Positions 1 through 64,000 are shown, counted from the stretch's first letter. The stretch is 64,000 bases of DNA from Trichoplax adhaerens (GCF_000150275.1 NW_002060968.1:529788-593787), one strand, 5' to 3'. Numbers and translations: made by a program. Notes: generated from the sequence alone by a model not told the origin.

Positions 1-20
1 TCAACCTTATAATATTTGCT

Positions 21-2147
21 ATGATTTACGGTGCGGTAGAGCAAAGGACTCGAATTAACCTAACTTATATCGCTGAAATCTTTTCAGGGTAAGCAAACTT
101 TACATGGAGAAGAAACTAGCCACAGTATAAGACAAAGGTTTAACTCTTATTATATCATATTATGACTCCAATTAGATTTATACTTTCTAGAATAAATTTT
201 GTTTCAATTAAATTTAATAGAAACTCTGAAAATATTTATAGAAAGCAATACAATGCAACCAATCCTAACAATATTTTCATCGATGATGGCAGGAAAAATA
301 AAGCGCATAGTACACCAGATAATCTTATTTCTAAACCATTAGGCGATGAAATTTATCCGTGCCATGGTCGAAATCCCATGCACATAATTAATACATGATG
401 AATTGTAATACGTTTATTTTTGCAATGTTTACTAGAAAATGTGAAGAAATTCATTTACAAGACTGCGAATAGAAATCTAAGCCATGACACGAGCTCCGTT
501 TCAAATTCTTCTATCCAGACAGTCAATATGAACAGCTTAGAGGATCTTGATGATTTCCCTTCAAAATGGCAAGCTTGCCAAAAACAAACCGGAGAAATTC
601 CAGTGTCTGAACTCAGTTCCTTTTTAATAAATTTAACTGCAGATAACAGCTTTACTTTAACCAAAAAAAGTCATGTCATGAATGGCAGCAGTGAAGAACT
701 CTGTTTCTTCTGCCGCAGAAATGATTTCTTGGAGGGTCATGCTAATACAAAAAGCAATGTCAAGCCGTGTCCATTTTATGTCAAAATATCCAATTTCTAC
801 TGCAAAAGAGAGGTTTACCAAATTGAAATGCAAGGATATCATAATCATGCTACGAAAAACAGTAAAGCTAATAATCAAGTCCGTCGAATTCTTCATCGCT
901 CTGTAAGAGCATGGATCATTGCATGTCTTCGCTCAGGTATGAGTTCAAGACTTACATTTATGGCCAGCATTAATCGTCTAAATATTCCAGGAATAGGCTC
1001 GATCCCAACCAGTAGCAACAATGCGCGTTTATCATCGTCATCCAATTCGATCATCTGGAATCCAACGCTGAAGCAGATCATTAGTATTAAGAACAAATTA
1101 AGAAATGCTCATCAATGTCACATCAGCGATAACCATTGTGTACGAAAACTGATTTTAAAATACCGCAATGATGTAGTTTACATGAGCACTTTTGAAGACA
1201 CGGACGCTGTTAATCAATTTCTTGAAATAAGAAAAAAACATTTACATAAATCGAATTGCTCTATTGGTCTAACTCATGTACCCAAAGATTTATTTCTTTG
1301 CGTATTGCAAACGGATTTTATGCGTAAGCGTATGATAAAGATCCAAAAGATAAAGCAAGGAGATGCAATTTTGCATTATCATACCATAGATGGACTTGAC
1401 TGGCATGGTCAACCTATCGGATTATTATTATACAAAAACGAATTTGATGTCGCAGAAATTATCGCATACATAATATCATCAGAACCAATCGTTGAGCTGT
1501 TAAGTATTTCACTTTCTAAACTGGTTGAAGTTGGATTATCTCCTGATGCGGGGATAGTAACTGAATGGAACTATGTTGCTAGCTCTTATAAGTGTATTTT
1601 CGATGATTCATTCTCGATATTTATTAGTAGTTATCATTTAGTAGAAGGATGGAAGAGATGGTTAGTATCTGTAAAGAATCATCCCATTAATTTGACGCCT
1701 ACTGAAGCAGATCGCATTACAATATTAAACAAAGTTAAGACATTAGCAACAACTGACCAGGAAAATATTCATGCAGAAACGAAGCTAGGCTTATTTAATT
1801 ACTGTCGAGATAGAGGACTCCATCATATTATTGAGTATTATAACGAAAAATACGCAAATAATACCGCAAATAGGAAAATAAATGGCGGTATAGAATGGCA
1901 AACAACTGGGCAAGTGAGCGAAGATTGCTGGTGTTTACTATTCAAAGAGAAGGTTGCTAAATGGCTTCAGAATGGCAATCTGCATACTAGTATGGCATAT
2001 CAAGCGCCGTTGAATTATAATATCGAGAATAAGAAGATAACTGTAGTAGAGAATGTGGTAGAGCGTTTAATTTGCCTTATGAAATATCAAGAAGAAGCGG
2101 TAAAGTTATTGTTAAGTAATGAGAAACAAGATGATGAAGTGAAATAA
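21..2147 (+). CDS. Mutator/MULE transposase-derived protein (WRKY/GCM1-like Zn finger plus degenerate MULE DDE domain), 3-exon model
   Basis: Exons 21-88, 221-366 (alternative in-frame acceptor at 191) and 436-2147 join in frame through GT-AG introns 89-220 (phase 2) and 367-435 (phase 1). The protein has C..CPFYVKI..YHNH (MULE-type Zn finger) and a MULE core-like segment: LHYHTIDG..QPIGLLLYKNEFDVAEIIAYIISSE..LSPDAGIVTE..FISSYHLVEGWKRWL. The frame is open to the window edge, so the start could lie further upstream. Confidence 0.65.
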
Positions 2148-2988
2148 TTTTGTATAAAGTTGTTCTAAAAGTAGTATCATAGCACCGTATTGAAATAAAT
2201 TTAAAAGTTTATTTTATTAAGCATGTGAGGTTAAAGGAGAAAGCTATAAAAAATATATTAATTCAATAACCAAAGTACCAAGTAATAAAAGTACACTAAT
2301 ATTACGTTAGAAGTTTGACAACCGTTATGGGAATTTTGATAAATAGAAAGATAAAATTATCCACTAAATTTTTTTGATTATTAGACGTTCTAAAGTATGG
2401 TACGATTGTTATTGAATTCATATATTTTATCATACGCGTATATACTCGTATATATAACTGCATTTGTGGAGTGAAATGATGCTCGGTTCTCTTTTCTTTA
2501 CCTACCTATTCTCTTGATTGTATTGGTTTGAAATATTAATATTTGTAACGACTCATACTGTAATTGTGTTTTAATATTTTCATAAGGTAGACAACATTAG
2601 CATGCATTATATTCACATGGTGACATAGAACATGTGTTATATGCATATATTTAAATACCGTTACCCAATGGGCTATACGATGAGTACAATAATGTAATTA
2701 CTGATTCGGAAAAATAAAGGGAGAGTTCATTGTAGGTTTGTTTGCCAGTCTATCGTATGCACTACAATTAACTTAGATTTCTATTAAGAATCATAACGAA
2801 AGACAATTCTTTTCTCAGATCAAAATCATATTTTCTTCTAAATAGCGTAGCTCATTTCTGTAACGATTGGCTTTAGATTCTATGAATTATAGGTACTCCA
2901 ACCTATTAGATCTTCACGAATAGTGAATACAGTACCGTAACTAACTAATACTCTAACATCACATATGATATATTTTGGTTTAGATTTT

Positions 2989-3020
2989 ACTAGTACAAAC
3001 TCACGTCGCTTTGCTGACGT
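2989..3020 (-). mobile_element. Helitron-like 3' terminus (hairpin + CTAG)
   Basis: The minus strand reads ACGTC-agcaaagc-GACGT (hairpin), 9 nt, then CTAG followed by T. A second, degenerate terminus (CCCGC/GCGGG hairpin + CTAC) lies at ~3667-3697. Confidence 0.4.
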
Positions 3021-4569
3021 TTTACGATAATGTACCCATTTGTCAATAATTAACAGATAGTGTTACCATTCGACCTTATATATATCCCGGTAATAGTCAG
3101 GCACTACTATATTCACAGCTGTGCTTCTAGAATATTACTTTTAGATAACGCATTGACGGATGAAATGCTATGAAATGCTATATTAAGATTAGTTCATAGT
3201 CCAAAGCACATTATGATAACTAATGTACGGTGATGGACAAACCAAGTTAAGATTAGCAGGTACTGTAAGATATAGACAGTGCGGTACAATGTCCTAAGTA
3301 CTGTACTGTGGTCAATTCTATACCTATCATTATAATATATCTAAGGATCGCTTGCGTATGCAAGCAAAGCTTGCTCTGTCGATAACAACTGTTCAAAGAA
3401 AATGTAACAATCAAAATGGCTACGTAGAAAACTCTCTAAAGATTTGATGCTTATTCAATTTTCATCCGAGTATTACATCAAATCAAAATGTAAAGGCCCA
3501 GTAGCCACCCTTAGCGATATAACGAATACTATTTTAAGAATTAGTACTCTGCAGAAATGACTACCTTAGAGCTATTCGTTTTACATGAAGATATCTTGAG
3601 GTAAAAGATGCTGTAAAAATCTTATACTGACCTATTGAAATAAACCCATAATCGCAATCATCCAATAGTAGTATAAATACCCCCGCGCTGCTGCGGGTGG
3701 GTGGAATTTTAATTTTTACTTGCAATCGTTATTGACCTGCGCGAGCCAGTATTTTGGTAGTCTCCAACAGTATTATAGCGTTAGATAATATCTGTCAATT
3801 TTCGAACGAGTAATTTAGGTAAACTCTTATCATACCGTCGACATGGTTAATATAATATCGAAGGGAAGTTATGATATCAGCAATAGTTCGATTCTATCCA
3901 TACTTTACTACGTCGACTTTAAACTTACAGTATACAGTCTACCCTTAAAATCACTAAAATTTCTGCATTAAACACAATAACAATATCAGCTGACAATATT
4001 ATGTAGAAATTATAGATATTGAGAAGTAAATGAAAAGATTTGAAAAAAAATTTATTTTCGGTCGCTAAGAAAGCACTTTAAATAAATTAATGGTAATCAA
4101 ACGATCGGTAATAAAACTTTAATTTTCGATAATGCCATCAACATAGCGCTGCATCACTTACGGTAATAAAAACAGTTAGCATTATCGAATCCTTCATCTA
4201 CTTTATATGTCTTCTGCACCTAGCGCTATGAATCTGAATAAACCGTATTAAGTCTTCATGTATTTATTGGTTTAGTAAAAATAATATAGACAACTGGTAT
4301 GATCTAGCATAGTATACAGTCTGAATCAACTGTTGCAAAGGATAGAATGACTAAAAAGTCTCATCGTCGCCAGTCTTATCAATAATCATGACGGTTATGA
4401 TTAATAAACACTATGAATAATATCTTTTATCTCTTTGTTATTTTTTCAATAATGATAACGCATATTACTAATTCAATCGATAATTATCCAATAGCGTTAC
4501 AAAGAGACAAGTAAATACGTTAGCAAAGATAATTTTATTAAAAGTCTGCCGTAATGAACTAGTGAAATA

Positions 4570-7090
4570 TGATTTTGTTTCCAAAATATAATTTCTCTAA
4601 ATTTTTAACATCATCGGCCTATCACAACTACCGTAGTTCACTAGCAGTAAATGACTGTTGCTTACATTAAAACACAGCATATTATTTTGGATAGCAGAAG
4701 AAGACTTTAGATTTATTGGGATAAATTGGACAATAATTATGAATTTACTCTTATCCAGAAAATCAGTTGTAACCCAATCAAATTGTATGAGTATTACGAT
4801 TACAAACCCAATTGAAATTGTTACTCTTTCTTGAAAGATTCTAATTTAAAGGCAAATAATAATGTTAATTACAGCATTATAAAGCTTTTTTCATCAAGTT
4901 ATTGTAATATCGTTATTTGCAGACAGGTAAACAGTACTACCCGACATATTTAAGAAATATACGAAGGTTATGACAAAAACACGTAGCGGTATAAATTAAA
5001 TTTAAACTAACTTTAAGAGTGATGGTATTTGACTCAATAGACCAATTTTGGCCAGTTGTTTAAGTAATAGCACGTATTATACAATGGTTATGGCTTAACA
5101 TACTACAAGATACGGCAGGGGTAATGACAATGATTACCGAAAATTAAAATCATAATTGGGCTATATTGATAGTGCTTCAAAATTAGGTAACGAAAATCTG
5201 ATCGCAGTAGCTCTATCTTTCTTAATCGCTACTATGATCTTTCTAAAATCTGGAGACGAATTCGACTATTTTTGTTCGGGGAAACCTTTGAATATTAATA
5301 GCGATAAATTTAAAAATGACCATAGCTGACGACACTTACTGTGAAGTAAAAGGTTAAATGTACTATTGGAAATCAGCGATAATAAAAATTACTTCCTAAT
5401 GATTGGAGTTGTGTGACTAGTATCCTTAGAATGAACACGTAATCTTCTCCCTGGAGTTCGAAATAAATTTGTTATAAATGCTCTCATTTCCCTTCTAATT
5501 TCAGAACTGGCGTAATTGTACAGCATGGGATTTAAAATAGTTGGAATTAACATCAAAAGAGCAGACAAACGATAAAATATCCAAAATATTTCGGGTAAAC
5601 GCCTGACCGCGTTACCAGTAGAGTGCTTTAGGAATGCAATTCCTATATGTATTGCCATAAATGGGAAGTAGGAAGCTGCCGATAAAATGGTAATGATCAG
5701 TAATGCCATTATGGCTTGATTTTTCTTTCGCCTAGACTTCTTGACTTCTGCTTTATACTCTGAATCGGCCATTGGAGGGTCATGATGCCATAATCTAGCA
5801 ATAACGCAGGCATACAATGTGATAATAATAATTATTGGTATTCCAAACGTAGCAACGGCATAAATAGTGAATGAAATAGCATTATAGAAAGATCCATAAG
5901 GCGATAATGAACTTGTGCAGTTTACAATACTATTGCGATCATAAATGCGTAGAATTACAATTAAAAGGGTGCTACTAAGTGATATTATCCAGATTGCCAT
6001 CAAAATCCTATTCATCTGCTTCCCAGTGTATGCTCGTTTTAGTGGGTGTATAATTGCTCGATATCTTTCTGCTCCAATTATCAACAGCGTAAATGTAGAA
6101 GTAGTTATTGATGCAACGTATATATAAAATAAACTGTTGCAAACAATATTAGCAATGTTTGGTGTTATTTTCCCAAATAATTGAGGATACGTCTTTAATA
6201 TTAGAGGAAAAGTCGCTACTACACTATACGTAACGACATGAATTATATCAGCAAGTGCAAGATTAGCGATAAGGCGATTCAAGGGTATCTGCAGATATTT
6301 CTGGGTGCAAATTTTATGGAAAATGATAACATTTAAAGTTATGCTAAAGAAACTCAATACCATAGCGATGATAGTAAGATCTGAATTAAACCATGAAAAT
6401 GGAGAAAAGGGAGTATAGGCAGAACTACCATTGTTCGAATAGTTGTAGTTCATTTTTACGAATATCAAAGCTATTAACGCGTCTTTAATTTTCGAAATAG
6501 TGTAATAAAATGTTCAGAAGATAGCAACTATGCTAGGCTATATCACAATCTTGTATTAATACTCAATTTAAACCACATATGACAGCTTTAAATTCACTTG
6601 TAGCCAAGAAAATGGAAAGAATAATTTCTCTTTAATTTCTGACCGTTGCTAAATTCTTTTCAAGTCTTTCGCGAAATCGGCAATAGAACTGTTCTAATAA
6701 AATTCTTTCGAATCTTGATCGTAAATGATAAATTTATCTTAGTTAAGTAAATTTATAAAATGATAAGCAATTATAGAGCTTAGGTATTGTCAAAATAGTT
6801 TAACATGAATGACTGCAAGTTTACGAATAAACTACACTTACATATTAGATACCAAGATACTTTCATTGCAAATTTGGCATTTATTTCCAATGATATTAGG
6901 CGATATTATGAACTTTTACATTTCACAAAGTATAAATAGATTTGCTTTAGAGTAAGGACTTTGTTTTTACAAGCAAAAAATTATAGGTAATAAAAAATAA
7001 CTTTTAATCGAACGTAATTTTTGGATCCTCGTAATAGGAAATTTTAGAAATGAATGACAATCACTTTAAGCATCGTATTAGTGCTATTTT
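4570..7090 (-). repeat. Left arm of an old inverted duplication (partner ~15630-18175)
   Basis: The GPCR CDS and both flanks match in reverse complement, e.g. 5281 gaaacctttgaatatt vs 17411 atattcaaaggtttc; 7045 tagaaatgaatgacaatc vs 15648 gattgtctttcatttcta. Confidence 0.85.
5389..6453 (-). CDS. Intronless orphan class A (rhodopsin-like) GPCR
   Basis: 7 hydrophobic segments; NLALAD (TM2), C3.25, ERY (TM3), NPMLY (TM7), N-terminal N-glycosylation sites. ATG at 6453 is preferred to the TTG at 6468. Confidence 0.93.
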   Translation of the reverse strand: MNYNYSNNGSSAYTPFSPFSWFNSDLTIIAMVLSFFSITLNVIIFHKICTQKYLQIPLNRLIANLALADIIHVVTYSVVATFPLILKTYPQLFGKITPNIANIVCNSLFYIYVASITTSTFTLLIIGAERYRAIIHPLKRAYTGKQMNRILMAIWIISLSSTLLIVILRIYDRNSIVNCTSSLSPYGSFYNAISFTIYAVATFGIPIIIIITLYACVIARLWHHDPPMADSEYKAEVKKSRRKKNQAIMALLIITILSAASYFPFMAIHIGIAFLKHSTGNAVRRLPEIFWIFYRLSALLMLIPTILNPMLYNYASSEIRREMRAFITNLFRTPGRRLRVHSKDTSHTTPIIRK

Positions 7091-9609
7091 TAAACAAAGG
7101 ATTTAAATTGTTAATGAGATATTATTCCAAATAAATAAATGAACCGTAACATTTGTCTGCTTTTAAATATTTTCACAAACTTCTATGGAAGTAATTTGAA
7201 AAGAAAATTTATTCAGTCTTTATAATTCAGTATTATATCTACAAATTATTGCCGACGGAAAATAAATTAAAATATACTTTTTTAAATTAAATAAAATTTT
7301 CGATACGAATTTTCATCATTTATTTTTAAAGTATCGCTACAATAAAGTTTACTTTACAATGTGGAAAATTTTTCTTGCCTAAGTAAAATATATTATCAAT
7401 TTTATAGATTTGAAACAATTACGAATCTAGCTATTCTTCATTACGAACGAAAGCATTATTAATTAATTTCCATAGTCAACATGGAGATAAAACATTTCAA
7501 GGTTATGATCTTTATATTTTATACGTGAATCAATTTCATTTCCTTATTTTACATTACTGCATGTGACAAAGTCTTAGCTGCTTTTGTGAGAGAATTGCTA
7601 ATATTCTCTTGGTTATAGAGTATTACGTATGTCAGTTCTCTTCAATCAGTATACCTTCGTCTCTCTCCAAGATAAATCACCAAAGTCTGTTTATCTAGTT
7701 GATCTTATGACTGTATTGCTTGTGTATTATATGCTTGACTAGTACTCAAAAAGTACCCTAGTGTATGATTTTCAGCGTAATGAAAGAAAACAAACTTAAG
7801 GTTGTTTGCAAATCAGTACCTATGGCAATGATTTTTAATTAATTAATTAATAAACAAAATTGCATCAAATTAATCATATATGAGTCGCTGTTGTGAAATC
7901 AAAGTAAAGACTAGAATATAAGGAGTCTTATCTTTTATTCCTGTTAAAAACGTCAATATTAATTATTATCGTATCTAGCCCATTTAATTATCTTTAATTG
8001 CAAATTAATTATGGCGATTTCTACGCTAAAAATTCAACAGCTTTCTTACGTATTTATCTTAATTGTTAGCATTCCTCGAATACTATAATGGTGGATGCTT
8101 TAGCATTGTTTAATAGTTTATATTTTCTAAATTGTAGTTTGTTTATTTTTTTGTGGCCTATAGCTCATATATAATTAATATTATTAAAGGTCAAACTGTA
8201 CCATACAATTTAACAAAGTCAATTATAAGGCTATTTTAAAAGTATGATTGCTTTAAATTTATCAAGAAGAGTCAGTATATCCGCATACAGCTACTGGTCT
8301 TATACGATAATTGATGCATTCTTTTGACTGAACCACTCAAGCAGGAGACCTCTGAGTGTATTTACTTTACTTAAAGTAGCAGATAAAAAGAAATAGAAGA
8401 AAATGTAGTTTGAATATAGCATTTTTAGCTTTAAGTTGTCTCATTTTAATTATGTTATGACAATTTGACGATATAGAACATGCTTCTTAATTTTATAATG
8501 TGCCACAGAGTATAAATGCTGTCATTGAAATCAATTTGGCTTGCACCGCACTCAGCTAAAATTTCTCAGGATATTACTTATTAATGAGTATATTTTGAAA
8601 GTTAATTACATTTTTTAGTTGTTAAATTAAGAATCTAGAATGGAAATGATAGATTCTTCATTAAAGCTATAGAAAACTGGCCGTTTTCATTCTAAGTATT
8701 TTCTATACTGATTGTCCCAAGTGGTAGTCTATTAATATAATACTGTAATTACAAGGAATAGCACAAATCAATTGTTTGCTATCTTGGATACCTGATTTTC
8801 TATTTGTAGATCATGCTTAAGCGCAAGTGTGCAATTTTAATTAATATTCTGTAATGCCTAGGAAGATTTAAAAGCATAAATTGAAATTTTCAATCATACG
8901 TCTACTAATGATATTGTACTGTAAAATATCGTTTAAAAGCATGTGGCTAACAGATCATGTTAAACTGTGTTCAATATCATTTTTAGGATCTGATGCAGAA
9001 CATGTGTAAAAATCATAATTTCAACATAGATTAATTTCTCTGTTGAAAGTACAGCTAGTTTCAAATTGGTCGCTACTAAGCCTTTCTTGTCACTACGACC
9101 TAGTTATACTATCTTCGTAAGTTAAATACTTAAGAATCGCTCCACGCCAGATAGGAAACCTATATTAAAAAGGTACTTGCACCACAGATTCATCTATTTC
9201 TTTCTTAGATAGTTAATCATAAAGCTCATTCATAGCATTAACAAAATTAGCCCGTACGTAATTGAAATTCAAAACACTTATAAATTATAATTTCTCTATA
9301 AGATTCGTTTCAAACGAACAGATTTACAGTATATAAGATATAATCGGGTTAATTTATTTTACTTTCTATTTAGTTTGACAATTAAAAACTAGCCATACTT
9401 TCTTGCACCTATGTACGTAATTCAATTAATGCCTTTACTAAAATATGAATAAACGACTTTGAGTTTATTCTTTTAATGGAAGATCATAGTGAACGCGTTG
9501 TCTGCAGCAAACAAATAAATTGTTTTCCTTTAATAAATTATGTGTTGTTTTTGCTAGAAAGAACAGTTTTCTTTATAGCAACTGCTACATCCTTAATTAA
9601 AGGCTGACT

Positions 9610-10165
9610 GCAGGCAGGGTGTATTTGTGGACGAAGTATACAAACTGGTAGTCCAGAAGATATGCTAGATGTTCAATATCCTGCATCAGCGTTGTGTTGT
9701 TGTTAGGAACAACAGATTTCTGCTTTCTACCACATCTGCTGCATCCTTTACTGTATTTGGCCTCAGAGGTAAGTTTTTAAGATTTTTCTGTTCCGCCTAT
9801 GCTTTTGTTAGAGACAATAGTTTTCTTTTTCTACTAAGGCTACTCTATTCTTGATTTTATTTTGGTCATAGAGGCAAGTTTATAAGATTTTTCTCTGTCT
9901 TTGCATTCTACAGACAATATAAGCAAGATATTCTTTATAGACGAAGGAAACAAATTTGTAGCGAACCAGATGCGCTAGAAGATCAATATATACTAAAGTA
10001 TTAATGTCCATGCTATTATTATAAAAACAGCTCTCTTCTATAGTGTCTATTTCATTCTAGACTACAGTAGTAGAGCTCGCTTTGATTCTCCTTCGCGTAC
10101 CGTATACACTTTGTATATTCTTGTACAATGTCCATTTTACTTTCCATTATGGTAGATTACGACAG
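9610..10165 (+). repeat. Dispersed diverged repeat, copy 1 (copy 2 at ~18490-19040)
   Basis: Colinear shared blocks with 18.5-19.0 kb, e.g. ctagatgttcaatatcct / ctagatgatcaatatcct, tgcttttgttagagacaa / tgcttttgttagaaacaa, actttccattatggtaga / actttccattatggcaga. Confidence 0.7.
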
Positions 10166-11639
10166 GATGTTTCCGTGGACTAATGTTGTAATGATTTAAT
10201 TATTATTTTTCGAATAGTTTATTGACAAGAGATCTAAGACAAAGAGAAGAGACATTTCAATCTACTTGGCGTAAAAGCAGAGGAAATATACTGGAAAAGC
10301 ATGTTTAAAGTGCTTCCGGGTATAGACTTGCAAGCAGGAAAAGTGCAAGCAGGAATAGTGGATTACTCAATCAGGAACAACCAGAAGTAGATCTATTTCT
10401 GCTCTATAGTCTCCGACTCTACCTAGGTCTGCACGGCGTTACTATACTGCTTCTCTCTGCCTGAACTGTAAGGCCGATGATACAAAAAGAGAAATATATG
10501 CCGTATTATCAAGTAAAAATTAGAAAGACTACTAGCAGTATTATTTTCTAGTACTAACTGATTTACATCTTTAAAACTAGTAGAATCCTCTCTCGTTGTT
10601 ACTTTACTATATATTACACAAGATATAGCTAGACATATTGTGTAAAAATCACACAGCAAGATACATAGCAGACTATACAAGTTTATAACGAACGTGTTTT
10701 ATTGGATTATCTATTAGAAACAGAAGTTTTCATGTAGTAGGAACTAGGCAGCTTCACCTTTTATTTACTAAGTATGATTTAGTTCGTGTTATCAACTGTT
10801 AGAATAGATTGTCAGCGCGATTATTCTGAAAATACTTATTGCTAACAGTGTGCAGTAATGAACTAAATTACTCATTTAATACTGTTTCGAATCGTTGTTG
10901 GAGCTTAGCATCGGTCTATGCTGATGGCTTATGTGATTTATTAGGTGTTTATGCTATAATAAATTGAAACAGTTCAATGTTGCGGTGTTGCCTTGTCATT
11001 AGGATAACTTAATAAGTACAGTAATAATTAGTATGGAGAATATCCATATTTGTAGTGCTAGGTAAGATAAATAATGCCTTAACGTGGATGTTGTTTGTAA
11101 TAGTTCAATACATATTTGATATTGATTGTTATTGTGCGATAGATAGCAATAAGATGATTCAAGTTATAGCTGATGATAGTTGAATTAGACAACCTACGAG
11201 CTTAGATTAAGATTAAGTATGAGTAAGAGATTCAAAATATTTACTGATAGAAAAGCTATGTAAGGAATATCTCAGTTCGAGACGTTTCTCCTAGTAAGGT
11301 ATAATAATAATACTATTGTTGTTTATAAATTAGACGGTTCCTATATAAACGGGAACATTTGACTTTAGTGGTGTGGTAAAAAAGTTGTAGATTTATCTTT
11401 GCGATAGAAGTTTTATCTTTACAGCATTTTACTGGGTATGTTTAACGTTAAGTATAAGGGTGTTTAAGTCAGTAGCTATTTATGGACTTTTACTGTACGC
11501 TATCTTGTCACAGAAGTGAAATGTTGACATTCATTAAAACTCTTTCTGAAAAAAAAATATCGATATTAGTAATTTAATCAAGCATGCATAAGCTACCATT
11601 CTTAAGTCTGAAAGCTTTAATGGCTACAGCTTTAACTAT

Positions 11640-13670
11640 ATTATTCAAGCTTCTATTTGATACATATTATCTCGCCAATTGTTCAAGCTGTCATTGATCC
11701 ACATAGTGGTAATAGCTAAATGGAAAATTAATCTCATGAGATGCTATTTTAATATCTGTGTTACAAACCACGAGTGACAAAGTAGTCTATACACGCCAAT
11801 TCTTGCGGAAAACGCCACTTACTAACTTAATGAGGCGAGATTAGCTACATTACCAAATAATTCAGTTCCAACAACCAAATACTATGGTATAATTATAGCG
11901 TCGCAGATATAGCACGACTCTAATTACTGACGATCTCCTATGGTTAAGATACGACAGTTAGGTAGAAGCTACTCCATTGCATGCTCATACCATAAAGACG
12001 AAATATGTGATTTCAAATATTGATATAACATATACTGTAAATACAGATCGATTTGTAACGATACCAAATGGATGTTTTTAAGACTTGGAAATAATGATAG
12101 CGCTATCTAAGATTCAAATTACAACTTTTATATTGCTGTAATCGAAGCTACCTTTGGTAAGTTACTTAGATTACTAGCTCTTAAACATGATGAATTCGAT
12201 AAGATAGTTCTAATACAGACTTTATCTAAGCGATTCCTGTTTCCATGTTTGACTTTTGATCGAAACTGCTCCTTAACTAAGTTGTAGCCTCAAGCATCAT
12301 GAATTAGATAAGTTCTTTCTAATAGAGAGTGTATCTTAGGCATCTTTGTTCAATGCTTGACAATATTATTATAGGACAAAACTCTTTCAATTGAAATACA
12401 GTGTAGAGCCATGAGTTTAGTACTTGAGCTGAATTTTTAATTAAGTATGGAATTACTAATATGCACTACCGTAGACTATAAATATAATGCTTTCATAATT
12501 TAATACCATTAGTTGCTTGAGACCCGACAAAATATGGTAATTCAATGCCTTTGCTTAGTTCGTGGAAGCGAAGTAATGCTATTTACTACTATTACTACGT
12601 AAGTCATGTGCTAGGATTTATAATCGTATGCAACGAGTAGATTGGGAAGTCTTCTTGTTTATAGTTTCCTGTAAGAACAGTTATGGTTAGTTTTATTGTA
12701 ATGGAGTGTAATTCACGTTTTAAATCCAAATAGTCTGATTTATTGAAGACCCTACAAAATTGACTTTATTACATAAAGATTTTGTCAACCAGATCATTAT
12801 TATAATGATTTTGTTAATTTTTGCCAGCTGTTACTGATTTGCGATTGAAAGTGCTATGATTTCGATCGTTAAGATAGAATCATAACCAGGATTAATGTAA
12901 TTATAGAATACTTAATACAAGTACTTGCATAACATAGAAGATAATCTTCAACACAAAAATGCTAGAAATTTGCTACATTTAGGATCAATTCTTAAAATAA
13001 TTACATATTTCAAAGATACTCTTATTTCGCGAAAAGTTCAATAGGGTTACCTTAGAAGCACCTTACATATTAGCGATGTTTTACGGATAAGTATTACTTT
13101 ATTCGCTATATTAACTCACTTATTGTAATAGCCTATTTCTGTTACTAATTTGCTATGACTAAGAAAAAGAAGCTATTCGATTGGATAAATTGATTTCCGT
13201 TTCTTTTACGGCAAAAAATAATACATGCCTATGATCGAAAAGGTATCGAAGTCAATCTTTAATGTTGAGCTAATCTCAGACTTTCTATTAGGCTATCAAA
13301 TACAACATAAAATAATTGCTAAACTTAGGTGCTCATTGCAAAGATTTATCATAAAATTACGGATTCTGAATTTTAATGTGATATATCATTCGGTTAATGT
13401 GGAAACGTAAAACTGAAAACTCTAGCAATGGACTGGATACAAAAAGCCGCAAGCTACTGCACTAAATAGATTCGGTTATTTTATTGTAGTCAAACCTAAC
13501 TCTTTTCTAACTTATATTTTTGCTACTAACTGATATTGATGAAATAAAAATTAAACTGATGAGTTTATTTATTAACTTACTTTTCCATGTATCGACTGAG
13601 TATTCACTTATAGTGTGATTAAAAGAAAGACGCTCCTCTATGATCATAAGGGCATAGTAGCTATATTCCT
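11640..13670 (+). pseudogene. PARP1-like pseudogene, middle fragment (homologues of exons 10-12 and 14-16)
   Basis: Colinear exon and intron homology to the intact genes (gatccacatagtg|gtaatagc; gattcaaattacaac; caaagatactcttatttcgcgaaaagttcaataggg; aaatagattcg|gtt) with stops, indels and lost splice sites. Confidence 0.85.
11759..11960 (-). repeat. Inverted partial copy of the LTR-like repeat at ~19950-20317, inserted in a pseudogene intron
   Basis: Reverse complement of 20110-20317 (ttcagttccaacaaccaaatactatggta vs taccatagtatttggtcgttggaactgaa). It is absent from intron 10 of the intact PARP copies. Confidence 0.7.
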
Positions 13671-15629
13671 TATTCGATGGCTGGGAGATATAGATGAAGT
13701 ATTTAAACCTTCTTTTATGTTGTGAACATTGTTTTATTTATGGTCTTTGGTTTTATTAATTAAGAATTTTCATCCATTTCACTTAAAAATAATCTTCTTA
13801 CTTAAAATGAAAATTGATAATAGCATTGGCGAAATTTCGGCTATAAGTTAGATCCTTGTATTGCAAGATGCGAAGTAAGCGCTCCCCGTATTATTTATCT
13901 TGGAGTTTAATAAATTGTGGATATTTGGCACAATATCTTTTTAAAGTCAATTTCAAGAAAAATTTTCTATTTAGCAACTTATGTTGAAAATGAAGCATTT
14001 TCGAAAATAAAGGTAAGGTTCCGTGCAGATTTGTTTACGAGACTATCTCAGGTATCCAGATAATTTCCAAACCCTTATTTTTGCCCCCGGATGTTGATGC
14101 AATCAATACCAGGAATTGAATATCTTGTAAGTTTAATGTCAGGATGAATGCCTTGAAAAGCTCTTTTATGAAGAATGAGCTTTCATAAAGCCAACCCTAT
14201 TTCTGCTCTATCACAAATACGTTTAATTATCGGGTAGCAGTTGTCCCCCGGAGAATTTTTCCATAACCGTATGCCAACCGGATGCACAGACGTTTCTTGA
14301 TAAATTTGGATTTATCAATCATTTAAAAAAGTCATTTATTCGACCTTGATCTAAATCATGTCAGAACATGGTTACAAGATAAAAAGAAACATTTGTTCAT
14401 AGGTATGAACCCACCTCAGACAAAGAAAATGAGAAAAACAGTCATTTTACAAATTGCTAGAATAGTTCATTCAGCCGGTATCAATTTATAATATTAGCTG
14501 TAACTTTAAAATTATTTCGTTTTGGAGATAGGGAGTATATAAATGTTTATCTTTTAATTAAATAAGAGTCTTTCGTTCATCACAAATAAAACTTTGATGC
14601 TCCGAAAATACGACAACCTATTTATTTAACCTATTTATTTAACTATACTATAGCATCGATCGTTATACCTACTAGAAATGCTAACAATTAAAATCATATA
14701 AAAATACTGATTTTCTATTTCTTGAATCTCTGTAATAACTGTTCAAATAAAGAGAATAATTAATCCCTATGTTTGTACAACAACGGAAATAAAGACATGA
14801 CGACTTATAGTCTTGTCTCACTTTAATTCTTAGCTATGACTGACATTGGATTAATTGAATACATGTTCTTTTCAAAAATTGCCGACAGTGGCGCTGTTTT
14901 ATATACAACCCAATTTTGAGCTTCTTTCATTTCCTTAATAAACGTACCTTTGTTGAGTACCGTACTAGATAAAAACACATAATCTACTAGCAACGTGGTT
15001 ATATCGTAGACTAGAAAATAAAAGTCTTGCAGGATCATCTTGGAAAAAAACTAAGGTATGCAAGTTGAGACTTACACGTGCTGTATAACCAGATGAATAT
15101 TACAGATTACCGACGAAGCTAATATAGACTTTATCACTACGCTATAATACAACTATGAAAAGGGGATTGATTTACATAAGAAATATAAATATCATAATCC
15201 AGAAAGTGTATCTTTTAAGTGAGGACTATGGCTAATCAATAATTCATATGTTTTCGTTTATGTTGAAGTATTGGTAGATTCATTACTGTTTCAAATCTTA
15301 AAAGATATTATTTTGTAGCTACGCCAGAAAAATTGACGTAATATTGTAAACAGAAGTTGTGATTGTTGCCACAATTTACTTAAAGTAAATAATGCAATTC
15401 GCCTCCAAAATCTTATTTAACCTAAGGCCATGTATTGCTCATTACGGTATATTCTGTCGGTTACAATTCGTACTGTTAATACTACATTGAACAATCTGAG
15501 TTTTTTTGATACAATTTACTTATATAAAATTTTCAAAAAATTTTGAATTAAATAACTGATAAAAGTTAAGGCTTATCCATTCATACGGACTGATATCTTA
15601 GTAATAATTTTTTTCTTCTGTTAAAAGAT

Positions 15630-18175
15630 AGTAATCATATTGAAAGCGATTGTCTTTCATTTCTAAGACCTTTTATTGCAGAAATTAAAGTGGTTTCGAT
15701 CGTATACAAATCGTTTTTTATGGCTCTTCATTATTAGCTTGTTAAGACACAAATCAAGACTTCAAAGCAAGTTTATTCCTACTTTGTGATTTATGAAAGC
15801 GTAATATTGTAAAGTACTGTACGGTTGAATATAAATTCCAAAATCGCTGGAAAAAGTTCGATATTTAATTAAAAAGTAAGTGAAGCATATTTTATCGTCG
15901 TTTATGTTCAACTGTTTTGATAAATCCTTATTTTATGCTTGACTATCATTTTATAAAACTGACTAAATAAGGAAAAATTTTAGAGATTTTATCGAAATTC
16001 GAAAAAATTTAGCAGAGCAATTCAATTGCTATTTTGACCAGTGATTTTAGAAATTTCGTAACAGCCAAAAATTGAAAAGAAACTATTTATTCACTTTTCT
16101 TGGTCCAAAGCTGATTTAAAGCTACTCTATCTGACTGAAATTGCTACATAATTTGGAATTTTTGATAGCGTAACCAAGTGTAGTTGCTGCTTCTGAATAT
16201 TTTATCTCTATTTCGAAAATTAAATGCGCATTGATTGCTTTGGCATTCGTAAATATGAACAACACTTATTCGAATAATCAGAGTTCGGACTCTACTCCGT
16301 ATTCTCCATTAACATGGTATCATTCTGAACTTACCATTAGCGCTATGATGATGAGTTTCTTAAGCTTCATTTTAAATATGATCATATTTTATAAATTATG
16401 TACCAAGAAATATTTGAAGAAGCCCCTTCATCGCCTAATTGCTAATCTAGCGCTTACAGATATAATTCATGTCATCACATATAGTGTCATGGCGACTTTT
16501 CCACTAATAGTAAACACTTATCGTCAATTGTTCTGGAAAATAACCCCATCTGCTGCTAATATTACTTGCAAAATTGTATTCTACATATACGTTGCATCAA
16601 TAACAACTTCTACTTCGACATTATTGGTAATTGGAGCTGAAAGATATCGAGCAATTACATATCCACTTAGACGAACTTACACAAGAAAGCAAATGAATAG
16701 AATTTTGATGGCAATTTTGGCAATATCATTCAGTAGTACCCTTTTGATTATATTTACGCGCAATTATGATCGGTCTAGTATCCTTAACTGCACAGGGTCA
16801 TTGTCGCCGTACAAGTCTTTCATTGCTGCTATTTCATTCACTGTTTATGCCATTGCCACGTATGGAATACCAACAGTATTTATTATCATATTCTATGTCT
16901 GTATTATTATGAGTTTATATTATTATAACCTGCCAAAGGGCGATTCAGAGTATCGAGCTGAAGTCAATAAATCAAGGCAAATGAAAAATCAAGTCATAAT
17001 GGCATTACTTATCATTACCATTTTATCAGCAGCATCTTACTTCCCATTTATGGCCATTCATGTCGGAATTGCATTCCTAAAGTATTCTACTAACAATGCG
17101 ATCAAAGACTTGCCCAAACTCTTTTGGATATTCTATCGTTTGACTGCCATTTTGATGTTGATTCCAACGATTCTAAATCCAATACTGTACAATTTTGCCA
17201 GCTCTGAAATCAAGAAGGAAATGAAAGCATTTACAGTTAACTTGCCTCGAATTTCTGCTAGAAAATGTTGTATTCACTTTAGAAAAGCTAATCGTTTAAC
17301 TCCAGTCTTAAAAATGTGATTATTGTCGCAACCAGTTTCTAATGGTCCATTTATTCTTGTACCTTGCAATAAGTATCTTCCATTATGATCTCTCTAAATC
17401 ATTATCATCAATATTCAAAGGTTTCCCTGATCGAACTAGTCAAATTCGTTACAGACTTAAAAGATCACCATTGCGGCTAAGGAAGGTGGAACTACTGTAA
17501 ACAGATTGTACTTCCAATTTGAAGTGCTGTCAATCTAGCCTGCTTCTGATTTTCATTTTCTGTAAACACTATTATTGACCCTTGATAATGTTTAATGTGC
17601 TGCAGTATTTTAAGCCGTAGCTATGACATAATACTGTAAGTGCTTTACTTAAATAAATCACTAGCTAAAACTGGTCTTATTTCTGTTAAATGTAGTTTCT
17701 TTTCAGAATATTCGTATATTGTGATGTGCTTAGTTATAACCCTTGAATAATTTTTTAAGCTGTCATGTCGTTGAGGTTAGTATTTGCAGATAATGATTTT
17801 CTAACTCTCTAGCCCATAAGTTAAGTTCTGTTTAATCAGCCGTTTGATAAGACAAGCTTGATACTCAAGTCTACATCAGTAGAATCGTTCACATTACAAT
17901 CTGTTCAGAAACAATAAATAATTTCTAGTGGATTCGAAAATGTAATGCCAATAAATTTACTTACGTCACATACAATTTTCTTGGAAAGAAGAGTAAATTT
18001 CATAACCGTTATCAAATGATTGCAAGTAAGTCGAAAACCTTTCTTCTTCTATTCAAATAAACCCTTATGTTCATATTTCAGTAAAAGCAACAGTCGATTG
18101 CTGCAAGCAAATTCGCCGCGATAATTTGGCGAGGTTAGGAATGTAGAGGAAATTTATGTTGGAATTAAAATCAAA
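15630..18175 (+). repeat. Right arm of the inverted duplication (partner ~4570-7090)
   Basis: See left arm. Confidence 0.85.
16255..17319 (+). CDS. Intronless orphan class A GPCR, paralogue of 5389-6453
   Basis: NLALTD, C3.25, ERY and NPILY motifs; close protein similarity to the 5.4-6.5 kb receptor; ATG at 16255. Confidence 0.93.
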   Translation: MNNTYSNNQSSDSTPYSPLTWYHSELTISAMMMSFLSFILNMIIFYKLCTKKYLKKPLHRLIANLALTDIIHVITYSVMATFPLIVNTYRQLFWKITPSAANITCKIVFYIYVASITTSTSTLLVIGAERYRAITYPLRRTYTRKQMNRILMAILAISFSSTLLIIFTRNYDRSSILNCTGSLSPYKSFIAAISFTVYAIATYGIPTVFIIIFYVCIIMSLYYYNLPKGDSEYRAEVNKSRQMKNQVIMALLIITILSAASYFPFMAIHVGIAFLKYSTNNAIKDLPKLFWIFYRLTAILMLIPTILNPILYNFASSEIKKEMKAFTVNLPRISARKCCIHFRKANRLTPVLKM

Positions 18176-18489
18176 CATTACCCTTAAATTACGCTACATT
18201 TTATTTTGGAGAGCTTTGTTTATTAAAATAATGCTAAATGACCGGTTGCCAATTTAATAAGTAGTATTGCATGAAAGAAAATATGAAGTGAATGAAGATC
18301 ATTTTTTAAGTATGAATGAAATGTGAATTTCATGATAACGCTGATGATGATAACATTTTCTAAACGCCTTTACGACAAGGTCAAAACAGAATTAATTTTA
18401 TAGAAGCTGATTTTCTTAAGGAGTCATTAAAGATGTTAGCCTTTACATTAGACATATAATAGGTTCAATTATCAGTGCTAGTTGCATAA

Positions 18490-19040
18490 CTATCCAAGAG
18501 CAAATGTAGGGGGAAGTATCTGGAAACCAGCTTACAAGATATACTAGATGATCAATATCCTATAGTATAGATATTATGTTATTGTTAGAAACAGCAGATT
18601 TTTCATCGGTTGCTCCATCTTTACTGTGTTTAGCCATTAAGGTAAGCATTAACATTGCTTTCTTCTATCTCTGCTTTTGTTAGAAACAAGTTTTTTCCTT
18701 CTTTAGCTTCAGCTCCACCCTGCTATCTATTTGCCATCGAAATAAGTTGATAAGATTCTTCACTTCTATCTCTGTTTTTGGCAGACTGCAGACAGAATGT
18801 TTGTAGATTGAGGATACCAGTTTTTAGCAAATGAAATCAGCTGCATGATCAATCTACTATCGTATCGATTTCATATTATAGTTAGTAACGAGAGCCATCT
18901 TCTTTCTATCAAGGCTGCAAGGCTGCTCTATTTCTTGACTGCCATGAGTGTACTTGTAGAACCCATGCTCCTTCTACTTAGCGAACTATATACAGTTTCT
19001 ATATCCTTGAATACTTTACTTTCCATTATGGCAGAATACG
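18490..19040 (+). repeat. Dispersed diverged repeat, copy 2
   Basis: Direct-orientation homology to 9610-10165. Confidence 0.7.
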
Positions 19041-19234
19041 AAGTGGACCAATATTCAAATGAATGAATTAAATATTAGATGGAGAAGTAAAGCTAAATGA
19101 ATGATAAAGTTGTTTATTAATGCATATTGCTGTTGATCTCAACTAAGTAGATTGTAATCAGCGTCTTACGTATCTCTTTATTTTATTTTATTTATCATAA
19201 ATTGATTATTACATAATTACTACGTCATTTCGAC

Positions 19235-19950
19235 GTTATTGCCCTTACTGAACTACTAAAAGATATGTTGAATATAATCCAGATCAAGTTAAAATTAGAT
19301 ACTTGATACAAATCAAGTCTGAATTTGTTGATGTTTCTCTAAACTAACTTTCGTTAGATTTAGAAATTATCCCATGATATTACATAACGGCCAAAAGTAT
19401 TTAAAATTTATGAATCGACTGCAAGGTAGTAAAGCAGAATATGAATCATTCGTACCTGTCAATAAAGTGACCAATGACTCCTGAATTAACATCCAAAACA
19501 TTAGCTTTGCCTTACTTTGAACTGTACTGTAGATGCTTGCGAAAAGTCAACTCACTCTTCTAGGCTATTTGTTTTGGTTCACTGATTAATAGTATAATTT
19601 AGATGAAGCTATTTAGCCCATTTCATTAATCTGAGCTTCATTAATCCAGCATAGAGTTTAACAATTTATAAATACTTCGATTAAAATTAAAGCCTAGTAA
19701 CACCCATGTTTACTAGAATAGCTGATGATGAATCTAGGTATTTACTTGTGTCTACTAGCACTATAACAATAACATCAACTAATACATCGTATATTTACTA
19801 TTATTTCGGCTGAAATACCTATAGTACGATGTGATATTCCTCGGCTTGTTAAGTATTATCGCAGGCGATTTTCTTATTATTGATTGTATGTAGATTTTAA
19901 TCAGTATGCTAATTTGTATGTAGCTATTCTGCATGTCTAGCATTATTACG
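19235..19950 (+). pseudogene. PARP1-like pseudogene, terminal exon plus 3' flank
   Basis: gaactactaaaag|a tat gtt gaa tat aat cca gat caa gtt aaa att aga tac ttg... (YVEYNPDQVKIRYLIQIKSEFVDVSLN*) matches the last exon of the intact copies. The 3' flank is homologous to ~29960-30530. Confidence 0.85.
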
Positions 19951-19951
19951 A

Positions 19952-20317
19952 TGTGTAAGCTCGTTCTAATGATAACTTTAGATGGATAAGTTTACTTTAT
20001 ATGCACCAGAAGTTTCTGACGAGACTATAAAAGGCTGCTGCCTGAAGACCGGTTTTTAGTTAATTAGTCGGTTAGTTAGTCAACTAGTTTGCCAATTGCT
20101 ATTAAATTGTCAAGACTATCATCTTGGTTATCAAGATCTCTTCAGTAATTAATAGTAGTCCATCTCTTACTACGTCGTCTATATTGTACCATAGTATTTG
20201 GTCGTTGGAACTGAATTAGTTGATGATATAGCTCATCTTGCCTCTTGAAGTCAGTAAGAGGTGTTTTTCATAAGTATTGGCGTATGTAGACTACTTTGTC
20301 ACTGGTGGTAAGTGACA
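19952..20317 (+). mobile_element. LTR-like element (second family; no TSD found)
   Basis: TG..CA ends are possible, with an internal TATAAAAGG followed by a TTAG-rich tract and a second copy at 11759-11960. No matching TSD was identified. Confidence 0.35.
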
Positions 20318-20719
20318 AGCGTTAATCAAAATGTGCGTAAACCATCTTCGTTTTAGTTTAGATGCCTATGGAGTCTATTCCTTGGAATGAGATTTGAATA
20401 TTGTTTCATTTTTATATTGCAATAAAAAAAAGCGTTGTATATGCTAAACTTTGACTCAGCATTATGGAAACTCCAAAGCAACGTATTCAGCATATCGTAT
20501 AATACATTACTTAATCCGGAATAGTTTAACAAGAATTTAAAACTGCAAATCTGTACGTAATAATTTGAGCTAATTGCAATCGTAATTCGTCTGAAAGTAT
20601 AATGCTAATACAAAATGGCAGCACTGTTTAACGTAGTGATTAGCAACAGTTGTACTTAAGTATATTAATTGTAGATGATAACTGGTGTAATGAAACGATT
20701 TAAAACCAATTCATTACAC

Positions 20720-22050
20720 TATCACTGACTTTCTTGGAAAGAGACTCTAGAAGAGTCGATGGAAAGATATTTTTCCATGCATGCTAGTGTGTATTCCCGT
20801 ATTTGCATTGGCTGAATAAGTACTGCAAGTTCCAGTAGCTTGCAACTGGATCTAACACCAAAGTCTATAATTGAGTGGAGCCGCTCCATTATAGCTATCA
20901 ATGAGCTACATGGTAACCACAGTTGCAACATAGCTGATATTACTATCAGTTTGTCTCCTAAAGCCACCAAAATACCCGGGCAGTAGCTCATCGAAGCGAT
21001 GAAATTGCTGCTAGGATAGTTCAATTTGCTATCAAACGATGGCTTAATGCGACGTAAGAGGAGCCTTAAATAACTGATGACTTTGCGTCTCTGTTAAGAT
21101 TATCCATCATCCTTAACGTGCACTTGTGCAGCTATGCAGCTCTTCCATAGGCAGTAAGACAGTACTATAACTGGTTTAGCATAGTTGAAGCAGCTTATTA
21201 TTGTGAAAAAGAGACCGAATATCCCCCAATTCCCTAGAGAACGGATCAGGTCGACTTTGCAAAGATGTATGGTTAAATAGAACTTCCAGCGGCTGCTCTC
21301 TTCTTCACTTTAGTAGGCAACAGAGAAGATGTCTTGCGAGAGCAAGGACACTGGCTCCAAAATAAGTAAAATTGTGCTATACGAAACACTATTATTTAGC
21401 TACAGTGCTACAGCATTGACTGTAATATTGCCGTTAGAAACAGTCGTCATGGACTATGGACTAGTTGGAATCGAATAGTCTATATGCAATCTTGTGGTTG
21501 TCATGAATTATATTATGAATAATTACTAAGCGCTCCACCCAGTTATTTACTTTGGCATCAAATCAAATCTTGAGCTTGTGGAATGTACTTGTGCAAGCAA
21601 ATGGTGGACAGGATTCTTTCTTTGATGTAGCGTATTGCTTTTGTACTTGTCTGAGGGTTGTTTTGCTACCTTCTGAAATTTGCACAAGAGCATTGAAGGC
21701 AACGGCCTCTACCAGAAGTGGATACCGTTGTTATTGTCCTTTGGTTGTCCTTTTTTTTAGCTCGCATCCTAGCACGGTAAGCTAGCTCCAATCGAATCCT
21801 GACAGTTTATTTGCATTGATTGTCTTCTGGCCAAGACAGAATATTACCTACCAAAGGATTAAATTTATCGTAATAAAACCATTCTTTGACGCAAGCATAA
21901 TTCAATATTGAACCGACAGGTAGGCTTATCGACGTCTTATTCACTTTCAAGTCAGCCATATTGGATTTTGTACACGTATAATAGCTCATTCTCCTCGTTA
22001 ATTTTGCTATTATAGTGGATTGATATTCGTTAGTGCCTGCAAATTACTTT
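20720..22050 (-). pseudogene. Decayed kelch-repeat-like gene remnant, copy 1
   Basis: Minus-strand fragments YPSSNFIASMSYCPGILVALGDKLIVIS, FDAKVNNWVE and YYDKFNPLVG resemble the kelch consensus YDPxxNxW / ASMxxxRxxxGxxALxxKLYVIGG. Many stops and frameshifts. Confidence 0.45.
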
Positions 22051-23617
22051 ACTAATGGAAAATAGGATAAAATTTGTAGCTAATTTTGTTCTACTAATTG
22101 CACTCATCGTTGACATCACACCTAAAATTTTATAACATTTTTATGACGAATTCTCTAACGACTGAGATACTATGTAATAGTGTAACAAGCTCTGACAGAT
22201 CAGGAAAGATCTTGGAAAAGAAGAACTAAAAACACTGTAACGGTTTGCATAGAATAAACATTAATTACTAAGAGCAGGGGCTGCCAGCTTATAGACTGAG
22301 CTAAATGTGTTCGTATTCTTGAAGGCCGGGCGTTTCAACGCTGCTACAGAAATAGAAATCGTTAGGAGATCGTAAAATCTTTAAACTACGAAACGAACGT
22401 AGTAACAGTTAGGCAATGACAAGCACTAGTAAGAGAGAAGTGTAGCGGCTTCAATACGTTACCTAACTTGGGTACAACTTAAAAATTGCGAACAAGATCA
22501 TTTAACACTTACAGAATTTAGTATTAGAACGGTAGTTCCTAATTAATTATTATTACTTCACTAACAAGAAATTAAATAGAAGAGTATCACAGACTACCTT
22601 GTGACAAGTTTACTAGCCCAACATAAAGCACTTTCGTCGAGTTGCTTCTACAGATTACTGCCCTAATCTGTCAGAAGATCTTGTAAGAGTATAGTACTAC
22701 TGCTACAACGCTCAAGAACTGCCCTTTTAAAAGGCTCACAACCAGTAGACACGCTATTTTATAATCTACAAAATAGCTTTATTCAATAACACTGAAGCTT
22801 TGTGAGCAGCAATACTTTCTTAAACTCTATAATTATGCAGTCTAACGGCAACCTAGTGGCGTAGCTAAGAGCGTTGAACCTAGTTTGCCCTTATTAATAA
22901 GCACGCAACTATTCTTATGGCCAATTATTCTGGATTGACTGTAAGCTAACAATGTACGGGTACACAGTATTACTCTAAATTACTTCTGCAATTCTGTTTC
23001 GAATGGCGATGGTTAGTTTACTATTCTAAATGTTTACGTTATAATGGATTGAAATAGTTCATTAAAACTCTCTTGTGATTTTGACAATATATTCTACTCT
23101 ATGTTGAGTTTAACTTTGAAAATATTGTGTCTTACTATTTTTAACATCCCTGTTTGTTGGTATTATATAATACAGCATCTGTGGACATAGATCTTAATAT
23201 GCTTTTTACTGTGATAACGGTTTGGTGCCATGAACGCAGTGCACATATATAAATAGAATGTTCTCGTTTAATTTGAGTCTTATTTTAATTCAGTTGTCAT
23301 CTGTCACCGCAGTTAAATAATACTAGTGAAGCCTACCGAAGTACTAGCTGGCGTAGAATTTGATATTTTTTATTAAGGTTAAAAATAGAATAGAACTAAA
23401 GTCCATTAGTGAGGTTTCAATTATTCACAGTGTTGACATTTAGTGAAGTACTAACGGTCGCAGTGCCTAGAATTCATATAGTTTAAGGCCCAATCCTAAT
23501 AAACTCATTTTGCGAAACCACTTGAAGTGATAATACTTTAACCTTAGCAAATATGAACTACAAGTTCCAAGCTTGCATCTTTAATGGGTATGCCATTGTG
23601 CTAGAAATTATTGAAAC

Positions 23618-26600
23618 ATGAAGAGAAGACAAGATCATCAAACATCAGAAGTAGCAAAGAAACCGTCTGGTCATGCTGATGAACATTCCGAATATGAAGT
23701 ACGTTATTCTTATATAAATACTGTAACTTTAATTGATTACTTTCATGGATAGATTAAATATGAAATCATAATGATCATCATTTCATTTTAAATTATTGAG
23801 ATACATAATAGCCATAATTCCTTACTATAATTTATCTACACAGGAGCAAATGATGATGGTTTGGAAAACTAGAAATATACTTAGAGAAGAATGCGATAAT
23901 GAAACTTTATGGCTAATGAAATGCCAAATTGGTGAAACTCCCAGTGACGAACGAACTGTGAGGCCTTAACAAATCGTTGCAGCTTGAATTGGGCAATATT
24001 TTGCTTAATAATTCAATCATTGATGCTAACTCCTAACGGCTGTTAATACTTTAATACTCATCGTTTATCAGAATCTAAACGACTGTGCTGAGCGAATGGT
24101 ATTCGGGGCTTTCGAATCTTGTCCTAATTGTAACAAATCTTCCAAATATTTCGAGTAATTATATATTAGTAAACTTACTACTAATGACTGTAAGGTCAAG
24201 TAATGGAAATAATTGTCGTTTATAATTTAACTAGCCAAATTTATAGTAGCTTAGAAGATACTGAATCAAATGCGCTCAGTACTTTACCTCTAGGTGTACG
24301 TCTAGTTTAAAATTTTTTAATTTTCTAAGCAAAGATTAAAATTTACTCCTAGAGAAACATCGAATGGCTTTGTTTGCACAGGCGGAATCGCCAACGTTCC
24401 ATGCGAATATGTTACAGAAAAACGCGAGAGATGCGCTTGCAAAATTTCTGAAGAACTAAAGGCCAAGTCTCCGTTCCTGTAAGGATCATAATATTGTGTT
24501 GTATTTTACTTACAGTATTTATACATGGATCTTTCATCCTGTTAATAACTACTATACATCGAGATGCTGATATTACTGATTCAATTTTTACTCGTTTCAT
24601 AAAAGAGATGTTACTAGTTGGATCATGTTGAAAAATATCTTAAAATTTATTTTCACTATTCTTTGATACCGTATTGCATGCCTGTTTATGAAAATTTTAT
24701 CAAGTACAGAATACAATTTTCTTAGTAATAGTTATTCCTATGTACCTCGCGATCGGATCCGATTAAAGAAAGACGAATCATACCCTATTCCTGAAAAATC
24801 AAAGTATCGATATATTTTTAGGTACAAGTAATAATAACTGCTGGGCATATATATCTAAAATACATAAAAATATTGGTATAGGGTATTATTGTAAACTGTA
24901 GCTGTTTATAGATCATGCGCCAAGTAAATTAATACGCTATTAATTTTTCATGTATTGGTAATTTAATAAGAAAATGCTGGCTTAGAAGTAGAAAAATATA
25001 TAGTTAGATGAGTATCTAATTTTTCATATAATTCTATGTAGGCGTAACATCGTAAAGCAGAAGCCCCTAGGCAATATTCGTGTCGCTACTATTGGCAAAC
25101 TAGGAGAGAATATGGTAAGTTACATTTCTAAAAGAAAACTTCCATAAGTGTTTACCAATTATGTAATCAGTAACATTCCATTTTACACGCTGTTCTTTGC
25201 ACTCAATAATAGAAAATTATTATTACTGTACTAACTGTTTTATTTAAAGTCCAATATCAGAAAAAAAATTGAAAATTTAGGAGGAATCTTTCACGAGCAG
25301 ATCTCAAAATATGTAGATTTGTGTATTGGTCGACTAGGTTTGCTATTAGACTGCCTATAGAACAATACTTATCCTACAATACAATGTTTTCTTATAAATT
25401 TTGTACTAGTTTTACGTGAAATAACCTTTCCCTTTAGGTAAACTAAACAAGAAATTAAAAGAAGAGATCGATAATCTAGGATTGCCAACGGTTTCGGAAG
25501 AATGCTTGTCAGCTATTGCAAGTGACAACTTTGATGAGACTATCACAAAATATGGCATTAGTAATTGCACCACAGAGAAGGTATGTTCTCTTTTATTATC
25601 GATGATATTAGTGTAAAAGCAACAGTTTTGTAAATTAGATTTCATGAAACGTCTGAAAATGTATTATATGTATGTGAATCTTAATTTATAATAAACTTTT
25701 ATCAAACGTAGGTCGCCAAGATTAAGAATAAGCGAAAAGGTAAGTATATAAAATATATATATCTTGCCCAATAGAATGAGAAGTAATATGCAAATAACGT
25801 AATAGCCCTTACTTGACTATATTATTACAGGCTTTTATTCAACGAATATTATTTCGCTATCAGGCCTAGTCACTACTGACTTACACAGCGGTAATAGCTG
25901 AATCTAAAATTTATTTCATGTGATGCTATTTTAATATTAAATACTCACGAACATCATATTTTGCTATGTGCAAAAATTTATGATAGTGCTCGTATGATAA
26001 ATATTGATATTACATTAACTATAAATAAGTATAGCTGATAACGTTACTAAATGAACTTTTTTAGGATTTGAAAATGATTATAACGTTATCAAAGATTCAA
26101 ATTGTAACGTTTATAGTGCTGTAATTGAAACTGCTCCTGGCAAGTGGCTTAAATTACAGGCCCTTCAGCATAATGAATTACACAAGTTAGTTCTAAAACA
26201 GACTTTATCTTAGCGATCCTCGTTTCTATTTGTGGCATTATGATAATGCAATAACATTCTATTTACTTGAAATACAGATTTCATCGAACAGGTCTGACTT
26301 AAACGATTTTGTTAATTTTTATAGCTATTGCTTATTTACGATTGAGAGCGCTATTGATTATTCACATGCAATCAAAAGCAACATTAAAGTAATTATTGAA
26401 TACTTAATAATACTTGATGATTAGTATCAGTATTCTTTTACGTTAAATGTGCTTTCCAAATATCGGAATTTACTTGTAATAATAATGTAAAGAGATATAA
26501 GTTATAAGCCTGTTTTACTTATTTATAGTATACGTGTTCGAAAGCTGAAGCCATGATGGCCTTTGATGAGCTTTATTACGAAAACACAGGTATGAAAGTA

Positions 26601-29600
26601 CTTACGCTGCATTAGCATTATCTTGTACACAGAGTGATAAAATTCGCTAAATTTTGGATCTATTCTCATAGGAGTTACATGTTTCAAAGATACTCAGATC
26701 AAGCGAAAAATTCAAAAGGGTTACCCTGTTGGCACCTCATATATTAGCGATAATGTACGGATAAATAATATTTCATTTGCTTTATTAATTTATCTATTTA
26801 ATATAATTACATATTTCTATCATTAATTGGCTACGACTAGGATAACGAAGCCATTCAATTGGATAACTTAATTTCCAGTTCTTCTAGTGCCAAAATCTCG
26901 CCTAACATCGAAAAGCTGTTGAAGATGATCTTTAACGTCAAGCTGCTATCAGCCTATCTGTTAGACTACCAAGTATAGTATAAAATATTTATTAAAGTAT
27001 AGTGCTAATTACAAAGATTTACAATAAGATTACGGATTCTAAATTGTTTGTTTTAATGTAATGTCATTAGGTTGATGTAGAAAAAATAAAACTGAAAGCT
27101 TTAACGACTGACAGAGTAGAAAAAGCAGTGCAATTACTTCATCAAATAGATTCGGTTAGTCTATCGTGGGTAAACACAATTCTGTTGCTGCTTGCATTTT
27201 TATTGCAAACTAATTCTGATGTAGCGAAAATTGAAGCTAGGAGTCTACTTTCTAACATACTCTTACTAGTATTTTCAGTATATAGTTTATCTAAAAGAAA
27301 TGATACTCCTACGATGATAAGATCATAGTAGCTGTAGACTTGTTTCATATAACTTAAAGATGCTGCTTATTAAACATTATTAATATCCAGTATATTACAC
27401 GCGGATAGGTTTCATCAAAGACATCGAGTAAACAATTAGAAAGAATAAATACCATAAAAAAGCTTAAAGAGAAATTTTTCAATTTAATTTACAAAGACTT
27501 ACATAAAATAGATGGATGCCGTTATTGCGATGATGAGTATAATCTGAGGGTAATTTCCTTTGTTTTAATATCTTATGCACAGGATTATTACTAACTGTTC
27601 ATACTAATTTTAAATATATATAATAGAAGACGGTAATAAATAAATATTCAGCAAAGTTATAAATCGGTATTATAAAGCGTAATATCTTATTTTGTTTCAG
27701 GAAATATGGTCTAACATGGATGATGTTATGGATATTGCTGTATGCTATGATTTAATAGAAAACGCTAAAAGAGTTGGCAAAGATCTTTTGTATAAATTAT
27801 ATCAAAGCATGAAGATAGAACTAGAAGTATGTCAAAGTTACATACCCTCTTGATGAATTGTTAAGAGCACTAGGATATACTAATGTTACAAGATTAATTA
27901 TCGTAACTACTATATTATACATGTATCATACCCTTAATTATTTTATCATTGATACTGTTTAGCCGTTATTGCATAACAGTGATGAATTCAATATGATCTT
28001 CGAGTATGGAAGTAAAGTCTGTCAAAGGAAACACGACCAATTTTACAATTTAAGCATTGAAGAGGTCGTAAGATTAATTAATGTTGAGAGGAACTACTGA
28101 ATTATTTCAATTTACTGATTTATCCATACTCGAAATTATGCGTTATTTTATTAATCTACTAGGCGGTTAATTTCGCTAGGTATATAAGGTTCAAAATCAC
28201 AAAAGTCATAAAAAATACGAAAAATATTGTACTATGGATAACCGTATGTTATTATGGCTTGGCAATCGTGTAATTAATTACAGTCGAATACTTACTAAGG
28301 GTTTACAACCAATGGCGAAGAGAGATTTAAGCTATGTAGGTACAACGGTTAAACCATTTGTATATAAGTTTGTACTTTGCCTTCTCTCGATACCGTTATT
28401 AAATTAAATAGGGTTATTACTCAGGATATAATGTAATGTAAAATTAAATTTGTAATTAAGTAGCTTATTTTATATCATATTCTCTACCATAATCATATAT
28501 TGTTGTGATTTAGCTCATGTGAGTAGATCGAGGGAAACAGTAGACTAGTTTATAGTAATCCTTTATAAGATACTAGCATGACACTTCATGATACGGAAGG
28601 CATAAATTGTCATAACAATAATTCAGCTCTATAGTTACGCTAAATCTTTAAGCATTAAGTTCTCGACTATGAACTTACTTATTATAATATAAGTTAGTTC
28701 ACTTTGATATTAACTTGCTATGTAAAATCCTTGACGCCAAATAGTCTACGCCATAACAGCTGCTTTTTATTAGTTTTATATTCAGTAATGCTACATAATA
28801 TAGCAGTATATTGCATGAAGAGTACGCTTAACTTAAGTTACGTAAGCATATTAGTCTATCGAGTAACCTATTTCTCTCAAAAGTTTTACAAACTTAATTA
28901 TTTTGATTTAAAATTTTGATATAAAATATTAAATAGTACGAACTTATTAGATTTTTAATACACATATAACTCTATAGAATGTAGGTTTTCCGCACGGGAA
29001 AGGAATTTATTTTTCAGGTAAATATATTCATGTATCACAAGTATGTTAGTAACTGGACTTTGTAAGGAAACCGACGTTGTATAATATTAATTATTTATTT
29101 ATATATTTTTGATTTATACGTCAAGATATGTTTTGGCAGGTAATACAAAAGCAGATTATTTAACTTGAAATTATTCTATCTCCATCTAACTAAGTCATAG
29201 ATTATCATGATATATTAGTAGTATACTAAAACACGCACGAATGGTTTTATCTCTAGGCTGCTTTAGACTGTGGTTTAAGTATTACAAATTCGACAGGACT
29301 ATTAATGCTATGTGAAGTAGCACTTGGGAGGATGTACGCTCTATAAAGAACTGTTTTGTATAAATTATTGAGATCAATGCTGTATTAGATACTGTAGTTT
29401 TTTTGGCTCACTCTCTAGCTTTTTACATTATTATAGAATGCACTGCAAACATTTTGTTAAAATGATGTATTTTAGATTACATTGTTTTTGATTGATTTCA
29501 CTATAGCACCAATGAACAATCAGATCTATCGAAAGCGCGTCGTACGGCTGATAGTTTTAAATGTAAATATCGACATTAATACACCAAACAGATTTATGGT

Positions 29601-29956
29601 TCGAATTACAGGTATGATTGCTAAAGTTTAAATTTAATTTTTATGTTTATACGATGTAGTCAAAGGAGAAGTCGGACCCGATCCTGATGGAGATATTACA
29701 ATAGAGAATGGTGTTGTCGTACCGTTAGGAGATATTGTTGGAGACTTCGACTGGCCAGATGGGAATAAGTATCTTGCATATCTCTTTATGATTTCTATAT
29801 GTCGTGAATTGATTATTACATAGTTAGTGTATCAAGTATTATGTTATTTTCCTTAACCGAACTACTAAAAGATACGTCATATACAATCCAGATCAAGTTA
29901 AAATCAGATATTTGGTACTAGTCAAATCTGAATTTGTCGATGCTTCTCAAGATTGA
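23618..29956 (+). CDS. PARP1-like protein A (Zn3/PADR1-BRCT-WGR-like-PARP regulatory-ART fold; catalytic triad L-Y-K), 26 exons, ~780 aa
   Basis: Manually spliced, phase-consistent GT-AG exons: 23618-23698, 23844-23957, 24072-24154, 24353-24478, 24726-24821, 25042-25114, 25250-25337, 25438-25580, 25712-25739, 25831-25890, 26065-26185, 26325-26388, 26529-26589, 26672-26754, 26841-26972, 27071-27154, 27409-27549, 27701-27826, 27963-28064, 28180-28335, 28978-29017, 29126-29139, 29257-29333, 29507-29562, 29660-29768, 29872-29956 (2343 nt). PARP1-like motifs: MVFGAFESCPNC..VCTG..PC, KPLGNIRVATIGKL..IENLGG, KLLKMIFNV, NRMLLWLG, GKGIYFSD, LMLCEVALG, GPDPDG..GVVVPLG, YVIYNPDQVKIRYL. Confidence 0.9.
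29769..29871 (+). other. U12-type (minor spliceosome) intron, gene A
   Basis: 5' GTATCTT, consensus branch TTCCTTAAC at 29849-29857 about 14 nt before the AG, and no polypyrimidine tract. Confidence 0.8.
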
Positions 29957-31279
29957 CCTTCGTTATCTTCATAAAGTAAGCACTTACATAATGTTTAATC
30001 TACTATGAGCATAATCAAGCAATTTTGGGGAATGGTATATATCTATTAAACCAAAATAAGGATCATGCATACCTTCATTAAGGTTACCGATGAAACTACA
30101 GTATATTAAAATTGACATTTAGCCCTACCTTCTTTTAAAGTTTACATTCCTGCGAATGTAAGCAAATTCTTCTAGAGTGTTTAATTGCTTAGCCTGGACT
30201 TCAATAATTTAACACGCGTTGTAGCATTTTGTAGGTTCGCCGATTAGTATTACAGCCGAATAGCACCCATGTCTGTTAAAATTTTTGACGATCGATCTAA
30301 GAATTTATTTGTAATAGTTTAAATCGTCTAACGACCCATTTCGACTGATGTATTCTACATTTACTCTTACTGTAATAAGGTAACGTATACTTTTTAGGAT
30401 ATGATTCCCTATCTTTGATACATTGTTATCACAGGCGATTTCCTTATTGCTCATTGATAACGTCATTTGCAGTTTTCATTTAGCATCTTACGATAAGGTG
30501 TATAATGCTACTTGTGTATTCCTAGCAGTATATTTAGTGTCAACATTTTAATTCGTGTTGCAGCATTAGTTCATCGGTGAATAAGATTTCGATATTGTTT
30601 CATTTAGACTAAATAAATGCCTGGTATTATGAAGGTGTTGTAGTCGGTCTATTGAATTATTTAAGTCGATATTTAATCCTTATGAATCGTATTTTTTTCT
30701 TATTTGATTGTTGATCCTTAGCTGGATAAATTATGAGTACTTTACAATTCAGAAAGTAAATTGCGGAACTTTTTGTAGATATCATTGTTGTTATCTAATT
30801 ATCTGTGCTTAAAAATTAATTCAACAGCTACAGTAGTATTATAAAAGTAAATTATCAAAACAATGAAATTTGGCATAGATTCGCACAGTAGTACATTAGG
30901 TAATGCATCTACTAGGAATGATTAGAATTGATACAACACAATATGAAACAGTGTAGATTAGCCAAATCTCCTTATACCGTGGCAGTATTTTTTATTTATA
31001 GTTTTTACTTTTATGATTAACAACTAGCATCTCTTTATACCTAAAGCAGTGTTCTCGGCTGCATGGCAGTCGATACTTGCATCGTCGAAATTTCGGCGAT
31101 AGGTTAGGCCATTGTATTGCATGATGCAAAGTAAACGCTTAACAAGGGTATCAGGATTAGGTTTAGCAATCCCTTAGGTTTTCAAGCGATTGACTCTGAA
31201 TGTGAGTCGTTAAAAATAGAGAAATTTCTAAAATGACACAGGTCTATCGCTTCATATTCCCAGCTTAGCGTCCACAATT

Positions 31280-31560
31280 ACGTTATTAAGCATACAGACT
31301 TTCTACATCCTATAAGGCTGACTTCGTATTGCTAGGATACTGTGAACACGCCTTGCTGCCTTAATTAGCTGAACTCGTTACCAAATATAGCAAAAGCAAC
31401 TGAAATTGCTTCATATAAAATATCTGCTACGACACAGTAAATGTTTAACAGTAGATATTGAGCACGAGAAATTTTCAAAGTTAAGTTCAAGAACGATTTG
31501 CTATTTAGCAGCTCATGTTGCAGATGAACTATTTCTAATATCGTCAGGCCCAATGATGGA
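31280..31560 (-). pseudogene. Possible highly decayed GPCR TM1-TM2 remnant (duplicate at ~43700-43930)
   Basis: QYLLLNIYCVVADILY resembles TM2 (LNLAVADIL). No further confident motifs. Confidence 0.25.
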
Positions 31561-32859
31561 TTTGCAGAAAGAGTCCCGCAAAGCCAAAGCTTAGCCAGCC
31601 ATTTTAAAAATTGTTATATGTTAAGGAGTGCCTTGAGCCTCTAATCAAAATTGATCAGGAAAAAGAGGAAAAGTACACTTGTTTACTACGTTGAAGAAAC
31701 CGTAATAGTAATGTCAGCTATCTATAATGTCGCATATTTAGAAAAGATTGCATTACGTAATGACCTCAGCTAACTATATTAGTAAAGTAATGATCAATGA
31801 TGGGTGATCGCTAGGATAGTTCAAAACGCGTTCATGGCGCTTTCACTGATTTTGGTTTGGTGCATGCATAGTCGCGTCGTAGGAGCTTAAAATGTGATGA
31901 CAAACCCAAGTCAACAACTGGGTGGAGTTAGTCAATTTTATTGCTGTTGTACAGTAATTGCTCTAAACAGTGGTATTGGCTTGATGATCGTAATTCTACG
32001 GTAGGTTATATTACGATATAACTGATTGGTGATGAGCATGTTTTCCATTATCCACAGAAATAGCTTGCCAGCAGCCCACTAAAGTGACGAATGAAACAGC
32101 TGCTGCTTGGTAATTAATTCGGATAAAGACAACATCTCCTATGACATCATAAAATACTGTATACATTGGATTATTAGCCCAGTTGTAACTCTAATGTAAT
32201 TAAAAGGCATAATCCAGCCCGTGCAAGTACAACATATAGTATTTAGAAGTTATTATCTTGCAGCCGATCAGATTGTTATTCGTATATTAAGTAGCGAAAG
32301 AACTGCTTTACAGCATGGAGGTTGTCCGTAGAGCTAAGCTAGGCAGTTTTGAAAGTAGTCTTATCCGCAATTTTCTCCATTTCAAATTGAAGATTAATTA
32401 TTGGATAATTTATTGTGGGATTAACAAGACTACGCCGTGACAAGTAAACTGCTTATTATTATGAAAAAGTGACCCAGTATGCTTTAATTGCTCTTAATGG
32501 TGCAACCAGTCTTGTAGATAAGCAATAAAGCTGATTTATAAATTTAACCTCTGATAATGGATTGCAGTATTACCACAAATTCCTTGCCTAACTATCTGTG
32601 TTGGATTCATCATTTTATAGAAAAGTTAACTCGCTAATGCAGGCATAATGATGAAATAAAGGCATCCAAATCATTTGTTATTGCTGATAGTCGTTTTCAG
32701 TGCCATACTCTAGATATTAAAACCTGATTCTATCATCATTTAGTAGTTATCGAAAGGGCTTGTAAGATATGCACTCGCAAGTGAATCGTTTTGAGGGCAC
32801 GATGTATCATTTTGATAGCCTAGCCTCCATTATTATTGCAGCTAGTTTGTAATTGTTCA

Positions 32860-33075
32860 TTTATTCTCGTACTTTGCAATAAGTGTCGTCCTCTATAGTC
32901 ATTTTAAATTAAATTATAACCGTCAATATTCCAAGGTTTCCCGATCAACTCATCGAATTCGTCCCAGAATTAAAGAACACCACGGCATGTTAGGAAAATA
33001 GAACTACTTTGAAGAGATTACGCTTCCAATTTTGAAGTGCAATCAATCTAGCCTACTGGTGATTTTCATTTTCCA
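32860..33075 (+). repeat. Orphan third copy of the GPCR 3' flank (homologous to 17350-17560 and, inverted, to 5140-5350)
   Basis: caatattccaaggtttcccgatc and cttccaattttgaagtgcaatcaatctagcct match 17409-17545. No GPCR CDS lies upstream of it. Confidence 0.8.
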
Positions 33076-33499
33076 TAAAGTTCAACAATTTGTAGAATCA
33101 TCGATAAAATATACGCCTACCGTCTTCGTTTCAGTTGCAGCCACAAAATTTAGTCCATTTCGCTGAATGAGATTTTAAATATGGCTTCTTTTAAAACGGC
33201 AATGAAAAAGCCGTATGTACGCTTAACTTTAACTAAATATAATAGTTACCACAGTGCAACGTGTCCAACATACTGCATACTGTATTATGTTACGAATCTC
33301 TATTTAATTTAGCAAGAGTTTATCTGCAGACCTATATGGAGTCATTTGAGCTAGCTGCAATAGTTTTGTGTTTAAAAGTTAAATGGCAATACGAAATATA
33401 GCACTGCTTAACGTCGCTCTTAGTGTCAGTTGTGCGAAGTAAATTACTTGTAGAGGATTGTTGGTATAATGAAACGGTTCAAAAGCAGTTCATTATACT

Positions 33500-34860
33500 G
33501 TCACTGAGTTTTCCTGGAAGAAAACTGAGGATAACTTCAAGGAAAGTTGCTTTTCCATGCATGCTACTGTATATGCCGTATCTACTTTGCCTGCATAAGT
33601 GCTGCATGTTCCAGTCGCTTAAAAAATTGGCTCCAACGCTAAAGTCATCAGCTTAGTGGAACTGCTCAATGATTGCTATCCTTTGCTACATCATAATCAC
33701 ATTACAATACAACTGATATAGCTATCAGTTTGTTTTCTAAAGCCGCCAAAATACCCTGACGGCAGCCCATCGAAGGGGTGAAAGGAATAGCTGCCATGAT
33801 GGTCTAATGACGTAGTGCTTGGGTTTTACAACCTCTGTTCGCAATCATCTAACTCAAAATCTGAGTTAATAAAATTGAGCAAACCTCTAACTTAACGCAA
33901 GATCACAGATACATCACTACTGATATTGCTTTCAGCTTGTTTTCTAAAAGCCATCATAATACCCTAGCAGTAGCCTATCGAAGCAATTAAAGTTTAGGTA
34001 GGCAGTACTTCTACATGAAGTTAGATAGTGTCTGGCTTAGTATATATGTAACGGTGACGGAGTATCTGCTAATTCCCTCGAATATGGCTTAAACTGACTT
34101 TGCCAAGACGCATAGTAAAATGTTACTTCCAGCGGCTGATCTGTTTTCCCTTCACTTTGCCAGACTACGGCCAGGATGTCTTGCGACAGAAAGCGTACAG
34201 GCTCTATATTATGGAGTCTATATTCAATAAATGATGCTGTAAGATGCACGATGCATTTTTATCCTGCATTAATTACTACTACACTATTCTATATTGCTGT
34301 TTGCAACAATCGTCATGGACTATGTTCTCGATGCCAATGACTACTCCTCCCAGTTGTTTACTTTGGCATCAATTCAAACCTTGAGCTTATGGAATGTGCT
34401 TGGGCAAGCAATGATGGATGGAATTCATTCTTTGATGCGGTATATCGCTTTTGTACTTGTCTCAGGATTGTTTTAGTTCCTGTTGAATTCGTCACAATAG
34501 CATCTATGCCAACGGGTAGTCTACGAAAGATGCCTACCATTATAATTCTTGTTGTTCCTTGGTTGTTCTTTTAGCTCACATGCCATTACTGTGAGCAAGC
34601 TCCAATCGAATCCTGATTCTTTGCATTGATTTTCTTTTAGTCAAGAAACATTACTACCTACCAAAGGATTACAGTTATCGTAATACAACCATTCACCGAC
34701 GGAAGCATCATTCAATATTCAAGCTAAAGGTAGACTTATCAAGCTCTTATTTACTTTTAAGTCTGCTATATTGGATTTCGTACGCGCCTAATAGCCTATT
34801 CTCATCGTTGAGGATGTTATTTATCATTGATGATTGATATTCGTTAGTTCCTGCACATTA
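33500..34860 (-). pseudogene. Decayed kelch-repeat-like gene remnant, copy 2
   Basis: Homologous to 20720-22050 (IDAKVNNWEE, PSMGCRQGILAALENKLIAI). Contains an internal repeat, 33708-33775 vs 33918-33983. Confidence 0.45.
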
Positions 34861-36016
34861 CTTGACTGATGAGAAACGGGAGTCAATTGGTTGCTAAATC
34901 TCTTCTACTGACAGTACTCAGCGTGTGCATGTACTAAAAATTTGATAGCATACTTTTGCTAACTGATCGTTGAACGACCGAGATACTGCATAACAGTGCT
35001 ACAAGCTCTGACAGATCAAGAAAAACTTCCTACAACAGCAGTATTTCAAAAAAATGGTCTAAAAACAGAGAAACGTTTCTGCTCCAATAACCGTACTTGT
35101 TTACACCTAAAGGATTGCGAATAAGATCACTAAACACTTACAGAATTGAGTATTAGAACGGTAGTTCTTGATTCGTTATTACTTTACTAACGGGAAATTA
35201 AAGTGAATGATTTTATCATCTTGATCAAAACAGTAAGATTCAGTCAGTGTAGCCAACTATTCAAGAAATGGAAGAGCTTTGTGCCTAGTCTATCTTTATT
35301 AACTAGCACCAAACAATATTGAAGGTCAAATATTCTGGATATACTGTTTGCTAGCAATGTACTCTTTAATACACCAAAACTAGTTTTTTCAATAGTGTTT
35401 AGAATGGCAATGGTTGTTTTGCTTTTCTAAAAAAAGAATCCATAATAAATTGGAATAGTTCAAGAATACTCTGTTGTGATTCTGAAGGTATACTCTATAC
35501 TCTATGACAGGTTTAACCTGCGTGGTTTTGTCTCTCACTATTTTTTAATATTACTGTTTGTTTCGTCGTATATCACACAGCGGTTGTGGACACAGATCAT
35601 AATATGCCAGTTACTGTGATAGCGGTTTGGTGCTATGACCGCAATATTTGTATATAAGTAGAATGTTCTTGTCAATTAAGAGTCTTTTTTCATTTAATCG
35701 TCATCTGTCATAGCAGTAGAATAATACTAGCGAAGCCTACCGAAGTACTAGCTAGTGTAGAATTTGTTATTTGTAAGTAAGATTAAAAATAAAATAGAAG
35801 CAAAATTCCCTTGAAGCGGTTTCAATTATATTCACATTTCGTGCAGTACTAACAGTCACAGAACCTAATATTCACCTAGTTTAAGGCCCAATCCTAACAA
35901 ACTCTCTTTGCCAAACCACTTGTCATAATAACAGTTTAACCTAAGCATATATTGAACTACGCGTATCAAATTTAAATTTTTAATGGTCTCGCAATTGTGT
36001 TAGAAATCATTGAAGC

Positions 36017-39000
36017 ATGAAGAGAAAACAAGATCATCAAGCATCAAAAGCAGCAAAGAGAATGGCTAGTCATGCCGATGAACATTCCAAATATGAAGTA
36101 CGTTATTCTGCTATAAATACTGTAACTTAAATGGATTACTTTCATGGATAGATTAAATATGAAATCATGATGATAATCATCATATCATTTTAAATCATAG
36201 TTATGCAAAATAATAATAATTCTTTACTATAATTTATATATACACAGGAGCAAATGATGATGGTTTGGAAAACTAGAAATATACTTAGAGAAGAATGCGA
36301 TAAAGAAACTTTACGGCTAATAAAGTCTCAAAATGGTGAAACTCCCACTAGCGAACAGACTGTGAGGCCTTAATAAATTGTTGTAGCTTGAATTGGTCAA
36401 AATTCTGCTTAATCGTTTAATCATCGATGCTAATTGCTAACGATTGTCAATACTTTAATACTTGTCGTTTATCAGAATCTAAACGACTGCGCTGAGCGAA
36501 TAGTATTCGGAGCTTTCAAACCTTGTCCTAATTGTAACAAATCTTCCAAATATTTCAAGTAATTATATAATAGTAAACTTACTACTAATGACATTAAGGT
36601 CAAGTAATGGAAATAATTGTATTTTATAATTTAACTAGCCAAATTTTATAGTAGCTTAGACAATACTGATACAAACATTCTCAGAAACTATGCCTCCAGA
36701 TTTATAGAGTAAGATTTTTCAATCTATCTAAGTAAGGATTAAAATTTACTCCTAGAGAAACATCGAATGGCTTTGTTTGCACAGGTGGAATCGCCAACAT
36801 TCCATGCGAATATGTTACAGAAAAACGCGAGAGATGCGCTTGCAAAATTTCTGAAGAACTAAAGGCCAAGTCTCCCTTTCTGTTAGTATCATAATATTAC
36901 GTTGTATATTACTTATTAATATATCGATCCCTCATGCTGTTAATAACGACTATGATGTGTCAAGATGCTGATATGACTGATTGAATTTTTACTCGTTTCA
37001 AAAAGAGATCTTACTAGTTGAATCTTTAAAATATTATCTTAAAATTTATTGCCATTTCTCTTTGATATCTTGCATGCTTGTTTATGATAATTTTATCAAG
37101 TACAGAAAAAAATTTTCTTAGTAATAGTTATTCCTATACACCTCTCGATCGGATCCAATTAAACAAAGACGAATCATGCTTTATTCCTGAAAAATTAAAG
37201 CATCGATGTATCCATAGGTACAAACAATAATAACTGTACAGCAAATATCTAAAATACGTAGAAATTTTAATAGGGTGTTAGTGTAAACTGTAGCTGTTTT
37301 TAGATTATGCGCCAAGCAAAATATTACGCTATTTATTATTCCATGTTTTGGTAGTTTATTGAATGAACGTTAGTTTAGAAATAGAGATTTATCTGGTTGC
37401 AAGTATTATAATCTTTCATACAATTCTATGTAGAGAGAGTATCGTAAAGCAGAAGCCCCTAGGCAATATTCGCGTAGCTACTATTGGCAAGCTAGAAGAG
37501 AATATGGTAAGTTACCTTTCTAAAAGAAAATTTTCAGAAATGTTTATTAACTATATGAATTTAATCAGTAACCTTACGTTTACGTCATTGTTCTTTGCAT
37601 TCATTATTAGAAAGCTAATGCTATACTAACTATATAATACACATTTAAAGTCCAATATCAGGAAGAAAATTGAAAATTTAGGAGGAATTTTTCATGAACA
37701 GATCTCAAAATATGTAGATTTGTGTGTTGGTCGACTAGGTATGATTTAGACAGTCTCTAGAAAATAACAATCCTGCAATGCAGTGATATGTTTTTAATTT
37801 TGTCCTAGTTTTACATGAGATAACGTTTTCCTTTAGATAAACTAAACAAGAAATTAAAAGAAGAGATCGATAATCTAGGATTGCCTACAGTTTCAGAAGA
37901 ATGCCTGTCAGCTATTACAGGTGACAACTTTGATGAGACTATCACGAAATATGGCGTTAGTAATTGCACTGCAGAGAAGGTAACTACTCTTTTATTATCG
38001 TTGATGTTACTGTAAAAGCAACAGCTTTGTAAATTAGATTTACATGAAACGTTTGAAAATGTATTATATGTATGTGAATCTTAATTATAATAAACTTTTA
38101 TCAAGCGCAGGTCGCCAAGATTAAGAATACACGAAAAGGTAACAGTATACACTCGTACATAAATGACTCCTTACTATATAGCACCCATCATAACGTACTA
38201 TTGCAAATTGTACGACGATATCTTGCCCAATAGAATGTGAAGCAATATGCAAATAGCGTAATAGCTCTTACTCGAATATATTATTACAGGCTTTTACTCA
38301 ACAAATATCATTTCGCCATCTGGCCTAGCTATCACTGATCCACACAGCGGTAATAGCTGAATATAAACTAATCTCATTTGATACTATTTTTATATGAGAT
38401 ACTTACAAATAGCAATTTTTGCTACGTGAATAAATTCATAATAATACTCGTATGATAAAGACTGACTAGATATATGATTTTAAGTATCGATGGAACATTA
38501 ACTATAATTAGGTATAGCCGATAATCATACTAAATGAACTTTATTAGGACTTGAAAATGATTATAGCGTTATCAAAGATCCAAATTGTAACATTTACAGT
38601 GCTGTAATTGAAACTTCTCCTGGCGAGTGGCTTAAATTACAAGCTCTTCAGCATAATAAATTACATAAGTTAGTTCTAATACAGACTTTTATCTTAGCTG
38701 TCCTTGTTTCTGTTTATTACATCATAATGCAATGAAGTATTCTTAGTTAAGATGCTGTACAGATTTTATTAACCGAATAGTTACTAAAATTATTTTGTTA
38801 AATTTTAACAGCTATTGCTTATTTACGATGGAGAGTGCTATTGATTATTCACATGTGATCAGAAGCAGGATTAAAGTAATTATTGAATACTTAATAACGC
38901 TTTTTGATTGACATCAGTTTTCTTCTACTTTAAATGTGCTTCTTATAAAAATCGGAATTCACTTGTAATAAAAATGTAAGAGATATAGGCTATAAGCCTG

Positions 39001-42000
39001 TTTTTGCTAATTTATAGTGTATGTATTCAAAAGTTGAAGCCATGATGGCCTTTGATGAGCTTTATTACGAAAACACAGGTATGAAAGTACTTACACTATA
39101 TCAGCTTTATCTGGTACACGGAGTGTAAATTTCGCTAAATTTTGGATCGATTCTCGTAGGAATTACATGTTTCAAAGATACTCAGATCAAGCGAAAAGTT
39201 CAAAAGGGTTACCCTGTTGGCACCTCATATATTAGCGATAATGTACGGATAAGTAATATTTCATTTGCTTTATTAATTTATCTATTTAATATAATTACAC
39301 ATTTCTATCATTAATTGGCTACGACTAGGATAAAGAAGCCATTCAATTGGATAACTTAATTTCCAGTTCTTCTAGTGCCAAAATCTCGCCTAACATCGAA
39401 AAGCTGTTGAAGATAATCTTTAACGTCAAGCTGCTATCAGCCTATCTGTTAGACTACCAAGTATAGTATAAAATATTTATTAAAGTATAGTGCTAATTAC
39501 AAAGATTTACAATAAGATTACGGATTCTAAATTGTTTGTTTTAATGTAATGTCATTAGGTTGATGTAGAAAAAATAAAACTGAAAGCTTTAACGACTGAC
39601 AGAGTAGAAAAAGCAGTGCAATTACTTCATCAAATAGATTCGGTTAGTCTATTATAGGTAAACGTAACTCATTTTTTTGTTTGTATTTTCATTGCGAACT
39701 GATACTGACGCAACGAAAATTAAAGCTAGGAGTCTACCTTCTAACATACTCTTCCTGGTATTTTCAGTATATAGTTTATCTAAAAGAAATAACACTCCTA
39801 CGATGATAAGATCATAGTAGCTGTAGACTTGTATCATAAAATTGAAAGATGCTGCTTATTAAGCATTATTAATATCCATCGTATTACATGTGCATAGGTT
39901 TCATCAAAGATGTCGAGTAAAAACATACAAAGAAAAAATAAAATAATAAAGCTTAAAGAGAAATTTTTCAATTTAATTTACAAAGACTTACATAAAATCG
40001 ATGGATTCCGTTATTGCGATGATGAGTATAATCTGAGGGTAATTTCCTTTGTTTTAATATCTTATGCACAGAATTATTACTAACTGTTCATACTAATTTT
40101 AAATATATATAATAGAAGACGGTAATAGATAAATATTCAGTAAAGTTATAAATCGGTATTATAAAGCGTAATATCTTATTTTGTTTCAGGAAATATGGTC
40201 TAACATGGATGATGTTATGGATATTGCTGTATGCTATGATTTAATAGAAAACACTAAAAGAGTTGGCAAAGATCTTTTGTATAAATTATATCAAAGCATG
40301 AAGATAGAACTAGAAGTATGTCAAAGTTACATACCCTCTTGATGAATTGTTAAGAGCACTAGGATATACTACTGTTACAAGATTAATCATTGTAACTACT
40401 ATATTATACATGTATCATACCCTTAATTATTTTATCATTGATACTGTTTAGCCGTTATTGCGTAGCAGTGATGAATTCAATATGATCTTTGAGTATGGAA
40501 GTAAAGTCTGTAAAAAGAAACGCGACCAATTTTACAATTTAAGCATTGAAGAGGTCGTAAGATTAATTAATGTTGAGAGGAACTACTGAATTATTTCAAT
40601 TTACTGATTTATCCATACTCGAAATTATGCGTTATTTTATTAATCTACTAGGCGCTTAATTTCACTAGGTATATAAGGTTCAAAATCACAAAAGTCATAA
40701 AAAATATGAAAAATATTGTACTATGGATAACCGTATGTTATTATGGCTTGGCAATCGTGTAATTAATTACAGTCGAATACTTACTAAGGGTTTACAACCA
40801 ATGGCGAAGAGAGATTTTCGCGATGTAGGTATAACGGTTAAATCATTTGTATATAAGTTTGTGCTTTGCGTTCTCTCTGATACCGTTATTAAATGAGGGT
40901 TATAACTCAGGGCATAATGCAGTGTAAAATTAAATTTGTAATTAAGTAGCTTATTTTATATCATATTCTCTACCATAATCATATATTGTTGTGATTTAGC
41001 TCATGTGAGTAGATCGAGGGAAACAGTAGACTAGTTTATAGTAATCCTTTATAAGATACTAGCCTGACACTTCATGATACGGAAGGCCTAAATTGTCATA
41101 ACAATAATTCAGCTCAATAGTTACTCTAAATCTTTAAACATTAAGTTTTCGACTATGAACTTACTTATTATAATATAAGTTAGTTCAACTCTGATATTAA
41201 CTTGCTATGTAAAATCCTTGACGCCAAATAGTCTACGCCATAACAGCTGCCTTTTATTAGTTTTATATTCAGTGATGCTACATAATATAGCAGTGTATTG
41301 CATGAAGAGTACGCTTAAGTTAAGTTACGTAAGCATATTAGTCTATCGAGTAACCTATTTCTCTCAAAAGTTTTACAAACTTAATTATTTTGATTTAAAA
41401 TTTTGATATAAAATACTAAATAGTACGAAATTATTAGATTTTTAATACACATATAACTCTATAGAATGTAGGTTTTCCGCACGGGAAAGGAATTTATTTT
41501 TCAGGTAAATATATTCATGTATCACAAGTATGTTAGTAACTGGACTTTGTAAGGAAACCGACGTTGTATAATATTAATTATTTATTTATATATTTTTGAT
41601 TTATATGTCAAGATATGTTTTGGCAGGTAATACAAAAGCAGATTATTTAACTTGAAATTATTCTATCTCCATCTAACTAAATCATAGATTATCATGCTAT
41701 ATTAGTAGTATACTAAAACACGCACGAATGGTTTTATCTCTAGGCTGCTTTAGACTGTGGTTTAAGTATTACAAATTCGACAGGACTATTAATGCTATGT
41801 GAAGTAGCACTTGGGAGGATGTACGCTCTATAAAGAACTGTTTTGTATAAATTATTGAGATCAATGCTGTATTAGATACTGTAGTTTTTTTGGCTCACTC
41901 TCTAGCTTTTTACATTATTATAGAATGCACTGCAAACATTTTGTTAAAATGATGTATTTTAGATTACATTGTTTTTGATTGATTTCACTATAGCACCAAT

Positions 42001-42443
42001 GAACAATCAGATCTATCGAAAGCGCGTCGTACGGCTGATAGTTTTAAATGTAAATATCGACATTAATACACCAAACAGATTTATGGTTCGAATTATAAAT
42101 ATGATTGCTAAAGTTTAAATTTAATTTTTATGTTTATACGATGTAGTCAAAGGAAAAGTCGGACCCGATCCTGATGGAGATGTTACAATAGAGAATGGTG
42201 TTGTCGTACCGTTAGGAGATATTGTTGGAGACTTCGACTGGCCAGATGGGAATAAGTATCTTGCATATCTCTTTATGATTTCTATATGTCGTGAATTGAT
42301 TATTACATAGTTAGTGTATCAAGTATTATGTTATTTTCCTTAACCGAACTACTAAAAGATACGTCATATACAATCCAGATCAAGTTAAAATCAGATATTT
42401 GGTACTAGTCAAATCTGAATTTGTCGATGCTTCTCAAGGTTAA
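36017..42443 (+). CDS. PARP1-like protein B (same 26-exon structure, L-Y-K triad)
   Basis: The exons of copy A are present with conserved GT-AG sites and no stops seen. First exon 36017-36097, LWLG Leu codon 40747-40749, 14-nt microexon 41613-41626, last exon 42359-42443 ending TAA. Confidence 0.9.
42256..42358 (+). other. U12-type intron, gene B
   Basis: GTATCTT...TTCCTTAAC...AAAG, as in gene A. Confidence 0.8.
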
Positions 42444-44459
42444 CGATCGTTGTCTTTAAAAAGTAAGCACTTACATAATGTTTAATCTACTATGAGCATA
42501 ACCATGCAATTTTGGAGGGAATTGCGTATATCTAATAAACCAAAATAAGGATCATGCATACCTTCATTAAGGTTACCAATGAAACCTATATTAAAATTGA
42601 CATTTAGCCCTACCTTCTTTTAAAGTTTACTTGCTTACAAATGTAAGCAAATTCTTCTAGAGTGTTTAATTGCTTAGCCTGGACTTCATTAATTTAACAC
42701 GCGTTGTAGCATTTTGTAGGTTCGCCGATAAGTATTACAGCCAAATAGCACCCATGTCTGATAAAATTGCTAACGATCGATCTAAGAATTTATTTGCATT
42801 AGTTAAAATTGTCTAACAACCCATTTTAAGTGATTTAGTTTATATTTACTGTCAATAAGGTAACTCATACTTGTCTACGATGTGATTTTCCTATCTTTGA
42901 TACATTATTATCGTAGGCGATTTTCTTGTTCCTAATTGATAATGTTTTTTTGTAGTTTTCATAAAGTATGTTATGATAATTTGTACAATGTAACTTGTGC
43001 ATTTCTAGAAATATATTTATTGTCATCATTTTAATTCCTACTGCAGCTTTGGTTCATCCGTTAATAAATTTCAATATTGTTTCATTTAGACTAAAATAAA
43101 TGTGTGGTATTGTAAAGGTGTTGCAGTCGGTCTATTAGATAAGTTAAGCCAATATTTAATCCTTAGCTGGATAAATTATGAGTGCTTTACAATTCACAAG
43201 GCAAATTACAGTACTTCTTGTGGATGTTATTGTTGTAATCTAAGCAAACTGCCTAAAAATTAGTTCAACAGCTACAGTATTGCTATAGAAATAAATGATT
43301 AAAACAAATGAAATTTGGCTTAAATTCGTACGTTAGTACGTTAAGTAATGCATTTATTAAGAATGATTAAAATTGGTACAACACAATATGAGACAGTGCA
43401 GATTAGCCAAACTCTACTAGCACCTTTTTAATATTGTTCATTTTTGGTGTTTAGCATATGAATTAATAACTAGCATCTTTTTATATCTAAAATAGTGTTC
43501 TCGCTTAGATGATAGTCATTACTCACATTGGCTAAATTTCGGCGATAGGCTACGTCCTTGTATTGCATGATACAAAAGCGCTCAACTAGGGTATCATAAT
43601 TAGGTTTAGCAATCCCTTAGGTTTTCAAGCGATTAACTCTGAATCTGAGTTATTAAAACAAAGGAATTTCTAATTCTACTTCATGTAAGGCTTACTTTGT
43701 ATTAATTGGATACTTTGAACATACCCTATTGCTGTAACTAGCTGAATTCACTAGGAAAGATTACGAAAGCAGGTGAAATTGCTTCATACAGAATATCTGT
43801 TACAATATACTAAACGTTCAACTGCAGACATTTAGCACGATAATTATTCAAAGTCAAGTTCAAGAATGATTTGCTATTAGCTGGTTACGCTGAAGAATGA
43901 ACCTTTTTCAAATATTATCAGGTCTGATGATTACTTTGCAGGAAAAGTCCTTGCCGAACCGAAGCTTGACTGGCCATTTTTAAAACTGATGCATGCTTAA
44001 GTTATGCCTTGAGCAAGCACTGCTTAACTTCTGTTTTCACAACATTTATGCTAAATTCTTTAATTGTAATTTATACTATATTCAGTTAGAAATCTACGAA
44101 AACTAAATTTGAGTAGTCCTTGCCTTAAACCTTTAATCCAAACCAATTAGGAAGAAGAACAAAAACATACTTGTTTATATTTTAAGGAAATAGCAAGAGT
44201 AGTGTCAACTATCTACGATGTTGTATAGGTAGAGCAGATTGCATTAAGCAGTGACATATGCAAACCTAAGGCAGTGATCTCAGCTAGTTATATATTAGTA
44301 AAGTAATGAGCGCTGATAGCTGATGGATAGTTCAAAAGCTATTGATGATCCTTTCACTAATTTTAATTTTGTGCATGCATAGGCACGTCGTAGGAGCTTT
44401 AAATATGATCTCAAGCTAAGGTAAACAACTCGGTGGAGCGAATCAATTTTATAGCTGTT

Positions 44460-44901
44460 TGTCACGGTACGAACTACCGTAAAGAAATAGCTATCTAGAT
44501 TTGGTTAATATAATATAGTAATAATATATTACAACTAGTTACTTACAATAGGAATTACTCTAATTATAAATGTGTTACAGTAAATTTAATGCTGTGCTGC
44601 AATGTGATCTGAAATAATTCAGTGAATGGACATATTGTAGTCCGACTAAGAAAAATTAGTTAGTAGATGTTCTAACCTAAGTGTTTTTATATGATGACTC
44701 ATGAATGTTAGCTGCTGTAGAAGGGTATATAAGCCCGTCAGATAGTTGAATAAAGTAATTCTCAATTGTCTAGTTGAGTTTAACGTAGAATCGAAGGTGT
44801 CTAAATTCTTGTGAGGTAGTTGAGGGATACTGAATCCCGGAGACTATAGTAATTTCGAGATTTGTTTTACGTTATCCTTGTCACGAAGCTGGTTTGCGAC
44901 A
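44460..44901 (+). mobile_element. Solo LTR (diverged family member), 442 bp, TSD CTGTT
   Basis: TGTCAC...GCGACA ends; CTGTT at 44455-44459 and 44902-44906; the paralogous site in unit 1 (~31944) is empty. Its 3' half is homologous to the 50720 and 60398 LTRs. Confidence 0.85.
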
Positions 44902-45699
44902 CTGTTGTATAACAGTTATCCTAAACAGTAATATAGCTTAAAATAATTCTTTATCAGCAATTAGTAAAGCAACGCAGATAATTTTAAATCAAAAATAGGA
45001 TACCACAGTATATGCCATGTCAAGCGTGAATATCATACCATTCAACTTAGAATACGGAGATACAATTTAAAAAAGACACTAAGTAAAGTCTTACTATGAT
45101 CATTGTGATAAAGGATTTGATAAATCGGCTATGTAGCTGTCCATTTAAAAGTCATTCGAGATAATTTACATGAATTTATGGTATAGAAGTAGATTCTATA
45201 TTGAACGAGGTAATTTAATTTCCGTGTAGCAAGTGAAGAGGTTAACAAATTGAAGCTTAAGAAATCTCTGAGCTTAAGTAGCTCAATTGTTGTGCACGAT
45301 CTCGATTGGAGTACCATCCCTAACCTTAATATAACCCGTCAGTGTCTAATGACAGCTTGATTAATAACGAATCTTAGTGTAACGAATATGTAATATTAAT
45401 CGCCTATATTAATGCTAACGTATACATTACTTTTATCACAACTGAATCTACTTTCTAACGTCGTATTATTTGATATCTTCTCTGATAATTGTAATATAAT
45501 ATACTGCACTTATCACATAAATCAGGAATGCATGAAACTCTCGCAATTACCTACAATTAGTGTACTAAGATAGACTGCAGAATACCTTCTACTGGATAGC
45601 AAGTTTACCTACGGATTATGTCTCGTTAAAGCTAATTAATATCATTATTTGTGACTCATTTCCAGTCTTGATAATCAGCTTGTTGATCTTTATGATCTA

Positions 45700-46500
45700 C
45701 CAGGATACTGCGCCAAATTTTTTTAGAAACGGTGATTACAAATACTTATAAGTAGTTCAAAGCATTTGAAGTACTAGCTAGACATTGTATAGCTACGACA
45801 GTTCTTAGCATAGAAGCTCTAATATCTATCACAGAGGTTGCGATGATCATAAATGCTGCAGTAATGGAGGAAAGGTCTGCTAGCTCTGTACGATCTCTTT
45901 CTCAGTTTATACGTTGACAAAATTTTGGCCTTCTTGCATAAAATTGATTAATTATAAAACTATGCACACTAAAATTGCCCTTTGTTAGCGGTTACTCGTG
46001 TCACATGAATAACATTCCCAAGATACTGTAATACTTAATTTATTACAATGTCTACTAATTGTCGAAACAGTAAATCATTAAGATACTGATTGAATCATGA
46101 TTAAATTGATATGAGTAAAATAATAGCCGGACAACTATTAATTTAATCTCATAAACTAAACACTAGAGCAGGTCATGTGTGTACTTGCAATGATTGCCAA
46201 CTTTAAATTTTTGGCAATAGATATACTTTATACCACTTGGTTGAACCTTGTTTTAGAATCGAGGTAGCAATCATAATCGACCACTTAATTCTATGAATAA
46301 TATTGACAATTAATCTACGAAGAGGTTGCTGTCTATTTCTCTTCTTGAGAGTAATTATGCAGACAGCGATGCTGAAGATAATGACAAGTGAACTTAAATA
46401 TGCAATGGAGATGGTCAATGCATACAGTAATAGTTCGATTATGCAATGTTACGTTTCTCAAGTATTTTTGATACATAGCGTTTCTAGAAATCCAGTGATA
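45700..46500 (-). pseudogene. Decayed class A GPCR pseudogene
   Basis: TM1-ICL1 fragment IIFSIAVCIITLKKRNRQQPLRRLIVNI, plus frameshifted TM6/TM7-like pieces (RKRSYRASR..ITAAFMII; CLASTSNALNYL*). Confidence 0.6.
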
Positions 46501-47557
46501 GCATAAAATAAATAGTTTTTACGAAAGTTAGTTAGTAAATTTGAATTATTTTTGCTTAAAATGTGAATTTCAATTACCCACGATGAATTTTCATGGACGA
46601 TGCTTGTTTAATTACTGCAATACCAAAACATGCAAAAAAGTTCTGATTTTAAGAATTTGCTAAAGTATGATAACAGTATCTTCAACCATACATTATTCTT
46701 GCAAAGTAACTAAGGAACTCATTACAGTCAAGACATAAATATACAAATTTTATTGAATATACTTCCATTTATTTTTATTTCATTATTCGTTAAAATTAGC
46801 ATTCATATATTAATCAGAAGAATATGGGATTATCGATGTTTATCCAATAAATATTGTTATGCTATGTCTAAGAGGTAATGGAATTAGCCAATAATCTTGA
46901 GCTCAGGTATTTAACTCATTGTCATTAAACTCTAAAGTAGAAATTTTATTTCTGTAATTGTTTCCTAAACGCTCATATCTAATAAGATGTCCATAGTCAG
47001 GATCTGTATTCAATAAATAAGACTATAAATACGATTATGCGAATTCATTTTGAAATAAAACGAAAAAGGAATATTATGATATAAATTAGATTAATTGATA
47101 ACGTCTACCAATAGGATATAGAGTTCAGTTAATTAATATTTAGTTAATCAGTGTAAGAAGTAACAATATTAAGAACCAATTTCATATTAATAAAAAGGTA
47201 AATTAGATGTATCTTATATATTTCTATTGTTTTTTTCTTTGCGATGTTATGAACTTTTAATTACCGATGAAGTTAAAAGGAACTTCACATCAGCGACAGC
47301 AAATTGCCTTTCCTTTATATTTGCTATCCATTGCATTAGGGTATTCAATATGAAACCATATGTCTATCAATTTAATACCTCAAAGGAGTTAAGCAACTCC
47401 AAGATAAAATGAAAGTCAACGGAGGTATGATTAATTTTAAATCATTCAAATCGATCTAGTATTAAGACTTACAGACTAATTCTATTATTGATGATACCAT
47501 TTTAACAAGTTGTTAACTAATTTTAGCGATGAACTTTATTATTGGTTATTCTAACGT

Positions 47558-48562
47558 TTAAGTAGCGGTAAACTTAAAAGAAATTCTCAATCTGCGAGTC
47601 AACAATTTAAATTCATTTTTAAAATTGATGCTAGCAAAGTTATATAAAATAGGATTCAATATACCTGGCATAAACATCATTACGGTAGTTACACGAAATA
47701 ACATAGAAAACTTAGAAAGCAGTTTATGAGTGAAATTTGGATCCAAAGTTTTTTGAAACGAAATCCAGACGTAACTAAAAGCATAGGGTATAGTGCCACA
47801 AGCGGAAAGCGTCGTGATAAGTAATATTGAAATTATGCTTAAATTACGTTTTTTAATGGTTTTCAACGCGTGTAATTTGTATCTTGAGTCTTCGATTGGA
47901 ATATTTATATTACGCAACTTAATAATGATGCATGTATAACATATAAAGATGATCAGTAAGGGTAATAATGAATTTAATACAGCAAAAAATGCTGACAAGA
48001 CTAAACTAGTATCTAAATGAGTTTGAGAAAGTAACCCAGAACAGTCAATTAAGTCTCGGCGATCATAATCGGTAACAAAAATAAATATTGTTGCACAGAC
48101 TAGTGCATAGAACCAGATGGCAATAATAATAAAGTTCATTTTATTCCTATGAATCGGTCCAGTAAGTGGATGAATAATGCCGCGATATCTTTCTATTCCA
48201 ATAGCAGCTAATGTCATCATAGAATTCGACATAGCTACTGCTGCAATAAAATTGGTAATGCCACATAAAATCTTGACGTTCTTACGCAGTAACTGCCTAA
48301 TATCTAAGGAATAATTATAATCGGCAGTGAAGATAATCATAATGCATCTTAAAATCGATGAACAGCCATAAAGAATATCAGCAAGCGCTAAATTTGCGAT
48401 TAAAAGATGAAAAGGTTGTCGAAGTCGAGCACTGTTTGATATGAGAGAGCAAACAACGATATTGAAGATTATACTAATAATACTGATAAGTAAAACGCAT
48501 AAAACCAAGTCGAAATTTTTGCTAAAGATGTTATTACTGGTCGAATTCGAGAAAATTGCCAT
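47558..48562 (-). CDS. Intronless orphan class A GPCR
   Basis: NLALAD, C3.25, ERY, ECL2 Cys (DCSG) and NPILY; ATG at 48562. Confidence 0.93.
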   Translation of the reverse strand: MAIFSNSTSNNIFSKNFDLVLCVLLISIISIIFNIVVCSLISNSARLRQPFHLLIANLALADILYGCSSILRCIMIIFTADYNYSLDIRQLLRKNVKILCGITNFIAAVAMSNSMMTLAAIGIERYRGIIHPLTGPIHRNKMNFIIIAIWFYALVCATIFIFVTDYDRRDLIDCSGLLSQTHLDTSLVLSAFFAVLNSLLPLLIIFICYTCIIIKLRNINIPIEDSRYKLHALKTIKKRNLSIISILLITTLSACGTIPYAFSYVWISFQKTLDPNFTHKLLSKFSMLFRVTTVMMFMPGILNPILYNFASINFKNEFKLLTRRLRISFKFTAT

Positions 48563-49729
48563 ATTTGGTAGTTGCAATAGTATCAAATTAATATCTATCT
48601 TGACAGATATTTATAAGTTTGATAGATTAACATGAAATATATCAATTTAAGGCCTTGAGATAATAAATATACTATCGTACAATTATTTAAATTCCTAATC
48701 ATGCTTTTTTTTTGTATGTTCAATAGATAATTAATTAGTTAGTCATCAATCATAGTATATCCAAGTCTAAAAATAACATCTTAGTCAATAAAATTATGAT
48801 AGCATCAACTTTATCATGCACACCTCAATCTTCTATAGCTTAAAGATAAATAATTTATCACTACCTAATTCATAGTAATTGTCGACTGGCACATAAAACA
48901 TTGAATACAGGTGTATGTCTTTTTTATACTAGTTGCATTTTGTAAATCATTAAAGACTCCTGTAATATTATGGTACTAATTATAGTTTATTCTTCCTAAT
49001 GATAGAAATCGCGAACAATAATGCTTTAAATTAACAGATTTTATTGAAGTAATTGACATTTCGGGTTACGGTCAATACGTCAAGTTTGATTTTGCATCTG
49101 TATAACGCTAAATAGCAAGGTTAATGAACTATTTAATCTAATATCATTAATTCACAGCTGCATTTAATTAATTTCAATATAAAGCTCTTGTAAGCTTTAA
49201 CGATTAATCAACATTTATTTAACTTAACAAAGTTTGATCAATGAAATTAAGTTAACCATGGGCTCCAAATATTTCCTAAGTAAGAAAAAAGGGAACTTTT
49301 GCTATTAATAATTGTCATAAGTTAAAAAAATATCGATTAGTCTATATTTTATTGTAACTTCTGTCGAATCCAAATTTATTTACATGACCAGATAATTTAT
49401 AACCAACGGGTCTATCGTTTGTTCTTGTTTGCATTTTTAATTCTACATAATGTTAAATTTAATCATCGTGCGTACTTTATAATTCTCTTCAAAATGGCAT
49501 AAATAATCTTAGCTGTTAAAAATTAGGCAAATTCAGTATTTCTGAGACATATATTTTAAAATAAATATAAGTTAGAGATACGGGTATAATCATTAAGAAA
49601 GTAGTTTCATGTTGCCGAGGGTAAATTCTAATGGAAATCAACTACATCAAGAGATCAATCTCTTAATGCTGAGAAAAATTTCAAATTACAATATATTGAG
49701 ATTAAGACGTTTTTGTACAATTTATATAC

Positions 49730-51386
49730 GATAAGATTCAATTTTAAAAAAGCTGTTTCTAGCAATTTTAGAATCACATTTAAATTTAAAATAGATTTTA
49801 AGAAGGTTCTCTCAAAATCTGCGCTTGCATAATTATACGGTACTGGATTTATTGAGCATGGTATAAACATAATGTAGGTCGTTACGTACAGTAGGCTATT
49901 GAACTAAATTGCGCATTGTATAAAGTTTGGTTCTAGAAGATAACGACAAGAAATCTAAATTCAGCAAACAGAGAATGGAATAATTGTACAAACGGACATT
50001 ATCATTATTATAAGCAGTGATATTATACAATTTCTTCGTCGTTTTATTAATTTCATGACTTCAAGTTTATAATAAGAATCATCAAGAAGCGGATTATTTC
50101 TATATAATGTTAGTATGACCCTTACATAGCAAAATAGCATTAAAAGAGACGGTATTAAAACTGCTAAAATACCAAAAATCACTGCTAAACAAGTTCCGTT
50201 AAGGCATGAATTGTGATGAGAACAATAGAGAAACCATTATTCTGATAGCTATCAGTGGAGCACATAACAATTATAATTCCTGAACAAGCAAGAGTATAGA
50301 TCCAAATACCAATATGATTTATCCAAATTTTACTTTCACTAACAGGCACAGATAGCGGATGTATAATTACATGATACCTTTTAAATGAGATACTAAACAA
50401 GGTAATCTTAGAATTAGATGTAGACACCACATGAATATAACTGTTTACTATTTCAAATTCCTGATAATCTTGACTGCCTACAATAAGGGTTTCTTACGCA
50501 TTTTCGATAGTACTAACAGCAGGTATTGTATGAATTCTAGTTGTTAAACAGTTTGAGATATCTGTGATTGCTAAATCAGCAATCATTATATATGGTGGCT
50601 GCTGAAGATCTTTATTAGAAAACATCAAATAGCACATAATTACATTAAGTAAAATACCTACAGAACCGAAACTGACCATGACTACTACTGAAAACGTATG
50701 CAAAGATTCATTTACGGGATGTGACAGTGTTATGCACTGTATTAGAGTAGAAATATCTATGTTAGGATAATTCTGTTAGCCTATCCTTATTTAGTTAACT
50801 TCTAATTTTGGATATACTGTGTTTTAATATAGCACTGACTTTTTATGACAGTGACACTTATACACATACTGAAATTAATAGTTATAATAGGGAATGCAAA
50901 TCATCTACTTACAGTTCCAATCATTGTGATTTTAATTTACTTATGGTAGATCGTAAATTATCATGGAAATGTTCCGTGATAGGACATATCGTAATCTGAC
51001 TATTCTGTATTAGTCATTATATGTCTATGTTGGTAAATACTGTTGTCTGCATTAAGGGAGCAGTAGCTAAAATTAATGTCTAATTCAGTAAATGATTCTA
51101 ATGTTAATTGTATTAACTATGACTCATGAACTATTGAGGAATAGTTCTGTATATAAATGCAGCATATCGTGAGATAAAGTGAAATCTCAAACATAGTATT
51201 TAACGTAAAATACGAGGCGTCTAAGTCTTTATGTAGTCTGCTAGTAGAGCAAAAGTGTTTGTGATAGTGCAGATATCGTTCCTTGATACGTGGTTCAAGG
51301 AATTGACTTATTGATCGTATATTACGTTATCTTGTTGCAAAGCTGTTTTGTGACACGAGAAGATTCGCATCCATTAGATTAAACGT
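49730..51386 (-). pseudogene. GPCR pseudogene disrupted by a solo LTR near its start
   Basis: Fragmented ORFs (50494-50703, 50185-50430, 49961-50182, 49655-49870) are colinear with the 52911 receptor. Its first codons lie beyond the LTR at ~51356-51386, with ATG mutated to ACG. Confidence 0.9.
50720..51355 (+). mobile_element. Solo LTR, 636 bp, TSD CGGGA/CGAGA
   Basis: TGTGACA...TGTGACA ends, TATA-like GTATATAAAT and TGACTCA inside; near-identical to 60398-61032; interrupts the GPCR homology exactly. Confidence 0.88.
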
Positions 51387-52910
51387 TTTGCGAACTTGAC
51401 GATAAACCAATTCACCAAAGCAAGTATCTTCAATTTAGTTTAATGAATTTGAATTCAAACCATAAATGATGTATTAATGGAGATCAATTGACCTTCTATC
51501 GCATAGTTTTGTAAGCTTGCAGAGATAATTTGTAAAGGTTCATATATGCAACGATATATTATACTGCAGATTTCTAAAAATATAAATATATTGTAGTAAC
51601 AGATCGTTTAAGTTAACTGAACTGAAGTTGAACTGAATCAAATTTTAATGCATTCTGTAATAGCCAACTATGATGAAAAATTTAGAAAGACTATCGGCCT
51701 TTCTAAGGAAATTAGTATAAATTTTAATTCCTTTCTTTTAGCATACAAATAGATCTATTCCTATAGCTTATTGTATTAAAATATCCGTGAGAGTATCGAT
51801 TTAAACCCAAAGTAACTACATATGGCATGCCTTCTAAATTTTTTTGCCATTAATTAGTCCTATGTGGTAAAGACTTGCTATTCATAACTATTATTATACT
51901 ATTCGCTATTCGTTTCTCGTTGTTGATGATAACCTTACCTTAGGGCTATTATATAAACTATTCGACAGATACGCGCATAGTAGTTCTAGTTTATAAAATT
52001 ATCAGTGCCCGCCCAACTGTTTTAGGATATCTGTTCGGGCTAAGCAAGATCCTTACTCATTCACCCAATATAGGCAAAGGGATAGGCAAATAATGAGACT
52101 GCGTCAAAGTAAATATTGCCCTAGTTAAAGAGGCTAATACAAAGCTTTGAATTTTTATCACATTCTAAAATTCTCTGGTAATTTGCTGGTAGAATTAGGA
52201 ATTTAATGCTGATAAGTATTGACGGGATGTAGATGTAGTTTAGAAATCTTTTAAACTTTATAATCAATACTTTCGTGTTTAAAAATATGTAAAACAAACT
52301 TTTCAGTTTATTTAGACTGACTATTAATTAAGCAGTTACAGACGTAAATGATAAGTGTGAACGCTTTTTTTAATTCTTTGACTGAAATATTATATTAGCG
52401 ATATTTTTACCCTAAAATTGAATATAGTAACTGTTATTACATTAAGTAAGCTCAAATTTAGGATTTTATGTTTTAGTAAAAAATTGGTTTTACTTGGATT
52501 CAAATATAACATTAATTGCCTTAATGCTAACTAAAGCTCTTGAATTCGTCAAAATATGTCTCTTAGATAGCTAGCTTAAACCAACAAGGAGAATTGCCGC
52601 ATGAGGGTGTTTACAATTGGTTTCAAAGTCAAATAATTTTATGAGATTACCTTTGACTACATTGCCATATTGTCATATGCGTCCCAAAATAAAGCGAATT
52701 AAATATTCCATGTACATATACGAGCTTTAAAATGGAACATAGCATACGTAAGGGTATAACCAGCAAGCGAGTGGTTTAATTTAAGGTACATGTATTTAAT
52801 TCTAATAAGATTTGGCTGTTCCTAGTAATAACTCTCTTAATACAGAATAAACTTTTAAACTTTAATGCGTTCAGATGAAGATATTTTAATGATTCTAGAC
52901 ACGATAAGTC

Positions 52911-53915
52911 TTACTTTATACAGCTATTTCTGACAGTTTTAGTGTACATATTTAAAATTAAGTTTAAGAAGACTCTCCTAAAACTGGCACTTGCAAAATT
53001 ATACAGTATAGGATTTACGATACCTGGTATAAACATAATGTAGGAGGTTGTGTAAAGCAGATTATTAAACTGAATAAAACTTTCATAAGCAAATTTAGAT
53101 TCTTGGAGATAAAGACTAGAAATCCAAATCCAACAAACAAGGAATGGAATAAATGAACAAGCAGACAATATCGTCATAATTAATAACGATGCTATACAAA
53201 TTTTTCGTCGTTTTATCGATTTCATGACTTTAAGTTTATAATAAGAATCATCAAGAGGCGGATTATTTCTACATAGTTTAAGTATGATCCTAACATAGCA
53301 AAATAATATTACTAGAGACGGTAGTGAAACTGAAAAAATCGTAAAGACTAATACTAAAATAAAAGCCGTTAAAGCATCGCTCGGAATAAGAACAATAGAA
53401 AAACCTGCAATCTGATATGTATCGGTAGCACGCAAGATTGTCACTATTCCTGAGCAAATAAGAGCATAGATCCAAATACCAATAATATAAATCCAAATTT
53501 TACGTTTACTAACTGGTACAGATAGCGGACTTACAATCCCGCGATATCTTTCAAACGATATAAAAGACAAGGTAATCATTGAATTGGACGCAGAAAAGCT
53601 TGAAATAAAACTGGATGCAAGGCCAAATTTCAGATAATCTTGCTTGCCTGAACTATAGCTTTCTTCTTGATTATCTGTAATACTTATCGCTAGTATCACA
53701 TTTGCATTTACTGCTAAGCAGTATAAAATATCCGTTATTGCTAAATTAGCAATCATAATATGTAGTGGCTGTTGAAGATCTTTGCTGGAAATCACCAAAT
53801 AGCACACAATTACATTAAATAAAATGCCAACAGAACCGAGACTGAGTGTGGCCACTACTGAAAACACATTCAATGACTCATTTAAGGGAAGACTTGAATT
53901 CGTTAGATTAAACAT
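52911..53915 (-). CDS. Intronless orphan class A GPCR lacking the TM3-ECL2 cysteines
   Basis: NLAITD, ERY and NPILY; 334 aa intact. Confidence 0.92.
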   Translation of the reverse strand: MFNLTNSSLPLNESLNVFSVVATLSLGSVGILFNVIVCYLVISSKDLQQPLHIMIANLAITDILYCLAVNANVILAISITDNQEESYSSGKQDYLKFGLASSFISSFSASNSMITLSFISFERYRGIVSPLSVPVSKRKIWIYIIGIWIYALICSGIVTILRATDTYQIAGFSIVLIPSDALTAFILVLVFTIFSVSLPSLVILFCYVRIILKLCRNNPPLDDSYYKLKVMKSIKRRKICIASLLIMTILSACSFIPFLVCWIWISSLYLQESKFAYESFIQFNNLLYTTSYIMFIPGIVNPILYNFASASFRRVFLNLILNMYTKTVRNSCIK

Positions 53916-55183
53916 TTTGTGAAGTTGATGATAAGCTATTTCACAAATACACGAAACTTACATTCAGATTAATCAATTTAAATAAAATTATAAATGATTA
54001 TATAGACGATGATTAATCGAGGCTACTGTTGTACAATTACTCAAACTTGTAGAGACGATTGATAAAGTTAGTAATTTAATTTTGGACTTCTAACAAAAAC
54101 GAATAATTAGCAGATACAAATTGTTTAAAGTTGAGTCGTACTAAAATTTAATTTACTTTCATACCATGAAGCTGTCTCTACGCTAATACGCAGCGTGTTT
54201 GTCTGCTACCCTTAACTAAAGGCTATTGAATAATTTTGCTCTATAAATTTAATAGTTCCAGTCCATAAAAATATCAGCGCCCCGCCCCACTATTTTAAGG
54301 AATCTATTTAACTTAAGTAGGATTCCTGCCCATTTCACAATAAAGGCTAATAATAGTCCTACATCTGAGGAATTACTGTGTACGTAAAGAAAGCTAATGT
54401 CAAGTTTCAAACTTCTGCGGCATTATAAAATTATCAGGTAATTTGCTAGTAGAAATCGGTGCTTGATACTTTTAGGTAATAGTAGGATGTAGTTGTAGAT
54501 TTAAAATTATTTTAACTTTATTGTTAAAAACTTAATGTTTTAAAATATGTTACGCGAATTTTCAAGTTTATTACCTATTTAATATTCGATAAACCTTATT
54601 TATTACTCTGTCGCAGATATTATTGATTAAAGTGATTGCTTGTTTTAATTATTAGATTGGAATATTAAATTAATGATATTTTATGCTAGTATTAAATACA
54701 GCAATAGTTATTACATTCTGATCTCAAAGTTAGGATTAATTTTCATAAGAAATTAGTTTTAACTTCCATAACTCATCATTTATCGAACCTTTTAGAAATA
54801 TAGTTCGATTCTTGGTTAGTAAATAAAGGATAATAATAATATTAAGATTGACTATCCTCATAATAATCAGAAAAGAATTCTATAAGACCATCAATACTAA
54901 ATATAAGACGACTTTTTATAGTACGGAGAAATACCAATACTATTTTGACACCAATGCACCTTATTTAATTCTTATCCATATAAAATATTCTAAGAAAGTT
55001 ACAGAGCCATGTAATCTAGTGAACATAATATCAGTGAAGAGTTTAGCTATTTTACTTTTACTGATTTCGATAGCTCACCCAAATGTTACATTAATGCCTT
55101 GATACTGACTAAATCTCTTGAAATCGTAAGATATGTCTCCTAGATGGTTAGCATAAAACCGATAATAACTCTCTTAATACTGA

Positions 55184-55633
55184 TTTTGATGGAGGGTTCG
55201 AAGAGTCAGATAATGTGGTTTTAGTTGCCATGCAGAGAATTGCATAAGAACTTAAGAAAAGAGGATACTTTTATTGTAGATAGTAGTTAGGTACGGTAGG
55301 TCAGCGTGGTAGCTGCCTTGAGTAAAGTGTGAATACCAAGTGTGACTAATAATGCAACTTAATAAATCTAAGGTAGAAAACGGCAATATTTATAGCTATG
55401 GCATTAGAACGCATGCAGAGAACATGATTGTAGGAATAGATACAACATATACCATAACAGGTCATAGAATAACAGATGATTGTAGAAAATAGTGAGGACT
55501 GTAATAGCTAAAAGTAGTAAGCCATATTTGAATATAGAGCGAACAGACCGTAGATATGTCTAAATATAAGATCAATACAACATGTCTATATTTAAGAGCA
55601 GAATATAGTTACAGTATATTCTAAATATACTAC
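55184..55633. mobile_element. 450-bp insertion flanked by ACTGA direct repeats
   Basis: Absent from the paralogous site at ~52842. ACTGA at 55179-55183 and 55634-55638; subterminal hairpin AGAATATA/TATATTCT. Class unknown. Confidence 0.55.
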
Positions 55634-55702
55634 ACTGAGTAAAATTTTAAACGTTAATGCGTTCAGATGAAGATATTTTAATGATTCTAGACACGATAAG
55701 TC

Positions 55703-56707
55703 TTACTTTATACAGCTATTTCTGACAGTTTTAGTGTACATATTTAAAATTAAGTTTAAGAAGACTCTCCTAAAACTGGCACTTGCAAAATTATACAGTA
55801 TAGGATTTACGATACCTGGTATAAACATAATGTAGGAGGTTGTGTAAAGCAGATTATTAAACTGAATAAAACTTTCATAAGCAAATTTAGATTCTTAGAG
55901 ATAAAGACTAGAAATCCAAATCCAACTAACAAGGAATGGAATAAATGAACAAGCAGACAATATCGTCATAATTAATAACGATGCTATACAAATTTTTCGT
56001 CGTTTTATCGATTTCATGATTTTAAGTTTATAATAAGAATCATCAAGAGGCGGATTATTTCTACATAGTTTAAGTATGATCCTAACATAGCAAAATAATA
56101 TTACTAGAGACGGTAATGAAACTGAAAAAATCATAAAGATTAATGTTAAAATAAAAGCCGTTAAAGCATCGCTCGGAATAAGAACAATAGAAAAACCTAC
56201 AATCTGATATGTATCGGTAGCACGCAAGATTGTCACTATTCCTGAGCAAATGAGAGCATAGATCCAAATACCAATAATATAAATCCAAATTTTACGTTTA
56301 CTAACTGATACAGATAGCGGACTTACAATCCCACGATATCTTTCAAACGATATAAAAGACAAGGTAATCATTGAATTAAATACAGAAAAGCTTGAAATAA
56401 AACTGGATGCCAGGCCAAATTTCAGATAATCTTGCTTGCCTGAACTATAGCTTTCTTCTTGATTATCTGTAATACTTATCGCTAGTATCGCACCTACATT
56501 TACTGCTAAGCAGTATAAAATATCTGTTATTGCTAAATTAGCAATCATAATATGTAGTGGCTGTTGAAGATCTTTGCTGGAAATCACCATATAGCATATA
56601 ATTATGTTAAATAAAATGCCAATAGAACCGAGACTGAGTGTGGCCACTACTGAAAACACATTCAATGACTCATTTAAGGGAAGACTTGAATTCGTTAGAT
56701 TAAACAT
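55703..56707 (-). pseudogene. Recent duplicate of the 52911 GPCR with one premature stop (Q271*)
   Basis: Same 1005-nt span as 52911-53915. CAA>TAA at 55897-55895 removes TM7/NPILY; the downstream frame is otherwise intact. Confidence 0.85.
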
Positions 56708-57791
56708 TTTGTGAAGTTGATGATAAGCTATTTCACAAATACACGAAACTTACATTCAGATTGATCAATTTAAATAAAATTATAAATGATTAGATAGACG
56801 ATGATCAATCGAGGCTACTGTTGTACAATTACTCGAACTTTTAGAGACGATTGATAAAGTTAGTAATTTAATTTTGGACTTCTAATAAAAACAAATAATT
56901 AGCAGATACAAATACAAATTGTTTAAAGTTGAGTCGTACTAAAATTTAATTTACTCTTATACTATGAAGCTATCTCTGCGCAAATACGCAGAGAGGTTGC
57001 CTGCCATTCTATGAAAATTAAGATAAGTTTTAATTAATTTCTATTGGCCTCGCTCAACCATCTTAAGGAGTCTTTTTAACTTTAGCAAGATCCATGATAA
57101 TTTTCAAAATAAAGGTTGATGATATTGCTTAATGTAACTTGAGTAAATACCCTATAATTCAATGAGACTAATATGAAGCTCACATCTTTTTTAATTCTGT
57201 TGATTTATCGGGGAAATTTACAGGCTTTAAGGTATAAGTTGCTCGATACTTTGAAGAAGTGGTGGAACGTAATTGTAATTTCTAAATCTATTTTACTTTA
57301 TAACCAAACGCAAAATGTTTCAGCATATATTATATGAATTTTTTAATTTATTAATGATGTAAAATAAGACAGATTTTATTAAATCTGGTCAAAGTTGCAG
57401 TGTTAAATGACGTTAAGGTTAGGACTACTTTTAAAAAATAGATTGTTTACACTTCGATATTGTATCGACAACGAAAATGTCTTAGAAGTAAAGTTCGATT
57501 CTGGTAAATGAATTCTGAAAATATTATTGTCAGGATAGCCAATCCTAATTTTAGCCCTAGTAGAAAGGATACAATGCCGCCAATGCCAACTAAGGACAGT
57601 TTGTGACGATATATCGATACTGCCATTACACCCATCCCTCCTTTTGATACTAACTGTTACAAAAAGTCTAATATAGCCATGTTACCTTACATTATCGCGT
57701 AGTTGTGAATTGTTGTTATACTATCAGCTTTATTCACGTTTTTAAACTTTTAGCCTTCATTTTCTAATAACCAAAGGACATAGTTTAATAT

Positions 57792-58793
57792 CTACCTATA
57801 AATTATTAGACTGCTAAAATATATTCTTACTCTTTTAAGCATCATTTTAATTTCCTTTTTAAAGTTATCACTTGCAAAATTATACAATATTGGGTTCAGG
57901 ATTGCTGGCAACAACATCAAGATTGTGAAAAGTTGAAAAAAGTACCAAGTCCCTTCGGGTACTTTCCAATGAAATTGTGAATCTTGCAGTTTTTGGAAAA
58001 ATAGCCAAACATACGATATAATGAACGGGCAAGACGCAGTTGAAGATATCACAGTGATGATCAAAAGCCAAATAATCGACCTGTATCTTTTACGAATGGA
58101 CTTCCTGATTCTTGTTTTATAACTGGAATCATCCATAGGAATAGTTTTTCGACATAACTTTACTAGGATGCAAACATAGCAAGTAAGAATGATGCTTAAA
58201 GGTATGAAACAGCCTATGGTAGCAAATACAGTTATTATTACTGTATCGACTACAACAGAACCAGAAGACAGCGATCCTGAACAATCGATAACATCATGGT
58301 GCTCGTAAGAGTTAAAGACCAAAAATATGGATGCCGCAGCTACAGTGTAAACCCAAAGGCTTAAAATAATAAATTTCAACTTGTGCTCTATAAAGGAAAA
58401 TTTTAACGGAAAAACTATTGCACGAAATCTTTCCATGCCAATTAGGGATAACGTTATAATAGAACTAGCTGAAGAAGTAACTCCTAAAAAATTGGCAATA
58501 TTACATATGATAGTAATACTGGTAATGGATAATTCAAGAAAAAGCTTGGGATTATGAGACGATATTACGACCAAAATGCAGTTGTAAATAGATACCATGC
58601 AATACATCATATCACCTATAGCTAGATTGGCGATCAAGCAATTTATCGGCTGCTGTAGATATTTTTTAGTAAAAATTAGCACACATACCGTCGTATTGAA
58701 GAAAATTCCTATAATACTAAGTACTGCGAGTGTTCCAAGAACAGGATAGCTCTGTAGTTTTAGGGCTGATGCCATTGAATCAGTTGCATTCAT
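57792..58793 (-). CDS. Intronless orphan class A GPCR
   Basis: NLAIGD, C3.25, ERF, DCSG and NPILY; 333 aa. Confidence 0.93.
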   Translation of the reverse strand: MNATDSMASALKLQSYPVLGTLAVLSIIGIFFNTTVCVLIFTKKYLQQPINCLIANLAIGDMMYCMVSIYNCILVVISSHNPKLFLELSITSITIICNIANFLGVTSSASSIITLSLIGMERFRAIVFPLKFSFIEHKLKFIILSLWVYTVAAASIFLVFNSYEHHDVIDCSGSLSSGSVVVDTVIITVFATIGCFIPLSIILTCYVCILVKLCRKTIPMDDSSYKTRIRKSIRKRYRSIIWLLIITVISSTASCPFIISYVWLFFQKLQDSQFHWKVPEGTWYFFQLFTILMLLPAILNPILYNFASDNFKKEIKMMLKRVRIYFSSLIIYR

Positions 58794-60397
58794 ATTAATT
58801 GATTAAAAAGGCTTATTAAGATTTTTTGGTGAAAATATTTTAGTCTAACGCGAAATAGAATTAACTGTACGTAAAAAGTAAGTATAATCAATTACGGCTT
58901 CTATTTCATATAGTCTTCTTATAAATGATGATAAAACTATTGAAACCAAAATTATATTTCAAAATGTATAATAATTAGCTTTAATGTCTAATATGAACCA
59001 TTTGAATGGAATCGTTTCCAAGGATTAAAAATTACTCAATTTGTCAATAAGTGTGCACCGATAATTAGTGGAATATCGTGATTGGATATTAAATTAAAAA
59101 GAAAACTAAGCATTGTGAATAATGTAGCGGTAAATGGTCGAATCAGGATCATTAGATATCACAAGTTAATGCAATAGTATTTCTAACATAAATTTATTAT
59201 CTGAATTACCAACAATCAAATGTTATAGTTAAATAATTGCTAGTAAGCGATTAATAGACTATCTATCTTATTCTATGTCAGGAATTTATCGTTATTTAAA
59301 TAATTTTTATGTAGTTACTTTTCAAGATATACTATGGTTTAGGCATATTATAATCGTTCCCAAAAAGACTATATTACGATATGCTAGGATAAATGAACAT
59401 GAGAAAAGATCTGTTGTGGAAGTTAATCTATCGAGTTGTAACTGTACAATATGGATGATACGATAAGAAATTTTAACAGTTGAGATACATTGCAGCTATA
59501 AAAAATAATTAATTACGTTCAATAAGACAAGAGTTAATTGCTATTTAAAAATCTTATAAAATGATACTGGCTTAATGCACTTAGTTTCAGGAAAATTTTC
59601 ATTTTCTGATATCCGAAGAATCAACTAATACATAATTTTGTATCGTGATAGAAATTCGTTTTCAAGACTGTTGAGAAACAAGTTTTCGATATTTTTTAGT
59701 GACAATAGCAGACTCATAGCTTGAAACTTCATTATTAATTACGTAAGAAAAATCTTCTAAATAAAGTTTAGCTAAGAAATTGGCTAGTACTAGCTTAGTA
59801 GAATGGTGTTAAACTGAATTGTAATAGCCATTAGTTAATAGAAATCATTTTCATTGACCATATAGTTTCTTGTAGGATAAAAGATAGACTAGCAAGGATA
59901 ATATTAGCTCAGAAATGTGCAGTAGGAGGGTAGTTTTAATCTATGACAAGCTATTAGCTAGACTTACTAGATTAAAGGGAAAAATAACACTTATTTCATT
60001 TTATACTCATAATATAACTCATACCTTAAATCTGCCATGCCAGCATTACAACAATTAAATTTACTCATTCTGTAGTGGAAGAGAATTATAGTATTATAAT
60101 TTCATATTCTATCACTAATCTATGCACATTGATTGATTTTATAGTGTCACCCTTTTAGTAATCATAATTTAGTGGTAGTCATGTTAAAAGCTTTAATGTC
60201 TCAAAATTAAATCAAATGCCACCCTGTATTATTCATCCATTCTTTCCAAAGAGAAAAATAACAATATTATATCAGAGTATCCGGAGTGGCCTTAAACTGT
60301 GCTTTAGTAGCTATTTGTTAATGCGAATTTATTAACGTTGGCTCAAGAGTTGTCGTAAGGATAAAATATAGAGTAGTGACGATAATATCAGCATAGC

Positions 60398-61032
60398 TGT
60401 GACAGTGTTAAATACTGTATTACAGTAGAAATATCTATGTTAGGATAATTCTTGTTAGCCTATCCTGATTTAGTTAACCTCTAATTTGGATATACTGTGC
60501 TTTAATATAGCACTGACTTTTTATGACAGTGACACATATACACATACTGAAACTAATAGTTATAATAGGGAATGCAAATCATCTACTTACAGTTCCAATC
60601 ATTGTGATTGTAATGTACTTATGGTAGATCGTAAATTATCATGGAAATGTTCCGTGATAGGACATATCGTAATCTGACTATTCTGTATTAGTCATTATAT
60701 GTCTATGTTGGTAAATACTGTTGTCTGCATTAAGGGAGCTGTAGCTGAAATTAATATCTAATTCAGTAAATGATTCTAATGTTAATTGTATTAACTATGA
60801 CTCATGAACTATTGAGGATTAGTATATAAATAAATGCAGTATATCGTACAATAAAGTGAATTCTCAAGCTTAGTGTTTAACGTAAAATACGAGGCGTCTA
60901 AGTCTTTATGTAGTCTGCTAGTAGAGCAAAAGTGTTTGTAATAGTGCAGATATCGTTCCTTGATACGTGGTTCAAGGAATTGACTTATTGATCGTATATT
61001 GCGTTATCTTGTTGCAAAGCTGTTTTGTGAGA
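60398..61032 (+). mobile_element. Solo LTR, 635 bp, perfect TSD ATAGC
   Basis: ATAGC at 60393-60397 and 61033-61037; TGTGACA start, TGTGAGA end (C>G); TATA and AATAAA inside; near-identical to 50720-51355 but with unrelated flanks. Confidence 0.9.
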
Positions 61033-62708
61033 ATAGCAACAAGCAGTAAAAGAATAATTCTAATCTATAGCTTACTGCCATGAAGATTTACTAGATCAAA
61101 GGCAAAAAAGGATACCTATTTCATTTCAGACTTCACTTCAATTATGTTTATTTCCGCTGAGGTAAAAGCAAATTAAAGAAAAATAGATTTACATTCTACT
61201 ACCCGGCTATGCATACTGATTTTACAACAGTACTTGTTCAAATAAACGTAGTTTGGTGCTAGTTGTGATATTTATGCTAAGAAAACTGACACCTCAAAAA
61301 TGAATCGAATGCTTTCCTGTGACAGGCTTCTATTTATTCAAAAGAGACGAAATACAATATTGTATTATATCATACGAAAAATTGGAAAAGATTAAATTAT
61401 GCTGAAAAGATGGTAACTTGCGCAAGAATTAAGGCACAATCTTTAACTGAATCTACGATAAAGTCTATATGCACTTAAGAATATATTATTAATTGATCAT
61501 ACGAAATAGCTAAAATTAACGTATTTGAGTGAAGTCGAAAATTTGTTTGCAATAAAGCTTTCGAATAACAAATAAATGAAAGGTAACTTTTTTACTCTCT
61601 AATAACTTTTAAATACAACTATCTTCCCAAGCTATTTTCTTAAAGTCAGCTACATCACAGTATCGAAATAAAACTCTGATAGCTAATTTTTATAAATTTT
61701 GTATTAAATACTAGCTTTAGCATGCAATTATAAAAGAATTTTTAGAATTCTACTGTACTACTTGTTGTTATGGAAGTAAAATTAGCATCTTGGATGACTT
61801 TTACTAACAATTGTAGCTCTATTCATTGCCATTTTTAAGAGTCACGAACGCGTTCATCATTAACACGCAATCTTATTCATGAGAATTTGTTTACTTCCGC
61901 ATTATGTTAGCTTGTGAATTTTTGCTTTATCAGGTGAAATTTTTCTATCTAAGCATTGTCATTCCTAATTAATGAACCAGACTGAATAAAGTTCTGAATA
62001 GAAGGTTCCTTAATACACTAATAGCAAAATAAGAGATAATGATATAGTATGACCATTGATTGCAGATAAAATGTATTCAGTGTTCTCCTACTATTGGGAT
62101 CTTCAAACTGCTAGGTACAGTAAGGTATGATTTCCTCTTGAAATAAGCGACATTTACTCAATGACTTATACTAAGCGATTTAAATATTTTATTTATCGTA
62201 TAGTGGCCATTCTGTTAATGTTTGAAATGCGGATCTGAAAATTCTTCAATTAAAAATAATAGGTTTTACTAAACTTGGTACTACAGAGCTGTACATGGCT
62301 TACCACAATCAAATGATAATAATTTAGCTTATTGGTGTCATTTAGCCAACGCAGTATATTTTCGGCATATTATTATATGCATTCAAACCATGTTACAGTA
62401 ATTTTATACGCGCTTCAGCTCAGATGCTGTTAGAATTATTAGATCAACTAGATTTGTAATAGCAATCTAGTATACATAGTAAAATAAAATCCCCCTTAAA
62501 CTACAGTGCTTTGTAAATATAGGAAACTAGTACTAGCATTAATATAGTTATAAAGTAAGGATGAACTTAATAGGATTGTAGATTTTAATCTTATAATGAT
62601 TTCAATGATGTTAAGCTATGCTATTTTGATGATAGCTATATACATATATTTATGTAACGTATCGTCCTAATATAGATATTGATCAACTATTAGTCACGTG
62701 TTAAAAGT

Positions 62709-62728
62709 TAATAATAATAATAATAATA
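62709..62728. repeat. (TAA)n microsatellite
   Basis: About six TAA units. Confidence 0.7.
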
Positions 62729-64000
62729 TAGAAATAATCTTCAAGTAGGGGTAGTTGCTAATGTAAAATTGAAGACAATGTATGTTTTCGTCTTTGATCG
62801 CTAAATAAATTTCCTCTAAGCTAAGATGGGTTGTTGTGTACTAAATTTCATATGAATATAATGACGAGTAGTTTATTATAACTTCGCTATACTAGTAATT
62901 TGTTCATATATAACATGAATAGGCTAAGTCATAATTTATATAGTATTTTAAACAATAATTTCTCAAACTAACGTTTTGAATTTCGATTCACAATGAGTTT
63001 TCTTTAAAAAGTATTAGGATTAGCAAGTACAGTATGCATAATGGTGACATAGTCGAAATAAAATTAACCGTGTGTATCTCAGTTTTATCATCTTAAATAT
63101 GTGCTAAACCGATACAGTCAATTCTGTAACCACTGATTCTAATTTCCATTAACCAAATTAGATTGAAAATTGATTTTGCGAGCGAAACCTTATAATACCT
63201 TGCCTATTTTTCTACGATTGATTAAACAATCTGTAAGCTTTATATCAATTGCAGCAGAACTAATCAATCCGGCTTGCAGCTGTTCCTGATTTCAAGAATA
63301 AGAATCATCCAACCGGCATAAGCTATTACTTGGTTTAATCAATAACATTTTTACAGTTTTGAGAAGAAACAATTATTAAACATTTTAAGCGATTGCAACA
63401 GAATTGATTACAGCATCATGAATTTCGAATAAATTCTAATTATAAATCATTTCCGGTATTCTTAGATTTCAGGCTAATAAATTATTGATTTGTTGATAAG
63501 TTCCCAAATTCCTGTTATAAATTAGCAAATACAGTACATAAATCCATGCAAGGCATCTGTAGTTCAAAATATTTCAATCATGAGGCCATATCCTATCTAT
63601 TAATTTACGCGATGGCAAAGAATAAAATTGAGGTAGCTACGGTTTATGTCACAAATATCAAATTAATAGCGTAAGACTATAAGAGGAACTACAACTTTCT
63701 AAGACGACTATCAATATCTATTTAATTTCTTGGAATTATTTGCACTTTCATTAAACTATTTCGCTGTTTGCATCAATTATTCAAAATCAATAATACACGA
63801 TATTCGTATATGTTTAGAAGAACAAAAATGGCTGATTTTTATGCCGTTGAAATCAAATGAACACATATGGTAAAGTTGCTTTTGGCGAATTGATTGCATC
63901 TGATGCTTGTATATGTTTGTATAAAGTATATAAATCCATTTTTATGCCACTTAAATTAACAAACATCCCTGGTGAAATTGTTTTTTGATGAATCGATAGC

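Follow-up and report, generated by a model that had tools for sequence, protein, structure and literature searches.

Two neighbouring genes in the placozoan Trichoplax adhaerens (copies 1 and 2) are 5'-truncated duplicates of its PARP1 gene in which the catalytic H-Y-E triad reads L-Y-K. Both are intact, spliced, transcribed and under purifying selection, and we regard them as probable cases of expressed, selectively maintained PARP1 duplicates that act as pseudo-PARPs, most likely nuclear and non-catalytic. They reside in a 64,000-nucleotide stretch of scaffold DNA, hereafter the window, whose numbering is used in Table 1; an initial annotation, made from the sequence alone, had placed the pair between the ATG at 23618 and the stop of copy 2 (42441-42443), and both ends proved exact.

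Gene structure, domains and descent from PARP1

The copy 1 open reading frame is uninterrupted, all 25 introns of its 26-exon model are GT-AG, and a search for a complete public gene model of this copy found none. Copy 2 shares this structure, has GT-AG introns only and is 89% identical to copy 1 at the amino acid level; its public model, TRIADDRAFT_61728 (protein P0001), is partial and mis-spliced.

Table 1 Features of the PARP1-derived tandem array (positions in the window unless otherwise stated)
Feature	Position	Strand	Description
Copy 1	23618-29956	+	26 exons, 780 aa; ORF and GT-AG check; spliced alignment to paralogue model P0002
Copy 1 exons 1-7	23618-23698, 23844-23957, 24072-24154, 24353-24478, 24726-24821, 25042-25114, 25250-25337	+	
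Copy 1 exons 8-14	25438-25580, 25712-25739, 25831-25890, 26065-26185, 26325-26388, 26529-26589, 26672-26754	+	
Copy 1 exons 15-20	26841-26972, 27071-27154, 27409-27549, 27701-27826, 27963-28064, 28180-28335	+	
Copy 1 exons 21-26	28978-29017, 29126-29139, 29257-29333, 29507-29562, 29660-29768, 29872-29956	+	
Copy 1 exon 20	28180-28335	+	N-R-M-L-L-W-L-G-N-R; Leu CTT 28258-28260 for H862, Asn for S864
Copy 1 exon 21	28978-29017	+	G-K-G-I-Y-F-S; Tyr codon 29008-29010, retained Y896
Copy 1 exon 22	29126-29139	+	14-nt microexon, (D)-M-F-W-Q; Gln for K903
Copy 1 exon 23	29257-29333	+	begins A-A-L-D-C; Ala for S904, Asp (29266-29268) for Y907
Copy 1 exons 25 and 26	29660-29768, 29872-29956	+	split Lys codon AA (29767-29768) and A (29872) for E988
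Copy 1 stop	29954-29956	+	TGA
Copy 2	36017-42443	+	26 exons, 780 aa, intact; spliced alignment, same structure as copy 1
Copy 2 key codons	40747-40749; 41495-41497; 42254-42255 and 42359	+	Leu; Tyr; Lys
Copy 2 microexon	41613-41626	+	
Copy 2 stop	42441-42443	+	
Copy 3	same contig, downstream		TRIADDRAFT_61730; triad N-Y-Q
Copy 4	same contig, downstream		TRIADDRAFT_61731/61732; triad K-D-Q
Relic, exon 11-like	12112-12238	+	decayed third copy; blastn 70-76% identity
Relic, exon 14/15-like	13000-13326	+	decayed third copy; blastn 70-76% identity
Relic, last exon	19263-19338	+	decayed third copy; 77% aa identity to exon 26

The descent from PARP1 that had been claimed for the pair is borne out by gene structure. 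Twenty-one of the 25 introns coincide in position and phase with those of the canonical H-Y-E gene TaPARP1 (G000:C1414:11868000-11877999, minus strand), the surroundings of the 14-nt microexon included, and none coincides with an intron of TaPARP2; the microexon is found in TaPARP1 and in copies 2-4 as well as in copy 1. Even the catalytic Glu codon of TaPARP1 is split by an intron, at the position and phase at which the Lys codon of the copies is split. The copy 3 model matches human PARP1 from Zn3 to the ART domain (E=4.5e-52), and in a maximum likelihood tree with small taxon sampling the four copies are placed inside the group of Trichoplax PARP1 paralogues (support 99-100%), on a long branch that indicates accelerated evolution.

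Copy 1 comprises, in order, a nuclear localisation signal (NLS) linker, Zn3/PADR1, BRCT-like and WGR-like regions, the HD (PARP_reg, PF02877) and the ART (PARP, PF00644). From the NLS linker on, canonical PARP1 of human and Trichoplax shows this order as well, and the Pfam profiles PADR1_N, Zn_ribbon_PADR1, PARP_reg and PARP match the paralogue models; unlike canonical PARP1, the copies are devoid of Zn1, Zn2, the W-G-R motif and W318, and six of their catalytic-site residues are replaced. Zn1 and Zn2 are missing, and the reading frame starts at the NLS linker: a genome-wide search with PF00645 (zf-PARP) found matches on contigs C1414, C1409 and C1387 and none on the array contig C1389, and tblastn of the N-terminal 230 residues of TaPARP1 against 134 kb around the array returned only noise (best E=0.44). 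In alignment with TaPARP1, the first residues of copy 1 fall on the bipartite NLS, and a nuclear location of both proteins is most likely.

Support from Pfam differs between the domains. The PARP and PARP_reg profiles match both P0001 (E=1.6e-23 and 2.4e-8) and P0002 (7.1e-28 and 1.3e-14), and Zn3/PADR1 (PF21728 and PF08063) matches the paralogue models P0002 and P0014 significantly; exon 4 of copy 1, taken alone, stays under the cut-off (E=0.0043). The Zn3 cysteine ligands (C-x2-C...C...C) are kept in all four copies, and W318 is replaced. BRCT_2 on the copy 4 model falls under the 27.3 cut-off (22 bits, E=2e-4) and exon 7 of copy 1 reaches E=0.11; phmmer nevertheless aligns this region to the BRCT segment of human PARP1, and its introns match those of TaPARP1. 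The Pfam WGR profile found no match in the copy 1 exons or the paralogue models; the segment that aligns to human PARP1 544-642 reads E-S-A-I-D in copy 1 and K-D-Y-V-A in copy 3 in place of S-W-G-R-V.

Catalytic-site residues and their transcripts

The initial annotation listed the six substitutions H862L, S864N, K903Q, S904A, Y907D and E988K for both copies, and all are present in our alignment. The Leu codon at H862 is CTT in each gene, and phmmer against the PDB aligns this Leu to the His of W-H-G-S-R in human PARP1; exon 20 of copy 1 by itself matches Pfam PARP (E=1.6e-7). The equivalents of K903, S904, Y907 and E988 were assigned by alignment to human PARP1 (via copy 3) and to TaPARP1, and the motifs that hold them (G-K-G-I-Y-F-S/D-M-F-W-Q/A-A-L-D-C and G-N-K-Y-V-I-Y-N-P-D-Q-V) are visible only in the spliced sequence. 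Tyr is kept at Y896, and G863, F897 and the beta-sheet core are likewise retained; the H-Y-E triad and the nicotinamide-binding Ser904 and Tyr907 are absent. Mono-ADP-ribosylating PARPs keep the His and the Tyr and exchange the Glu alone for I, L, V, T or Y. The family does not match this H-Y-hydrophobic pattern, given that its His has become Leu (copies 1 and 2), Asn (copy 3) or Lys (copy 4) and that the Glu position holds Lys or Gln and no hydrophobic residue.

These replacements are carried by the transcripts. Spliced RNA contigs from run X8 and from the declared RNA-Seq run X15 contain the junctions of the catalytic half of the gene, namely 28335>28978, 29017>microexon 29126-29139>29257, 29333>29507, 29562>29660 and 29768>29872. 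The proposed splice model is thereby confirmed down to the letters of the microexon between 29017 and 29257 and the GT..AG junction that creates the Lys codon AA|A, both seen in X8 and X15, and no variant restoring His or Glu was found among the contigs of the two runs. Exons 8-11 of copy 1 are covered by a copy-1-specific spliced contig (X8 record 23), and 11 of 11 copy-2-diagnostic bases occur in X8 contigs.

Since every key residue that handles NAD+ is lost, copies 1 and 2 most likely neither bind NAD+ nor synthesise (poly)ADP-ribose, a reading drawn from the residues themselves. The proteins retain the nuclear-localisation linker, Zn3/PADR1, the BRCT-like and WGR-like regions, the HD (helical regulatory domain) and the fold of the ART. 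Both zinc fingers that sense DNA breaks have been shed, as have the W-G-R motif and the residues that anchor or activate NAD+. The likeliest role of the proteins would be that of a scaffold or of a competitor for PARP1 partners; the initial annotation had put forward a scaffold, a decoy or a dominant-negative regulator as possible roles. An AF2 model of a paralogue is poor (mean pLDDT 48.9) and gives no structural support for closure of the pocket.

A tandem family under purifying selection

Copies 1 and 2 belong to a tandem family with two further copies downstream and a decayed relic upstream. Copies 3 and 4 have the same 26-exon structure, are about 49% identical to copies 1 and 2 in amino acid sequence and have likewise lost Zn1/Zn2, W-G-R, S904, Y907 and the Glu; S904A, Y907D and the loss of the Glu are common to all four. 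Each gene has 25 introns, all GT-AG apart from the GC donor of copy 4 intron 1. The reading frames of copies 1-3 are of full length (780-786 codons); copy 4 carries an in-frame stop in exon 1, is open from exon 2 onwards and has also lost Y896, and the stop suggests possible decay in parts of the family. That a third copy once existed beside the pair, as had been proposed, is supported by the three relics in Table 1; tblastn and forced spliced alignment found no continuous reading frame in the relic at 12112-13326, which shows what unselected decay looks like at this locus. An intronless GPCR gene (16231-17319) sits between the relic of the last exon and the other relics.

The introns of copies 1 and 2 fall into two classes, with 0-3.6% divergence in introns 14-25 and 12-22% in introns 1-7 and 10-13. 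The near-identity of the former indicates that the catalytic 3' halves were recently homogenised, so L-Y-K in the two copies counts as one event and not as two independent retentions. The initial statement that all 26 exons and splice phases are preserved in both copies holds, but the copies are not independent witnesses of L-Y-K. Near-identical 3' halves are also what an assembly artefact would produce, for example two haplotypes set in tandem, but this is very improbable in view of the indels and 12-22% divergence in the 5' introns, the roughly 6 kb of unrelated sequence that separates the copies on one 800-kb contig, and the RNA contigs specific to either copy in one and the same run.

Selection was assessed as NG86 omega (dN/dS), pairwise between family copies, and is significantly below 1 throughout (p from 3e-4 down to 1e-63): 0.50 for copies 1 and 2 (bootstrap CI 0.36-0.76, Fisher p=3e-4), 0.29 for copies 3 and 4, and about 0.12 between the pairs (copy 1 against copy 3). 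The description of a maintained paralogue family is upheld by these values together with intactness and transcription, although 0.5 for copies 1 and 2 denotes only moderate constraint; their homogenised HD/ART half offers few differences, with an omega of at least 1 and no statistical power. Trichoplax sp. H2, at 98.6-99% identity, is too close for a test of constraint. The loss of the Glu, S904A and Y907D predate the split between copies 1/2 and copies 3/4, at which dS is saturated (>2.8).

We consider it rather improbable that the genes are recent duplicates turning into pseudogenes, without function and transcribed only as a leftover of the parental promoter. An omega of 0.5, well over typical housekeeping values, would suit such a course, as would the decay of one neighbouring copy, the exon 1 stop in copy 4 and the fast turnover of tandem arrays; yet the residue losses are older than the deep split and all introns and the reading frames of copies 1-3 have nonetheless stayed intact, divergence between copies 1 and 2 amounts to 9.8% in the 5' exons but to about 15% in the neighbouring introns, omega is below 1, and splicing is accurate even around a 14-nt microexon.

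Between the pairs the ART is the best conserved domain (57% amino acid identity against 41-50% elsewhere, omega about 0.2), and this, together with the retained G863, Y896, F897 and beta-sheet core, makes a ligand-binding role possible. The pocket might then be rewired for another ligand, such as ADP-ribose, PAR or another nucleotide, or for a non-canonical transferase activity, with the new Asp907 pairing with a Lys at 988 in copies 1 and 2 or at 903 in copies 3 and 4; the reciprocal Q903+K988 and K903+Q988 arrangements of the two pairs, always with D907, fit this proposal. We hold it to be unlikely, because the charge-pair pattern is known from two lineages only and because position 862 has not been fixed for one alternative (L, L, N and K in copies 1-4) and copy 4 lacks Y896, for which relaxation is the better explanation. 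In an otherwise invariant motif, variation at 862 alone is the pattern expected if only that site had lost its job. To our knowledge, there is no active ARTD enzyme without the His. Arabidopsis thaliana PARP3, with milder changes, cannot bind NAD+.

Comparison with known inactive PARPs

A non-catalytic PARP1 derivative, as we favour for copies 1 and 2, has relatives of its kind. The vertebrate pseudo-PARPs PARP13/ZAP (Y-Y-V) and PARP9 (Q-Y-T) act by binding and not by catalysis, and resemble the Trichoplax proteins in a selected ART fold without the catalytic His and Glu; they belong, however, to the CCCH/WWE and macro-PARP clades and carry different accessory domains, whereas the Trichoplax proteins derive from PARP1 and have HD, Zn3 and a BRCT-like region. 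PARP9 is also treated in PMC4245714. Caspase proteolysis of PARP1 yields an 89-kDa fragment that starts at the NLS/Zn3 boundary, without Zn1/Zn2, and has its H-Y-E site intact. Copies 1-4 start at the same boundary from their first codon, but are gene-encoded and have no H-Y-E site.

The closest parallel is A. thaliana PARP3, a plant Clade 1D PARP (PMC6701155; PMC2964712) with a C-V-E triad and without DNA-binding zinc fingers, which is experimentally inactive, does not bind NAD+ and has yet been retained (PMC6701155). It is a PARP1-clade protein with BRCT, WGR, HD and ART, and it has in common with the Trichoplax proteins the HD and ART, the absence of DNA-binding zinc fingers and an altered triad. 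AtPARP3 keeps the Glu, whereas copies 1 and 2 replace both His and Glu and keep the Tyr; the Trichoplax copies retain Zn3/PADR1, lose the W-G-R motif and make up a tandem family in which residue 862 varies. The origins are separate: in the tree the Trichoplax copies fall among the PARP1 paralogues of that organism, and they share PARP1 intron positions. The novelty initially attached to a dead ART on a PARP1 chassis was therefore overstated, AtPARP3 being a precedent (PMC6701155) and Citarelli et al. 2010 having included copy 3 (TRIADDRAFT_61730), unremarked, in their Clade 1 alignment (PMC2964712 supplements). Pseudo-PARPs are an established kind in plants and vertebrates, to which the Trichoplax copies, if inactive as their residues predict, would add PARP1-derived members.

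Structure and expression of the tandem genes

Copies 1 and 2 are descendants of PARP1 with intact frames that are transcribed, accurately spliced and held under constraint, and in both the catalytic residues have been replaced. Comparison of the window with itself (G000:C1389:529788-593787; the source genome measures 105.6 Mb at ~30% GC) reveals two tandem plus-strand units with 83-90% DNA identity, introns included, and the weaker relics of a third. Copy 1 was modelled with a purpose-written protein-to-genome spliced aligner guided by the paralogue model P0002 (TRIADDRAFT_61730, copy 3) and corrected with RNA evidence, namely contigs of four public sequencing runs placed on positions 24000-29999; of these runs X15 is declared as RNA-Seq. 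At almost all predicted introns, spliced contigs of X8 and X15 show GT..AG joints. The gene comprises 26 exons, 25 GT-AG introns and a 780-codon open frame, and copy 2 likewise has 26 exons and 780 codons. The splice model proposed in the initial annotation is thus borne out by RNA contigs that carry its junctions, a 14-nt microexon and, across the 29768>29872 junction, an AA|A codon that places Lys at the exact position of PARP1 Glu988.

The X8 contigs agree with copy 2 at 11 of 11 diagnostic bases (exons 4, 17, 18 and 20). X8 record 23, which spans exons 8-11, matches copy 1; exons 8 and 11 each distinguish the two copies at 11 positions. These matches show that transcripts of both genes are made and spliced. 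Among the RNA-contig rows listed there are no alternative bases at the Leu codon or the Lys-forming junction, and the transcripts in these rows therefore restore neither His nor Glu. One X15 contig, under a second organism label, shows five changes absent from copies 1 and 2, four of them non-synonymous; since it retains identical junctions and the Lys codon it represents one more variant of the same gene, whether allelic or between strains.

Positions of the PARP1-derived genes, their relatives and their neighbours (copies 3 and 4 and the exon duplicate are in window-equivalent coordinates)
Feature	Position	Strand	Details
Copy 1	23618-29956	+	L-Y-K; stop TGA 29954-29956
Copy 2	36017-42443	+	L-Y-K; end 42441-42443
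Tandem units	23001-31231 and 35402-43673	+	self-comparison
Third-unit relics	~11.6-13.9 kb and 19.1-19.4 kb		self-comparison
Leu codons (CTT)	28258-28260 (copy 1); 40747-40749 (copy 2)	+	
Microexon	29126-29139 (copy 1); 41613-41626 (copy 2)	+	
RNA junctions, copy 1	28335>28978; 29017>29257 (microexon between); 29333>29507; 29562>29660; 29768>29872	+	X8 and X15
X15 contig	29507-29999		changes at 29525, 29679, 29701, 29919, 29921
Introns 14-25	26755-29871 (copy 1); 39243-42358 (copy 2)	+	
Copy 3	80694-87222		TRIADDRAFT_61730; N-Y-Q
Copy 4	~91.6-98.0 kb		TRIADDRAFT_61731 + 61732; K-D-Q
Copy 4, exon 1	91642-91735		L021
Copy 3 exon duplicate	~109.1-109.4 kb		L025
TaPARP1	G000:C1414:11868000-11877999 (gene at 11.868-11.877 Mb)	-	L026
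TaP1L_A and TaP1L_B	G000:C1414:11658500-11678999		L027, L028; head-to-head
GPCR gene	5389-6468	-	
GPCR gene	16231-17319	+	
GPCR gene	47558-48586	-	
GPCR gene	52911-53915	-	
GPCR gene	55895-56707	-	270 aa, apparently truncated
GPCR gene	57792-58793	-	
ORF	420-2147	+	575 aa

Descent from PARP1 and replacement of the catalytic residues

Trichoplax also possesses a canonical PARP1 (TaPARP1) with Zn1, Zn2, PADR1, the W-G-R motif and the H-Y-E triad. Twenty-one of the 25 introns of copy 1 coincide with those of TaPARP1 in position and phase (0/25 with those of TaPARP2), the 14-nt microexon is the same, and an intron interrupts the Glu codon of TaPARP1 at the position and in the phase at which the Lys codon of copy 1 is split. 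The N-terminal residues of copy 1 (M-K-R-R ... K-K) align with the bipartite NLS linker of TaPARP1, and no zinc-finger coding remnants were detected within 134 kb around the array. From the common introns, the start in the NLS linker and the lack of such remnants it follows that copies 1 and 2 are 5'-truncated duplicates of PARP1.

The microexon encodes the active-site D-M-x-x-K/Q turn and is conserved from TaPARP1 through all four paralogues, and public gene models miss it at these loci as well as at TaPARP1. TRIADDRAFT_61728 (P0001, a partial model of copy 2) runs on into the intron at this point, giving G-K-Y-I-H-V-S-Q, and JGI model 19562, the version of PARP1 in Citarelli 2010, has A-G-L-K-I-L in place of the A-D-M-V-S-K obtained from the spliced gene. 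Catalogue-based PARP surveys therefore mis-read these genes.

The Leu codon lies within N-R-M-L-L-W-L-G-N-R in both copies, and when exon 20 is aligned to human PARP1 (phmmer against the PDB) it falls beneath the His of W-H-G-S-R. All six substitutions that the initial annotation had named (H862L, S864N, K903Q, S904A, Y907D and E988K, human numbering) are real, both in the sequence and in alignments to human PARP1. A mono-ART identity of the H-Y-hydrophobic type was rejected, as the His is replaced and the Glu gives way to Lys or Gln, neither of which is hydrophobic.

Database, family and fold tools were run on single exons or on the public models P0001, P0002, P0012, P0013 (Trichoplax sp. H2, copies 3 and 4 fused) and P0014. 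On the public models Pfam places PADR1_N, Zn_ribbon_PADR1, PARP_reg and PARP above threshold and BRCT below it, and detects no WGR domain. Exon by exon, the PARP cut-off is reached by exon 20 alone and PADR1 and BRCT are sub-threshold; a genome-wide scan with PARP_reg did not detect the window copies at this level. P0002 aligns with full-length human PARP1 (9mi8) from Zn3 to ART (E=4.5e-52), with W-N-G-N-R beneath W-H-G-S-R, G-K-G-V-Y-F-S-D-M-M-W-K-A-A-L-D-C beneath G-K-G-I-Y-F-A-D-M-V-S-K-S-A-N-Y-C and I-K-D-Y-V-A beneath S-W-G-R-V-G. An AF2 model of P0002 built on a 9-row alignment (mean pLDDT 48.9) is confident in Zn3 alone and too poor to judge the pocket.

Paralogues, constraint and homogenisation

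Copies 3 and 4 lie downstream of copies 1 and 2 in the contig of the window, G000:C1389, and follow an identical 26-exon plan; S904A, Y907D and the loss of Glu are common to all four copies; position 862 reads L, L, N and K in copies 1-4, respectively, within an otherwise invariant motif. Exon 1 of copy 4 contains an in-frame TAA at codon 15 and a GC donor instead of GT. In Trichoplax sp. H2 copy 4 is annotated as fused with copy 3 (P0013, RDD38205.1, 1506 aa), at 98.6-99% identity, which is too close for a dN/dS test. A third copy was correctly presumed to have once existed in the window; its relic retains exon 11-, 14/15- and 26-like pieces only. Downstream of copy 3, a duplicate of its last two exons stands isolated, with 93% amino acid identity to P0002 residues 697-740 and no upstream exons detected beside it.

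Two further PARP1-like genes, TaP1L_A and TaP1L_B, have retained zf-PARP exons. TaP1L_A possesses the H-Y-E triad and has lost the W-G-R motif; in TaP1L_B (Y-Y-D) Tyr and Gln replace His862-Gly863, Asp replaces Glu988 and the middle part aligns poorly. A maximum likelihood tree of the WGR-HD-ART region, (TaPARP1,(TaP1L_B,(TaP1L_A,((c1,c2),(c3,c4))))), places them with 99-100% support as successive sister lineages of the window family (c1-c4), which forms a clade on a long branch; its taxa are few and include no other animal PARP1, and it does not fix the age of the duplications. A HMMER search with exon 20 against 1.84 billion representatives returned six matches, including P0001 and P0002 and none outside Trichoplax, a weak negative given the short query. 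Searches with P0002 and P0001 found no placozoan orthologues of copies 1 and 2 within the length ranges searched, and a search with P0013 gave no matches.

Omega was estimated by NG86 with bootstrap, YN00 being unstable for saturated pairs. Copies 1 and 2 give 0.50 (dN 0.053, dS 0.105; bootstrap CI 0.36-0.76, Fisher p=3e-4), copies 3 and 4 0.29 (dN 0.179, dS 0.610; p=4e-30) and copies 1 and 3 ~0.12 (dN ~0.41, dS saturated; p=2e-63). The losses common to all four copies (S904, Y907 and Glu) are older than a split at which synonymous sites are saturated, and the family has therefore been retained long after the loss of its catalytic site. The ART domain is the best conserved between pairs (57% amino acid identity).

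Between copies 1 and 2, introns 1-7 and 10-13 diverge by 12-22% and introns 14-25 by only 0-3.6%, with the exception of intron 16 (13.8%). Such a pattern points to a recent gene conversion, or to a mosaic duplication, across the HD-ART half; the catalytic halves are homogenised, gene conversion being the probable mechanism, and HD/ART differences between the copies are too few for statistical power. Owing to this homogenisation the two L-Y-K genes postulated at the outset, both of them real, do not amount to independent observations. An assembly artefact as the source of the two copies was rejected on account of the divergent 5' introns and of copy-specific RNA bases for both.

A putative animal pseudo-PARP and its setting

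PARP1 secures the NAD+ ribose through the His and the nicotinamide through Ser904 and Tyr907, and relies on Glu988 to activate transfer. Judged by these residues, copies 1 and 2 would have lost canonical NAD+ binding and ADP-ribosyl transfer, and activation by DNA breaks would be lost as well because Zn1, Zn2 and W-G-R are absent and W318 of Zn3 is replaced. Intact, transcribed genes with omega below 1 support the proposal of a maintained PARP1-derived family with a predicted dead triad. The NLS-like N-terminus suggests a nuclear protein, and the best-supported reading is a non-catalytic nuclear scaffold or competitor that would act through the surfaces it retains on Zn3, the BRCT-like region and HD-ART. 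A rewired ligand pocket in the ART domain is a minor alternative, with which the strong conservation of this domain and a reciprocal Lys903/Lys988 pattern beside Asp907, present in two lineages only, are consistent. Quite unlikely in our estimation is a joint reading in which a placozoan-specific radiation of PARP1 lost the DNA-break sensor and catalysis stepwise (TaP1L_B, TaP1L_A, then the Zn1/2-less copies 1-4) and rebuilt the NAD+ groove by a charge swap (Asp907 with Lys988 or Lys903) for a new ligand or partner. If true, the copies would be analogous to the 89-kDa PARP1 fragment but encoded by genes of their own and devoid of enzyme activity, and would serve stress or genome-defence signalling as sensors or decoys.

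PARP13 and PARP9 are pseudo-PARPs from other clades. For PARP9 this status is documented (PMC4245714). Within the PARP1 clade, an altered triad was reported only for land-plant Clade 1D proteins (Citarelli et al. 2010; PMC2964712); the supplementary alignments of that study include Trichoplax 61730 with W-N-G-N-R, and the family had therefore been seen, though not described. No paper on these loci came up when the literature was searched by gene identifier. Arabidopsis PARP3 combines BRCT-WGR-HD-ART with a C-V-E triad, lacks any recognised DNA-binding domain and shows neither activity nor NAD+ binding (Gu et al. 2019; PMC6701155). A PARP1 chassis bearing a dead site is consequently not without precedent, against the novelty first claimed for it, and plant PARP3 is the closest analogue of the Trichoplax copies, with the difference that its inactivity was measured whereas theirs is predicted from residues.

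Few pseudoenzymes are known to stem from PARP1 itself, plant PARP3 being the sole characterised case found, and the Trichoplax genes would constitute an independently evolved case of moderate novelty in an early-branching metazoan. Four paralogue stages (L-Y-K, N-Y-Q, K-D-Q and relic) and two intermediate relatives with zinc fingers offer a natural series for the non-catalytic scaffold functions of PARP1 (Zn3, BRCT and HD-ART contacts). The interest is specialist and moderate, and no long-standing question is opened.

The PARP-like array is interspersed with six intronless GPCR genes of the rhodopsin family, one of them among the pieces of the decayed third copy, and the four tested match 7tm_1 with E=1e-22 to 3e-27. 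At the start of the window, an ORF with a Cys/His-rich stretch and no Pfam match may belong to a mobile element.
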